From Klebsormidium nitens (lineage: Eukaryota > Plantae > Klebsormidiophyceae): a stretch of DNA of 64,000 bases. Shown piece by piece: positions 1 through 64,000 of this stretch (the stretch's first letter is position 1; the number at the start of each line of letters is the position of its first letter). The DNA lies in the NCBI GenBank assembly GCA_000708835.1, contig DF237400.1:11934-75933 (forward strand). The letters run 5' to 3'. The translations under genes were made by a program, and so were the position numbers. Under the pieces are notes generated by a model, which saw only the letters and a program-made list of their open reading frames with translations, was not told where the DNA came from and made no database searches.

Positions 1-156
1 TTACGATGTACGAACTTGGGCATCTAGATACATTCCAGAACCTTCTCATGGAGGCGGAAGCCATAATCAAACTTTCTCTGCCCTTCTTTCCACAAGCTGT
101 GTGCAATCCAAGGGGCACACTTTCTAAGGTGCAGGGCCAACCATTAATCGTCCCAC

Positions 157-249
157 CTTTTCATCGCATGGTCGACAAAGTGCAGCTTCGTCAGCAGCAC
201 AAAACAGGAGGGCCGGGGCGGCCTCACACACATCACAAAGTGCCCGCAT
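157..249 (-). CDS. First coding exon of a B-box zinc-finger protein (BBX18/BBX19-like); gene continues beyond the left edge
   Basis: Minus strand reads [31 protein letters not shown], then a GT donor (AAG|GTGGGA). The CxxC...FCxADEAALCxxCD pattern is a plant B-box. It closely resembles my recollection of the Arabidopsis BBX18/19 N-terminus. This exon is missing from the ORF track. Confidence 0.88.
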
Positions 250-1218
250 CAGTACAATCTGGTGTCGACCTGGTGCCTCAAAAGGAGAGCCCCTGCAATT
301 CTGGTGGGTTTGAGTCCTTGGCTGCCCCTAAACCTTGGTAGAAAGGCACATCCTGCCGGCTGGGTTCACACGAGCGCACCCATTAAAAAGCTTCGGCTAC
401 TCCGAACTTTTTGCTCAGCCTGCTGCAGAGTATTTTTTGCACACGTTGCTTCGCATTCTCTTATACTATGTTCTCTAATGTACACATTTCCGCTTTGCAT
501 CCGACTGCCGTAGTAAACCAACGAGACCCTGTCAACTTGAGGGCACCTAGGTACTTAGAGAAAGTGCGATTGCCCCTGGTCCTGATCATGTGATTCATGA
601 ACGCTCTCTTCCTCTGCCACTGGACCCTGGCATCCTTTGCACACGCTAAGCTGCTCTTCCTTCTCCAGTTCATGAGCAATAGCTCGGCATGGTCACCGAT
701 GATGGTGTATCCGAGGTCAGCTTGAGGAATATAGGAGACCCGCTAATAGGTATATAAGTTTGAAGACTATGATTTGTCAACGGTAATTGCGGGTTCCTTT
801 CCGGGCCCGGTATCGGCTCCTAAGAAGACGCGGCCGCTAATATATTGCTTCGGAAATTGCATATTCGCACCTCTAAGTAGCCAGAGGATTACATTTATAA
901 GCCACCTGCGAGACACCGATCGAGAGTTTCTTACTAATACGAGTACGAAAGAAGGAACCTGGGTCGTTTGGAAGGTTGGGGCGTCGCTTGGCAGAAGGCA
1001 GCGCCAGGGTGCTTATAAGTTCAAGCGACATTAGCAAGAGCTGCTATTGTGGGAGCTGGTGCAGGGCTTCTCGTGCTACCCTCAGGGTCAAGGCAGCCAA
1101 GAGTCCTGGCAAACACCACCTCCATCAGGTTTAGGAAGTTTTAGGGCTCTGGCGAAAGTTTTTTCAATTCTAGGAAGTTCGCTGAGTTCCTCAAAAGCAT
1201 TCCTTGGGAAGGTTCAGC
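250..1218. promoter_or_regulatory. Divergent promoter/5'UTR region between the BBX gene and ClpR4
   Basis: Head-to-head ATGs at 249 (-) and 1219 (+). No specific cis-element assigned. Confidence 0.5.
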
Positions 1219-4200
1219 ATGGCCCTGTCCTGCAGGCTGCTCCCCTCCCATAGTCTGGCGCATGCGTGTCCCCGCGCGCAGTATGATAGGACTCAGTCGG
1301 TGGGGACAGGTGGGAGGGTGCCGGGGGTTGCACCGTTGCTGAGAAGCAATTTTGTGTCTCCTTACGTGAGCAGCTCAATGCAGAGTCAGTTTGCTGGGAG
1401 CAATCCGTCACTCGCAAAGCGATGCCAGCAGAGGAGGCCCAGCAGCAAGAGGGCCGTCCGGGGTCCGGTAGAGATGGTGAGTCCCATTTCTTCTCACCAG
1501 TGCAACTTTTGAAAAGTGTCGCTGTAGAATGAAGCCCGCTGCTCTGCGGTCTGGCAGACCTTTACCCATTTCCGTCAGTTGCTGCCGATTTGCATCAGCA
1601 AATGGTGAAGAGGCGCTAGTGATCATTTGTGCATCGCATGCGGCCTGTTGGTATTCCGTCTTTGCTCAAGGAGAAACTTATTGCAAAGGTGGTGGCGCCT
1701 TTGGGCCGTTTGTCGCAAGTTACAGCATCGGTGATGCGTCCACCGGACTGCTTATGATGGTGTGCAAGAGCTGGGGCCGCCAGACTCGATGCCAGCCTTC
1801 TCATCGATAGGTAGCAGTCCCTGGGTTTCGGTATTAGCAAGCAAGGGTTCGCTCTCGATCTTCTGTATCGTGACACTGCCACCTGCTTTTCACCTTGTTG
1901 GTGGAGAGCCAGCTACGCGGGGAAGACTCATCTTGACCTTTGACCGCTTCCATGATCCCTATCCCGGAGGCTGTGCATCATACAAACAGATTGCTCGCAG
2001 GTTCCTATTGACAGACTCTGTTTCGAGTCCGCTTGCATTATGATGCGGGGAGCATCAGACGTCAGTCGGGCCTTCAAACATGAAGCTCACTGAATCATAC
2101 ATTTTTGGTGGCAGGTCATCCCATTCCAACGGGGAGACGCTCTGCAGCAGCCGCCCCCCGACCTCGCTTCCTACCTCTTCAAGAACCGCATCGTGTACAT
2201 TGGCATGTCGCTGGTGCCCGCCGTGACGGAGCTCCTGGTGGCCGAGCTGCTGTATCTGCAGTACGACGATCCCAAGAAGCCCATTTATATGTATATTAAC
2301 TCCACTGGAACAACCAAGGTGCGCCGCCAGTGCCAGTCATTTTTTGAGTGTCACAGTGGTTGGTTTTCCATAATTGTCTCAGATTCGATGATTAGTGACG
2401 CCGGGATTGGAAAAGAAGTAGCGATTGTCGACCTAGCTAAGTCTGAAGTAGGTTAATTAAGCTTGCCTGAACGATGCAGGAAAGGGACAAGCAATCCGTT
2501 CCCTTGGAATCTTTAGAAAATTTATGATTCGGCTCCGTGCGACCTTTCGGTGAAGCGGTTTCGTCCTTTACATTGTTGTGGATACTCCCATACTGACAAC
2601 CATGTGTCCAAATACCAATCAGCTTTGATCACTTGCAGCTTGAGTTGATGTTTCATTGTGATGGTTGCAGGATGGAGAGAAGTTGGGCTACGAGACAGAG
2701 GCGTTTGCCATATACGACACCATGATGTAAGTCTTGGGCTTTACAGCAGCTTACATTCCTTCTTGACCACTTGTCACTCACAGTTGACTCCTGCCATCTA
2801 TGCTTCAGCAACGATTGCTTAGATTAATGCGAGTCAGACTCCCTCCGTCAAGATGATCGACAGATCTGCGTGACCAAAGCATAGAGGGAATCATTTTCTG
2901 GAAGTATTTCCACATTTGCACTAGAAGAAGGCCATCTTTTCTTAGGGCCGGCCGCTGAACCCTTTTCAATGCACCAGGTATGTGAAGAACCAGATCTACA
3001 CTCTGGCAGTGGGCAGTGCGTGGGGTGAGGCGGCTTTCTTGCTGGCAGCTGGCGCAAAAGGCAACCGGGCAGCGCTGCCGTCAGCCACAATCATGATTAA
3101 GCAGGTGAGGACGTTTGTCGAATAAAGCCTGCAGTGATGTTTAAAGGCAGGAAAAAAGAAGCTGAAGGTCAATCTGCCCAACTCAGATCCGGAGTTGTCT
3201 AGTACTTGAAACCTGAAGCGTCCACCCGGTTGCAAAGATTTGAGCTTAGAGTTCTCAATTCACAGATGCTTGACAATTTTTAGGACAAACTGAAGTGAAA
3301 AGGAGAAACGATTTCGGCTGTGCCTCTGAGAAACAACGTTCTGTTCCAATCCCAACCGCACACTTTGATCTCGAATCTACGGATCTTCTCGAAACTGGTC
3401 CGGGTCGAATTGAAGTTCGGCGGCACCATCAACAGGAAACAAGGTACTGCTTTGCACGATGATGCATGATATCTGAGTGATATCTGACTTCGGAGGCACT
3501 CTGTGTCGTGCGCAGCCAGTCGCCCAGTTCCAGGGGCAGGCCACCGACATTGACAACCAGCGGAAGGAGGTGCGGCGGACAAAGAACCAGCTGGTGAGGA
3601 GGAACCTTTGAGGCGCTGGAAAAGTTTCTAGAGGGCTACTTGGAACTCTAAGTGGCCCCAGAGAAAGTGGGCAGGGAAAATTGGAGACGGAGCTCCGAGT
3701 GGAGTATTTGAGTGTGACTGGAAGTCTGCAACTTGTCAGCAGAATGGTCTGAGTACGTAGTGTTCGGATTCTCAATTAAGCGGTTGTTGACTAGCCAGAA
3801 AACGCACGCTCCCAAGTTGTCGAGGCGTTTATGTTGTCATTCTTGGGTTCTTACGCCGTACAAGAACCTGGGGGGGTTGGATGGAGGGAAAAGAATCCTG
3901 CAGTATCTGAAACGAGTTTTCGTCGTATCATCAAGAATGTTTGCTCAAGGCTAGCACGGGGAGCGTCTGAGCTTTTCCTGGCGATAAAGTAAGGAGACTG
4001 CCAATGACGTTGTGGCTCAGAAAGCTTATAACGGATGACGCTACGTGGGTGGGTACTCAGACACTTTGGATATCCGCAGATTGAAATTTTAGCGAAACAT
4101 ACGAGGCACACCCCGGAGGAGATCGACCTGGCCATCTCGCGGCCAAAATACATGAGCCCACAACAAGCGGTGGAGTTCAACATCATCGACAAGGTAAAGC

Positions 4201-4667
4201 AGCCTTCCTAAGCCACCACGACCATGTCGTCGTGCCTTGAAGATTAAATACGAAGGTCGTGTATGCCGATTTTCGTACTGCTTGTTTCCTTTGTTATAAA
4301 GAATGAAACATCCCCTCATGTGGGTTGTCCAACCGACTCGTGATGTACTCCTCTCCAATGACGCCAAACTTGTCAAGTTCGTCCGCAACGGGGCAAGATT
4401 CCTTTTGGGCTTGTTGGTGTGTTTTGCCCCGTTATCGAGCCTGAATCGTGTCACGATTATCCAGAGTTTGTGGAAAGTGTTTGAGCCAATATTTCTCAAA
4501 TCAGCATCTGCAGAATACACCCTGCAGGCGAGGCGTCTTGCTGAGGCTGCTATTTATTTTTATCACTGATGCCGGATGTCTGATTATCCCAGGTTATTGA
4601 CCCAAAGAACCAAGCCAAGGGGGATGGCGTGGTGGAATCACTCCGGAGATCGCGACTGCCTACGTGA
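1219..4667 (+). CDS. CLPR4: Plastid Clp protease non-catalytic subunit ClpR4, 7 exons, about 303 aa
   Basis: Exons 1219-1476, 2115-2318, 2671-2726, 2978-3104, 3516-3593, 4080-4193, 4593-4667; all GT-AG and phase-consistent. Ser/Arg-rich transit-peptide-like N-terminus, then VIPFQRG..QPPPDLASYLFKNRIVYIGMSLVPAVTELLVAELLYLQY..IYMYINSTGTTK. Catalytic Ser is replaced (AWGEAA) and catalytic His is replaced (IMIKQP), which is diagnostic of ClpR. Confidence 0.95.
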
Positions 4668-5826
4668 GCTTTGGGCTGTTGGTCGCGCTTGGATCTAGGA
4701 ACATTTGCAGGTATCCGAACCTTCTTTACCCAACTTATTGAACAGCCCTTGCCTATACTTGGACCCGGAAAACGAGTGCACAGAAGCCTCGTGCCAAATT
4801 GACTTGCAGTTGGAGGTTGTGGCATAGGATACGGTGAGATTCAACGGAAGAAAAGTGCGCTTGAATAGATACCGTACACAGACTTGAGACACAGTGTGCC
4901 CGCACCCAATATAATCTGGACATCTGATTGTCGCCATTGCTTCCTTACGCACTCTGGAAGACTGATTGGTTGTAGGCCTGAGCTTTCCCTGCCGGGATCA
5001 TTCGTGGCCCAGAATTCTTGCACGTTGGCATGACCCCAGCAGGACATGGTTGCATGCCCCAGGTGTCGTTACTCACCCGATCACTTGTGCCACTCACAAA
5101 AGTTCCGTCATTGCACTGTGGCATAATCGGAAGTCGGGGGCAACACATGATGTGGCCAATTAGACTCATGCATGCAAACTCGTGGTCGATATCGACATAT
5201 GAAGTAAGTTCTACTAAATATAACCGGACCATGCCAATATGGGATTGTTGGCCGATCGCAACTCGTTGGTCACGTTGCTGGGCCACCAGCATCGCTCCAT
5301 TTTGATGTCACATTGAATAGCTGCCCGCCTGGCAATATATATGGGTTCAACGCAAAGTTGAAGCCTGCTTGCAGAACTGGACAGCGAGCTGCCCAGTAGT
5401 AGCCCCGCCGCTGAGCACTAAGGCATGCTTAAGCATTTGCACCCGCCAAGGCAGGATCAAGGGATCATAACACTGATGAGAAAATTGCAGCCAGGCGGCA
5501 ATCTATGCTGAGGAACTGCGAGATTCCGATCAAGCTTTCGATTTGCTGCATGCATTCATGATTGAACCTTATCTTTGCAAGCGCTGATAAGGGTCTATTC
5601 GCACGGCGCCCTGTCCGTTCTGGGGGCCAGCTGCAACCACATAGACGATTGACAGGGCGGCCTGCTTATGGTCGGTAGCCCCTCTGGCATCACAAGGTAA
5701 AACTCCACGTTGAGCTGGCAATATTGAAAGTGTCGACTGAAAATATTTATGCGACTTGGCACCAAAGCGAAGCCGCTTGAAGGAAGCCCTGCAAAATTGT
5801 AGCCATGTCGACAACCTCTATCACTC

Positions 5827-7192
5827 TTAACTAATTTGTTCTAGCCCCTTGACTGCCTGGATAGTTGATGCAAGTTTGTGGACGAGATCAAGAAGCTGCA
5901 ACCAAAGACCAATACGGTGTCAGGACATGAAGCTTGAAGCAGATTTTGACGGCCGTCGTCATGATCAAGTACCACTGATCTATCCCACCACTTGGTTGTA
6001 CGAAGTGAGTGCAGCCCAGTTCTCAAGGTCCAACAAAGAAACAAAACAAACACAAACGTTTCATGCACTGTCAACCAGTTGTTGACTTGACGTGCGACAT
6101 GAGGTGATCGGAACGAAGCGCACTGACCTGAGTAAGCTCTTCTGAGTCTCGACATTCTTGAATGGCCTCCCGGCACTCCTGCAAAGTAGCGTACATTAAG
6201 AACGACAAACCCAATATAGTCCTCTCGCAACAAGTGAAGCAGGACGATTTTACAGGCATGGGACATTTGGATACATCACAAGCAAAACATTCCGTTATCC
6301 CTGCTGACCCACAAATGTGCGCATATGCTTAATGTCTGCAACTCAACCTAAAGAATGAGGAGCCTCAGGAAGTGTGCTGGCTGAAAGGTTTGTTTGTAGT
6401 CTTGGCGCACCTCTACTTTGGTGACCAGGCTTGATTGCAGCGTCCGTGCGGCACTCTGCAGGTTGGTCGCTCCAGCTGCCGCCTGCACAACACAAGTGTA
6501 CTCAGAATTTGCATACTGTGCAAAGCACCACCTCACCATCGCACTTCATTCATATCCGCTCCAGTGAGAGATCAATAACCGGAAAATACTCTACACTTTC
6601 AAGGTCAGGCAACACGGTGTCACGTTGAAGAAGGCCAAAATTTTTAGGCCCTTACATGGTTTGGCAGCTGGGTAGTCAGGGCCGAGTCAGTTGCCTGCCG
6701 CTTCGCCTCGCGCCCCTCCTCCCCCACGTTACCCTCCATTGCGGCCTCTCTCGCCACTTCCGGAGATGTTTTCCGCTTCGGGGTGGCTGCCTGGCCCGCC
6801 CCACCCTCCCTCTCCACACTTGGCCCCGCCGGCTCGGTGGCAGTCTGCTGGCTTTCGTCCACCACGCGCATATCGCACGCCACGCACCACAGCTGGCGCT
6901 GCCTGTCGCGCATGATGGGTGAGTAGCACTGGGGGCAGCTCATGTCGAGCATGGCCCACCCCTGCAGCATCCGCTGACCAATCAGTGCAGACGCACGGTC
7001 CATCTGTGCAGCGCGCTGCCGCCGCTGCTCCTCTGCTGCGAGGTCTTCCTCCATCGGGGCCGCTATCCCATTTGCCACCTGCCCATTTGCCCCCGGCCCA
7101 TCCGCCACCAGTCCGTTTGCCTCCCGCGGGGAATTCAGCTCCAGCCCCCCGAGACCGCCAATGGCGTCTATGCGGTCCTCTAAGCCCGGCAT
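5827..7192 (-). CDS. SSSCA1/ZNRD2-like (Sjogren/scleroderma autoantigen p27) zinc-ribbon protein, 4 exons, about 242 aa
   Basis: Exons 7192-6656, 6482-6411, 6178-6128, 5895-5827, all phase 0. Motif SALIGQRMLQGWAMLDMSCPQCYSPIMRDRQRQLWCVACD matches the Auto_anti-p27 family. Helical C-terminus LQSSLVTKVEECREAIQECRDSEELTQLLDLVHKLASTIQAVK fits the family C-terminal helices. Confidence 0.87.
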
Positions 7193-7724
7193 TCTGCGAG
7201 CCTGCTTGCAATCACAGCTGATAGACAGCCCTGCTTTCCTCGCCCCTCCTCCTCCTGTCTCCCTTCCTCTCTATCCTCCGGAGTGTACTATAATTAACTA
7301 CTAGTCTCAGAGCACTTTTCTTGATCCTGATTCTTGAATGTGCTGCACGTTTCTGGTTGAAGGCACGGTCAGGAAAACCATGGCTGCGCCGAGCCGGTTT
7401 ACTTGCTCGGTGACATCAGACAAAGACACTAAAGGAGACCTCGGAAGGAAATATTGCTCGGCGTTGTGAAGCTGGTGTCATGAAGGCTGCCTTTCGAAGC
7501 GCCGTGGCAAGAAGCGGGCGCTGACTTCAAAGTTCAAACCATTGCAAACCCCGACGGCGACAGGCGAACCATTGAAACAAAGCCTGCACTCTTCTCGTAC
7601 ATACCTAGAGCCTAGAGGCTAGTGCTTGAGACTCTGAAGAAAAGAGGGAGCGTTCAGGGCGCTCAATTGAACCAGGAGGTGCCCGATTACATCTGTTTTT
7701 CAGGAACTCCGAGGCCCTTCCACC
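7193..7724. promoter_or_regulatory. Short divergent (bidirectional) promoter region between the SSSCA1-like gene and PSMA5
   Basis: Only about 530 bp between the opposed ATGs. A pyrimidine-rich acceptor-like TTTTTCAG just before the PSMA5 ATG suggests a 5'UTR intron. Confidence 0.55.
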
Positions 7725-10700
7725 ATGTTTCTCACCAGGTAAGAGGATTTACTGCAATTTAACTGCTGTGCTAGAGCTAACTCGATGCGACAATTCACAA
7801 AGTTGGTCGTTTACTAAACGGCTGTGCTTGGCGCCATGTCTCAGATTAGCATCCGGTATCCAAAGCAATGGAATTGTCTTACCTAAGATGGTTGTTACAA
7901 AATCTGTAGAGGTCGATCACAGGACCTGACCTATCAGCAACCTGTGACCTGACCCTATTGGGCGATTACGAATCATAGAAGCTGGTTCCGAGGGGATCGA
8001 GTTCTGTGAATCGAGCATATTGCGATGAAAACAAATATGTCTGGGCTTCTGTTAGTTGACGCTTGGTGTATGAGCGCTCTCAGACTGCTGCAGAGGCGTA
8101 TGACAATTGGTACTTTCACATAGAGAGGTAATAGAAGGGTCGCAACGCCTCTCATTGAGCATGTTGTGGACCGTGCAGGAGTGAATATGATCGCGGCGTC
8201 AACACCTTCTCTCCGGAAGGGCGGCTCTTTCAAGTGGAGTACGCTATAGAAGCCATCAAAGTAAGTGATGATTCTTGGGGTGATCAATTAAGTAGACTGT
8301 GGTTGCCCTGAATGCGATTGGTGCACTAAGACTATCTTCACCGTCAGCTCACCTTGAATGATCTTGCAGCTCTGCTTCTTTAATCCTCATTCTCGTCTGT
8401 GTGCAGCTGGGGTCCACTGCTGTGGGTGTGGCTACCAAGGAGGGGGTCATTCTGGCGGTGGAGAAGCGCATCACGTCACCCCTGCTGGTAAGTGCAGCCA
8501 ATTGCAGCTTCCCCTAAGAACCAGGCAATTTGTGAGGATGATTACATAGGCGCTCTGCATCAAGGTCTGTTGCTCGGTGCTCAAGGATCAGGCGGTTTCC
8601 ATGCTCATATTACTCTGATTGCGACTTGGGGTTTCTCAGTGACTTGGGGTTTCTCAGTCTCCATATCTATGAATACTGTCAGAGCCTAGTATCATAGTAT
8701 GTAGTGGTTGGTTATCTGCAGGAGCCCCGGAGTATTGAGAAGGTGATGGAGATTGATGAGCACATTGGGTGTGCCATGAGCGGGCTCACTGCTGACGCCA
8801 GGACTCTCATCGACCATGCCAGAGCGGAGACCCAGGTCAGACTTTCTCTCCCGCTCCATAAGCAACTGCAGGATAGGGAAATTGCCCTCATTTGTTGGGA
8901 TTGCCCACTCGCTCAAGGTCGCCACTGAGGTTGCTTCCTTAGAATCTCCTAAGTGCGCTCTTTTGAAAACCTCCAAGGCACTTGAGACTGGTACTGTCCC
9001 CGCCTTGGATAGCATCACATGACAACCCGATCACTTGCGTTTCCACAATATGACGCAGTGGCGTCTTTGCAAATCATCGATCATTGCTTGGCGCAAGTGT
9101 TCATGTCGATACGGGAAACCTGTAAGGCTTTGCGATGTGGTCACCAATGTCAGTGAGCTGTGCTGAAGACTGGTGGCTGTGTTGTGCAGAGCCATCGGTT
9201 CACGTACAACGAGCCCATGACGGTGGAGTCCTGCACGCAGTCCCTCTGTGACCTGGCGCTGCGCTTTGGAGAGGATGGGGAGGACTCCATGGTGAGAGAT
9301 GTGCTGCGATGTTGGTCTGTTTGGTTTTCCGGCTTTGATTGCGAAATGGTTGCCTGCTTGGTAATAGTACACAAGAAAGTTTCTGGAAATGCATTAGGTT
9401 ATCAACGTGTGTCTGGGTTTGAAGCCTCTACAAAGTATGTCATATCCAAAATGTCCGGCAATAGTAAGGCTTCTGAGTCATTGCGAGTCATTGTGTGCTG
9501 GCTAACCATTTAGTGTTCCCCTTTTTGTCCTTCTGCTGACCAGCCTTTCCCCGCTTTACTTTCTCTGTGCAGAGCCGTCCGTTTGGGGTGGCGTTGCTCA
9601 TTGCGGGCTGGGACGAGAGCGGCCCCTGCCTGTAAGCTATGGCCCTGACGTCCTTAGCAGTGTTTCGTGCAGTTGTATGGTCACAGTCTCTGCTTGTAGA
9701 GCTTCACATGGTGCTGGCTTTCTGGCGTTCGTGGATCCACATACATCGTTTGTTTATGAGGCCATTCCTCGGGGGGGTCCACGACACGGCCAGGACCGTG
9801 AAGAGAAGACTTTTGCTTCTGACAGCCGTTTCTAGCTGGAGACCGCGCCGATTCCTGCCTTGAACTGCGCTCCTTCTGCAAAGCGTTGATTTCTCTGGCT
9901 TGCAGATCGTCGTATTTCAAGTGTTTCTTGGAGATTACTTGGGATGGCTTATTGACAAGCGCAGTCATCTTGCTTGCAATCGTGCCCTTGTCTACCAGGC
10001 TGCTCTGACGGTCCGAAGTGACCGAGTAATTCTCTGCTTCAAGCTGGCACTGGTTCTCCTAGTGGCTGTGCGGCCGAGCTGAGCGAGACAAGCTGCCCGT
10101 GCTGTGTGCAGGTACCACACGGACCCATCCGGCACATTTGTCAAGTACGAAGCTAAGGCTATCGGCTCCGGGTCGGAGGGGGCGCAGTCGTCCTTGCAAG
10201 AGCACTATAACAAGGTAACGTCGACCGTTTTCGAAAGGTTGCCTTTCAATCTGCGATTGATTGTTTTTTCCCCTTTACCCTTCGTTTCAAGCGCTCGTTA
10301 ACTTTGGCAAGCGGTTGGTGTCTATCTGGGCACCATTTAAGAGAGGCCGAGTGCACAAGAAGCATAGGGACGAGTTGGCACTGCGAGAAAGCTTTGCTGT
10401 GAAAGTCGATCCAATAAGTGAGTGCCAGCCACATCGAAGCACGACGGCTACCGTCTGTTATGCTGTTAGGGAATGATTCAAGGGCCTGCTAGTGCCCTTC
10501 ACCAGTGACCGCTTGCATTTCCTTCTCTGAGACCTACCTGTATCCTGCTTAGATTTCGGAGAACCAGTAGAGAGCAGCTCAAGCAGCCGGCCTCTTGTGC
10601 CCTGAAACAATTCGCATGTCTTATGGTTGTTGCTTTTCAAGGACACACCGAATGTGCTCTAGCGTTGAACCAGAGATTTTTCTGTGCACAGGACCTGACG

Positions 10701-11160
10701 CTGAAAGAAGGGGAGACGCTGGCGCTGTCCACCTTGAAACAGGTCATGGAGGAGAAGGTGGGAGAACTAGTTTCCTTTTCGTCAGCCTCGAGGCGCTCAT
10801 TTCAGCAGCCGTCAGGGCCTTTGTCTCGATGTTTACTTCTCATCTGATTCTTTGACGACCTTCGTAAAGGTCCATTTGCGTATTCTTCATTTAAAAGCCG
10901 ATTATTCCAGACAGCCGTTGTTTCGGGAGAGTTTTTTCCAAGTATGATGCTCATCCGTGCAACCTTCTGCAACGGAGTCGGACCTTCTGTGAGCATCGGG
11001 CAATCCCTCACTTGTGCGTCAAGCTTGTGGTCACATTGTTCTGACCGGAAGGCCTCCTCGTGTCCAGGTTACGGCTACGAACGTAGATATTGCGATAGTA
11101 GCTCCCAAGTTTCATTTGCTGACGGATGAAGAGATTCAAGAGGTTATTGACCGGCTATAA
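7725..11160 (+). CDS. PSMA5: 20S proteasome subunit alpha type-5 (PAE), 9 exons, 237 aa
   Basis: Exons 7725-7738, 8179-8260, 8407-8487, 8722-8835, 9190-9291, 9573-9631, 10112-10214, 10692-10757, 11068-11160. Translation [39 protein letters not shown]...[40 protein letters not shown] is typical alpha-5. Confidence 0.98.
8623..8658. repeat. Perfect 18-bp tandem duplication in PSMA5 intron 3
   Basis: GACTTGGGGTTTCTCAGT twice, adjacent. Confidence 0.9.
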
Positions 11161-12861
11161 TTGAGGACGATCTGAGATGTCCCTGAGCTTTGGCGCGAAC
11201 TGCCGCTGCTGAAGCACTCCTTTGTCCACCTTTCGTGCTCTCAGACTTATCAGCAAAACATCCGGTATTGCGAGACCGTTTGATCTGTTTACCGGATTGC
11301 CTACATGAAATTGGAAGTGCGTGACAGCCTGGCGACACCACTAATGTTTCGAGCTACACGGTTGTTCTGAGGGTCTAGCAAGTACGAGGCTCGCATGCAT
11401 CCTCTCGAGCTCTGGTGCCCGTATTTGAATCCAGCTGTACTGAGACAATCATATATAGGTTCACTTTTGTATTTGCGGCGTCCCGGCAGGCCTCCGCCTT
11501 GATTTCACTTTGGCGTGCAATTCAATCTGATAAGTAAGATTGCTGATTGGCGACAACGTGGATTGTAGCATCTTCAGTATAGAGCTGATAGTGATCTGAC
11601 ATTGTCACGCAACATCGCATGTGGGCCATCACATTAGAACGGTAGCTTGCTGTTGTAGTCGGATCTGATTGCGCATGCAAGGTCCAACGATGAGTCATGC
11701 AATCGAATCTGCCTTTCGTATGACTTCATAGTCTGCCTCGGACGGTCGCAAGACTTTTCAGAGCCTCAGGCTCAACTTCCATATTATTGGTCGAGTTCAA
11801 GTTATGCGGCCGGGCAGCGTTTGCAGTCATCTTTCAACAGCAACATCTCGCGTGCATGTACTCCGACTATGTACGTACATCGAATTCAACACGTTAATCG
11901 CCAAATAGGCGTCGACTAGTTAGCATGCCGCGCGGCGGCCGCCTGACTGGCGAGTGGCCGACCCATCATTGCCGGGCCCGGCCGCGCGGCGCGTGGGACC
12001 TGCATATGCAGCGCGGCCCGGCATGCATGACTTGAGAACAAGAGGAAATATGGACCGTGGCCGCGGCCCCAGGCTTCATGCAAGCTTAGCAATTAATTCA
12101 GGCCATTCAACGTTGGCCATTCAATGTACATGTGCATCATAGATTCTCATTCTAGCTTCTGCGCGCGACGAATTGATGCCAGCCGGTCTAGTGACAGCGC
12201 AAGACGGTCCGACGTCATGCGATGTCATTGCATGATGACGTTACAGTAGCTGATGAACGTTTGCATCAGAGACTTGACGACCATATTGTCACTTCCGACG
12301 ACTGCAATATTCGCCGCGCAGTCATGTGTCTGCCATATTGGGGCCAGCAGTCCCACTGCCAATCATGCAATCAGCGACTAGACTGACGAACAAGCATGCT
12401 TTGTCGCAGCCACCTACTGCCGTCGCAACTTCACGAGCCTGAAGAATTTAAACATCCAATCAAATGATCAAAGCTGCAACAGAATGATGCGGCGCTCGCT
12501 GACAATGTCCACAATCAAGTTTGGCTTGCTTGCGACGTAGCTGAACCTCAACTTGGCCAGGCCAGGGCGGAGCCGCTGCAAACAACAACACCCATTACTC
12601 ACTCATACATGTATGGTTTTAGCAGCTAAGGCCCAGCCGCATCCTCATCTGATGTAGTCAAGGCGTTTGGCAATGCCAAATGCTGATCATTGCCAACTAT
12701 CCACGAGGAGACCGAGAGTATTGCATCATCTACCCGACGGTTCTCGCTCTTGCGAAGGCGGTCGACAGTAGACCACAAAATCCGCTCGCCGCCCGCGTCA
12801 GCGCGCACGGGATTCCGTGATACATTGCAGTCGGCAGCCGTTGCAATTATAACTTGACCGT

Positions 12862-15800
12862 TCAGGCCTGCCTTTCGGAAGGATTCGAAGCCTCGCATGC
12901 TGCCAGGTGCTGTTCAGCGGCCGCCGTGTCTCTTCGCAGGAGCCTCTCGTACTCTCGATGGCTGTGCGGGATCTCAGAGGCATCATCCGTGATCTCGCGG
13001 AAGTCTTTCCACGCCTCCTCCTGCAAGTTCCACAAGGGACGCGTGTCAGAACCGTAGCTTTTATTCAACGCAACAAATTTAGTGTACGGATGGAACGGTT
13101 CGTCGTTTCAATTCGTTGCAGTGCCTTAGCTCTTTCTTTTGTTGTCCGGGTGTGACCGTAGGATTGGGCCTTATCGTGTTCGTACCCCTGAAACGGTTGG
13201 ACCCTTGAGTAGAGACACTGCACTGAGACTGCGACCAGAAGACAAGAATTTGCACAGATTCTTTATAGCGGGTCGACAGCACAATCAGAACGTGCACGTA
13301 TCACTAACTGAACCCTCCCCTTCAGACTTGACCCATTTTGAAAGGGTCGAAGCAGGCGCCGCCTGCACGCGGCAAGCCATAACGGCGACTCTTCCAGTCT
13401 AGCGTGTCCTGGCAAGTCGCTCGAACAAAACCGCTTGCATCTCTTTGTCGACCACAGGCTAGCCCAATGAGTCCACGTCTGACGTCACCCCAGAAGCGAC
13501 AGTCATACAATCTCCTCCAACAAACGCTTCTCTGCTGACTTCCTTTTGCTGCTAAATTGAGCTACTCTTCCGTAAAGGGAGCGCTCACCCAGACTCTGCG
13601 CAGGCTGCGCAATGGCAGCACTTCCATGCGGGCAAGGAGGAGGGCGGCGTGCACGTACGTCCGAAAGAACAACACCTGAGCACGCAGCCACGAGTGACGT
13701 TAGCATGGGCATTTTGGATGCTACGAGTGACGCCAGCTCATCACAAAGGCTGTACGTTGTTTGGGACTGGACCACGACTTGTGGAGAAACGTGCGGAGCA
13801 GTACATTGAAGTGAAGAGCGCGGTGAAGGACGTGCACTTTGTGAGATTCTTCAGAGTTGCGTGCTTCCGTCTTTAGGCAAAGTGTCAGCGAAATCTGGGA
13901 GGCGGAGGTACTCGGGTCTGTTTGGAACCAGTACTTTCAAAAGCAATCCCTCCCCTGATTACCCCGTTCTTGCTTATCCAGGTTAGCTCCGCTTCCATCC
14001 AAGTGTTGCCTGCTTTTCTTTGATTCTGGGGTAATGCTTTAGTGGCTGCTGGAGTGCGGCTGTGCCGGCCTTGCTGACGTGCCTTGAACCTCCCGATGTA
14101 CACCGTATTGCGCTTTAAAGGCACGCGCACCGGTTGCCTTGCTGAAGGACTCCAAGCCACACGTCGTCGCAGCAAAGCTGGACGGATGAGCGGCGTGGCC
14201 GCACCTTGTCTCGTTCCCACCGCTTTTGGCGCTCCTTCAGCGGCAAATCCGCGTAGTTCGAGTACGTATACTCCGATGCCTGCACGCGGTGCAGGAGCAC
14301 GCACACCATCGTGGGGCCGCCGCGCGCGTCACCTGACGCGGCCGCCTCGGCGCTCGCGCGCACCAGGCGCTCGCCCACCGAGAGGTCGCCCTGCAGCAAA
14401 AACGAGTGGTCGAAGGGGTTCGGAAATCACGAAGTGCGGCAACAGCATGGGCCTGGATTGAGCAGCCTGTGAGGCGAATAGATAGATAAAAAACCGCCAG
14501 AAAGTTCATCAAAGACTTGATCAGCGGACAGGCTTTGAAAGACAAGACCTGTTACCTGTCCTACGCTCGAGCGAGGACCTTTTCTTGTGGTTTTCACGCA
14601 CTAGTGAGAAGGACCCGGTGGAAATGGCAACTTTCGAGGGGCTCAGTCGGGGCTGTGTCACCTGTCCGTTGTCGCCGATGAGCAGGAAGCGGTACTCGGG
14701 GTACAGCGCGGCATACTCCAGGAAGCGCTGGTGCTTGAAGTCCGCAACAGGCCCCCAAGCGCGAATCAGCGCCGCGCGATTTCCGCGAGCAGCGATGCCA
14801 CGTGACAGGGCCTGGAACCCGGCGGACAGGGACCTGGGGAACGCGGGAAAGGGGAGGAGTCGGGTTGAAAGAAAACGATGTATCAACGGTTGGTTGGTTC
14901 GAAGATATAGAGCAATCATTGTGGTGAAGATGGATGCATCTGAGATGGGAGCTTTCGTCTGCGAAATTACTTTTGCAGAGTAGAGTCCTTGGGGATGCAG
15001 CAAGTAGACCGCACTGATAATCGAAATTGGACTGTCAGTCATTCAAGAACCTACGCTTGGATTGCTCTGTCAGATCTCCTCTTGTTTCGTCTCGCCAAAT
15101 TGGAAAGAAGCATATCATACTGAGTAATGTGTCTTCACCCGAATCTTTCAGCCCAGCTCATGGGTCGATCGGCCGGCAGAGATGCCCGTGCCCCACGCCT
15201 GCGCCCAAGGTTTATGATGGTTCTGGCCCCGCAGAATCCTCCGGCTGCGCCTACGCGACTTAGGAGCTCCTTTGTACTTCCTTTTTTTTTGTTTACCAAA
15301 GCGTTCTTCCTCAGGGCCAAATCCGTGATCAAAAAAGTTCCCGAGCGCCTTACCCGGGCAGGACGGTGGGCATGACAGCGAAGCGCTTGGTTCGGTACAG
15401 ACCGTGCAGGTACCGGTAGATGGCCGCCTCCACCCAATCGCTGTACGCATGGGGCCGCGCCCACAAAAAGGCCACGCCGGGCAGGCCCGGGGGCGGCTGC
15501 AGCCAGGAATTTGCAACGTTCACCATACGACTGCAGCGCCTGATCGGTCGATTACTATAGCGAAGTCGGATATCCAGAGTGTGCTCTGCCCTTTCATGAT
15601 CGAGCGCTGCGCATCAGCATGAATCAAGCAAGGCGGGGGCGGTGGGAAAAACCGCAGACACGAATCCGCAACTTTGTGTCCACAGACGGATTGTCGAGAA
15701 TTAGAAAAGGCACATTGACGGGCTCAGCTGGCTGGAGATGCCACGTGTCCTCACCTCGTCAGCTAGTGCGGCAGTGCCTCCTTCCGAGCTGCCTGGAACG

Positions 15801-17899
15801 GCCGTTTCGCTGTGGGCGTGGGCCAGCTCCTCCAGAAGGGCGAACACGCCTACGAAGGCAAAAGGTGAACCCGCTATCAAAAAACCATACTGAGGACATA
15901 GTAAGGATATCCGCGAATTTTGTAGCGTCACCTCGACCCCTCCTGAGATCGAAAACCAATGACCCAAAAGGGCGAACAACTCTCCAAAGTCGAAATTGCA
16001 GCACGTGGCCTCACAAGAAGAGGGCAACCCAAGAGCAATCTCATTGACAGCAAGAAGAGAATCCCAATCAGACATGAGAGTCGGCTTTCGGCTCTGCTCA
16101 TCACAATCAGAGGCTACACTTGGTCCTCGTTCTTGTCCCTAGTGCAAGTCACTGCAACACGGTCCGTCTCGTCGCACTGTCCGTAAGCTGCTCGACTCTG
16201 TGTCGGTCATGAAAAGAAGCGGAGAGCAGCAGCAGCGGGCCGACCTGGGTACGGGCAGAATTGTGGGAAACGCGTATCGATGCCGGACAGGTTTTTGGCG
16301 TGGCTGCAGTAGAGCGTGTCGTCCAGGTCGCACACCACCTTCATGCCCAACGCGGCGCCCCCGCCCACGGCAACGGCCGCCTGGCAGCGTGCACCAGAGA
16401 AAGGGTCAGAGGAAATGTGTCCAGCAACGGTTCAACGAAAGTTTCAGTTCGATGTTTCGAGGATCTTGACACAAGGTCCACCCTAGAAGGAGCAGCCCCC
16501 AGCTGCTCCCATAGAATCGGAAGAGACGCAAGCGGCGTTTATGAAAATCAAAAAGGGTATAAAGAAGCTAACAGTCAGCCGCTGAGCATCCGACTGAACA
16601 ATCAAGGGCTCTCAGTCTAGCCCCGCGCCACTCTCGACCTTGTGAATGCATTATTGTAGCTGGCCCATGCCGCTTGCCGGATCGCTCCTCAAGAGTCTGG
16701 GGGCCCACCTGCGCTTCCCGCTGGATGTGCGCGAGTAGGGGCGACCGATCGGGGGACGGCAGGTCAGCGTATATCAGCTTGTGCAGATTGTGCACAGTGC
16801 CCCCCTCGTCCAGCAGCCGCTTCAGCAGCGCCAGGTCCGCCCCGCCAGAGGCCAGCAGCAGGGCGCGCACCAGCGCAGCGTACGGGGCGCGGAAAACCAG
16901 GCCCGAAGACTGGCACGCCGCAATGAGGGCCGCCCTGCACGAATAGTATACACAAGTGTCGACTCGTTTTTGATTCTTCTACAGACCGGCATTCTTTGTG
17001 TCCAGCAGAGAATGGAAAAGCAGGACAGCGGCAGTGTTTCAGTCGACTCCTTCTCAACGCTAAACAGCAGGGAGGGCACTCTAGGCAAAGCTAGATGCAG
17101 TTAGTCAAGTATCGTCACATCAATCAAGATTGGGAAACCCTTACAAATCTGAATGCAACTGCATAAGTTCAGATGGCAGTCCGCTGTCCATTGTGAAGGG
17201 CTCACCTGCTTGGGACGGTGAGGTCGCGCAGCCGCCCGTCGTGGCTACCTAGGGTCTCCAGTGTGGCCGCATTCAGCAGCCCCAGCAGCTCAGCTACCCT
17301 GTCCACACCCCCAGCAAACACGCGGTTCAGCTCCTCTGCATCAGCCTGCCCCACCGCTGACTCTAGCTGTGCTTGGATGTTTGCCAGACTAGTTGTGAAC
17401 GGCAGGGACGTGTACTTGAGAAGGGGGGCTAGCGTGCGCGCCCCCGAGACTATGGTGTAGATCGGGCTGTCTGGTATGTCGTCTTCAAAAGATGATGCTG
17501 TGGGCGGTGGCTGGGCGAACCGCCAGGCAAGGAAGCCGGTGGAGAGGCTAATGCTGGCAATTGCCGCCCACGTCTCCAGCAACCCCTATAGGGACAAGAG
17601 CCTCATCGTCAGTGCGGGTTCGCAGCGAGCATTGAGTTGGTCTAAAGAAGGCCGAAGTGTGCATTTTCGAACAACGCCGAACAATGCAAGTATGCTCAGG
17701 TCCTTCCATGAGGATCTTCCTACAATCGGTCAGATATCTAGTGTAGTTTCCTGAGCGCAACTCACAACAGGCAAACAACTCTGGAAGACTGATCCAGTTG
17801 GCGCCTCACCGGCTCTGTGCCTGCCCATCTGGAGACGCCCAGCCAGCCCAACCCCCCTGTGACAGCGGCTCCGAGAAGCCACCCCCTGCTGACGCCCAT
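12862..17899 (-). CDS. APP1-like (DUF2183) HAD-family phosphatidate-phosphatase-domain protein with hydrophobic N-terminus, 10 exons, about 557 aa
   Basis: Exons 17899-17810, 17585-17206, 16934-16709, 16380-16245, 15849-15755, 15496-15354, 14833-14662, 14390-14205, 13675-13589, 13020-12862, phase-consistent. Motifs KVVCDLDDTLYCS (DxDxT), YPGV, FLWARPH, PTVLPGSL, FxxYAALYPEYRFLLIGDNGQGD, FFRTYVHAA. Enzymatic activity is inferred only. Confidence 0.8.
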
Positions 17900-18025
17900 G
17901 GGGCCAGAGTGATCATGAGCTGCTTTGCGAACTACAGGGTGAGGGCAAAGACTAAAATACTCAAATCTTTACAAAGGTCCTCCCGAGTACGGGGGAATGC
18001 TGGACTAAGCCCATGTGTAGTGAGC

Positions 18026-18621
18026 CTACGGCCCTGCCTTAGCTGCTGTAGCTGAGGTTGGCAGCGGGGCATCGGGGACCCTGTCTCCCGTAGCGCTATT
18101 TCCTGGTGCTGGGCCCAGTGCTGGTGGTTGACCCTCAGCCTCAGATTCCTCAGAGTAGCCAGGGATTGTCTGCAGCAGAGAAAGATGTTTGGCGAAAAAC
18201 TTCAGATCAGAGGCAAGGATTCACAACGTAGAGTGTGGTTGCAAACAGGGGGGTCCTTTACAAGGATGCTGCGCAGGCCCTCAGACCCAGCGCCACAGTA
18301 GCTGTGCGCCGAGTGTGCCGGTCAGCCACCTTTGCTTGTGACAATCAGACACAGGAGTCACAGGGGATGGGCAGACCCACAGACAAGTAATCATTGGATC
18401 ACAAGCACAACATCTCTTCTGCCAGCATTTGAGTCTAAGTGCCAGCGAGGTGCTTCGTTTTAAACTGCAGCAAGCATGGTGGCGTGCGGAGCGGGCACGT
18501 GGCTGTGCATGCACGTGCTGCTCACCAGGTCTGGGCGGTACACGTTGTGCACCACAGCAGCGCCCGCCAGCAAGGAACCCATCGCAACAGCGTAGGACAC
18601 CAAGTACGTCCGCATGGCCAT
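18026..18621 (-). CDS. BRAWNIN/UQCC6 (C12orf73, DUF4516)-like mitochondrial microprotein, 2 exons, about 79 aa
   Basis: Exons 18621-18526 and 18169-18026 give MAMRTYLVSYAVAMGSLLAGAAVVHNVYRPDL|TIPGYSEE...AKAGP*. The spliced junction recreates GAxVVHxxYRPDLTIP, the motif I recall from human BRAWNIN (GAEVVHRYYRPDLTIP). An alternative 3' end via a possible intron 18029-17932 would stop at 17913. Confidence 0.82.
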
Positions 18622-18837
18622 TCTCCAAGGGCAACGGGCGTCATGCGGTAAGCAGCTGTGCAATGCAGGCAGCAGACAGAGCAGCTATGTACCTACCCAA
18701 CGTCACCTTACTATTACGGTAGACACACACACGAAGAGCGCCAGCTGCGCTGAGAGATGCTAGCAACTAGAACGACGGCGCGAGCGCACGGCATCGGAAT
18801 ATCTGAATGTGTAGGACTTGCGAGGCCAGCTGGCAGA

Positions 18838-18851
18838 GTGACACGTGTCAC
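18838..18851. promoter_or_regulatory. Perfect 14-bp palindrome GTGACACGTGTCAC containing a G-box (CACGTG) and ABRE-like ACGTGTC on both strands
   Basis: Read directly; lies about 220 bp upstream of the BRAWNIN-like ATG. Regulatory function is inferred only. Confidence 0.4.
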
Positions 18852-19191
18852 CTTCATGGAAAACGGGTTTGATTAAGCGTGCATATGCCCGGCCAAACTA
18901 TCACGTCATCATCTTGTGTTGAATGTGCTCATGAACCACTGTTTTTCCATAGGCCGTTGGATTGCACATGAGCTTCAAATGCTGATCGAACCGTCGCTGC
19001 TGCTATTGGATGCTTGGCAGCCCTCATGTATGTTACAAGAACCCCAGTAGTCTAATAGGGCGGGGCAACGTTCTGACTCGTTTGGATAATACTGCTCTGT
19101 TTTCCGCTGTACCTACAACAGTCGAAACACCTCAAATCCGAAGTGTTTGTGCGAGCGAAGAATTGTTAAAAAACCGACTTGCGTAACCAGC

Positions 19192-20785
19192 TTACTCTAA
19201 TGTCTCTATGCTTCGTACAGCCAACGCCCCGTCTTCACTTGGTCGTTGATGATCTCTTCTCGCTAAGAACGTCCTTGCTTGGTTGTCTACTTGCCACAAG
19301 CTGCACTGCCAAAGAGCCGCGCCCTTATGGTCCCTCCAGACGGGCTCCTCCCCGAGCTTAGCGGCCGTCGTGCATTCGTTTTGGACACACCGGACGATGC
19401 TCCGGTCCGGCTCGTAGTAATCAGGAACCGCAACACAGCCAAGCGCCACATAACCGGAGGGAGGTCGAGGCCGCCAGATGGTGACCGGTTCTCGGGCTCC
19501 GCTGTCCGTGTCGCGCCAGATCTATCAAATGAGCGTAGAACCACGTTATAAGATGTTGGGTCGCCCACACAAAATTTACGACAGTAATGTCGTTACTCGC
19601 TCTGAAGGGAATGTTTACGAGTCCGATGAGCAGCCTTGTAAGCCTTCATTGAAGTGGCTATGTGTTTGACTTCGATGAGCTTTCTTAACACGAGCTTGAG
19701 ACAAGTGCCCCAGGAAGACCAAGAAGCAGCCAGTACTGCGAATCAGATACACGAGATCAAGCTATCAACTATCTTGCGTTGAAATAATGGAGCCCGAGCG
19801 CGCAAATAAGCAGCCACCTGGCAAAACCAAGGACATCTCAGTGATAAACATCACAGCTTTATCTCAACTTGAATAGATACTTTGCTCCAGAAAGGAGCAT
19901 TCAACTAGCACGAGGCCTCTCAGAGCATGGCGCCACACGAGGTTATTCATCAGGTCCAGGTTCCCAGTCTGACATGCAACATGCAATCGGAAATGCCTGT
20001 TTTGAAAACCATACAAGGGTTTCGAGATGACGACCTACCAGATCGTATCCGACCGGTTGCGCGAACTGCCCGTTGGAGTCGTCCAGGTAGACCATGGCCA
20101 TCTTGGGGGCGTCGTATCCTCGCTGCACCACGTCGCCCAGAACCACGTACCTGCGCCAAAGCGGAGCGCTTGTGCCTGGCGACGACAGGAGGCAGTGGCA
20201 GAGGCAAACTACGGCCTGCCTCTGTTTGCAGGTTTTGGAATGAGCTAAATAATATCTGATCCCCATACTTGCGCGGCAAGTCAATAGAAGCTGACAACCA
20301 GCCACTGCGAGGCAGACTGGGAAGCAGCCCATTCGCATAAGTTGTGCTGCAGAAAGGCGTACTGGTGTGCCTGCGGCTTACCCGGCAGGCGCAATGGGCC
20401 GCCAGATGGACACAGTGTACCGCTTGCTCCAGGCAGCGCCCTGAAGCAGGAAAGCGGGGCGCGTAAGCAACAAGACAGGCTCCTTCTTCACATCACTGTC
20501 AAGGTTCTTTTTGAGGATTGCGCAGCGCTAAGATTTCTCCCAAGAACATTTGCAGTCGCCGTTTCGAGCTGGCAAGAGCATCTTAAGGCTACCGCGCCCA
20601 AAAAGTTGGCAGCTCACCTTGTCCCACCACATGAGCCGGAACTGGCGTACCAGCTTGCACGCCGGGGGGTCTGCGGCGGGCGCGCCCCCCTCCCCCAGGC
20701 CAGAGCGGCGGGACAGGTCGCCGGAGGCACGCCGCTTGTGCAGAGCCCCAGGGTTACTGCCAGTCCGCCGATGGCCAACCAGAGA
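19192..20785 (-). other. VPS13 C-terminal Vps62-like module beyond the ATG2_C/PH end
   Basis: FRLMWWDK|GAAWSKRYTVSIWRPIAPAG|YVVLGDVV..FAQPVGYDL|IWRDTDSGAREPVTIWRPRPPSGYVALGCVAV, joined by GT-AG introns in frame. Confidence 0.8.
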
Positions 20786-23700
20786 CTGCAAAGGACAAAC
20801 CTTCTGGTCAGGATATTCGGCAAGCGATTGAATACTCATCCGGGGCCTGAGAATGGGTATACACTCAAGATCAGCATCTGGATCGGCAGCACCACTATAC
20901 AGCCAGAAAGCCTGAAAGCTTCCAAAACGACCTCTAAATGCAGAAACAGGAGCACGACCCAGCAATTTTCGCAAGCCTCTGAGCGCGCGTCGCCTTCTGG
21001 TGGCTTCGATTCGCTTCTCACATCAGAGTGCACTGCGAGGCCGTGCTTGTCTTGCTCCTGGGTGGCATCCGCCTGCAGGATGGCCTGCCCGGCGCCCCCC
21101 ACGAGCGCCCCAAAGGTGGCCATGATCGGCACCGCGATGGGCGCCGCGGGGCCCGCCAGCAGCCCCAGGGCAGCCCCCGACACAGCGCCCGTGCTGGTGC
21201 CAGCGTACGGCTTGCGGGCAGTCCGCCGCTGGGAGTTCTGCACAACAACCGGCGCACGTGAGAGCTTAGGTACCCATCATATTCTGCCTTGGAAAAAGGC
21301 AACGTCGCGTTCTTCATTCGCGCCCATCAGCCAGACAAAGGCAAGTCTACAAACTGCTGAAATCGTGTTGCAGGAATCATTATTCGACTTTACTCAAAGA
21401 AGAGCCTTAAACACGACACCGTTCTCTAAGTTGTTTATAAGTCGTTATCTTCCATCAAAGAGAAATCAGTTCCGGCCGTAACTAATTCAAATCTGGTTTC
21501 ACATGAAGAAGCCGCCGCAGCTCCTTTCCCGTCCGCTCACCAGCGCAGCGATGGTCGCCCGGTCCGGCCCGTACATCTCGTACGCTTGCTGTATCGCCTC
21601 CCGGATCTTGGCGGCTTCCGTGGTTCCCGGGTGGCACTTGACCACGCGCGCGATCTCCTTGGTGTCGAATAGGCGCGCGTCGTGGCTCCACGACCGCAGG
21701 TGCAGCACGACGCGCGAGTGCGGCGCGCCGGGGGGGTCGTGCTTGCTGTGGAGCAGCTCCGTGGTCATCAGGTCCTCCCACGCCACGTGCCACGTGATGC
21801 TGCACGCCTCCTTCATCAGATCGGGCCGCTTGCCCGTCAGGGACAGGGGGTGCTGCACGAACGAAAGAGAGGCGCTGATGCTGGATGCCTTGAAAGGAAA
21901 TGGGTCTCACAGAAGCTGGTGTTTCTACAAAAGAAAGCCAGGACCTCTGTACCAACGGTCGTTCTGAGTCTTAGAAGCTGAGATGGACGGAGCTCTGCTC
22001 AAGCAAGCCCTCTGAGCAGCGAACGACTGAGCGAGAGTCAAGAGAACAAGAAATTCTTCATCTCTTATTTCTTCAGGTTACCCCAAAAGGGAATCCGAAA
22101 CGTGCTATCCCAAAAGGGAATCCGAACCGCGCAGTCCTTGCTTTGAGCTCTAAAAAGGACGAAGATGTGGTTACCTGCAGCAGGAGGACCCGGCGGTGCG
22201 AGATGATGAGCGTGCGGTTCTTGGGCAGGTTGAAGTGGTCTTCGTAGGCGTCGCTGGTGGCGAACTTGGCCCGCTCCTTGAAGATGTCGTACTGCCCCAA
22301 ATACGTCCCGCGCTCCGCCAGCTGCATCATCATCTGCACAAGACGGAAAGGCCGCCTCATGATGCGAGCGACAACTCATTGTCAAGTACGTGTTGCAAAT
22401 TGAACAACAATCACAAGTCAGCCACGTCAACGAAGCAACAACCAACGTGCGTGGTCAACACATGCTCAAGGTTGGATTTAAAAGCGCCTCTCGCAGTTCC
22501 TCACCTGTCCTCGCGCCTTGTACTCGTCGTACGGCCGCAGGATGCTGTCGCCGCCAATGGCCCGCGGCAGGCGTGACCTGGCGAGCGCCTGCTCCGAGGT
22601 GATGGCGGCCGAGATCTTGCGCCCCTGCGCGTTGAAGCCATCCGTCGTCTTGGACACCAAGTCCAGCACGCCGCTCATGGGCTGCGCGGCCGCGCCGATC
22701 ACGCCGCGCGCCACGCCTGACGCGAAGCCCTCCAAGCCGCTGGCCTTGAAGCCTTCCACGGGCTTGGTCAGGATGCCCGTCACCCCGCGGAAGAGGCCCT
22801 TGGCAAATGCCTCACCGCCCTCGCGCAGGCCGTCGCCCAGGTCCTCCACCCCGCCCTTGGTCTCCTGGAAACAGGAGCACAGGGGAGATGGCTCAAGGAA
22901 GGAACGACAATCGTAAACAAGGGCAGACGCAGTACGTGCGTTCGATTCAAACGAGCATGCCAGTAAGAAACTGCACTTTGATATCTATTGAAATTGAACG
23001 CTAGATGCACCTCAGAAAGTACGGTCGGCCTTCAGGCCTTGTCTTACATCTTGGTTCCTTGGCTTATAAAAGCATCTTGTAAACATCGGCTGGCAAGTGC
23101 ATGGCAATCAGCACAGATCAGCAAAGGTGCCTCACTCGCAATTATCCTTCATTGTACATGTACCGCTGGCACGCTTCACCTACCTGTCTCTGCCTGCTGC
23201 GGATGAACTTTTTGTCCATGGACAGCGCCGCCGCGCCCTTGCTGAGGGTGCCCACGACGGAGCTGAGGTTCCCCAGGATGTCCAGCCCGGTCAGCAGGTG
23301 GAACGGCTGCCCCAGCAGGTCGTTGCGCGCGCCGCGCATCATGCTCTCCACCAGCTGGCTCTGCCGCATGTGGATGTCCTCGCGCACGCGGCCCTGGAAG
23401 TTGAGCTGCAAAAAAAGAAGGGATATCAGTATGTATGTGTAGCGCAACCTTTAGGATTGCACCCAGTCAGGCCCGACTTTAACTTGGGTCACCGAGGTTT
23501 GGTGGCCCGAAAAATCTGGCGGGCAACCGTCCGAATCGTCCAGACGGACCAGGAAATAAGCCTTGCGTAGAGCAGCGCCGCTTCTCAAGCTTTGCCCCTC
23601 GTGGACCTGAAGCAGTTTGAATGGTAAAAGTTGGACGTGCTAGAGTTAAGTCAGGGTGACAGGCCGTCCAGCTAGCTTGTCGGCAATAACAAAACACCAA

Positions 23701-26700
23701 ACCCTTGCCTTCGGATCGCAACAAAAAGGAAGCCTAACAAAAAGTTAGCAGGGTTATTGAGATCGTCTCAAAGTTGTCAACGATAACGCCTCAACCAGAC
23801 CTGATGGTCAAGTCAATGAGATGCTCATGTGATGCGCTCTCGATCAGTCCCGTCACCTGCATTTCGTTGGTGTTGCCGATGCTGGTGACCAGCGTGGACC
23901 AGAAGCCGAGGATGCCGCGCGGGCGCTGCGCGGGTGCGAGCAGGAGCGTGAGCTTGAAGTGCAGGTCGGTGAGGTTGAGCAGGCCGATGCGCACGCGCGG
24001 GTCCACGGTGACGGACGTGCTGTGCTCCTCCACCAGGCGGCCCAGCTTCAGCCGCGACAGCATCTCCACCAGCCGCCACAGGAGCGGCTCGTGAATGTTC
24101 AGCAGCCACGCCGACTCCGCAAACTGCGAGGGAAAACAACGTCTTGAGCGCGAGAATGAAAGTGGGCGAGCGCAAATGCAAACGAAACGACGAATAATGT
24201 TGAAACTTCAAATGGAAGTGCTTCGCAGTAGGTTCGCAGCGACCGGGGCAATCCGGGGCGACTTTCGGGAGCCATCTTTCACTTAGGTAGTCTCCGGGAG
24301 ATCCAGTGGGAGAGACGCTCCGTTTACAGAAGCATTTATGTGAGCTTGAAAAGCCCTATTTCTTCTTTCCCTGAACCCTTTTGCAAGGGAGTCGTGAGAT
24401 TTTCCACAGCCAAGACCACCCAGTGGGCATTCGCGCATTGTTCCCGTGCAGGCGCCGTTGCGGGGTGTGTGTGCCTCACCTGCACCCCGACGTAGGGGTA
24501 CGTCTGCACCTGGTCGGCGGGCGCACTCTGCATGCTGAGCGTGACCTTGAGCACACACTCGGGCCGCACGCCGTGCGTGGCCTCCTCGAGCGCCATGATG
24601 ACCGGCATCGGCGTCAGCGCCAGCTGGTTGTCAATTTGGAGGCTGCCCACTTGCACCTCGAACCTGCGCGTAAGGGCCCCCGTCGTTCATTTGTGCGCGC
24701 GGCAGTCTTCACATGATAACGCGTCTCCTTGTGCGGAAACCAGAGCTGAACGGCTGCCTACACGGAAGCGGTAATCATGTACCAGTGCTTTCGAAGCATC
24801 AAGTCCCACCTAACTTCTTATTGTAGTCAGTAGCGTTGAGCTGTTGAGGTTCGACTGGCTCCAAGAACGTCAAAGTGCAGAAATTCACAAACCTGGTGAT
24901 TCCCCCCGCCAGTCCCGTTGAGTAGGCGACGCTGGCCCCGTGCATGGCGAGGAAGAGCAGCTCCTCGGGGCTGTGGTCCACAATGGAGATGCCCAAGTCG
25001 TGTATGTCGAACAGCATGTGGAACTCCATCTCCTTGCCGGCTTCGGCTCGGTTCAAGAGACCGGGCGCCTCGACTGCATCGCTGCTGGCGCCGAGGCCGG
25101 CAAAGGACGGGGTGCGTGAAACGATTGCCAGGTCACCTGCAGCAAGTCGAGCTTAAAGTCGGAAGTCCTCCTCTATGGTTCGTCCTTTGACTCTCGGAAC
25201 GCCGAGGCCAATGGTCTCTATTGTCTACCAAAGCACTCCACCGATTCATGAGATGGTCAGCTCAATTCAAGCACTGTTTATCCAAGCATGGCAAGCATGG
25301 CAGTGACAGAAACGAACCGACCACTTGCAACCATGACCAAGACGAACAGCCCCCACGGGCTCGGGCCGCGCAGTCTCCTGAAAGGAAGAACCCAAAACAG
25401 GACTAGACGAAGACGTTGCGTTGAACCAAGTATCAAAAAGACGCACCGGTGCTGGGCTTCCAGTCCTCGACCCGCAGCACCATGGCCGCCCCCTCGCGGT
25501 AGACGCTGCAGTGCAGCGCGGCCACGGGCCCGCGCGTGGACGCGAGCGGCGGGTACTCGGCGACCTGGTCCAGGCCGTAGGAGCGCGCCGTGGCGGGGTC
25601 CGCGCCGTCCACCAGGACCTCCACCATGCGCTCGCGGAGCAGGTCCTCCCAGTTGAAGCTGGCGCTGCTGCCCGGCCGCAGACACACCCACGACGACTCG
25701 GCGCTGCCCTTCTGACGGAACCGGATGGGCAGCACCAACGACCGGTTCTCCAACCTGGGAGGATGTGAGAGCGAAAAATGAGCCATCCTCAGCTTTTCCA
25801 TCATTTGCCCCGCGACCCACTTCGGATCTTATAAGAAGAAGTTCAGTGCTGCCAGAGGGACGAGTGCCTCAACTTCCACCACTTGAGGCGACTACACAAT
25901 CTTGGGACCATCCTCACACCAGAAGTCTGCACTTACTGAAAGCAAGGGCCTTAAAGTGGCAAGGGGTCGACTTCAACGACATATTTCGTGTTTGGGGAAA
26001 ACTATCGCAGAGCAAGGGCCCCTTGTTCGGGTGATTTTTTCAAATACGAGATAGCTGATTGGTTTTCGAAGGGCCAGAAACAACCGAATCCCGATGATCA
26101 CGTTCCCGCTGGCTGTTGCGGTCACCTCAGAGCCGGCATGACTCACTTGTGGGGCCCATGCGCCGAGCACGCCCTGAAGACCACCGAGAAGCGCGAGGCC
26201 GCCACCCCGTTCCGGATCTCCGCTCGGATCATCTGGCGCGAGTTGTCGGCGACCGTGCGCAGCGTGATGTGCAGCATGCCCTCCGCAGCCAAGCTGAACG
26301 GCTGGCTCCACCGGCTGCTGTCATTGCGCACCTGGAGAATAACACAAGCATTCGAAACCCTACGAACTGCCTTCGCACGATGGCGAAGCATTCGAGTTCT
26401 CGTTGGCTCATATTTTCAGCATGTTGAGATCGCGCCTTTAATGCAAGCCTCTCGAGTAACGATGTCAAAGCAACGTCCCAGAAACAGGGTCAGTTGGTTA
26501 CACTCACTTCTGGAGCCTACAATGAGGTTTCTTTTCAAGACGTGAGCTTGGCACTGGGGCTGGGTGATTACCGCGCCGATCTCCAACCAACATCTAGCGG
26601 AATAGTCGCTAGTGCGTCCTTGTCCCTCACCTGCACCAGCTCTTGCTCGTAGATGGACCTCCAGAGCAGCGGCCGCGCCACGTCCGCGGGCCCCAGCACG

Positions 26701-29700
26701 TCCTCGTCGGGCACCGCGAGCTGCTTGATGTACAGCGTCTGGCCCAGCCGGTTGGTGAACACGGTGTGCGGCTGCAGCCGGATCACCTTGGTCCGCTCGT
26801 ACCCGTACGACGACATCTCGATGCTCGCGGACAGCTTCGCGTACGTCCCGCTCGAGTTGACCGCGTTCAGGTCGATGCGGTCCAACTGCAAAGGCAGCAC
26901 GTGCTGAATGTTAGACAGGCGTGGCAAGGCCTTTCACAACCAGGATCGACTCTTTGTTTCCAGAAATAACTGTTGTAGGAGCAGGAGTCAAGCAAAGGCT
27001 TACGGATGCTGTAAACTGCATAACGGCACCAGACAGTTTCAGGCGCCAACAAGGTGCGGCTGATAGTGAGGTTCTGAAGTCGATAGTCGATGAATATCGA
27101 GGCCAACCGGTTTTAGTCTTAGACTCCCGTCGCGTTTAGCCGTACCCAATCCCGCCCAGTCTTGCGGAACAAGAAAATAGACAAACTGCTTGCAGCTCAA
27201 GGGCTTCCGACGCAATCCTGCCACTCCTTTTCGAAACAGGTTAGGTGCGGGTAAGCAGCCTGACCTGTTCCTCGAAGGCCCTGAAGGGGATGGCCATGCT
27301 GACGACGCCGTCGTGGCCCAGGCTGACGGCGAGGCCGACCCGGTCCGAGGTGGGCAGACTCAGCATGACGGGCAGATCGTGCTGGTCCTCGATCGCCTCC
27401 AGGCTCTTCACGATGCGCTGCAGCGATGCGGCCGCGCTGCGCACCGCGGGCTTGGCGCTAGGCAGCCTCGGCGCTTTGCTGGCCTTGCCGACGTCCTCGA
27501 CTTCGGTGAGGCGATACGACAGAGGGACGCCCGCCTCGTTCTTGAGCCAGTAGGGAACGTAGAGCCGCACTCGCTTGGCCGCCACGTCAGTTTCGCCCAG
27601 GTCGTGCTCGACGCTGATGCGAAGCCGGCGACCGCTGCGCGTGTTGGACACCATGAAGCTGCTCGGCAGCTCCGCCTCGATCCTGGTCGGGTCGCTGATC
27701 AACACCAAGTCGCGCTCAGGTTTCCAAGCTCCCTGAGGCCACCACGAGAGGAAGATCGGCCGCCGAACGTCCACAGAGGAGATCTGTGTACTCGCGCCAG
27801 ACTCGATGACCCCCCGCTGCCGAAGAACGGGAGCCGTCCGCTTTGGTTTCTCCCAGATCTGGTACTCAGCGCGCACAGGTAGCAGGTTGCTCACGGTCAG
27901 CGGAGCAGCCACCGTCAACCGCCAGTCTTGCACGGGGTTGTTCATCTCGCTGCGAAAAGCACACAAGCTAGATCAGGAACCGTAAAAGCGAAGCCCAGAG
28001 TGCCGGCGTATGTTGAGAAGAAGCGTCTGAATGTATGGAACCATCCTTCGCAATCTACAAAGAGGACTCAGGACACTAAGATAAGCAGCCCCAGAAATTT
28101 GATGGCCTTTTCGCATGCACGAACATTCCCTACACAAGCATGGCAATCAGCACTAGCCGTCGTTTGAATGCAGACCAAGAGCAGTTGTAGGGCCGCAATC
28201 AGCTTGAAGGAGCACACTGGTCAAAGCCTTGCTTCCGAATCGACCCAGGAGTACCTTCAAGTGACTCGAGCTTTCTCATTTTGGTGGGCCAGACAGTAGC
28301 TTGCTGATCTCACCTGAACGATGCTCGCAGATTGGACCAAACACCCGCAATACTCTGGAAACACCTCTCGATAAATTTACTATGCAGCCGTACCGCGATG
28401 TGTCTCACCTGTAGAGGATGGATGCGTCCGCTTCCATGCTGAGCCACGCCGGCCCGTGCGGCGCCTCTCCGCTCCTGGGCAGCGGGTTGCACAGCAGCAG
28501 CTCCTCCGTCTTGCTCAAGCTGCGCAGCTGGAACACGTTCCCTGGCACCCCGTCCTTGTTCTGCGCCGACGGCCCGCTGTTGAGCCGCGCCAGGCCGCCG
28601 CTGATGCCCCGCATGAGGCTGCCGCTGCCGCCGCCGTCGCTGCCGAGGCTCTCCTCCGGGTGGGCAATCTCCGCCTTGGCCACGGGCCGGCCCCACGCGT
28701 GCCACGCCGCTGTCGGCCCGGCAGCAGACTGCGGCCGCACCTGGACAAGAAGGCGAGGAGGGCCCCGGTGAATCCTGGCTGAGCAGAATCTGTTCAAAGT
28801 GCCCCGCAAAGAATGAAGTGCAAGAACAGGCCCTAATGAAGAAACTGGTTGTCAATGAAAAATGTCTCTGGCATTCTGCGCGTGAATGAATCACCAGCAA
28901 CCCTTCAATTTGAGCTTCCAAGCGGACTAGAGCACTGTGAGTTCCGTAAAGCTTTTTATGCGGTTGAAACTCGTCGAATACGAGCTCCTAGAGAAAGGTC
29001 CTTCTAAGGATTTTTCGCCATCAGCTTCTACAAAGCACTTACGGACATTGAAGAGTCTACAAGATTCGTACTTACTTGCACACAGAAATCTGAGCCAGGC
29101 CGCAAGCTGGTCCACGGCATGGAGATGGTACCACCACTGGGAACGACTCCCACTCCCAGCCGAGCGCCACCCTCCTCGTCGGACACCCGCCTGATACATG
29201 GAAGGACCTCAGAGTCAATGAAGGAACGACCAACGTTGCGCAGACTCCAAAATGCACCAGGAGCAAGGCCAACCAAGGTTGTTTGGCTTCTTCCTGTTTC
29301 GAGAACTCAAGAGCGTAGTGGGAACTGCCGGTTCGAAGGATGACGCGGAGAAGAAGTTGAATGAGTCAGGAACGGGCAGCATTCACGCTGAAGCCAAAGG
29401 AGCAGAGTATCAGCGTCATTGGCTTGCGGGCTGCGGAACAGCGTACCTCCTGGTTCTGATCCACCTCCTCCGCCGAGCAAAGTCGAAGGGGCCCTTCTTC
29501 CGGGACTTGACAGTGGGGGGTGGCCATCTCAGGCTTTTGAAGTCCATGTTGTAGGCCCAACCGTCGATGTCGACGTACCCCACTTTGTCGACGTGCCAGT
29601 CCGAGCTCCACTCCCAGCCAGGCGGTAGCGGTATGTTTATGAAATCCTGGAAAAAAGTACAGAATTCAAGCCAAAAGTAGGTGTCAACAAAAGCCCGGCT

Positions 29701-32700
29701 TTTATGTACTCAACTTCAATATTTTTCGTAGCTCCTGAGACTAACGCTTGATCTGGTATAATCAGACTTCTTCTTCTGACTTCGAAAGGCCAGCCTCGGT
29801 CAGTTTGGAATGCACGCTCAATTTGATTAAGGAATTTCTGCTCGTGAAACGCGCATTTGTCAGAAAGGAGGTGTATAAACGGAATTAACCGACAAGCCTA
29901 GAGGACGAAGACCTTGAAGCTCTACGTTGTAGCTCGAGCCACGATGCTGGCAGGCGCATCTAGGTTTCACCAGACTCGCCATCCGCTTCCTGTAGCGCCC
30001 ACCCGCGTCCACGGTCCTGACCTGGCTCGACTGCCCGCCGTCCGCGGTGCTCCAGCGCGAGGGGTCCCCTGGCACGAAGTTGCCGGGCCACTTGGAGCCC
30101 CACCCCCGGATGGGCTGGTACCGCTGGTTCTCGAACTGCTCCTCCACCACCACCGCGGAGCCGTCCGCGGGGCTGTTCACGCTCGCGTCCGCGTGGTCCA
30201 GCAGCGCGCGCGGGCAGATGCACACCTCCAGCGCGCAGTCCAGCTCGTTGGCCAGCACCACCAGGCTGCGCAGCTCCACGAACTTGAGGCCCGCCTTCAG
30301 GACCACGTCCACCGCGAAGTGCGCGTCGCCCAGCCGCTCGGGATACGTGGTCAGCGCGAGCACCGACCGGAGGGCCGTCCACGGGCCGTCCTCGCCTAGC
30401 CCCAGCTGCACCGAGCGCTGCAGCAGGCCCTCGTCCGCATCGCCCGTGCTCGACGACTTGAGGAACGCGAGAGCCACCTCGACTTGCCCCCCCGCCGGAG
30501 TCTTCTCCTGGTCGCCCACGACATGCAGCGGGAACGTCTTGACCGCCACCTCCGGCCAGGTGAAGCCCTTCCGCGGATCCAGGTGCTCCCGCACGACCTG
30601 CCACTTGTTCTGCTGCACTTCGCTGGCCTCGCTTACGGGGATCGACGCTGCGCCGACCGGCTCTCCGCGCCCCCCGTTGGCGGCCTGGTTCAGAACCGTG
30701 AGCTCGAGCTCCGACCTGCCAGCACCGGCGGGAATCTCGAACAGGAACACCTCGTCCCACCGCACGACTGTCCTGCCCTGCACTTCCAAACCCGGCTCCA
30801 CGCATCTCGTTCGCGCTCTTTGCGGCAGCACCTTCGACTCGCGACCCTTGCGCGGCTGGCCGCTTGAGAGCACCTCCAGAGCACACAAGTACTCCCGATC
30901 GCTGACGCCTGCTGCTCCGGGCAGGTCCCACCCAGCGGAAACGCGCACGGCCACAAACTGTCGAGGCGCCCTGGTTTCGTCTTGGTGCGTGAACCCTGCC
31001 GTGTAGAGCTCGGGGAAACGAGGCGGGGGAAGCCGCACGACTGCGCACTCACCCGCCGACAGCTGCTGGATGGACGAGTAGTCCGCGTCCACGGCTTGGA
31101 CGAAGACGGTGAGGCCCAGCTTGTTCTCCATGGTCACCCGCGCGAAGTCGTCCTGGTCCAGCGCGGAGGACCCCTCCACGGCCACAGGACCGTCCGCCAA
31201 ATCACCGCCAGACGCCAAGGCCTGAAAGAGAAAAGAGAGGAAATGTTTTCGAGCTGAATGCGCAATAGGTGATCCGAAGGTGATTCTGCGCATAATATTG
31301 AGCTGAGAGGAAAGAGAGCCACCTTCTCACATATTGCCTTAATATTGGCACCGCAATCATAAGAAGCATCTTGCTGGTTTCTTCCTTGTAGCGGTCAGGA
31401 CGATACAGTCTCACGCACAGTGAACAAGCTGAAACATTCCCGCCACCAACGGAACCACAACTGTCTCCATAGGAGAAAAGAACAATGAACCAAGCGTTCG
31501 ATGAAGATGCCGTCGTCGAAATGAAACTTCGCTGTCAGTACGATTTGCAGTAAGCCAGTTTATCATATTGCAACGGACTGCAAGGTGCTCAGTCGCAATT
31601 TTCGCTGTCAGCTTTGCACTAAGCGAGATAACCAATAAACGATTCTTGAATCAAGCTCGTATGGACGGTGTGCTGGTGCGGAGTCTTACTCGCATCCAAC
31701 CTCAAAAAGATCAGCAGGCACACGCTTTGGCGATCGAGATTGGTGAGAGGTGAGAGTCTTTGGAAGCCAAAGAAACGAACCGCCGGGCAGTCTTAATTGC
31801 CCGGCATCGGATTCTAAACAAGAACTCTTTGCTCGACTGCGCTTACCATTTGCAGCTCCTTCCTGGCGTCCTCTTCGAGCTCCACGTTCCGCTTCCACGC
31901 CAGCTGCGCTGCCACCAGTGTCTCCACGCTGGCGCTGCTGACGTTGACGTTGATGACACTGCTGGCGGCGACCCGCAGGCGCGAGCCCGCGGGGAGGGCC
32001 TGCTCCGAGGGGTCGTTGTTGGACTCCCACTTGACCAGCCCCTCCCACGGCTCCACGGCGGGCTCCCACGCATCCAGCTGGCTGTTGAACGTGGAGGCCG
32101 CCATGGACGTGATCATGACCGCGTTCATCAGCTCCGGTCGGCCGTGGGCCAGCAGGTTCGTGCCGCTGATGCTCACGTCAGCCACCGGGTTCATCTGCAC
32201 AGCAGAGTGCGGTGACTGTCATCATGAATATTACCAGTCAAGACAGCAGAGCCATGAAAGTAGATCAGGCCGACTTGTTCCAAGAAAGACATAAAGGCCG
32301 CGTATTGCACGTGAAAAGATGGACGTTAAGCTTTTATTGTACGCTCCCGCGCTTTCGCTTGACCCGCTCACACTGGAGGCCTGAGCAACACACGTGGTAC
32401 TGTAGAAAGGTAGCTCGAACAATGCGAACATGTCTCCTCAGGTGTCTGTGACGTTCACAGGAGGCGGGCCGCATATCAGCAGTCAAAAGCAGATGGGAAT
32501 CCGCAGAGGTCGGCAGACGAACACAGCCGCAGGCCTTCCAGCGAGATGGAAAACCGAAAGAAGTCAAAACTTACCAGTCCGGAGAAGTCGTCAAAAGCCG
32601 TGATTGACATTCGGCCGGTCTTGACCTCCATGGCGATGTTCTCCGGCAGCTTTGGCTTTCCCAGCTCCGCCAAGCCAAAGGCCATGCGCCATGGGGGAGG

Positions 32701-35700
32701 CTTCAGATCGCTCCGCACCATGAAGGTTCCGGCTTGGTTCTCCACCCGCCAGAAGCTGCACGACGATGCCCCTTTGCCAGCCTTCCCAAGAGACTCCCAC
32801 ACCGGTCGCGCCTGGAAGTGGGCCTGGAAAGGAGCATATCTCTCGTTAAACTAGAGCGTCACACGCCGCACGATTATTGAACGTCGTGAATCTGTAATCC
32901 GGATTTGAAGAACAACCACAAAGCAAGCCGCAAGAAACCTCATCATATAGTCGCACATGAGGTATAAGTCAGGGTTCAAAAGCCTCGTTGAGAACAGCAT
33001 AACAGCAGAACACTGAACGTCTGAGTGCAAAGGCTTCCCTCCTGCGTACCCTCTTTCGATGGCAGACAAGAGGAACTTACCTGGTTCACGAGATCCATCC
33101 TGACACAGCGCACGCAATCCGGATCCGGAGGGTTGAAGCCCCTTGACCCAACACAGCCGAGTGCCACATAGCCGGGTGGGGCCACAGGGAGCCACACGGA
33201 CGCCTCCTCGATGTTCTTGCCCACCAGGTGCGCTCGCGCTTTGAACCCCAACGGGCGCGCAAGCCGCCCGGTGCCATCGTCACGCATCACAAGGCCACCC
33301 ACGGGAGGCTCGTACCTGCAAGGCAAATGCCACAGATCAATAGTAACATCGAGATGATCATCATGATTTGAGAATGGAGATGTGGGTCGCATTCTGCAAA
33401 CAAGACCAAGACTGCCCAACGATAAAAATGGTGTTACTTCGGTAAAAGACGGCCATCTTGATTCTGATCGCGACGTCGCGTAGCACAAGATCACCCAAAG
33501 GATACCCGAACCCGCGACTAGGGCGCCAGAATAACTTCGAGGCGATGAGACGGGTCGACACCCGCACGAAGTGGCTCTGATATCAGTACCGATTCAAGCT
33601 TCTTTGAGCGATTCGAAGAACCGGGTTCAGAAACTGATGACCATCGAATTCCACCCAGTTGAAGAAGCTTGGCCGTTGTGCTGTAACCTCTGATTCACAC
33701 ACGCTGAGCAACAACCTAGACACTTCCTGCAGAAGAAGGCATGGAGCAAAAGCTCACCCCGCCATGGCGTAGTCCCCAAGCATTGCATAGCCAGTGGGAA
33801 CGATGGGCCTCCAAATGGACACGTGTCTCTTTGCATCGGACCCTTTGTCCCACCACATCCGCTCAAAATGAGCAACGCTTGAGTAGTACTTCCCCGCTCT
33901 CGACGTTAAGCTCTCCAGTTTTCCTCGAGTGCTTCCCTGCAGGCAGATGAAGCTTGCCTTCATCAAAGATAGCTCGTTTCGTGCAGCTGTGCATTACGAA
34001 ATGCAAGCTGAGGACTGCTCAAACATCGTTCCAAAGTACGTTCCTCAGCTTTGCCAACAAGAGGACAGCGGCTGCAAGTGAGGCAGAAAACGCAGGAAAG
34101 ACGAATATGAGGCTTGATCGAGACATTAGTCCCCCGAGGCAGCCTTACCTGCATGTCCAGTCGCCGGCTGCTCTGACTGGGGCTGCTGGGCTGGTCTCTC
34201 GGAGTCGCGCCTGGAGTGGTGGCGGTCGGAGTGATCTGGGAGTAGCGCAGGAACTCCCGGAGGTCGTATGCCGAGGATGGAGGCGGCTGATTCACGTCCA
34301 TGTGCGCCACGAAGGTGCCGAAGGCGTTCTCGATACGCCAGATGGAGCTGCTCGGGTAGGGGTACCCCACACTGCAAGGAACACGTGCCCTGATCTAGTA
34401 CTCAATACGCCAGATGGACCATGGAACGACCGAAGACGGAGCTATATCTTCAATTCTGGCTATGCCAGTGTAGACTTGAAGGAACGGTACGATTGAATTG
34501 CAGCCTGCACTCGCACCAGCTCCGATTGGCTTGATTTGTTGCAAAGAAAGAAGTTCACACTTCACAGCGTGTGGCTTACCTAGGCTGGGCCTTAACGTAG
34601 TAGATGCAGTCGCTGAAGCTGGACGACGTCAGCAGGTCCATCCGAACGCACGCCGCCAGGCTGAGCGGCGGAGGATGCGGGCCCCTCCAGGCAACGCAAC
34701 CCACAGCCACATACCCTTGCGGCGCAACCGGGAGCCAGACAGTGCACTCTCGGGCAGAAGTTCCGTTCGAGCCCCCACTTGCTTCCGATCCCCCGCTGTC
34801 GTCCTCGCTGCTGCTCCCCGTGCGCAGGCTGCTGGAGGTCCACACCAGCTCGTACGCCAGCGGCCGCTTGACGCGCTCGAACGCGGTGCTGACGGCCATT
34901 ACACTCTGCGACGGGGGCGCTGCACCCGACGTGGCACAGTCTCCCACGACAGCATAACCGGGGGGCACCCGTGGCCGCCAGAACGCGACTTGCTGCTGGG
35001 AGCTGGCGAGAGTCTCGTTGAGCCAGATCCTGTCGAACTGGGAGCAGCGGGCCGCTATCTGATCGCCTCCCAGGTGGAAAGTCGACACCAAGTCGGCTTC
35101 GAGCCGCTGGAGGAGCCGCAGGACGTTGCCCGTGACACGGACTGTGATTGGGGAGATGGCGAGAGCCAGGTCTTGCTTGTCGTTGTGCTTGGAGAAGTCG
35201 AGGGTTGCGTTGAAAGGATCGATGACCGTGAGCCCGGAGCCGCCTTCCAGTCGCATGCCTTTGAGCACAGCGCTCGCGCGCTGGTCCTCGCCCTGGCTGG
35301 TGAGCATACAGCTGAAGTCGGTCCGCGCGCGCAACAGCTTCTCCGGCCGCAGCACGCTCCCTACCGGCCACTTAGTGGTGTCGTAAAACGTCAGCTCTAC
35401 GCCCACGGCTTGAACGTCAAGCGCCATCGCTAGATCCGTTCCTTCCGCCGTGAGAGAAGAGGACGTAATTCCGGCTTCCTCGTCCGCTCTGGCCGGCTTG
35501 GAGAGGAGGAATGCGGGCGTGCCCTGCGCATCCTGGATGACACACCCGTCCTCGGGCGCGGCGCTGTAGCTGCTGTCCGCCCCGAGGTGCACGCACGCGT
35601 CCAGGTGCACGCCGCCCTGGATGCGCACATTGCGGAAGCGCAGCCGTTTGCCGTTGCCGATCAGGATGAGCGGGGCCGGGGGCAGGCCCGCCACCACGGG

Positions 35701-38700
35701 GCCGCCCTCCTCCGCCAGAAGGTACAGCGCACCGCCATTGCCGTCGTACACAAACTCGCTCAAGTGGGGCCCGTCCACTTCCAGCTGCCGCTCCGGGGAC
35801 AAGCACGCGTCGGGCGCTTCTTGGACGTACTCGGGCCCGTCGAGCCGCACGTTGCCTTGCATCCCCACGGGGTCAGAGCGCACAGTCGGGGCGCTGCATT
35901 CCGAGGAGTGGAAGGAGGGGACGAAAAAGTCGGCGATGGCGAGCAGGAAGTCCAGGCTGACCAGCAGGCGGGGCTTCTGGGTGCGCAGCGCAAGGCTGCG
36001 ACCGCTCTTGGTGGCGCGGTAGTCCAGCAGCAGCATGGTCAGCCGCGGAAGCTCGGGTGAGCCGGTTGTGGCGACACAAGGAGCCGCGGCGCCAGGCAGC
36101 GAGGCATCCGCCACGGGCACTCCGCGAGAGTCCACGTCGATGGCGGACCCGACCATGAAGCCTGCAGAGTAGCGGAACAACAAACTCAACAACCATTCAA
36201 TTGGAGGCAGAGAGGGATCACACAGTGCAGAGAAGATCAGACTTTGTGTCCGGAATGGCAAGGCACTACAGCAGTTGACGCTTCGATGTAAACGGATGCA
36301 AGACTCCACGAACTCCGTTTTCAAGCACCTGGGAAGCCCACGACCTTGCGATGATCAGAGTCAAGTGTCAACTGCGCAATCGTTCCGGGAAACGGCGCAG
36401 ATGCAACAAACGCTTATAAATGTTTGGTAAAACTTACGCATTTCGGTCTTGGTGCTCGGTCTGGTGTCCATGACAGAGAACTGGGGGAGAGTCACCAGCA
36501 CCTCTTGTTCGCCAGCCGAGGTTGAGCGGTACACTTGCCAGAGGTTTCGGATCTGCACATCAGCAGTGATGGGCCGTAAGCTTCCGAGCGCTTGCAACCC
36601 TTAAGCTGCCAAAGCGGACTCATCCGACGTTATCCAAGCGACCCACCCCCGGCATCTGGTCACAAAAGCTCGACCAAACAGGCAGATGGTGCTGATGCGG
36701 ATGGCAGACGCAACATTTGAAGTGGGTAGCTCGAGAAGGATGGGGCGAGCTTAGACAGGATCAATTACAAGTCCATCCAACAGAAGACGCAACGTCTCGT
36801 GCAGCGCCATGAGCTTTTGCTCGAGAGGGTCGAGCGCTCACCATGAGGCTCGCTAGTGAGGCGTCCCTCTCCAAGCCAAGGAAGAGCTCCAGCTCGGCTT
36901 GCTCCACGCGCACGACCACGCGGTTGGTGGTCCACGGCGCGCGCAGGCCCAGCTCCGCCTCGCCCACCTCGGCGGCCTCCCCACCGGGAGCAGTGCCTGA
37001 AGCATCCACCACGGCCGCCACATCTGGGGCCGCATCCCCGCTCTGCTGCCCGGTACCCCGGAAGGTGGGTATAGCCCGCTTCGGCTCCGCTATGTTGCTC
37101 GCTGCGCACGCTGTGATGACGTGATACTCCTTGTCGGACATCACCGCACGAAGCTTTTGAATCTGTCATGAGACATGCGAGTACTTGGTCAGACTCCAAG
37201 AGTAAGTAAAGCGGAAATGGCTCGTATCCAGCAGAGAATCTTGCAAGGCTCCTCTTTCGAAAATGATGCGTGTTCTACCTTCTCCGAACGTCAGAAAGTT
37301 TCCCAGATATCGTAGATGCTGACAGAACCAAAGATCAACCGACATACTGGAGTGCAGCAAGTTGGAACCCCTAAGCTGACTTTCATGGGCCGTAGAGCCT
37401 CGTTCGAAAGCACCTCCTCCGCATAGCTGCATCCATGCACGAAGCGTGCGCGCTTGGTCTTACCTGCACGTCCGTCTCCACCTCCGGCAGCCGCTTGAAC
37501 AGGTCTCGGAGGGGCCTCTTGACGGTCACAGTCACGCCTTGAACGTCCTCGAACATCGGCCGCCCGGCCTGGCCGTCGATGCCCACAATGAACTGCAAGT
37601 CTTGGCCCTGGAATAACCACAGCTTCGAAATGTCAGCCATGCGCCCATGCCGCTAGCGACTGAAAGGCAGCTTTCGAAACTAGCACAGTGAAAAGCTGGT
37701 TATTCTACTGAATGGACTCTCCTCTGACTTGTCAAAAGTGCTAACATAGTGAACACTTGGTATTTGGCTATATTCACTGGCGTGGTCACTCTGGCCGCAC
37801 ATAGCCATCGACATAAATCTTCATGGAACTTTAGAGACAAGGAACAATAAACCCACAGCAAACGAAGGAGGAAACGGAGCAACACGGAGCGGAACCTGAC
37901 AGAACGGAAGGAACGGAACGGACTTCGGCGGAACGCAAGACGGTAGCATTCTCTCCGTTTCAACACGCTGCCCAATAGTCTGGTCAGACCATGGAGTGGC
38001 AGAAAATGACGAGGAACGCCTACCTTGATCTCCATGATATCCAGATGCACGGCGAAGGGCTCCTCCTTGACGCCGCCGCGCCATTCGAAGCGATTGGACA
38101 GTTGCAAATGACCCAGATCAAGTTGCATAAACCTGCAGGAACAGGCGTCTCTTCCAGATGGGTCCCAGCTCTTCAAAGAGAGTCCAACTAAGCATCGACT
38201 TGACTTGACCAATCTGGAATGCAATCCACATGACAACCTGACACGTACTGAAACGAAGCTCCAGATCGAAAGCACAACGTATGCCCCCGTGAAGCACTGC
38301 GACTCTGCACGAGAATGGTCAAAACTACGGACAGATACCGGTTACGACGCTATTGCTCAGCATGAGTGGAACGCTGCTACTTCAAGTTGCTCATTGCTGG
38401 TTACTCACTCGTTGCTGTCGGAGGTTTTGGGCATCTTGATGACGGGAGCGTCGGCTACGATGTCCAGTTTCAGCGCCACGCCTCCGTCCAGCTCGGACTG
38501 CTTGATCAGCCGCTCCACGCCGGCGTTCTCCACGACCTGGACCACCGTGCCCGTGTCGGGGGTGGCCAGCGCGTGGAAGTAGTCCATCAACTGCGCAAAA
38601 ACAGCGGTAAGAAGATGTGAACCTGCAGCGCCTCACTCGACAGCTGCCAAACAAAACTTGACAGTGCCTTCAAGCAAACCATTCCACTGAATCAAACACC

Positions 38701-41700
38701 AAAGCTTTTGCTGATGCACATGGCGCCTTGAGAAGAATCATTGAAAGAAGCGGATCACGGCAGGAGGCGCGGAACACAAGATTGTGAAGCGGCTGGATTG
38801 CAGGGTCTAACCTCTTGGACAAAGCGGTAGAGGAAGATAAGCCGGACAGCTTGCAGATTCCCTCGGAGGCCGTACTCGTAGCCCGCGTAGTCGTCGTCGT
38901 CCTTGCTGAACGAGTCGAACTGCAGCTCGACCAGCGAGCTGCTGCTGGCGTCCCGCATGTCGCAGGCCCACGAGTACTGGTGCCCGGGGGGGAGAGTCAG
39001 GTCCGCAATCCGCAGGTTGCCCAAAGACGCGACGATGCGGATCGACGAAGGGTACACCTGGACGATCAAACGGCAAGAATCAATTCCTGGCCGTCTTACT
39101 TGTCCGTGCAAAGATGAACCGCCCACCATCGAAGGACGATTGAACTACTAGCAAACAGAACCCCCTGTAGGAGCCTTAAAACGCAGCTCATGCCCTTGAC
39201 AATCTGTCTTGACTAGCTCGCATGGATCCATGCACAAATTGAGCACAAAATGATCACTCGTCGCATGCGATGCTGAGGACACGTGGCAACGTCTCTTGCT
39301 GCAATGTCTCCTGCTTGAGGATCGGTCGCCAGCTCTCACCTTGAGGTCCATGTGGATGCGCTCCTCGGCGAGCACGGCGAGCTGCTCCCCGTCCTCCAGG
39401 TTGAGGTAGATCCTGGCGGTGTCCATGTCCAGCAGCAGCTGGAAGATGATCCGCACCTTCCCGCGCCCCGCCAGGCCAAACACCACCAGGCCCACGCTGG
39501 CCGCGGCCGCCGCCTCTTGCGCCGCGGTCAAGGCCGCTTGGATGGTGCTCACGTCCAGCCCGAACTCGGTCAAGGCCACCACGGTGGGGCGGTTGCAGAA
39601 GAACTCCAGGGTGGCCACTTGGATTGCCAGCTGCGCATCAACGCCAACGTTCACCGTAAGTCCAGATAGGAAACCAAGTTCCAGATGCGAAATTTGCAGG
39701 AGGGGGAAAACCACCATCTCATAAAGCGGATGGACAAGAAAGTCCGCTAAAGGGTGCTCCCAACGGCGAATCTCAGACGATCGCCGCTCGTAAGCCCTCG
39801 CAACCAGAAATCCGTGTCGTCCACGTTTTGCTGGGACAAAGAAAGTGAAGCGAGAGGACCGCTGCTTTGGCATCGCTCACCTGCGTGTCCAGTCGGTCGT
39901 ACTCCGGGGAGTCCGGTTGCCGAATGACGATCTGCATGGTCACAAAGTCTGCCTCCACTTCCGCCGACACCTCCCCTCCCGCCACCCGCGGCAGCAAGCC
40001 GCCCGAGTGGGCGAACGAAGGCAAGCCGTCCGTGGACGCGTCGTCAGCGGCGTCAAAGTTGAGACGGTCCGAGAACGTCGGGGACTGGAAATTGGTGCGC
40101 CGGGAAGCCACCGAATCTGGAGAACCGGCGAAATCCTCGAGTGCGTCTGCGAACCCGTCGTCATCCGAATCGGGCCCCACACTCTCCTCCAGAATGATGC
40201 GTCGCTCCGGGAGTTTGATTGGCAGCTTCTGCAGGGGGGGTATGCGAGGGGGGGAGGCGGGGCCGTCCTGCTCTCCTTCAGCTTCCAGGAGGGAGCGGGC
40301 GATGTACCGGCAGCGGGGGCCGTTGTGGCCGTACAGAACGTCCTCGATCTCTAATGAGTGCAGGCCGACACCAATGGACAGATCGAAGATGCGCTTTACA
40401 AGCTCCACCTTGCCGCCAAGCGCACGCATCTGCAGAATGACCGCTTCTTGCCACCTGCGCAGCAAGCAAAATGCGTCAGCGTCTCTACGGAGGCCGAGGC
40501 TAGCAGTCTCCACATGCTGAACATGCAGCGTCCGTGCTAGTGAGGCCATCGGAAGAACAGAGTAAGCACCAGTGCAAACAGGCGAGCACATATTGTGGTG
40601 TTCTGCACGATCCAGCCCGCTGCTGCGTTGAGAGGCAATTGCAGCTGAACGCTTTGCCTACCTGTCTCGGTTTATGGCGCCCGCAATGGTGGCTCGAGCG
40701 CTGAGGGACACCGTCAGCTCTTCCAGGACGCCAATGAAGAACACCGATTTGACCGCGGCCGCATCCACCGGCTCGGCGTCTTCCTCGTCGCTGGCCGGCT
40801 CCAGGCCCTCGCCGACGATGGTGAGGGGCAGAGGGACAGAGGCGCGGTAGATGGCTTGGTTCAGGCTGCTGGTCCAGGCGGACAGGGCATCCGCCGAGTC
40901 GAAGCGGAGAACGAGGGAATGGATAGACTCAGCCACCTGCACATGGATGCAAGGAAATCAACAAGAAGTTCTCGTCATGAGTGTCTTGTTTGTCTTGGTT
41001 CTGGAGTCACGCCCGTCCTTGTCTGTGCCACGGATCCAAAACATGCAAAGAATCACGGATCGGCAAAATCTTGCAAAGTCATACTTCTAACCTGACTCTC
41101 CAGAAGTGCGCGGAGCTCTGGCTTTCATGAAAAGCTTTGGTGTCGGTGTCCAGCCGCTGCCGTGCTCACCTTGGAGAGGTCGGCGCCCCGGTCGCAGAGC
41201 GCGACGACATGGTCCCAGCCTCCGATGGCTGCCGGCGGCACGGGCACCAGCTGCTTCCCGTACAGGGTGCTGTACCGCATGTAGCTGCGCGCCGCCTCGC
41301 CCTCCAGCAGGTACAGGTACATCCCGGCGTGCACCGCGTAGCGCTGCTGCCACTGGGCCACGGTCTTACCAATGCCCTGCACCACCGCAAGACACATCTG
41401 AGACCACTTGCTTTCTCTTTCGAAATACGCAGGTATTTGTGACGTTACTTGGGGCGCAGGTGGGTATACTTCCAAAGAGGCACGGCGGACAGCTTCACGT
41501 CCAGACCGGCAGGTGCAGACGGTCCGTGCAGTTGGACAAACAAAGTCTGAAAGTCCAAGAATGGGTGGAAGGACAGCACCGCCAGTGCCGCCGACGAATC
41601 CTCTCTCATGCGGAGAACTTCGTTTGCATCTGACTCGGTGCAGATTCGGCGTGTTGAGGAACGACTCTGATAGGCGACACTAGTGCGTTCTTTACCATTC

Positions 41701-44700
41701 TTGAACGGTCCCTTACAAGGTTCTGATTGACGAGTAAGACTTGTTAACATCGACCTGCTTGTGAAGGCGGCTCTCAAAAGGAAGAACACAGTAAATAAAA
41801 TCGTAATGGCCGGCTATGCTCACCGTCCACGTCAGAACTTGCAATTTTCCAGCATGGTCGCGCTTGCTGAACGCCAGCGATGGAGCCCCCAAATATGTGG
41901 TAAGATCTGCCTGGTCCTCCAGAGGGAAGAGCGTCCGCATAACGGCCATGAGACGCTCGTAGCGGGCCGGGGAGAAGTGGAAGCCGAGGGTCGGCACCCG
42001 GGCAGCGATGCGGGTGGTCGGGTGGGAAGCGTGCGTTGTGTGGATCTGCCAACAGGAAAGAAGCGCTGTTTGTCAGGTGAACAAGCGGAGAAGATCCTCA
42101 AAGAAGAGAATACTAACAACGCTGCGGATTAACAATTGAACCCAGAATTGAGAGCAACGGAAAAGGGGTCGCTATTCAACTCTCGAGAAGCTCCTCGGCT
42201 ACAAGCAAACGTCGTCCATAGATGGCGGCTGCCCCGCATTTCTTAGGCGCAGAGAGCGGAAGGCCTTTATTCAGGCAGGACGAGGCGACTGGCTGCGCCC
42301 CCTTCCGCTCACCTGATGCACCGCCGCTGCCAGGCCGCACTTGTCCAGCACGGGCAGGATCCTGGCCTGCGCGATTGCTGGCCCGCTGCTGCCGGCCTCC
42401 CCTTGCGTGGTCCCGTCCAGCCGGCTTTGCGCCCAGTCGTATGCGCCATCGACCAGCCACGCAGAGATGTCGCTGGCGCGCACCCGGAAGCGCGAGTACA
42501 GCCCGAGCTCCTCGGGGGTCAGGTCATCGGGGCGCTCCTCGGGGTCGGTCCGTAGAGTGAAGTGGCCGAAGTCGAGCAGGAGCTGCGTGCGCGGGACTCG
42601 CTCCTCCCCGGCGGCGGCCACGGGGATGGCGACTTTCGGGGCGTCGATGTCCAGGTCAATGGCGAAGCGCAGCCGCTTCTCCAACGCAGCAGCAACGCGC
42701 TCGCGGGCGGACTTGCGCACAGCTTCGAACGTGCTCTCCAGCGCCGCGGCAGTTTCCAGGCTCATTGCCGGGCTCACCGCGTGGCCCGCCTGAACAAAAG
42801 CAACACAGCGGTCCAGGCTGGCTTTCCACAGGGTGACCTGGCAGGGAGCCACACCGGCGGACAGGCTCCAGTCGAGCGCGCGGTCCCCGGGCGGCGCATG
42901 CACGAAGCGGGCAGTCAGTGCCCCGTCGCGGCCCTCCTGGCGCACGCTCTGCACGAATGATACAGGGGGCTCAGGCGATGCAATGAGCCGATTTCTCCAC
43001 CAATGTCGTCTCGCCCGTTAGAAGTCTGCACCTTGAGCTTAAACTCGCCCCTCGACAGCAAGAAGGCCAGTGCAAGAATATGCAGCCAGCGAGAAAAAAG
43101 CTTGTCTCCGCAAATCGCAGACCTATTTCGACAAATCAGCGTTCTCGAGCGCCATGAGGCAGGCCGCTACCAGAGGCTCACCTTGACGAGCGTCCCCTCT
43201 GGCGCGCTCAGCCCGTACGAGTCCAGCTTGACGTGCGCCTCCACGGTCTTGGGGAAGAGCCGCAGGCCCACTTTGAAGCCCTCGAACGCCCCCTCCAGGA
43301 TCCGCTGCCCCTGCGCGTTCACCATGCGCGCAGCGTTCCGGCGCATGGTCACGTCCACGGCGGTGGCCAGCATGTTGGGCGCCTCGCCGCCCGTGAGGTC
43401 CTCCAGCCGCTCCTCCCCCGGCTGAAACTCGAGCAGCTCATTGATCTTGGCCCACTCGGCCGCGGTGAGCCCCTTGGGCGTGCCCGCCTCGCCGCCGTCG
43501 TCGCCCGCCTCCTGCTGCTGCGCGCCAGAGCCCCAGCCGAAGGACCACCAGTGGCTGCCACGCAGGCGCTCGCGCTCCGCAGCCGCCTCGCGTTGCTTGG
43601 CCGTCTCCACCTGGGCGTGCGCCAGCAGGCGCCACACCATGATCACCTGCAGCGGGGCAGCCAACGCGTGCGTCAGCGTGCCAGCCCGGCCAGACTCGTT
43701 CCATGCAGCAAACGGCTAACAGCGACACCAGAAGACGGGCTCCATCAGGACAGGTGACGAGCGTGCACGCTTGATTTCCCCAGCCGGAAAAGAACGTTCA
43801 CTTGACGTCACTCTACATTCGCTCAAGTGTATAATCTCGCTTGCAGAGCCGGGTAGTAACCGCCAGCATTCAATTGATCGACCTGAATCAATCGACAGGA
43901 TGCACATGGCCGCCTCACCTCAGGTTCAAGCTGGCTATCAAAATCCCTGATCTCCTGATTCTGCACTTTGGACCCCACTGCGGCTCCAGACTGCAGGCTG
44001 CTGCTGTACAGGCCGATGTATCGCCGCCGCTTCTCGCACAAAGTCTGAACACCCTGCCACGACATATGCCGCCTGCGAAAGCACAGCGGCCAGTCACGAG
44101 AAGCTGGGTTTGCGGCCCAAAAAAGGCAACAGAAAACCGAAGCCACACTAAGAAGGCAAGGAGCAACCTAGTGAAGCGACGCCGACGATCCTGCCGGATG
44201 GCTAGGACATACGAGCGAACGCAAAATGCTGCAATTCAGATCGGATGGAACTTCGTGACAAACCTGTACAGATTCCGGTCCTGCAACACCGCCTTGTATG
44301 CGAATTGCCACCAGGCCTGCCGATCCGCGTGGACCGGGACACGGGGCCGCAACGCTGCGTACTGGCTCCGAGCCCGGTACTCCGAGACGCGCTCCATCAT
44401 CTTGACGACATCACAGTATTGCGCCTGCAATAAGGAGACAGACGATCGGAAACCAGAGATAGCGCAGAGTGGCGAATTTTCGAGCATCCTAAGAGTCGCA
44501 GAAAGGGACTGGAGCTCCGTTTGTTCTCGCAAGGGGCAGTGTCGGCCACCTGGCGCAGGCGTCCTCAACCCCTCATCTCCAGTTGCGGTGGCTCACCTCC
44601 GACACGGTGAGCGCGACCTCGTCCAGCACGACGGCGACCCTCTGGAACGGCTCGTGGGGCAGGCGCGCGTCCCGCTTGCCGCGCCGCAGGTACTGCAGCT

Positions 44701-47700
44701 TGCCCCCGATGGGCTGCAGCAGGTACTGCCGCCCCGCGGCCCAGTCCACCTGCGGGAGGGCCTCCGCCAGGCCGGGGCGGGGGCGGCTCTCCACGCTGCC
44801 GCCAGAGATGCCAGGCTCGAAAATCTGGTCACGGGGCGTCAAAACGGTCAGACTTTCATGTAGGCTAGACGAAAGTCCTGTTGCTGGCAGATCTAAGATG
44901 ATGCCCGAGGAGTTCTCTAGTATTGCGCCGTTCAGAGAAGTTTGCAGCGTACCCGCTATCTTACTCAACAGACTAGAAAGACGAGCATGTAAAAGACAAG
45001 CAGACAAGCAAGGACACGTTCATCTTCGCTTGCCTCACGCTTTTCAGGTAGTAGTAGGGGAAACCTTCAAAATTTGCAAAATTCGTGGGTGAAAGTTTCT
45101 GCTTCAAATGGAACGCAAGATTGTTTGATCGTCTTCCTTCCGATCCAAGTCTGCTTTTAGGAGGGAGTCGGGTGAGCTCTGAGTAGAGATATACTTGCAG
45201 ATGTACCAAGCATGCCCCCTTGCGGTAGCAGAACATCAGCTTTGAAGCACACCAATGTAGAAAGGGAAGCGGACATCACATTCAAGAGGTTCCACAAGTG
45301 AGGCGTGCCTTGAGCGGCCTAACCCAAGGGCTCCCACATCTCATCACCACAACCTCCTCGTACTGCAAGTTCTGAACAACCACGTACTCAGCTTATTTAA
45401 GTGATTGACTCTAAGAAGACATCGCCTTTTCTGTCAGGCAGACGATCGTCCACTCACTTCGCTCCACTCTCCAGGTGACATGTCTTCCCACTTGCGGGAC
45501 ACTTTCCATGGTGTGCTGTTTGGGTTGTGGTAGACAGCAAGCCGCTCCAACTCAACAGCCTGGAGGAAGCGTGACACGCAACCTGTGAGTTCATATGCAC
45601 GAGAATACTTGCACACCTATCTTACAGACCGATAGGTGCTCTAGCCGACTCTCCTGCAACGAACGAAAGCAGGCTATTGACCGGACTCGAACTACGACAA
45701 ATCTCCGCATGGCTTCTTGCAGCGACTCCAGGGCAGGTTCCACAGGGTTTGCATTTCCAGCTCTGCAACTTGCCTTTCTGAGCCGGTCAAGTGCGCCACT
45801 GGCAACGAAAGTCTCCACCCCGTTGTCGTCGGTGGTGACAGCGGCAAGCTTGGCCAGAGTAATCCCCGCACAGAAAGGGTGTCCAACGTTACTGGTGCAG
45901 TCGGAAGGAACGGATCAGCATCATGACAAGATGCAGAAAGTCTACCTTGAGAAGCGCAGTAAAGATCCGCACCAAGTTGAGAACAAAGAACATATGATTC
46001 TGACAAGGAGGACTCGATTCCAATAGTCCAGAAGAACTCTTGATCATTTTCAGGGGACTCTGCAAAGTGATGTGTGCACTCACCTTGTGGTGTCTTCATA
46101 TCGGATGTGAACGTTGGTGATGGACAACTTCAAGTTGCCAACAACTGTGGCTAAAAGAGAACCGATCCAGGAGCCTCCCTGAGACAAAACACGTTGGTTG
46201 GGTTTCAGGTTTGCAATGGCACAGCCAAATCCGCGTGAGCTAACGCAGTGACTCAGTGCATCACTTGGGCTAGTTTCTCTGCATGGGGACACACCTCATG
46301 ACCTTGATCAAGCCGCATCGTTGGGCACATGCAGGGGCCATACCTCGGGTGCCGCAGGTGCAGCTTTCTTGTCCCTTGCTTCGAGCATGGCCAACTCGGC
46401 CTCCTGCAAGAAGGCAAGGCAATCAATTTACAGGACCCTCAGGAAAGTCGTGAATGACCGAAGCACCTCAGTAGATAATCCATCTGATGGCTCTACAATT
46501 GCAGAAGGACAAGCCAGCGTCGATAAAGCATGTCTGCCCTCTACCCGGAAGAAATATATGTATCCCAACTCCTACAGCGAGTGATCCAGGACCCCTCGCT
46601 TCTGAAGTTGGCTGGAGTTACAGACCTCGATTCGGCGGCGCTTTGCTTCTCGCTTCTTCTCCTCGTCATCGTCTCCGCCAGTATAGGCCTCCACCAGGGG
46701 CTCAGCCAGAATGAAGATTCTGTCCAAGAGGACGACGACCGGTTCCTTGCCAAGGCGGTTCCATGGGACCTGCAAAACGCACCTCGTCAAGACCTTCAAT
46801 CAGGTTCTGAGGGGCACAACTTGACGTTGCAACAAAGGCGGCCATCCATCTCAACAGGATGCTTCAAGAGAGAGCCTCTCCTCTGAAAATTCTATGCCTG
46901 CCCACGCCTGCTCACCTTAAGTCGAATGGACCCAAGGAAGCCAGCCTTGACAATGATGGGGAGCTTGAGGGCGTTGAGAGCTTCAGCCTTAAGCTGGAGA
47001 TCTTTGAGCACCACATCTCCTGCAAGACCGCGCACGGCTTTGATTTGACCTGAGGACTATCTTAGGACCTCAACTTCACAGGGATCAGATAGCAGCCTCC
47101 ACAGGTCTACACCCCAGATCTAGAAGCACAACTCACTGTTGCCGATAAACCAATTGGGATACTCCATACTATGGGTTTCGAAGGTTGCATGCAATGACTT
47201 ATTTCTGAGCTGATTGATGAGTGGCGCGACTAGAGCATAGCTGCATTATCTATCTTTCTGTGCTTGCAACCCCCAACTCTGAAGGACGCCGGCGGTGGTA
47301 CATCGAGTTCAAACAGACAAAATCGAGGTCAGAGGTGAACTTGGAATCATGGGGCAGACGGACCTGATCAAATAATGTCGGATTCCATAACGTTTCCATC
47401 ATATGGATATGGATAGTCTTGGGCCGTTTCGCTCTGGACTTTTCAAGATCACGGGCAATTCTGAAGTATAGCCCCATCTACAAAGCGCTGGTCTCCCATC
47501 CTTCTGAAACTAGCTGGTCTTCCATTTGCCCCTCACCTTGCCACACGCTAATTTTCAGTGCCTCCAAGGAGAGACCCCGGACGTACTCACCAAGGTACCG
47601 CTGCAGCATGTGCAGCACCTACAAAACGAATCTAAACCCTTCAAAACATTATATCAAAGAGAAACCCAAGGAGGCAATGCACATCAAGCACAAGCCCACA

Positions 47701-47797
47701 AGCTAGTGAAGTTGTTACAGACGCACTGTATCGCACAACAAGACAACCTTCACTAAATTCCCAGTGCTGGTGAAAATCTCACATGGGCCTCGAACAT
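19192..47797 (-). CDS. VPS13: VPS13 bridge-like lipid transfer protein, plant VPS13M type; dozens of exons over 28.6 kb
   Basis: Start exons 47797-47783 (MFEAH) and 47618-47537 (VLHMLQRYLGEYVRGLSLEALKISVWQG), followed by DVVLKDLQLKAEAL..LKVPWNRLGKEPVVVLLDRIF (chorein N). Downstream exons encode PH, Vps62-like, C2, Dysferlin/peroxin, VAB/SHR-BD, ATG2_C and PH-like segments. Last exon is 19521-19192. Not every internal exon boundary was verified. Confidence 0.96.
22082..22126. repeat. Short direct repeat in a VPS13 intron
   Basis: CCCAAAAGGGAATCCGAA twice, about 27 bp apart. Confidence 0.85.
29440..30960 (-). other. VPS13 C2 domain followed by Dysferlin/peroxin-like domain
   Basis: QRARTRCVEP...VRWDEVFLFEIP...LELTVLNQAANGGRGEPVGAASI (C2). 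EEQFENQRYQPIRGWG and LPPGWEWSSDWHVD...DGWAY...RRRRWIRTR (DysF). Confidence 0.8.
32600..35050 (-). other. VPS13 internal Vps62/DUF946-like repeats
   Basis: Repeated FxxIW...FWRPxxPPGYAVVGDC, VWLPVAPQGYVAVGCVA, VSIWRPIVPTGYAMLGD, VWLPVAPPGYVALGCV units. Confidence 0.8.
40800..41400 (-). other. VPS13 internal PH-like domain exons
   Basis: WQQRYAVHAGMYLYLLEGEAARSYMRYSTL...SLVLRFDSADALSAWTSSLNQAIYRAS has the PH beta-strand pattern and the C-terminal W-containing helix. Confidence 0.75.
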
Positions 47798-48656
47798 CGT
47801 GTAAAAGATTTCAGCCCTCTTGTGATGTCCGCCCAGGGTCAAACATTGGGAAGCTGGGAAGACAACTACCACTCAGCCCGTTCAGCATTCTCCCCTTTCT
47901 GATCAACTTCTAATGCCCGTAGCTTGCACTAATCAGTCATGTAGCAGCCGGTGCCGCAACCCGCTGCTCAGACACCAGTTAGAGCTCTCCACCAACTTGT
48001 TTGTGCCTCATAAAGCTTGAAAGTTGCATGCACTTGATGAAAGTTGGGATTTCTCGTCTTCTGTGATCACTATGAAGTTGTGCGCTGTGCTGCTGCATTT
48101 TGCACTGCATGCTGCTGCTAAGCCTTGGTACTGAATGCTGGCCGTCCCTGTCCGGCGGATTCCGGTCCCACCAACTTCAACTTTAAGTTCCCAGACTGGC
48201 CAGCGAACTCGGAATCTGGACCACGGTGAGGGCCTTTGATCGACGGTAGAGAAGCTGCACGCTTTCCAGGAAGGATGCCACGCTGGCGTGAACCAATACC
48301 CTGGCCTCCTTTCCGGCCACGTTGGCAAAAAGCAGCGTGTGAAAAGGCAAATGAAAGCCATGCCAAAAATCCAGCCCAGGATAAACATGCCTCGTGGTTC
48401 AAACTTCAGTCTTCAGTGACTGTGTCGTGCACCCATTCTTGCCAGTTCAGCCCTCTGCCTCTGGCTTTGCTGCACGGAGAACGAGCTAGGAGATTGGTTG
48501 ATGGACGTGGTGTGGACGGTGGTGGAATGGCGTAGAGAGTTGCATTGTTATTATGAAGCACGAGGCCAGAGCTATGAAGCTTATCCCGTTGTAGACAAGG
48601 CGTGGGTTATTGCAGAGGGTCTTACCGACGAGGTCTTGTAACCATTTCCGTCAGCG
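47798..48656. promoter_or_regulatory. Divergent promoter/5'UTR region between VPS13 and the TIC100-like gene
   Basis: Opposed ATGs at 47797 (-) and 48657 (+), about 860 bp apart. Confidence 0.55.
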
Positions 48657-51600
48657 ATGGCGCCGAAAAAGCCACCCGCAAATGGCAGCCTCCCTGAGCC
48701 CAATGCTGGTCTGTCAGCCGATCGCGACGATGCTGAGCGCATCCGTCAGGCAGCGGAAGAAGCGCTGTGGGTGGAGAGTGCTGAAGAGTGGTTGGAAGAG
48801 GTCGATGACATGTACTCAATGGAGGATGAGGAGGATGAGGAAGAGGACGAGGATGCGGAGGCTACTGCTTCCACCCAGGATCAGATCACTCAGCAGAATC
48901 GACCTGACACGCATGAAATGAAGTCTCTGAAGCTGGTGGCGGAGCTGGCGGAGGAGGAGCTCAAGGACCCGGAGTCCTTCCCTGTCCTGCACCCCGAATA
49001 TGGGATAGAAGTTCCCCATGAAGGCGGCCTAGAGTGGAAGTGTGTGTACGGTAGAAAAGGAGCCAAGTGAGTGATACAGGAGCCAAATTGTGTAGCGCTT
49101 TTGCCGGTAACTTCTGGGTTCATCACTTGCTCAATTGCTTCAGCACCCTTTCGAACCGCCTGTGATGATTGGTGTTGCTCGTTTGATGAGCATTGCTACG
49201 CAAGCTGATGGTGACAAGAGCAATGTGAGAAGGTGTTTGCAAAAGGTAGTAGTGTAATTCTGGTCCGGTTTGAAGTTGGCGCCAGGTCACGTCGCCCTGC
49301 TGGCTGGATGTTGTATTCGTTGATTTGGAGTCAATTTTGACAAGCTTTTAGGCACAGTTGTCCTGCAATGAATGCAGAACATGCATCAAATTCGTTCATA
49401 TCAGCAGGACTCTACCGCGGCTCGTGCCAGCGGAAGCAACATGGATCGTCAAAAGCAAAGCATTCGTTGCTTTTTCGCAAGGTGGAATAGCCATTACCAG
49501 AGTCGTGGGCCATTGCTGCTGCAGCATCCATAAGCGCCACATTGCACTTGTTGTTGATGCAGGTATGAAGGGACGCTGGATGTATATCGCAGTCAGCAAG
49601 TGTTTGGCATGAACCAGCCGGAGGGTGGCCCCCCGGACAGCGATGCCCCCTTGCGAGTGACCAACAAGAACAGCTCCACCCTGGTATACAACCTGGTGTA
49701 TCGCGAGTACATCATGGGCAGGGGTGTACATCAAGACCTGCTGGGGGACCAGTGAGTCATGCAGCACTTGGGCTCCAACTCCTGCCATGAGCAACTACAG
49801 TTGAAAGCAACCAGTGTTTGTCTGCCGTTTGTCAGCTTCCTGCTTGGGACGAGCGTACCATCATAAGTCAGGAAACCTCCATTTGCAGCGGCGCTGAGGT
49901 CGTCTAGCACAAAGCGCCTGCATTGCAGGGGGAATCCGATTCTAAGCATCATCTCACAGCGTTGCCCTTGACATGACATGGGCAAGTACCAGTTCTTAGA
50001 TTCTGGCCATGTCCCTGTGGCAGGTATGCCGGTGAGTGGTGGGGCGGCCTCCGGCAGGGCCATGGCACTCAGACGTGGATCAATCGGGAGCACATCAAGA
50101 CGGTGGACGATGAAGACATGTACAAGACGGACGTTGATGATCCGTCCACTGTAGACGCTGCAGACAGCCTGGACAAGAGTGACAAGTTTTGGGACAAGAG
50201 GCACCCCTTTTACACCGGCAAGCGCAGGTTTGCCTACCTGCATGACAAAGACGAGGAGCCGGGCTGGATCCGCCCGGAGGATGGGGAGCTGCGCGGCAAG
50301 CACGGCGCCTTCCCTGACATCTACCAGTGGACAACGTGAGCCTGCTGACTGACCGCCAGGGGCATCGCTCTTGCAATGCTGTTTCAACACTTGGCGGAGA
50401 GCAGGCAAATGCCCTGCTTCTGCAAAGCTCCTCTGACATCTCTGATGTGCCTCTGCTGTAGCCTTTGAAGGACACTTGGTAGAGGTTCTGCTTGTCAGCA
50501 AAGGCTACCACCATGTGCTCAGGTCTGCAGCTTGAGTCGCCCATAGTTTTTGCGAAGGCTGCTGGCGTCATTGGCTGTCCCGAAGGCAATCAATTGTCCT
50601 TCGTGTGGTCGTCAGCACGTGTGCTCAGTGCGCGCACCTATTCGCTTCTTCTCAGGGCCGACAATCTGGTGGGGACCTACTCTGGCCAGTGGTATCGGGA
50701 CACACCTGAGGGTTGCGGGGTTATGGTCTGGAGCGATGGAACCTCCCTTGCGGTAAGGCCCCTCTCTGTTGGCCATGTGTGATTGCTGCCATCGAGTAGC
50801 AATGATTGCATAGAGGTCATGCTATTATCCAACCAGTGGCTGGGCCGTTGCTGTGTAAGACACATAGCCGTTTTCCTGCACATCACCATGGTGTCACTGT
50901 GCAGGGAGAGTGGCGCCGGGGAGCTTACATTGGGAATTTCCCGGTGTGCACTTACCAAGAAGCAGATGTGAGTTCTCTGTCTACTCTGCTGTCAATTGCA
51001 TCAATTGGGAAGCCTGCTTGTTGCCCATCTGGAGTTGCTGGCTTGTTTGCAAGGAAGGTTAAAGTCTCGCATAACTGCTCTTTTCTTTCAGGATTGAAGC
51101 CTCAGCTTTTACTAACATTCCAATTGTGTTGCAGTTTCACATGCGCCTTGCCCAGCTCGCTGCTCAGAAAGCGAAAATGTTTCAGTACAAGCCCCAAGAC
51201 AGTAAGGGCCAGCTTTCTTTTCTGTGGTGGATAGCTTCTGTGAGAACCAGTGATTGACGAAGCACTTTAGTTCGCCTATGTAGACCCCAATCTAAGGGAC
51301 CAACTCGCAGATTGATGTCTTCAGTGCCCCTCCTGGCAGTCTTCCTGAAAGAGTGTTGATGTGTGGTTTGTGGGCGATAGCAGGAGGTTTGCGGGGACAA
51401 ATCGAAGTCACTCTTCCTCACGCCTCATCTCCACTGCATTGCTGCAGCTCCAATGCGGATCATGTGTGTTTGACCCGTCTGTTCATTGAGCGCTCTGACA
51501 AGCCTTTCCCCCTCGCTTTTAAGGCTCTGGGCTGCCATACTTGTGGGCATGACTTGTTCAACAGCCCCTGGATTGACCATTGCTGTTGGTGTCTGCAGTG

Positions 51601-54600
51601 ACCGTCGTCCATGAGAAGCCACATCTGTGGCAGCACCCATACTTCTATGACGATGGCGACCAGTGGCGCGCACCAGGGCCCATACACAAGTTCTACGAGG
51701 TAATGCCAGCAAACTAGAAGTTGCCTCACCTTGAAAGGAAGTGGTATCTTTCAAGAATTTGCACCAACTCGCGGCAACTTGTTCTCATAGGCCACTGCAA
51801 TTTACCGGTTAGCAGTTGCATCGGTGAAAACCCACATATATCAAACAGATATGTACTCATGGCTGCTTCTTTCGTGGCAGGTCCCTCCTGAGTACCGCGC
51901 GCGCGTGGAGCGCATGGACGCTGAGCGCGAGGCTTGGCTGGACGGGTGGAAGAACGCGGGGAAGGAGCACCCTGACTGGCACCAGCAGTGGACGGCGATT
52001 GAGGCGGTGGAGCAGCAGCAGCTGGTGCAGGTTAACTTCGGAGAGCCGTCCCCGCTCATGGAGCTCGCAGAGCAGGCCGACAAGACGGACACCGATGACG
52101 TGCACGAGCAGCTCAGGTGAGCAGCAATGATGCGGTCAGGAGCACCGTATGTTTGCATGCGGGACCGGAGCGCAGGGTTGTGTCTTGATATAGTAGGCGT
52201 CAAGCAAACTGCGTGTTATCTTGCAATTGTCGGCCATGCCAGCGTTGCCTTCTTGCTGGTCTCTTTTTGACTGTCTTTCTCTGTCCCTGCAGGCTGTCGG
52301 CTGCCGCCCGTGGCGCCATTATCCCCAGTGTGCGGGAGCTGCGGGAGTTGGCATCCGGCCGCCAGCTGGGGCCTGGGCAGCTGCTGACGCTGCTGGCGCA
52401 GGGCAAGGCCCCGCCGCTGCAGATGGAGGACATTGAGGCGACCGTCCAGTTCGTGGACAAGTATGGGGACGAAGGCCTCATTGGGGTTGATGATCAGGTC
52501 AGAAGCTACTATACCACCTTGACTACAGGTGCCCTTCTGCTAGGTGCATCTTTCCGCAGCTAAAATCTACGAAACAAATTCTGGTGCCCTTGGTGCTTCA
52601 AAGAAACATCTTGACATTCTATCGAAGTTCGAAGTTGGCTTGAGTTGGTGGTTCCTTCCTCCGTTGCCCTCACCTGCCTCTTCATTGCAGATCGAGGACG
52701 GGCGCACACAACCCATGACCGTGGAACGGGCCAGGGAGCTGCTGTTGGAAGCGATCCCAGAAACGCTCCTCCGAGAAAGTGAGTGATTCCCTCCCCTTTT
52801 TGCAATTGGAATTGCTATTCTGAAGCGCTCACATCCCTCTTCCGTAAAAGCTGGCGACCTTCAATCAGGCTCCAAGCAGTCTTTGGCTTCACGTCGTTCA
52901 TGTGAGATGGCGCTTGTGCTGACAACTGCTCCTGATATGCAGGCCGGCAGAGGTTCGAGGCAGGCAAGACCCTGGAGCCCCCTCCAGTGAACCTGCTACG
53001 TTTGGAGACTCAGCCGATGCGCGCCGCTCCGGACAAGGACAGCCCAGAGTACGCACAGAAGGTGAAGGAGCGGGTGCTGCGGCGCGCGGAGGAGGCTCTG
53101 CAGGAGCTGAACGACCAGCTGCAGGCCGCGCTGCGCCTGAAGCGCCTGCCGGGGCTGCCCCTCACGCTGGACGATGCGCAGCGCGACTACCTGCGCAAGG
53201 TCAAGGACGAGTACCAGCTGCGCCTCAACACCATCCGGGAGCGCCGGCTGCGAGCAGTGGCGGTGGAGGAGGTCCCGGCCAACGAGGGCAACATGGGCGG
53301 CCTGGACCTAAGCGACGTGGAGCGCAAGGCCCGCCTGGAGCGCCTGCAGATGGGCCGGGAAAGGGCACTCCTGCCGGGGGAGGAGGAAGTCGTCGGCGGG
53401 GAGGAGCCCAAGGGGTGGCAGGAGAAGGCGGACCGCGCGACGATTCAAACGATGGCGGACAGGGAAGACGAGCCGGAGAGCGCCCTGGTCCTGCGTGGGA
53501 TGCTTCCAGACGAGCTGAGAAGGACGCAGAAGCACGCGCAGCGCTTCTACAATCTGGAGCTGGAGGCCACGGAGAAGCTGCTCGAGTTCAGCCGGCTGCT
53601 CGAGAACTACTCGCGCGTTCCCAACGACGCGCCTCTCGAGAATCCCTCCTCCGCTCGGCCCCCGCTTCTTCCCGCCCACCCTCCTGGCCACATCTCCAAC
53701 CCTCTGCCACCAGTGAACACCCCCGCAGAAGCAGCGGAGGCAGTCATGAGCGCGGCCTCCAAAGCCGGTCATGCGCCCCTCCGCGGGGCCAGCAAGTTCC
53801 TCGGCATCCTGCCGTTCGGTAACTGGTTGCGCCCCGCTTCCTCCCCGACCCCGGTTGAAGCCTATGCTGAATACCTGGAAGAGCTGCCCGTGCGCAGCAA
53901 GCTGGAATGGACGGCGGATGCGGCGCCGCGTGTGGCAGTCGGGCCTGGCGGGGAAGTGATTGAGGCGGAGGGTAACTTGGAGTACCAGGACTCGCTAGAG
54001 CGGCTGCGTGCGGAACGGGCGCAGCTGGCGGAGGACATCCGGCGCGAGCAGGACGAGCTGATGGTGGAAGAGGCGAGCACGTACGTGGCCAATGTGGTGG
54101 ACCTGGCGCGGCGCGAGGCGGCCGAGCTGCAGGCGACGAAGCTGGACAGCCGCTTCTGGGGCGACCAGGCAGAGGAGGACAAGAAGCGCCCCATCCACGA
54201 GTGGGAGCCCAGGCCGATTGGCAAGACGGAGGAGGAGCTGGGTGAGAGCCTCTGCTCAGCCGATGCAGCCTGATGGGTTTGTTGTTTCATATCATGCTCA
54301 CTGCGTTTCCATTACAGAGTTGTGGTGAGAACGTCTCTCAGTCTACATCATCTCCTCTTTGGGAAAATCTGTCCGGTTCTAGCGAGTCCAGTACCCTCTC
54401 CTCGCTTTGTACTCACAGCAACATCCTGCCAGGCGTCTCTTTTGTTGGATGCAAGTTTTTGGGCTGCTCATCCGAGACCCCTTCCTAATCCTCCACCCCC
54501 CTCTTCCCTTTGCAGCTGAGGAGTCCCGCTCCATTCGTGACGAAATCCAGCGCCGGTTGGAGGCGGCACGGAATGCGGAGGAAGATGCCGAGTTTGATGC

Positions 54601-57600
54601 GACATTCACGCACGAGGAGAACCAGGAGCGGCTAGAGCTGCGCGAGGCGCTGGAGCGCAAGAAGGCTGCGCTGGACCCCGAGGCGCGGCTGGACAAGCTG
54701 CTGGCGGAGTCCACGTACAGCCAGCCGGGGGCGCTCGTGGAGCTGGAGCTGGCCATGGAAGAGGCCCACGTGGGACCCGTGCTGCCCGTGCCCGCGGCGC
54801 CGGGCGCCGAAGACTACAGCGAGCGGGTGAAGGAGACGTTCCGCGAGCTGCAGGACGTCGAGCTGGACAGGGCGCGTGACGCTGCGCAGAGAACCAAGGG
54901 ACGGCTCACAGCGGAGGAGGGCGAGGAGGACGACGAAGACGACGAGGCAGCACTGGCGGCGGACGCGCGCGCACAGATCGAAGGCCCGGAGGGGGAGGAA
55001 GATAGTGTGAAGCGGCTGGAGCGGCTGGAGAAGAAGATCATGGACCTCAAGTGGGAGCGCGTTGTGAAGGAGGACAGGGAGGCTAGCAAGGCCTTCCAGC
55101 TGCTCGGAGTGACCTACGGTGAGGGCTACCTTTCTGGCCGGCTTCCTACAGCCGTACGCTTTGCCGGCGCTGGCCCACAAGGTGGCGGCTTAAGAACTGA
55201 TTTTGCTCGCTTGGCTCGTTTCGGCCAACCCAATTGGACGGTGGGTGCCGAAGGCATTGTCGGGTGCTGTCGGCAGCAGCATCGACTCGCGTTTTCAAGT
55301 TTTCTCGGCCTGAAAGCAGTGGTTGTCTCAGGTCCGAAGAGAAGACCCTCTTGATTTGCAGGAAGGACTACTTAGATGGTCAAGCTGCTCCCCACTTCGT
55401 CTGACTGGCCTGGTCCCTAACCCTCCCGTATTGCATGTGCAGAACCGCTGGTGCTGGCCCACAAGCGCCTCATCTCGGGCCTGCGCAACCGTGAGCTGGC
55501 CCTGGACGCACGCCTTGAGGCCGCCCTCGCTGACTTCTTCGCCCAGTGGGAGGAGCAGTACGGCCCGGGCGAGCCCGAGCAGGCGCGCATCTTTGACACG
55601 TGGCTGGCCAAGTGGGTGGCTGCCGAGCAGCGCCTGGACGTGGAGCCCCAAGAGCAGCTGGCAGCACGTGCCCAGCAACCGCAGCCGGTGCGCGTGGACG
55701 AGCTGCTGCTGCAGGACCAGGCGACTCCCCCGGTGCTCAAGGGCTTCCTGGCCAAGCTGGCCGATCTGGAGAAGCAGCGTGACGCCGAGGCTGAGAAAGA
55801 GCAGAAGGCCTGGGAGGGAGGCCGCTTCCTGGCCCTGCCGGCCCCTGGCGAGGCGCCCCCCACGCCGCCGCGGCAGGAGGTGCCTCCGTTGGAGCTGCAC
55901 GACGGGCTGGATGCGGTCGACATTGCACAGAGGCGCGCGCGAGAGCTGCTGGCCGAGCTCCAAATCGAGCGCGTGGAGGCGGAGGTCACCCGCCAACTGC
56001 GGGCCCAAATTGCGGCACCAGATGGCGGCTGGGACCTAAATAAGGCCGCAAAAGCACTGCGCACGCTGGGAAGCGAACGGCGCAGGAAGCGCGCAGAGGA
56101 GTGGGATGCGGCCCTGCGCGACGCATTTGAGAACGGGAACCTGGACAAGTACCCCCTGCTGGTGCACCTCGAGCGTGCTGCGCAGGAGGAGCTGGGCCTG
56201 CAGGGCGAGCTGCCGCGCGGCCACATCCTGTGGGCGCCGCTGCTGCGGCCCCCGGCGCCCTTCCCGGCCGCGGGCCTGGAGGGCAGCCCCACTCTGCCCT
56301 TGCCCTTCCGCATTGGAAAGGAGAACCTGCTGGCGCGCCTGCGCAGCGACCCCGAGTCCCCACTCTACGACGGGTCCGCGCCTACCGACCCCATCTTCCA
56401 GGAAGGAGCTGTGGCATGGGATCTGGCAGCGGATGCGTACAGCGGGGTATATCGTCCGGACTCGATTATTCAGCCAAAGGACAGCAGGGCAGGAAGCGGC
56501 AGCACAGAGTGGGAGGCCGCCGAGCAGAAAGGAGTCAAGTGGTTGAGCGAGCTGCAGACACGCATCCTGGACTCCGAGGCGCCAGGGTGGAGAGAGAAAG
56601 CGGCGCAGGCGGCCCAGATTGCGGCTCCGTTTTCCGCAACCACGGCGGAGGCGGGGCTGGAGGCGCTGGCGGAGCACCCGCTGTTCGACCTTCAGGTGAA
56701 GCCGGCGGACTTCAAGGAGCAGCTCGCCGCCCGCCTGGTGGTGGCCCAGATGACGGGCCGCGTATTCAACATGCTAAACATGGAGCTGGCGCCCGGTACC
56801 GACCAGGCTGAGTACGTGTTCGCCCCCAAGACCCGCGCGCCCGATGGTGACACCGACGCTGGGGAAGATGCGACCATCTGGGACGACCCCGACCAGCCCG
56901 AGTGGACGCCCGAGCTGTCCATTTACGAGCGCAGCGATGCGGTGCGGGGCCTGGTGGCAGGCCAGGTGAAGCAGCTGGCCCGCTCGGTGCCCGCGCCATC
57001 GGAGCTACCCCCCCCGGGGTCGTCAGTTAACTTCGACTCTGCGGTGGAGCAGCGCAAGCAGCAGGTGCTGAAGAACCTGGTCAAGAACCATCACCCGCGC
57101 AGCTACGAAAAGCTGCCCCGACAGCTCAAGGACGCCCCCGAAAGTTGGCTGGTGAGCCTTGGCATCGCAAATAACAGGAAGAAGGCTGCTAACTTGCCGC
57201 ACAGCTGGCAAAAGGTGCTTGGATAGAGTCTGGTCGCGGCTGTGTTGTACCTTACCGCCAGGAGCTTCACTACGATTACTGCTCTGCCTCAACAGCATAC
57301 TTGAAGCACCTTCGCCGGCCCAGGCTTACTTGGGTGCTTTCTCTCTACAGCCTGGCGAGAACGAGTTCACAGCCAACGAGGCGGAGGTAAACCGCTTCAT
57401 TGACAGCGTGCGGGAGCCCAAAGACCTGGAGACGACCATTGCGAGTTTGCGTAAAGTGGTGGCCGCCCAAGACGAGTTCTCCCAAATCGTGAGCGCCACC
57501 GCCCGGAATTGCACGGAGTGCTCTTGATATCCCATGAATAGCTTGTAGTCGGAAGATGCATTGTCTGCTTCCATTGGACTTTTTTGGTCGCTGATACGCA

Positions 57601-60600
57601 TTGTGAGCTCATTCTGGCACAAGATCCTGATTGTGTCGAGCATTGATTCGGTCCGAGGATGTCACTTTGAGACGGATATATCTACTGCTTTCACGTCCTT
57701 GCTCACGTCTGGGCACCAGATAGGAGTGCCCATCGCGCCTCCCTCAAAGTTTCTTCTTGGCATGTAGGTGGAGCGCGGCAACTCCCTGATGACGTCTGCG
57801 GAGCACCAATTTGTGAAGGAGTTCTTGGTGCCCAAGACGGCGGAGCTGCACCGGTTGGAGAACAAGCTGTGGAAGGAGGGCCTGCTGCTGGCGAAGGAGC
57901 AGCCGGAGCTGATGGCGTTCTGGAAGGCGGAGTGGAACGCACGCGAGGCGCTGCAGCGCGGGGTGGCCGCGCTGATGGACCAGCCCGAGGCCAAGCGGAC
58001 GCAGAAGCAGCACGACGAGACGGAGGCCGCGCTGAAGGACTGGTACGGCCGTGCCAACGAGACGCTCGAAGAGGCCGCCGAGAGGAAGGCCGACGACAGA
58101 GCCACTCTAGAAAGTAAGTGGCTCGGCTATGTTGCTGAGGTCTGAAGTGGTTATGAGCTCCAGGTTCGACACGGCACCCTTTGAGAGGCGCAGTTGCCCA
58201 TCAAGAGCGGTTGCCGTATTCTGGCCCTCTGTCGATCATGTCCTTCCATGGAATTCGTTGGATGAGAACCACCTCGAAGTCATCTATCGCCCAAGCGATC
58301 CGCACTAGTCTGTGTCTTTGAACCGCTCAGTTTTGGTGCGTTGTGTGCTGCGCACCAGAGCCGCGTGTGCTTGTGTGCAGGCCGGCTGTCGGCTGATGAG
58401 TTCCTGGCGCCGGAGGTGGATTACAACGGGCGGCCCGTGCTGACGGGTGCGCCGGAGGAGGTGGGGGCCAACCCCGAGGAGGAGTGGGAGCTGGCGTACG
58501 AGGAGATGGAGCAAGACGACGCGAACGCCTCCTTCTACAACAGGCGCGACGAGCTCGACGAAGAGGTCAGCGGCTGCTGACGATGCATACTCAAGTCGCT
58601 TGGTGTAAGCGGAAAGGAGGCTGCCAGTTTCGAAACAGAGGGCCCTGGACCTGAATGAGTGCAGGGAGTCGACTTGACTTTCTAAATTGTTCACGACTTG
58701 GAGGCTACTCGAGGTCGTTACATGCACCGTCCTTGCTTGCCTGAATCTCACATGTGGGATGCATGCGGGGTGCAGTTCTTCGAGGACGGCCTACGCAAGG
58801 CACGCGATGCGATCCGCAAGCTGGGCGGCACTGCGGCTTTCTCCGAGGACCTGGCCAACTTCACGCGCACGCTGTTCAAGGACGACCTGGAGCTCGCCAA
58901 GGAGCTGCTGGGGCCCGAAGACGAGCGCACCGACGGGTGAGCCGCCGGGGCAGCCGCACTCTTCGGGCAGGGAGTGGAACACGCACAGCCAGGACCAGAC
59001 TCTCGTGTCAGCACGTTTTAGAGTGTCTTAGGGCCCAAGCATGTCTTGGCGTGACAAGAACGCTACCATTCGTTTAGGTGGATAGTTCGAGACATCTGCG
59101 TGACTGTTTGCCTCTTCCGCTTGCTCTCCAGGGACGATGACGGCGACGAGGAGTACGAGGAGGTAGAGGTGGAGGTGGAGGTGGACGACGACGAGGAGGA
59201 GGCCTACCCGCAGGAAGAAGGTCAGCCGGGCAGCCAGCCCACCGGCACAGTGCAGGCACACAAGGATGACGATTGCAGCACAGGCTAATGTATGGGAGTG
59301 TTCGTAACTAGTGCTGTACTAGCGCGTGCTTTGAATACCTTCAACCAGTAGCTTTGCTCAGCTCACTCTGCTTTACATTCGGGCAATTCAGCAGTTTCGG
59401 TCAAATGAGCCGCCTTTGTTTGGCGGTCGGCTCAGGTTGGATTTTTGGGCAGCTGGACAGGTTGGACAAAAGGTGCAGGAGCCTTTCCTGCAGAATATGC
59501 GGGCGTAACCTCATGATCATTCTTCGCGCTCGTGCAGGTGACTTTTGGGAGGCCGTCAAAAGGCAGCTGCACGCGACTTCACCAGCAGACCTGGACAAGA
59601 GAGTGGCGGAACAGAGTGAGAACCATGTCGAAGTTGCTGGCGTTCTGGCAATCGGATGCTGACATCACCTGAGAGCAGGATCACATCTACAGTCCTCTCT
59701 ACAGCATGCTTACCATGTGTTTACCAGTCAGCATCTGCCGCCGCCTGCTCGTGCTGTAACCCCTGCTTGACGCTGTTGCTGCAGAGACCCGCGCGTTGAG
59801 CCTCAAGGACGTGTTGCCAGATGCGCTCGAGTCCAAGATCACAGCGCAAGTGGAAGCAGAGCGGCCTGCCTCAAGTAAGTTCGTTGGCGTACCCCGCTGC
59901 TCACAAGTAGCTGATGTCAGGCCAGACTCAATGGTCTGCTGCACGACCCGAGATCCGCCCAAGCCCCCTCTGTTGGTCCGTCCTGGATTAGGACCTTCGC
60001 ATTGAACTGCTTGAGAAAGCTCCGCCCCAGGTGCTGACTTCATCCTGGTGCGCGCTTGGCGTGCAGAGGACAAGGCGGTGCTGTGGAACATGACGGAGGA
60101 CGACGAGACGAAGCTGGACGTGTTTGCAGTGGCCCCCGACGGCAAATTCTCCAAGTTCGACTCGCAGAACCGCGCGTTCCTGCCGTACGCCGACCTGGAC
60201 GCGCTCGTCGTCAACCCCGCAACGGCGAAGCCGCGGCCAGGGTCCCCTGAGGAGGAGGCTGTCCTGGCCGCCGAGCAGGAGGCCAAGAGGGCCGCCGCCG
60301 AGGAGCGCCGCAACCGCGGGCTGGACGACGTCATCCCGGCCGAAAGGGTGAGGGCCCGCAACAGGGCTTCCAGCTTTTGACGTGGCCTTCAAACGAGGTT
60401 CACAAGCCGTGTGCATATGCGCATCGTGTACTTTCCGCTCTGCGCAAGCGGACCTGCAGACGGGCGGGCATGCAAACGGCCTGCCAGACGGCCATTTTGA
60501 TACTCATTTCCTTTGAGTAAAAGTGCAGGACAGCTGCCTGTTGAGACGGTTGATTGGGCTGCCAACTCTTGCTCGATCAGCGTCTTCGAGAGCACTTTAG

Positions 60601-62778
60601 TGCTGGTTCTGACTGCGGGGGTGTGCGCCGCGTGCAGCTGGAGGTGGACCAGTACGGCTACGCGGTGGTCAAGTCGGGCGTGGAGGAGGAGGAGGAAGAC
60701 GAGCGCACGACGGGCCAGGAGTGGCGCCGCCAGCCGTGGTACAGCGACGAGCCCTTCTTCGACTTCCTGGAGATCCCCAAGGCCGCGCCCGAGCTGACGC
60801 TGGACCACGAAAAGGAGTTCCTGCTTCAGGGCGTGTGGGCCGCCGCAGCCAAGACGCCCTGGATTGGCGACGAGGGCGAAATCACCGACCCCGAGACCAA
60901 GAAGGTGAGCGCCACGTGCAGTCGCAACGATACGGGTGTTCCCGGAATTCAATAACAGAGCGTGCCATAGATATAGTTGGGCGCTCACGCAGCCTCAGAC
61001 AGGGGCCAGCTCGACCACCGCTACTGTCATCACACCCTCTGTGACCATCTGCAGAAATGGCGGACAGTTGGGGCCGGGGTTCTACCGTGGAGTCGACTTG
61101 TCCCTGGGTGCTCGGCGGCGACTTTGCCGCATGTCATAGTCCGCCTGCCCTGGTTCTGACTGCGTCGGGCCGCTGCTGGCTGCTGGGTGCTTGCAGGAGC
61201 GGGTGGACGCTGCAGTGGCCGCTGCAAAGGAGGCGGGCGTGCGGCGCAGCCAATGGGCGTCGGCGTCCAACCCGGACGACGCCAAGATCGAGTACATGCT
61301 GGCGGACGACGTGGACGAGGTGGAGCGGGACGTGCTGCAGTGGGTCACTGTCACGGGGGCCGAGGGGAAGCCCTTCCTCATCTCCCGCAACGCCGAGGGC
61401 GCGCTCGTCGCCAAGGGCATGCCCGCCCCCGAAACCGAGGTGAGGCCGCACGCACACACCCCCAGCCCGCAGGAACGGCCGCTGCTGCGGCCTCGTTCCT
61501 GAGTCCTCTTGAGTAGGACATGGCAGAAACGAAGTTATTGACTTGACTCGTTTAGGGTTCCTCAAAATCCTACGTGCCCATTGGCCCTCCTTAGGCCTCC
61601 TTAGGTCTGCGTCGCTTGCCATGGCTCAAAACCCGGTATTTGCTCATCCTTAGGACCTCTAGACGGACTTTTGTCCCAATCAAGCTCTCTTTGGGGAGCT
61701 TTGTTGGGGCAGCCTGTCACACTTTTCGTCCACAATTTCTCGATTGCTTGCGCGCGCAGGAGGAGCGCGAGGAGCGGCTGAAGCGCGAGGCAGCAGATTT
61801 GGTGCGCAAGGCGCAGGACGAGGCCGCCGACGACGAGTGGGCGCGCCTGCTGAAGACGGAGGAGGAGGTGGCCGACGCCGAGTATCCCCCCGACGGCAAC
61901 TTTTGCGAGTCGTCGGTCGGCAACGACGATGACGTGGACCCGGACGCGGAGGTGGAGGTGGAGGACGACGAGGAGGAGGAGGAGGACTTCATCGCGGACG
62001 AGGAGCCCCTCGCCGACGATGACGACGACGACGCGGGCGGCGAGGCCGAGGAGGAGGACGAGCTGGACGCGGAGGACGCAGCGGAGCTGCAGGAGGTCAT
62101 CCGCAAGATCAACGCCGGCGAGTTCGTGCCGCCCCGCATGCCCGACTTCCTGCGCAACCTCCTGCGCAGGAAGCCTGCCAAGCGGCCGCCGCCGCCCACG
62201 CAGGAGCCCGGCCCAGGACCAACTGCGTCGCTCACCCTGGGCGCCCTGCGGGTGCTGCCTAACTACACGGTGAGCAGGCATGCAGCGGCAGCACGGGCTG
62301 CGCCGGGGAAGACCAGCCAAGGCGGCATTGAGTGATCTCATTGATGAAGTGGAAAGCGAAGATAGATCTTCCATTGCCGGAGCGCGGCGAACCAAATTGA
62401 CTTTCCGTCAGAGAGTGCTATATTGATGCAAACAGCTTGCAAGCTTACTGAACCGGCCCATCAAAGCATGACCCGTGCAGGCACTGTCATCGTATCTTGT
62501 CGGAATTTTTGGCAATTTCAAGTCCTGCTTCTGTGGATTTGCACCGTCAAAGGCTTAGCATGATTTATCCCTTGCAGGACGCCGTCCGCTGGGTATCAAA
62601 GATGTCGGCCGAGATGCAACACAGACCGCCTCGCGCTGCCAAGAAACTTCCCAAGCATCCCAAGGGAAGCAAACGGTCGAAAACCGCGTCGAAGGGAAAG
62701 CGTGCATGCCCCGTTGACAGGGGCTGCTTCTCGTTAGCATTGCCACTCGGGAAGTGGACAATCCCGGAAGGAATCTAA
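48657..62778 (+). CDS. TIC100: Very large TIC100 (EMB1211)-like MORN-repeat chloroplast import component, 25 exons, about 2655 aa
   Basis: Exons 48657-49066, 49563-49751, 50024-50335, 50656-50752, 50905-50967, 51135-51201, 51599-51699, 51881-52116, 52293-52497, 52691-52778, 52943-54241, 54516-55118, 55443-57151, 57351-57488, 57768-58113, 58381-58565, 58776-58936, 59132-59220, 59538-59615, 59785-59874, 60067-60347, 60638-60904, 61197-61439, 61760-62269, 62578-62778. All GT-AG and phase-consistent (7968 nt). MORN motifs YAGEWWGGLRQGHG and YSGQWYRDTPEGCGV. LAQLAAQKAKMFQYKP and QHPYFYDDGDQWRAPGPIHKFYEVPPEY..MDAEREAWL match my recollection of Arabidopsis TIC100. The last intron is less certain; read-through would stop at 62335. 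Confidence 0.85.
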
Positions 62779-63457
62779 GAGCTAAGCTTGCTGACCAATT
62801 GGTCAGAGGTTTGAGTTGTCGAATGATCAGCAAGAAGGGGTTACGAGGAGTTTTATGCATGAGACACCCCTTCTTCAACAAGCAATTTTGCCGACAGCTA
62901 GTTTCATAGGTAGCTAGTCAAGCATACCATTCGACACGCAGAGACAGCAGGCACATTCATGGAAGAGGTTGAAAGTTAAACCGCTGGTGTCTTATGGACG
63001 CTTGAGAGAGCAGTTTCCCGGGCCCGCCGCCTCTGCTTCAGATTCCATCTTCGCCCGTCTGGTCCTCCTATTGGCATACTGCTTGGAAGGTCCAGAGTCG
63101 CAACTTCTTTGTGCACAATTGTTGTGGCATTCCATTGAATAGTCGTGATTAAACAAACGTACATGCATCCGCTGCTGCCAAGTTGCTCAGCTCTATCACT
63201 GCACACATGCGCGTTGCCATCGGAAACTTAGATGTAATCGGCATGGAACTTTGCTTTGTCCTATCCGGCGCAGCCGTCATGTGCCCGGCCAGTATATTCA
63301 CGTCAATTTCGGCCATATGCATGGCCTAGCTAACTTCGCATGCAGGACAACTAGTCTGTATGCCAAAAGCTTGTAAGTGGATGCGCGGGGTTCAGCCTGC
63401 AGGCTCGATGCTAAATTCTTATGAAATTGGTTGCTCCTGCAATCTGCATAGCAAGCT

Positions 63458-63712
63458 GATTGCCTAATGTTGCATGTGCACATGCGCGATATGGTTATTA
63501 CCGTACGTGATCGTCCATCACGGCGCGCGCGCACATGCTGGCATGCATGTCTGAGTTAGTCACATGCATGAACATCATGCAGGGCTATGCAGATTGCCTA
63601 ATATTGCATGGGGATAGTATGCATGTGCAATGGTTATTACTGTGATCGTCCATCACGGCGCGCACACATGCTGGCATGCATGCCGCCATATAGTAGTCAC
63701 ATGCATGAACAT
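63458..63712. repeat. Imperfect tandem duplication, period about 134 bp
   Basis: GATTGCCTAAT..TTGCATG..ATGGTTATTAC..GTGATCGTCCATCACGGCGCGC..CACATGCTGGCATGCATG..TAGTCACATGCATGAACAT occurs at 63458-63575 and 63592-63712. Confidence 0.9.
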
Positions 63713-64000
63713 GAGAGCGCTAGCTAGTTATATACCAAGCCGGCGCGTGATACAACTCAAATATAAGAAGATCTCAGTCTTTGATTGACTAGTCAATATT
63801 GCAACATGTGTCAAATGATCATCTGCATATGATCCATTTGATGTGCTTAATCATTGAATCTGGATCGGACATTCGATCGATTTTGAGACTGGGTATACCT
63901 ACGCCCTATATATGTGCAGAGTTAATCTTCAACCCACTGGCTGATTCATGCATTATCAGGCCGCGCGCAAGCTCTAGACCTCAACAACATATACAATGTG

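Follow-up and report, generated by a model that had tools for sequence, protein, structure and literature searches.

In chlorophyte algae (Chlamydomonas, Chromochloris and Auxenochlorella), polycistronic mRNAs carry a short upstream open reading frame (ORF1) for a small protein, followed closely and in the same orientation by a larger ORF2 (PMC7896298, PMC11291117), and the median distances between the two ORFs are 212-260 nt (PMC7896298). Algal bicistrons are marked by a weak Kozak-like context at the start of ORF1 and by the depletion of AUGs ahead of ORF2 (PMC11291117). The CDC26/TTM3 bicistron is shared by green algae and land plants (PMC11291117; also cited in PMC9768141). In Drosophila, sloth1/sloth2 (SMIM4/BRAWNIN) form a bicistron, BRAWNIN being identical to Sloth2 and C12orf73, and the BRAWNIN proteins of human, zebrafish and fly are located at the mitochondrial inner membrane and have a role in complex III assembly (PMC9681215). 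Another class of two-gene RNA is represented by the readthrough RNAs of Arabidopsis, known from 271 loci, whose second ORF is rarely translated and which are targets of NMD (PMC9768141).

The tandem of a BRAWNIN-like and an APP1-like gene in the streptophyte alga Klebsormidium nitens was proposed in a first-pass annotation to yield one bicistronic transcript. Here, we describe a computational analysis of this locus within the window, a stretch of 64,000 nucleotides of contig DF237400.1. We present evidence that the two ORFs are genuine genes in a very tight, Klebsormidium-specific tandem, and we weigh the ways in which they might be transcribed and translated.

Results

Two adjacent genes on one strand

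Both ORFs lie on the minus strand, and rechecking of the window coordinates reproduced the spacing that had been claimed for them: the BRAWNIN-like stop at 18026 is followed by 126 nt (18025-17900) and then by the APP1-like ATG at 17899 (Table 1). The BRAWNIN-like gene, with its ATG at 18621, has two exons and a transcribed length of 730 nt including the intron, and its ORF is a 100% match to the 79-aa K. nitens protein KFL_004510080 of GenBank. The two genes are already annotated separately in GenBank, with start and stop positions identical to those found here. They share a reading frame, with 129 nt from TAG to ATG; a readthrough fusion of the two ORFs is ruled out by three in-frame stops in the gap. 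The profile matches, contig joints and relatives presented below support the reading of both ORFs as real, conserved genes.

Table 1. Features of the BRAWNIN-like/APP1-like locus and of the adjoining gene end, in window coordinates
Feature	Position	Strand	Basis or remark
VPS13 3' end, upstream gene: stop codon 19194-19192, 3' UTR to about 18909-18981	18909..19194	(-)	annotation and contig ends
BRAWNIN-like 5' leader	18622..18759	(-)	upper limit is the farthest reach of contigs
BRAWNIN/UQCC6-like exon 1, 32 codons, transmembrane helix and VVHNVYRPDL motif	18526..18621	(-)	Pfam DUF4516 match
BRAWNIN-like intron, 356 nt, GT..AG	18170..18525	(-)	joint 18169/18526 in 4/4 runs
BRAWNIN-like exon 2, 47 codons and TAG at 18028-18026	18026..18169	(-)	match to KFL_004510080
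Inter-ORF gap, 126 nt	17900..18025	(-)	contiguous RNA contig cover
APP1-like exon 1, 30 codons, hydrophobic N-terminus	17810..17899	(-)	joint 17810/17585; GenBank CDS start
APP1-like exons 2-9 with introns	13562..17585	(-)	contig joints and junction reading
APP1-like exons 2, 3 and 4	17585-17206, 16934-16709, 16380-16245	(-)	exon 4 carries CDLDDT motif
APP1-like exons 5, 6 and 7	15849-15755, 15496-15354, 14833-14662	(-)	exon 7 carries LIGDNGQ
APP1-like exons 8 and 9	14390-14205, 13675 to at least 13562	(-)	in-frame TAG at 13564-13562

The full BRAWNIN-like protein (P0001) matches Pfam PF14990 (DUF4516) at 43.3 bits (cutoff 27, E 3e-11), and exon 1 alone reaches 34 bits (cutoff 27, E 2.3e-8). 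The protein shows the features of the family, with fewer than 100 aa and a single hydrophobic helix followed by the motif VVHN..(K/R)PDLT(I/L)P. In an alignment with homologues from Physcomitrium, Marchantia, Riccia, Closterium, Helianthus, Dillenia and Ochromonas, the invariant columns are S16, L17, G20, A21, V23, V24, H25, N26, P30, D31, L32, T33 and P35. A comparison of P0001 with solved structures found no match. Judged by its sequence, KFL_004510080 is a BRAWNIN/UQCC6/C12orf73-type microprotein, as the first-pass annotation had recognized for ORF1.

The eight introns of the APP1-like gene are GT..AG joints in the RNA contigs of four runs, the last junction being read from a loose contig end located separately. 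The reading frame of exon 1 is reflected in its substitutions relative to L002, a Klebsormidium-like relative with 71% DNA identity, 10 of 14 of which are synonymous. With single exons only as queries, exon 7 scored 16.2 bits against the profile of APP1-type phosphatidate phosphatases, Pfam PF09949 (APP1_cat; cutoff 27.1), and the precomputed APP1_cat match of the GenBank model is marked 'faint'; among relatives, the cutoff is exceeded by P0019 (32.6 bits) and by P0022 (36.6 bits), and P0018 (23.3 bits) falls below it. HAD phosphatases are defined by the catalytic motif DxDxT and, downstream of it, the motif GDxGQ. The former is present as KVVCDLDDTLYCS in exon 4 and the latter as LLIGDNGQ/GD across exons 7 and 8 (the slash marks the junction), and these align to SDIDDT and GDNGQ of relatives. 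Exons 3, 4, 6, 7 and 9 align, in colinear order, with relatives from Myrmecia bisecta and Copromyxa protea. A large protein search with exon 7 returned matches among which the 557-aa model of K. nitens itself did not appear. From its motifs and alignments we assign ORF2 to the APP1_cat-type HAD phosphatases, the label 'APP1-like' covering fold and family, not function. The corrected exon structure of this gene and the BRAWNIN-family assignment of KFL_004510080 are useful annotation whether or not the bicistron is real.

Spliced RNA contigs bridge the two ORFs

The RNA evidence consists of Logan contigs from four runs (X1, X2, X3 and X8), each from a different study. Every run has one spliced contig that takes in the two BRAWNIN exons, the APP1-like exons and the gap between them without a break (record 3 of X1, of 1576 nt, is an example), and the gap itself is continuously covered and unspliced. 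The 5' ends of the contigs lie at about 18759 (X1), 18748 (X2 and X3) and 18633 (X8). Neither the BRAWNIN intron nor APP1 intron 1 has any contig depth, and therefore any transcript start or end falls within 18169-17810. In the same four runs the contigs of the upstream VPS13 gene end at 18909, 18925 or 18981, and no contig piece is listed between about 18760 and 18908, a stretch of some 150 nt at the VPS13-BRAWNIN boundary. Thus, adjacent genes are not merged by default.

The proposal of a bicistronic transcript stands insofar as spliced contigs from four studies bridge both ORFs, but contigs are not single molecules: they do not show starts, ends or local depth, rare variants are dropped from them, and an identical bridging contig would result from readthrough at a level of a few percent or from two mRNAs that overlap by 31 nt. 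The BRAWNIN-to-APP1 ratio, back-calculated from contig mean depths, is roughly 0.5 to 2.3 across the runs and varies as much as that of the unrelated VPS13 gene, and depth therefore lends no support to co-regulation. Contig mean depths were dropped as a measure of co-expression on account of these swings of about four-fold between runs. A literature search on KFL gene identifiers and Klebsormidium long-read transcripts found no reports.

Sequence and conservation of the gap

A splice from a donor at 18029 (CC/GTAGGC, the slash marking the site) to an acceptor in the gap had been proposed. The acceptor-like sequence TTTGCCCTCACCCTGTAG, ending at 17932, is indeed present, and its pyrimidine tract and TAG (17949-17932) are conserved between K. 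nitens and L002. No such joint occurs in any of the four runs, all of which cover the gap contiguously, and L002 lacks the donor, its sequence reading CC/ATAGGC with GT changed to AT. A splice from the donor of BRAWNIN exon 1 to 17932 would, from a reading of the sequence, enter the frame of an upstream ATG at 17916, not the APP1 frame. The first-pass annotation had also raised a TGTAA in the gap as a caveat, and the motif is located as described, at 17973-17969. The caveat is moot, however, since Klebsormidium ESTs display no positioned UGUAA or AAUAAA signal (PMC1868727). CCCCC-type motifs are enriched ahead of Klebsormidium cleavage sites (PMC1868727), and one is found in the gap at 17996-17992. 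Folding of the gap as RNA gave z = -0.01 and no IRES-like structure, an Rfam scan of the gap and intron returned no known RNA family, and a scan for bacterial-type promoters and terminators was uninformative for a eukaryote. As the first-pass annotation had argued, the gap leaves little room for a separate promoter: 126 nt are too short for a non-overlapping 3' UTR, promoter and 5' UTR, and the 3' UTR of VPS13 alone is about 270 nt.

The BRAWNIN/APP1 arrangement is kept in L002, with a gap of about 123 nt, and the position of the BRAWNIN stop is conserved in both L002 and L003. BRAWNIN exon 1 is 94-98% identical in relatives. Identity in the BRAWNIN intron is 68% (L002) and 83% (L003), that of the gap is 59% (L002) and 53% (L003), with about 50% in its middle, and that of APP1 intron 1 is 56%. 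Such low identity in mid-gap gives no hint that a promoter or signal is conserved there. Linkage of the two genes is absent in Closterium, Marchantia, Physcomitrium and a moss-like RNA contig, and also in the chlorophyte Myrmecia bisecta, which was examined from the APP1 side. Synteny of the pair in related algae, the check suggested earlier, was thus found in L002 and was missing in Closterium and Myrmecia.

Start codons ahead of ORF2

The ATG of ORF1 at 18621 lies in the context GAGAATGG, with A at -3 and G at +4, which is strong by the general eukaryotic rule, applied here in place of a K. nitens consensus; the ATG of ORF2 has C at -3 and G at +4. An out-of-frame upstream ATG at 18644, in the leader, has a weak context and is conserved in L002 and L003. 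Seven ATGs lie ahead of ORF2 (18644, 18621, 18615, 18582, 18072, 18014 and 17916), the last two of them in the gap and that at 17916 overlapping the ORF2 start. The numbers observed in two pieces, 4 and 3, show no depletion against shuffle means of 2.8 and 3.2. The strong context of ORF1 and seven undepleted AUGs therefore depart from the leaky-scanning signature of chlorophytes. On a transcript carrying both genes, NMD would be expected, since the stop codon of ORF1 would be followed by eight spliced introns.

Discussion

The explanation that we favour, at just short of an even chance, is that BRAWNIN and the APP1-like ORF reside on a true bicistronic mRNA. Transcription would start near 18750, about 140 nt ahead of the start codon of BRAWNIN, the introns of BRAWNIN and of the APP1-like gene would be spliced out, and the 126-nt gap would stay unspliced, leaving a structurally bicistronic mRNA. 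Ordinary cap-dependent scanning would serve the translation of BRAWNIN, given its strong start context. Ribosomes would reach the APP1-like ORF only inefficiently, either reinitiating once the 79-codon ORF had been read or, rarely, scanning leakily past all seven AUGs. The analysis shows what the two genes are, how their exons are arranged, and that contigs cover the gap without a break or a splice; the co-occurrence of both ORFs on single molecules, the positions of the transcript's start and end and this mode of ORF2 translation are inferred. The bridging contigs, the unbridged VPS13 boundary, the shortness and poor mid-gap conservation of the inter-ORF region and the retention of the gap in L002 count for the bicistron, as do the precedents of the microprotein-led CDC26/TTM3 in the plant lineage and of the animal BRAWNIN orthologue, itself translated from a bicistron; the strong ORF1 start, the lack of AUG depletion, the NMD liability, the rarity of second-ORF translation in Arabidopsis readthrough RNAs, the lack of IRES-like structure and the lack of linkage elsewhere count against it. 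That one mRNA should deliver ORF2 by reinitiation or some other non-leaky route, and also escape NMD despite eight downstream exon junctions, is unlikely.

A serious competitor, which we rate only slightly lower, is a pair of separate monocistronic mRNAs that overlap or abut and are merged by the contig assembler through at least 31 shared nt or minor readthrough. The BRAWNIN mRNA would be polyadenylated in the gap or in APP1 exon 1, and the APP1-like gene would have a promoter of its own within exon 2 or the intron of BRAWNIN, and its mRNA would be capped at a 5' end in exon 2 or the gap. This arrangement demands a promoter within a transcribed gene of 730 nt, a 3' UTR of less than about 200 nt and overlap on the same strand. 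Coverage is unbroken in all four runs, although the same assemblies break at VPS13/BRAWNIN, and the absence of contig cover from the BRAWNIN intron argues that no transcript starts in it. A bridging contig across two genes nevertheless shows no single transcript, and the strong ORF1 start, the seven upstream AUGs and the NMD liability argue that the APP1-like protein needs an mRNA of its own. The BRAWNIN intron is also better conserved than the gap and APP1 intron 1, which would fit regulatory content, and the conserved pyrimidine tract that precedes the APP1 ATG by 35-50 nt might be the Y-patch of a core promoter and not an acceptor. Likewise, the CCCCC in the gap is of the type enriched before Klebsormidium cleavage sites (PMC1868727), and the genes are annotated apart and are unlinked in other lineages.

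Processing of transcripts from a shared promoter could also account for the locus, if proximal polyadenylation gave a short BRAWNIN mRNA and a minor isoform used the CCCTGTAG acceptor at 17932, dropping part of the upstream ORF and so favouring APP1-like translation; the 18029-to-17932 splice belongs here. The pyrimidine tract and TAG common to K. nitens and L002 suit such a scheme, and a minor isoform could escape Logan contigs, which drop rare variants, but joints ending at 17932 number zero in four runs, the donor at 18029 is lost in L002, and the exon 1 donor joined to 17932 leads into the frame of the 17916 ATG. We consider this scheme quite improbable. Least probable is that the bridging RNA is a mere by-product of transcriptional readthrough, an NMD substrate with no role in APP1-like production. 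The Arabidopsis readthrough loci (PMC9768141) provide a precedent, and the juxtaposition of the genes is specific to one lineage; however, the intergenic splicing typical of the Arabidopsis RNAs is not seen here, and the idea overlaps with that of separate mRNAs and predicts a low coverage of the gap that lies beyond what contigs measure.

A bicistronic mRNA, if real, would be a young, lineage-specific case in a streptophyte alga, and could show how unrelated genes fuse into one mRNA and whether a second cistron can be translated by rules other than leaky scanning. A bicistron of the reinitiation type would have a recent evolutionary origin and a mechanism distinct from the leaky-scanning cases of chlorophytes and Drosophila. 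If not real, the locus simply holds two annotated genes in unusually close tandem whose transcripts overlap, and its value is mainly for annotation.

The locus resembles the chlorophyte polycistrons in its short ORF1 for a small protein and larger same-strand ORF2, in the short distance between them (126 nt, compared with medians of 212-260 nt), in the introns within both ORFs, and in having neither an inter-ORF splice nor IRES-like structure in the gap. It differs from them in its leader, which at about 140 nt exceeds the medians of 54-83 nt, its strong ORF1 start, its seven undepleted AUGs and its streptophyte host, and it is known from contigs. Cross-species colinearity, a criterion for green-algal bicistrons, extends here only to L002. 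CDC26/TTM3 offers a parallel within the streptophyte lineage, with a microprotein (about 65 aa) upstream of a phosphatase ORF on a transcript on which NMD acts, as would be expected here. That bicistron is anciently conserved and experimentally shown, whereas the BRAWNIN/APP1-like pairing is a candidate, restricted to Klebsormidium, and its proteins are unrelated to CDC26 and TTM3. The suggestion that this locus would extend bicistrons to streptophytes was overstated, CDC26/TTM3 being already known there (PMC11291117). The readthrough polycistronic transcripts of Arabidopsis (PMC9768141) are likewise RNA-bridged, same-strand tandems of a streptophyte, for which poor ORF2 translation and NMD sensitivity would be shared expectations; many of them need intergenic splicing, of which none is seen here, and the 126 nt of the present gap leave far too little space for two gene ends that are independent. 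Finally, Drosophila sloth1/sloth2 places the same BRAWNIN family on a two-ORF mRNA, but in the opposite order. The animal BRAWNIN is the downstream ORF, 5 nt from its paralogue and functional partner, and its translation relies on leaky scanning at an ORF1 whose start context is weak, whereas the Klebsormidium BRAWNIN lies upstream of an unrelated enzyme and has a strong start context of its own.

Identity of the two genes

The first-pass annotation proposed that two neighboring minus-strand genes of Klebsormidium nitens, ORF1, encoding a BRAWNIN-like microprotein, and ORF2, encoding an APP1-like phosphatase, share one bicistronic mRNA, and all of its coordinates were borne out when the window sequence was re-read. 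In GenBank DF237400.1 the three genes annotated in succession on this strand are VPS13 (4592 aa, stop codon 19194-19192), one for a protein of 79 aa, and one for a protein of 557 aa whose APP1_cat match is faint.

Features of the locus (minus strand, read from the sequence) and identity to two relatives' DNA contigs
Feature	Position	L002	L003
BRAWNIN-like exon 1	ATG 18621, end 18526	98%	94%
BRAWNIN-like intron	18525-18170	68%	83%
BRAWNIN-like exon 2	18169 to TAG 18028-18026		
Gap, ORF1 stop to APP1-like ATG 17899 (identity in middle ~50%)	126 nt	59%	53%
TGTAA in gap	17973-17969		
Pyrimidine tract and TAG in gap	ends 17932		

BRAWNIN exon 2, used as the query of a word search, matched the 79-aa hypothetical protein KFL_004510080 at 100%; this protein bears PF14990. 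Against Pfam DUF4516, exon 1 alone scored 34 bits (cutoff 27) and the stored full protein 43.3 bits. A profile search recovered more than 100 relatives, including proteins from Closterium, Marchantia, Riccia, Physcomitrium, and many angiosperms, some of the latter carrying the NCBI name 'protein BRAWNIN', and the alignment has an invariant core, SLLAGA-VVHN--(K/R)PDLT(I/L)P. As judged from sequence, membership of ORF1 in the BRAWNIN/UQCC6 family is secure; animal work suggests a role in complex III assembly (PMC9681215). The Physcomitrium RNA contig L011 continues for ~940 nt (225-1161) past the moss BRAWNIN stop, probably as a long 3' UTR, and its ORF at 928-1161, which runs off the contig end, had no Pfam match.

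ORF2 was searched one exon at a time rather than as a joined model, and only exon 7 gave an APP1_cat match, a weak one (16.2 bits). A large protein search with exon 7 as the query brought up two full-length relatives, P0018 of [Myrmecia] bisecta and P0019 of Copromyxa protea. P0019 scores above the APP1_cat cutoff, as does the fragment P0022. Both full-length relatives are colinear with ORF2 exons 3, 4, 6 or 7, and 9, and within the aligned regions exon 4 has the DxDxT motif as CDLDDT and exon 7 has GDNGQ. These matches, colinearity, and motifs together argue that ORF2 is, by family assignment, an APP1_cat-type HAD phosphatase; exons 1-2 are lineage-specific. Exon 1 differs from L002 by 14 substitutions, of which 10 are synonymous when read from ATG 17899, which argues that this start is real; the reading-frame check found no in-frame ATG upstream of it. 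Readthrough fusion of the two ORFs was considered and rejected, as they share a frame by chance but have 3 stops between them.

At the 3' end of ORF2 (12862-14204, minus strand), the GenBank model of 557 aa, with its CDS end at 12862, conflicts with the RNA contigs, which splice from 14205 to 13675 and continue for 37 codons before reaching an in-frame TAG (13564-13562), for a product of 513 aa provided there is no further splice. The exon starting at 13675 aligns with the Myrmecia bisecta homologue, and a GTGAGC at ~13588 could be a further donor.

Conservation of the gene pair

The first-pass annotation named synteny of the pair in related algae as a check. In L002, a genomic contig of a relative (71% identity), the order of BRAWNIN, gap (~123 nt), and APP1-like exon 1 is preserved; L003, a soil-metagenome contig (84% identity), ends within the gap. 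The genes are unlinked in Closterium, where the next gene lies on the opposite strand, and in Marchantia and Physcomitrium, where it is likewise on the opposite strand, at a distance of more than 5 kb. A moss-like RNA contig has no APP1-like ORF in the 480 nt that follow its BRAWNIN ORF, and nothing BRAWNIN-like occurs within 8 kb upstream of the Myrmecia bisecta APP1-like gene, in a search whose positive control on the window worked. This distribution points to a juxtaposition that is specific to the Klebsormidium lineage.

The BRAWNIN intron is conserved in L003 to the same degree as exon 2 coding sequence (83% versus 82%), surpasses the gap and APP1 intron 1 in conservation, and may contain regulatory sequence. 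Directly past the BRAWNIN stop, TAGGCTCACTACACAT at 18028-18010 (minus strand) has hardly changed among three species (79-84% identity over 19 nt), whereas the following 60 nt are ~50% identical; this block could be regulatory or a 3'-end element.

RNA contigs across the locus

About 40-58% of sampled words of this stretch were present in 20 runs from 8 studies, and contigs were mapped for 4 runs from 4 studies, labelled only as guessed RNA. These contigs contain 8 canonical GT..AG joints and drop to zero depth across the BRAWNIN intron and APP1-like introns 1-3, and so derive from spliced RNA. In all four runs, one contig spans APP1-like exons including exon 1, the entire gap, BRAWNIN exon 2, and, beyond the joint of the BRAWNIN intron, BRAWNIN exon 1 with its leader; it ends near 18759, 18748, 18748, and 18633. 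These contigs have no splice joint within the gap, and the splice from 18029 to 17932 postulated in the first-pass annotation is absent from them; in L002, AT stands in place of the GT of its donor.

Low-depth unspliced contigs (~5-15% of spliced depth) lie at 14805-15381, 15822-16273, and 13700-14188, in APP1-like introns 6, 4, and 8, and may reflect intron retention or pre-mRNA; the BRAWNIN intron and APP1-like introns 1-3 have none. At 15281, the T-run of the intron-6 contigs is longer than in the window by one T in run X8 and two in X1. The intergenic space at 18760-19194 (minus strand) is very compact, with only ~150 nt between the ends of VPS13 contigs and the point where the BRAWNIN contig begins.

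One transcript or two

The tight same-strand arrangement and contigs unbroken over the gap make a shared mRNA plausible, if unproven, and some of the proposed details were wrong; we place a real bicistronic mRNA carrying both ORFs just short of an even chance. A contig over two genes does not prove a single transcript, and contig depth cannot rank gene parts (back-calculated relative depth was dropped as evidence, its ratios varying as much as for VPS13). Two separate, overlapping same-strand mRNAs, the APP1-like one driven by a promoter within the BRAWNIN gene, could produce the same contigs, and we give this a substantial probability, below one half. Because the BRAWNIN intron and APP1 intron 1 are uncovered, a 3' end of BRAWNIN and a separate 5' end of APP1-like, if they exist, are both confined to 18169-17810, so that such ends overlap or some molecules bridge both genes. 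Alternative processing and mere readthrough are, even jointly, improbable. The same assemblies do separate VPS13 from BRAWNIN: VPS13 contigs end at 18909-18981, and the ~150 nt at 18760-18908 have no listed contig piece in the 4 runs, showing that neighboring genes are split where coverage drops. The TGTAA in the gap, raised as a caveat to the bicistron, carries little weight, since in Klebsormidium ESTs neither UGUAA nor AAUAAA occurs as a positioned element, and the enriched words are C-rich (PMC1868727).

Comparison with known bicistrons

On the long RNA, 8 exon junctions would follow the ORF1 stop, an arrangement that classically triggers NMD. Folding of the gap was no better than that of shuffled sequence, and the gap has no Rfam family match. 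In published chlorophyte bicistrons the leader is short, the ORF1 start context is weak, and AUGs ahead of ORF2 are few; translation proceeds by leaky scanning rather than by reinitiation or an IRES (PMC11291117; PMC7896298). In contrast, the ATG of K. nitens ORF1 is flanked by A at -3 and G at +4, and 7 ATGs, approximately the chance expectation, precede ORF2; one of these, ATG 17916, kept in L002, opens a frame overlapping the ORF2 start. Given these features, ORF2, if translated from the long RNA, would have to be reached by inefficient leaky scanning or reinitiation. Second ORFs of Arabidopsis readthrough RNAs are seldom translated (PMC9768141). The upstream ATGs at 18644 and 17916 (minus strand) lie 23 and 17 nt ahead of the ORF1 and ORF2 starts, out of frame, in weak context, and both within a common CATGA motif; 18644 is also conserved in L002 and L003. 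They may be active in translation or may be promoter-proximal elements.

Our literature search found no paper on nuclear polycistrons in Klebsormidium. The first-pass annotation supposed that the pair would extend bicistrons to a streptophyte alga, but the streptophyte lineage already has one, CDC26/TTM3, conserved in plants and green algae (PMC11291117); the phenomenon is thus known, and the BRAWNIN/APP1-like pairing is young. Sloth2, the animal BRAWNIN orthologue, is the second ORF of a bicistron with its own paralogue, while in Arabidopsis the two copies are unlinked (PMC9681215); the K. nitens gene lies first, ahead of an APP1-like phosphatase.

Follow-up and report, generated by a model that had tools for sequence, protein, structure and literature searches.

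One gene for a 2655-residue protein with a TIC100 core and a probable clade-specific addition in Klebsormidium nitens

Is a very long open reading frame in the streptophyte alga Klebsormidium nitens the product of one gene, how much of it is TIC100, and what is the remainder? The question matters because TIC100, an essential scaffold of the disputed 1-MDa TIC complex, is poorly understood, and because the available structures are those of one chlorophyte and of land plants. The DNA analysed (the window) is a stretch of 64,000 nucleotides of contig DF237400.1, and all coordinates given below refer to it and to its forward (+) strand. Our answer is that a single nuclear gene, KFL_004510100, probably encodes the TIC100 homologue of K. 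nitens with an addition of ~2200 residues that is specific to the Klebsormidiophyceae.

Gene model and conservation

The K. nitens gene at 48657–62778 (+) consists of 25 exons and 24 introns, which in the window are 152–496 nt long and all of the GT-AG type. The gene model was obtained by splice-aware dynamic programming and was then refined with two orthologous loci (L001 and L002). When the exons are joined, they form an ORF of 2655 aa, the predicted product of which has a molecular mass of 298.6 kDa and a pI of 4.6 and is about three times as long as the known TIC100s (871 and 955 aa, or about 100 kDa). This product, although built independently, is identical at 2655 of 2655 residues with GAQ88683.1 (P0018; UniRef100_A0A1Y1IDL8), the K. 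nitens "hypothetical protein KFL_004510100", for which there is a single gene call in GenBank (DF237400.1:60590-74711, which is 48657–62778 of the window). Both the in-frame, canonically spliced ORF of 25 exons and the giant size, as claimed in the initial annotation, were thus recovered. The model in GenBank was predicted with Augustus, helped in general by transcript mapping (PMC4052687). KFL_004510100 is not mentioned in any paper of the literature searched. It should be noted that the 2655-aa ORF is obtained with the start of exon 21 at 60067 (acceptor CGTGCAG); a weaker acceptor upstream, at 60031, would yield 2667 aa.

The same gene is present on two related algal contigs with intact ORFs of 2651 aa (L001) and 2671 aa (L002). 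The splice positions are equal to those in K. nitens, and any difference in exon length is a multiple of 3. Intron 17 is absent from L001, in which exons 17 and 18 are fused (13359–13584) exactly at the predicted splice. Judged from the sequence, 48657–62778 is therefore one gene, as had been proposed: two relatives keep the whole ORF with matching splice positions. Over aa 445–2420 the Ka/Ks ratio is 0.17 versus L001 (Ks 0.35) and 0.28 versus L002 (Ks 0.73). Such ratios, together with an intact ORF in two relatives, are far beyond chance, and the purifying selection that they indicate suggests that the ~2200 additional residues are functional.

The TIC100 core

Exon 1 (48657–49066, aa 1–136; 410 nt, also in L001, and 422 nt in L002) contains the start codon and an acidic N-terminal region up to the first MORN-like turn. 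Its aa 1–124 have a D+E content of 30.6%, similar to that of plant N-termini, and are without significant alignment, the hhalign match starting at aa 125. There follow the first MORN-like segment (YEGT...) in exon 2 (49563–49751, aa 137–199), the MORN repeat YAGEWWGGLRQGHGTQTW with a loop in exon 3 (50024–50335, aa 200–303) and another MORN repeat in exon 4 (50656–50752, aa 304–336; Pfam 312–333), where significant alignment to TIC100 sets in. Exon 5 (50905–50967, aa 337–357), whose donor is conserved in 3 of 3 loci, lies within the beta-jellyroll region; exon 6 (51135–51201, aa 358–379) encodes the AAQKAKMFQYKPQD block, the counterpart of plant AAAKARMFINKPDG; exon 7 (51599–51699, aa 380–413) has the QHPYFY..W.APG..FYE signature; and exon 8 (51881–52116, aa 414–491), which ends in a split codon, holds the final TIC100 homology (to ~aa 458) and is clade-specific thereafter.

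The initial annotation had considered the N-terminal part to be of the TIC100 type, and the profile and sequence searches agree. With aa 1–620 as phmmer query against the PDB, aa 311–458 align with residues 336–486 of Arabidopsis TIC100 (8z9y_D) with E=3e-19, and in a comparison by hhalign of the algal with the plant profile aa 312–444 match angiosperm TIC100 with 98.8% probability (E=1e-16). A second, collinear hhalign match pairs aa 125–214 with plant residues 199–284 (E=0.013). Pfam MORN (PF02493) is found with 31.4 bits (cut-off 22.5) in two stretches, the best being aa 312–333, and MORN proteins of the PDB match aa 188–222 and 311–357. The QHPYFY-x7-APG-x4-FYEV signature at aa 391–414 corresponds to 8z9y_D residues 416–439 (E=4e-5); TIC100 is the only PDB match of this block, and its DNA pattern retrieved 15 metagenome loci, 15 of 15 with the plant TIC100 block. 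By these alignments, TIC100 homology is solid for aa ~125–460, which they identify as the MORN/beta-jellyroll core together with the beginning of the TIC100 middle helical domain.

Intron positions are common to the K. nitens gene and land-plant TIC100 genes. In 15 land-plant TIC100 loci, an intron directly after FYE lies exactly where it does in K. nitens, and exons 4–8 pair one-to-one with angiosperm TIC100 exons: exon 5 has 63 nt as in angiosperms, exons 4 and 7, of 97 and 101 nt, have plant counterparts of 91 and 104 nt, and the 67 nt of exon 6 correspond to a 22-residue plant block.

Arabidopsis TIC100 (AT5G22640, EMB1211 or CUE8; 871 aa; PDB 8z9y chain D) has in common with the algal protein the third MORN repeat, the AAAKA.MF..KP block and QHPYFY..W.APG..FYEV, all within the aa 311–458 alignment. 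The placement of the MORN repeats is similar, at 219–239, 243–257 and 337–352 in Arabidopsis (PMC9338805) and at ~137–150, 200–217 and 309–348 in K. nitens, and both proteins have an N-terminus of acidic composition and a late Asp/Glu tract. However, no significant alignment is found past aa ~460, and ~2200 of the 2655 algal residues are without counterpart. Chlamydomonas Tic100 (Cre06.g300550), a subunit of the solved TOC-TIC supercomplex, is normal-sized (955 aa) and only 16% identical with that from Arabidopsis (PMC7768757 SI). It is composed of an N-terminal helical part, a beta-jellyroll with MORN motif and helical domains on flexible loops (10.1101/2022.11.20.517165). This is the domain order expected for the K. 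nitens core, and Chlamydomonas Tic100 too is soluble, without a membrane segment; in phmmer it gave no match at E<=1 to aa 1–620.

The additional region and the C-terminal end

The region beyond the core begins with exon 9 (52293–52497, aa 492–560), which is clade-specific and highly conserved, and exon 10 (52691–52778, aa 561–589), which is present in the comparison with L001 and L002. Exon 11 (52943–54241, aa 590–1022), with long predicted helices and Pro-rich linkers, is the best-conserved large block (79% identity in L002, Ka/Ks 0.08–0.18), followed by the very acidic exon 12 (54516–55118, aa 1023–1223; D+E 27.9%) and by exon 13, the largest (55443–57151, aa 1224–1793). Five of the shorter exons are of the same length in 3 of 3 loci: exons 14 (57351–57488, aa 1794–1839; 138 nt), 15 (57768–58113, aa 1840–1954; 346 nt), 16 (58381–58565, aa 1955–2016; 185 nt), 19 (59538–59615, aa 2100–2125; 78 nt) and 20 (59785–59874, aa 2126–2155; 90 nt). 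Between them lie exon 17 (58776–58936, aa 2017–2069) and exon 18 (59132–59220, aa 2070–2099), the latter with a short acidic tract. Exon 21 (60067–60347, aa 2156–2249) has 281 nt, as in L001, exon 22 (60638–60904, aa 2250–2338) is a conserved block (83% identity in L002), and exon 23 (61197–61439, aa 2339–2419) evolves near-neutrally (Ka/Ks 0.92–0.98).

An acidic, helical expansion had been proposed. The acidity is evident: aa 445–2420 (E 13.6%, A 13.1%, L 10.9%, R 7.8%) have a net charge of −163 and the whole product one of −229. A Kyte-Doolittle scan found no hydrophobic segment in the product (maximum score 0.88), and a search of it for internal repeats found none. AF2 models predict helices at low confidence, that of exon 11 with 52% helix, including one helix of 69 residues (pLDDT 47.8), and that of exon 13 with 56% helix (pLDDT 41). 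The sequence search with exon 11 gave one match, from the same algal clade, and no detectable relative outside it; that with exon 13 gave two clade members, P0001 and P0002, as its only matches and no PDB relative. Nor was there any likeness of the extra region to a solved structure in the PDB, which is expected to include the Chlamydomonas TOC-TIC subunits. The ~2200 residues thus appear to be a conserved, acidic and mostly helical region known only from a small algal group.

Three alternatives to one giant TIC100 have to be weighed. The model could fuse two adjacent genes, the first (exons 1 to ~8–10) for a TIC100 of normal size and the second for a large, acidic and helical protein of its own; indeed, TIC100 homology is detectable only up to inside exon 8, and ab initio predictors are known to merge close neighbours. 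However, exon 8 ends in its split codon at a conserved donor, introns 8–12 have just 164–324 nt in the window, phases and exon lengths are kept across three species, and a TIC100 stopping at exon 8–10 would have merely 490–590 aa and no C-terminal half at all. Moreover, in each of exons 9–13 the coding sequence 5′ of the first Met is conserved (in exon 9, 38 of 44 residues), so that none of them, exon 9 included, is a start exon. We regard the fusion as highly unlikely. Also very unlikely is that alternative splicing omits the large middle exons, so that the giant form would be a minor isoform beside a main product of canonical size. The number of exons is high and phase-compatible skips are possible (e.g., from the phase-2 end of exon 8 to the phase-2 start of exon 18), but strong purifying selection acts on the middle exons in each of the three species, which means that they are translated. 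Finally, the gene could be a diverged paralogue that is no longer part of the import machinery, with the TIC complex being served by a canonical TIC100 from another locus, as size and novel region differ from every characterised TIC100. Against this speak the land-plant intron pattern and the strongly conserved core: in L002, exons 4–8 are 94–97% identical (exon 4, 97%; exon 8, 94%) with Ka/Ks <=0.06 (exon 8, 0.04–0.06). In addition, a word search with exon 8 (lengths 43–136 aa) gave clade orthologues only and no second type. A paralogue is in our opinion unlikely.

A weightier alternative concerns the C-terminal end. Exon 24 (61760–62269, aa 2420–2589) contains the main Asp/Glu tract (~aa 2482–2540) and the conserved KINAGEFVPPRMPDFLR block and then the motif TASLTLGALRVLPNYT|DAVRWVSKMSAEMQHR, which spans the last intron into exon 25 (62578–62778, aa 2590–2655 plus stop; basic tail; 59% identity in L002, Ka/Ks ~0.2). 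The Asp/Glu tract and the motif across the last intron, like the MORN repeats and the QHPYFY..W.APG..FYEV block, are present in the product as the initial annotation had them. The plant C-terminal motif that it named does exist, as SSLSFASCSLLST|VPSRLQ after the acidic tract and with a phase 0 intron as in the alga; in plants, however, ~130 residues follow, and the likeness of the two post-acidic motifs is suggestive at most. The view that both ends are collinear and only the middle is expanded found no support. There was no TIC100 match at E<=10 for the last 556 aa (aa 2100–2655) and none for exons 24 and 25 alone (exon 25 has no PDB relative either). The post-acidic tails align with E=0.54, a score reached by 46–331 of 500 shuffles, and the plant C-terminal half gave by hhalign against aa 445–2655 a best E of 0.15, for the only candidate there, the non-significant ..FLPY.. 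in exon 21 versus ..FLPLGYDEFF of the plant middle domain. Since collinearity at the C-terminus is not significant, an insert is indistinguishable from a new C-terminal region. All this would fit a protein that has kept only the N-terminal half of TIC100 (acidic N-terminus, MORN/beta-jellyroll and start of the middle domain), and in which an unrelated stretch of 2200 aa, similar to the plant tail in composition only, has taken the place of the canonical helical domains of the middle and C-terminus. We find this quite conceivable but lean against it: three weak features keep the plant order (the ..FLP[LY].. block, the Asp/Glu tract and SL[ST][FL].. with the phase-0 intron), and TIC100 diverges so fast, as the low identity between Arabidopsis and Chlamydomonas illustrates, that a missing signal proves little. 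That the canonical middle and C-terminal helical domains escape sequence searches is a failure of detection and no proof of absence. With no homology found past aa ~460, the Tic56- and Ctap3-binding parts of TIC100 (C-terminal helix) may be missing.

Proposed function and meaning

In the preferred reading, one giant TIC100, the protein would be a soluble intermembrane-space subunit of the Tic20/Tic214/Tic56 chloroplast import complex, and its core would dock on Tic214 as in the Chlamydomonas and Arabidopsis structures, by analogy with TIC100 as an intermembrane-space scaffold intertwined with Tic214 (bioRxiv 10.1101/2022.11.20.517165). The ~2200 residues that follow, Klebsormidiophyceae-specific, non-repetitive and very acidic, would form long helices with Pro-rich linkers, most likely as an extended interaction platform along the intermembrane space, and could present an acidic surface to basic transit peptides. 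Several points count against this explanation: TIC100 homology ends at aa ~460, ~220 kDa of extra protein are hard to place in view of a tower in the intermembrane space of Chlamydomonas that is only 80–90 Å high (10.1101/2022.11.20.517165), and the AF2 models of the extra region have pLDDT values of only 41–48. A TIC-TOC linker, a wider envelope gap, a relation to peptidoglycan or the replacement of other subunits are speculation. A 300-kDa organiser with its core in the TIC complex and its acidic helices extending laterally between the envelope membranes, where they would tether translocons together or to a plastid peptidoglycan layer or, alternatively, fill the roles of Chlamydomonas accessory helical subunits (Ctap3/Ctap5-like), appears improbable.

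Large, lineage-variable, charged and poorly structured additions to translocon subunits have precedents in the acidic (A) domain of Toc159 and the variable helical region of Tic214/Ycf1. These are analogies only, no sequence relationship to the K. nitens addition having been found, and, unlike them, the latter is conserved in its clade and non-repetitive.

A TIC100 homologue about threefold larger would thus be present in an alga that stands close to the base of the land-plant lineage, and its ~2200 extra residues under purifying selection would demonstrate evolutionary plasticity in the intermembrane-space part of the translocon. The gene may be looked upon as a natural experiment that tells indispensable from dispensable parts of TIC100: what is recognisably kept is the MORN/beta-jellyroll core together with the QHPYFY helix, and nothing else. 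A "hypothetical protein" in GenBank thereby gains a name and a testable role.

Gene model and product

The TIC100-like gene lies on the forward strand at window positions 48657-62778, which correspond to positions 60590-74711 of scaffold DF237400.1 (GCA_000708835.1), the window being the final 64,000 nt of this scaffold and consisting of eukaryotic sequence with 50-64% G+C. Its gene model was made independently of the annotation with a dynamic programme that chains open frames via GT-AG introns and scores codon usage, and was then refined by scoring its conservation in a diverged orthologous locus as well. Junctions left ambiguous, those of exons 5, 6, 14-16 and 21, were resolved by base-by-base comparison of three loci, namely the window and the contigs L001 and L002 of two related algae, of which L002 is from the more distant one. 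The resulting model, with 25 exons, 24 GT-AG introns of 152-496 nt and an open reading frame of 2655 aa, reproduces the exon count and the protein length of the initial annotation, and its product is identical in 2655/2655 residues to GAQ88683.1 (UniRef100_A0A1Y1IDL8; "hypothetical protein KFL_004510100"). For exon 21 there are two in-frame acceptors 36 nt apart, at 60031 and 60067; GenBank, L001 and L002 all support 60067, and 60031, which would add 12 residues, is a possible alternative.

The genome of Klebsormidium nitens, a streptophyte alga, came out in 2014 under the name K. flaccidum, with nuclear genes predicted by Augustus following the mapping of assembled transcripts (PMC4052687). 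The model KFL_004510100 has thus been public since the genome release, without a name. Its product has a computed mass of 298.6 kDa, a pI of 4.6 and a net charge of -229, and the hydrophobicity of every segment is too low for a membrane helix.

Head to head with this gene lies a giant VPS13 gene (14000-47800, reverse strand; 4592-aa GenBank product). Since the two 5' ends are just ~860 nt apart, both genes may have a bidirectional promoter region in common. Further away, at 6644-7192 on the reverse strand, is an SSSCA1/autoantigen-p27-like zinc-ribbon gene, the open reading frame of which is 99% identical to K. nitens GAQ88678.1 (KFL_004510050).

The TIC100 core

When exon 7, which carries the QHPYFY block, was compared with the PDB, the sole match was Arabidopsis TIC100 (8z9y_D, 871 aa; residues 416-439, E=4e-5), and with aa 1-620 as query the same chain was found at E=3e-19, aa 311-458 being aligned to residues 336-486. 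PDB searches with exons 3, 8, 13, 24 and 25 singly did not match TIC100, the small exons being too short as queries; with the full N-terminus the homology is clear. MORN repeats score above the Pfam cut-off in the protein, and Pfam searches with ten separate exon pieces gave no useful match. A word search with exon 8, limited to lengths of 43-136 aa, returned a single cluster, which is from this clade.

A metagenome scan with a 33-aa exon-7 alignment yielded 137 pattern matches, none of which was confirmed. With the degenerate DNA pattern QHPYFY-x7-APG-x4-FYE, 15 loci were found, all low in GC and with the plant-type block; these were land-plant TIC100 genes only, with no other alga among them. 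From three of the 15 loci rough angiosperm TIC100 proteins were derived, to which a three-species algal alignment was matched by hhalign over aa 312-444 with 98.8% probability (E=1e-16) and, collinear with this, over aa 125-214 (E=0.013). The gene structures also agree: each of exons 4 to 8 has its own counterpart among the plant TIC100 exons, exon 5 is 63 nt long in alga and plant alike, and the FYE codons are followed by an intron at the same point. The matches to 8z9y_D and by hhalign, the MORN repeats and the common gene structure together show that the N-terminal ~460 residues are a genuine TIC100 core, and the homology which the initial annotation had proposed for this part is thereby upheld.

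One gene with an acidic extra region

The region beyond the core (aa 445-2420) is rich in Glu, Ala, Leu and Arg, with 20.9% D+E versus 12.7% K+R, and self-comparison at E<=1e-3 revealed no internal repeats. It had been described as acidic and helical: acidic it is, and helical is plausible from AlphaFold2 models built from three-sequence alignments, in which exon 11 is 52% helix (pLDDT 47.8) and exon 13 is 56% helix (pLDDT 41.0), confidence values below the level usable for a fold search. The helices, one of them 69 residues long, are separated by Pro-rich coil. No Pfam family or solved structure in the PDB matches any part of the region. An exhaustive HMMER search with an exon-11 profile over 1.84 billion cluster representatives matched a single cluster, a 438-aa ORF fragment from this clade; it should be noted that this search saw representatives only, some of them short fragments, so that a distant full-length relative behind a fragment of another region could escape. 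For example, the 90%-identity cluster that holds the K. nitens protein (P0017/P0018) is represented by an ORF fragment of 449 aa that comes from a different species, the 2655-aa GenBank protein being filed as a member; searches of representatives therefore show the fragment and conceal the full-length protein.

A model of this length could have arisen by the joining of two adjacent genes, and the argument for a single gene is comparative, drawn from the three loci. A word search with exon 13 matched only two ORF fragments, both from this clade (P0001 and P0002), on L001 (Logan SRR23617307) and L002 (JGI metagenome 3300060284), and on both contigs the complete gene is present with its exons in the same order as in the window. 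Exon-by-exon mapping gave intact open reading frames of 2651 aa (L001) and 2671 aa (L002) with GT-AG at all introns. Almost all splice sites are in homologous positions, and exon lengths differ, if at all, by multiples of three: in the window, L001 and L002, respectively, exon 1 has 410, 410 and 422 nt, exon 11 has 1299, 1299 and 1293 nt and exon 13 has 1709, 1709 and 1718 nt, and exons 14, 15, 16, 19 and 20 (138, 346, 185, 78 and 90 nt) are equal in all three. L001 lacks intron 17, its exons 17 and 18 being contiguous in the genome (L001:13359-13584) with the junction exactly as spliced in the model, and this fused exon falls short of the combined length of window exons 17 and 18 by 24 nt (8 codons). 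Exon 8, with which the detectable TIC100 homology ends, terminates mid-codon, and in exons 9-13 the coding sequence before the first Met is conserved (38/44, 6/8, 18/25, 59/80 and 300/436 residues identical to L002), so that none of these exons could start a second gene. Given the split codon, the conserved pre-Met sequence and the splice pattern common to the three loci, a fusion of neighbours in the model is very improbable. The extra region is better conserved than exons 1-3 (exon 11 79% versus 55-68% identity between window and L002). At a Ks of 0.35 (L001) and 0.73 (L002), Ka/Ks amounts to 0.08-0.10 in aa 125-444 and to 0.17-0.28 in aa 445-2420. Exon 23 (61197-61439), with a Ka/Ks of 0.92-0.98, is almost neutral between constrained neighbours and may be a linker for which length alone counts. 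In L002, introns 11 and 12 (6842-7873 and 8486-9377; 1032 and 892 nt) are 3-4 times as long as their window counterparts, and the opposite strand has a predicted ORF of 67 aa at 7689-7892.

The extra region could be an insertion of ~1700-2000 aa into a TIC100 or a new region of 2200 aa replacing the C-terminal half. In the plant loci an Asp/Glu tract is followed by SSLSFASCSLLST and, after a phase-0 intron, VPSRLQ; in the alga such a tract is followed by TASLTLGALRVLPNYT and, after an intron likewise in phase 0, DAVRW. The plant motif that the initial annotation placed after an acidic tract thus exists, phase-0 intron included, but it has no significant match to the algal tail, nor is it the C-terminus of TIC100, since ~130 residues come after it in plants. 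Collinearity of the C-terminal ends, also proposed from the sequence, did not reach significance: phmmer with aa 2100-2655 did not find TIC100 at E<=10, the plant C-terminal half had its best match by hhalign in exon 21 (E=0.15), upstream of the acidic tract as in the plant order, and the post-acidic tails of alga and plant gave E=0.54 by hhalign and Smith-Waterman scores reached by 46-331 of 500 shuffles. Of the two readings, both compatible with these comparisons, we slightly favour an insertion.

Possible function and size

The Tic100 of Chlamydomonas is soluble and shaped like a wreath, with four domains that are only loosely joined, and its C-terminal helix binds Tic56 and Ctap3 (10.1101/2022.11.20.517165). 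From its homology, the core of the Klebsormidium protein most probably has the same function. The ~220 kDa of extra acidic helices would be too big for a tower of the Chlamydomonas type; should the protein belong to the complex, they would therefore extend along the intermembrane space, where they might act as a platform for interactions or present an acidic surface to basic transit peptides. This mechanism is speculative, as are the wider envelope gap and the link with plastid peptidoglycan, which mosses retain, that the initial annotation suggested. That the extra region takes over the role of other subunits finds no sequence support, since neither aa 440-1230 nor aa 1780-2170 matched another TOC-TIC subunit in the PDB.

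The characterised TIC100s have 871 aa in Arabidopsis and, according to PMC7768757, 955 aa in Chlamydomonas, compared with which the Klebsormidium protein, with 2655 aa, is about threefold larger. A literature search with the accessions and with Klebsormidium and Tic100 found no paper that names the protein or treats the size of TIC100 in Klebsormidium. Lineage-specific acidic expansions are not rare. The already public sequence contains a translocon scaffold that has grown threefold in this clade, an expansion that had gone unrecognised.
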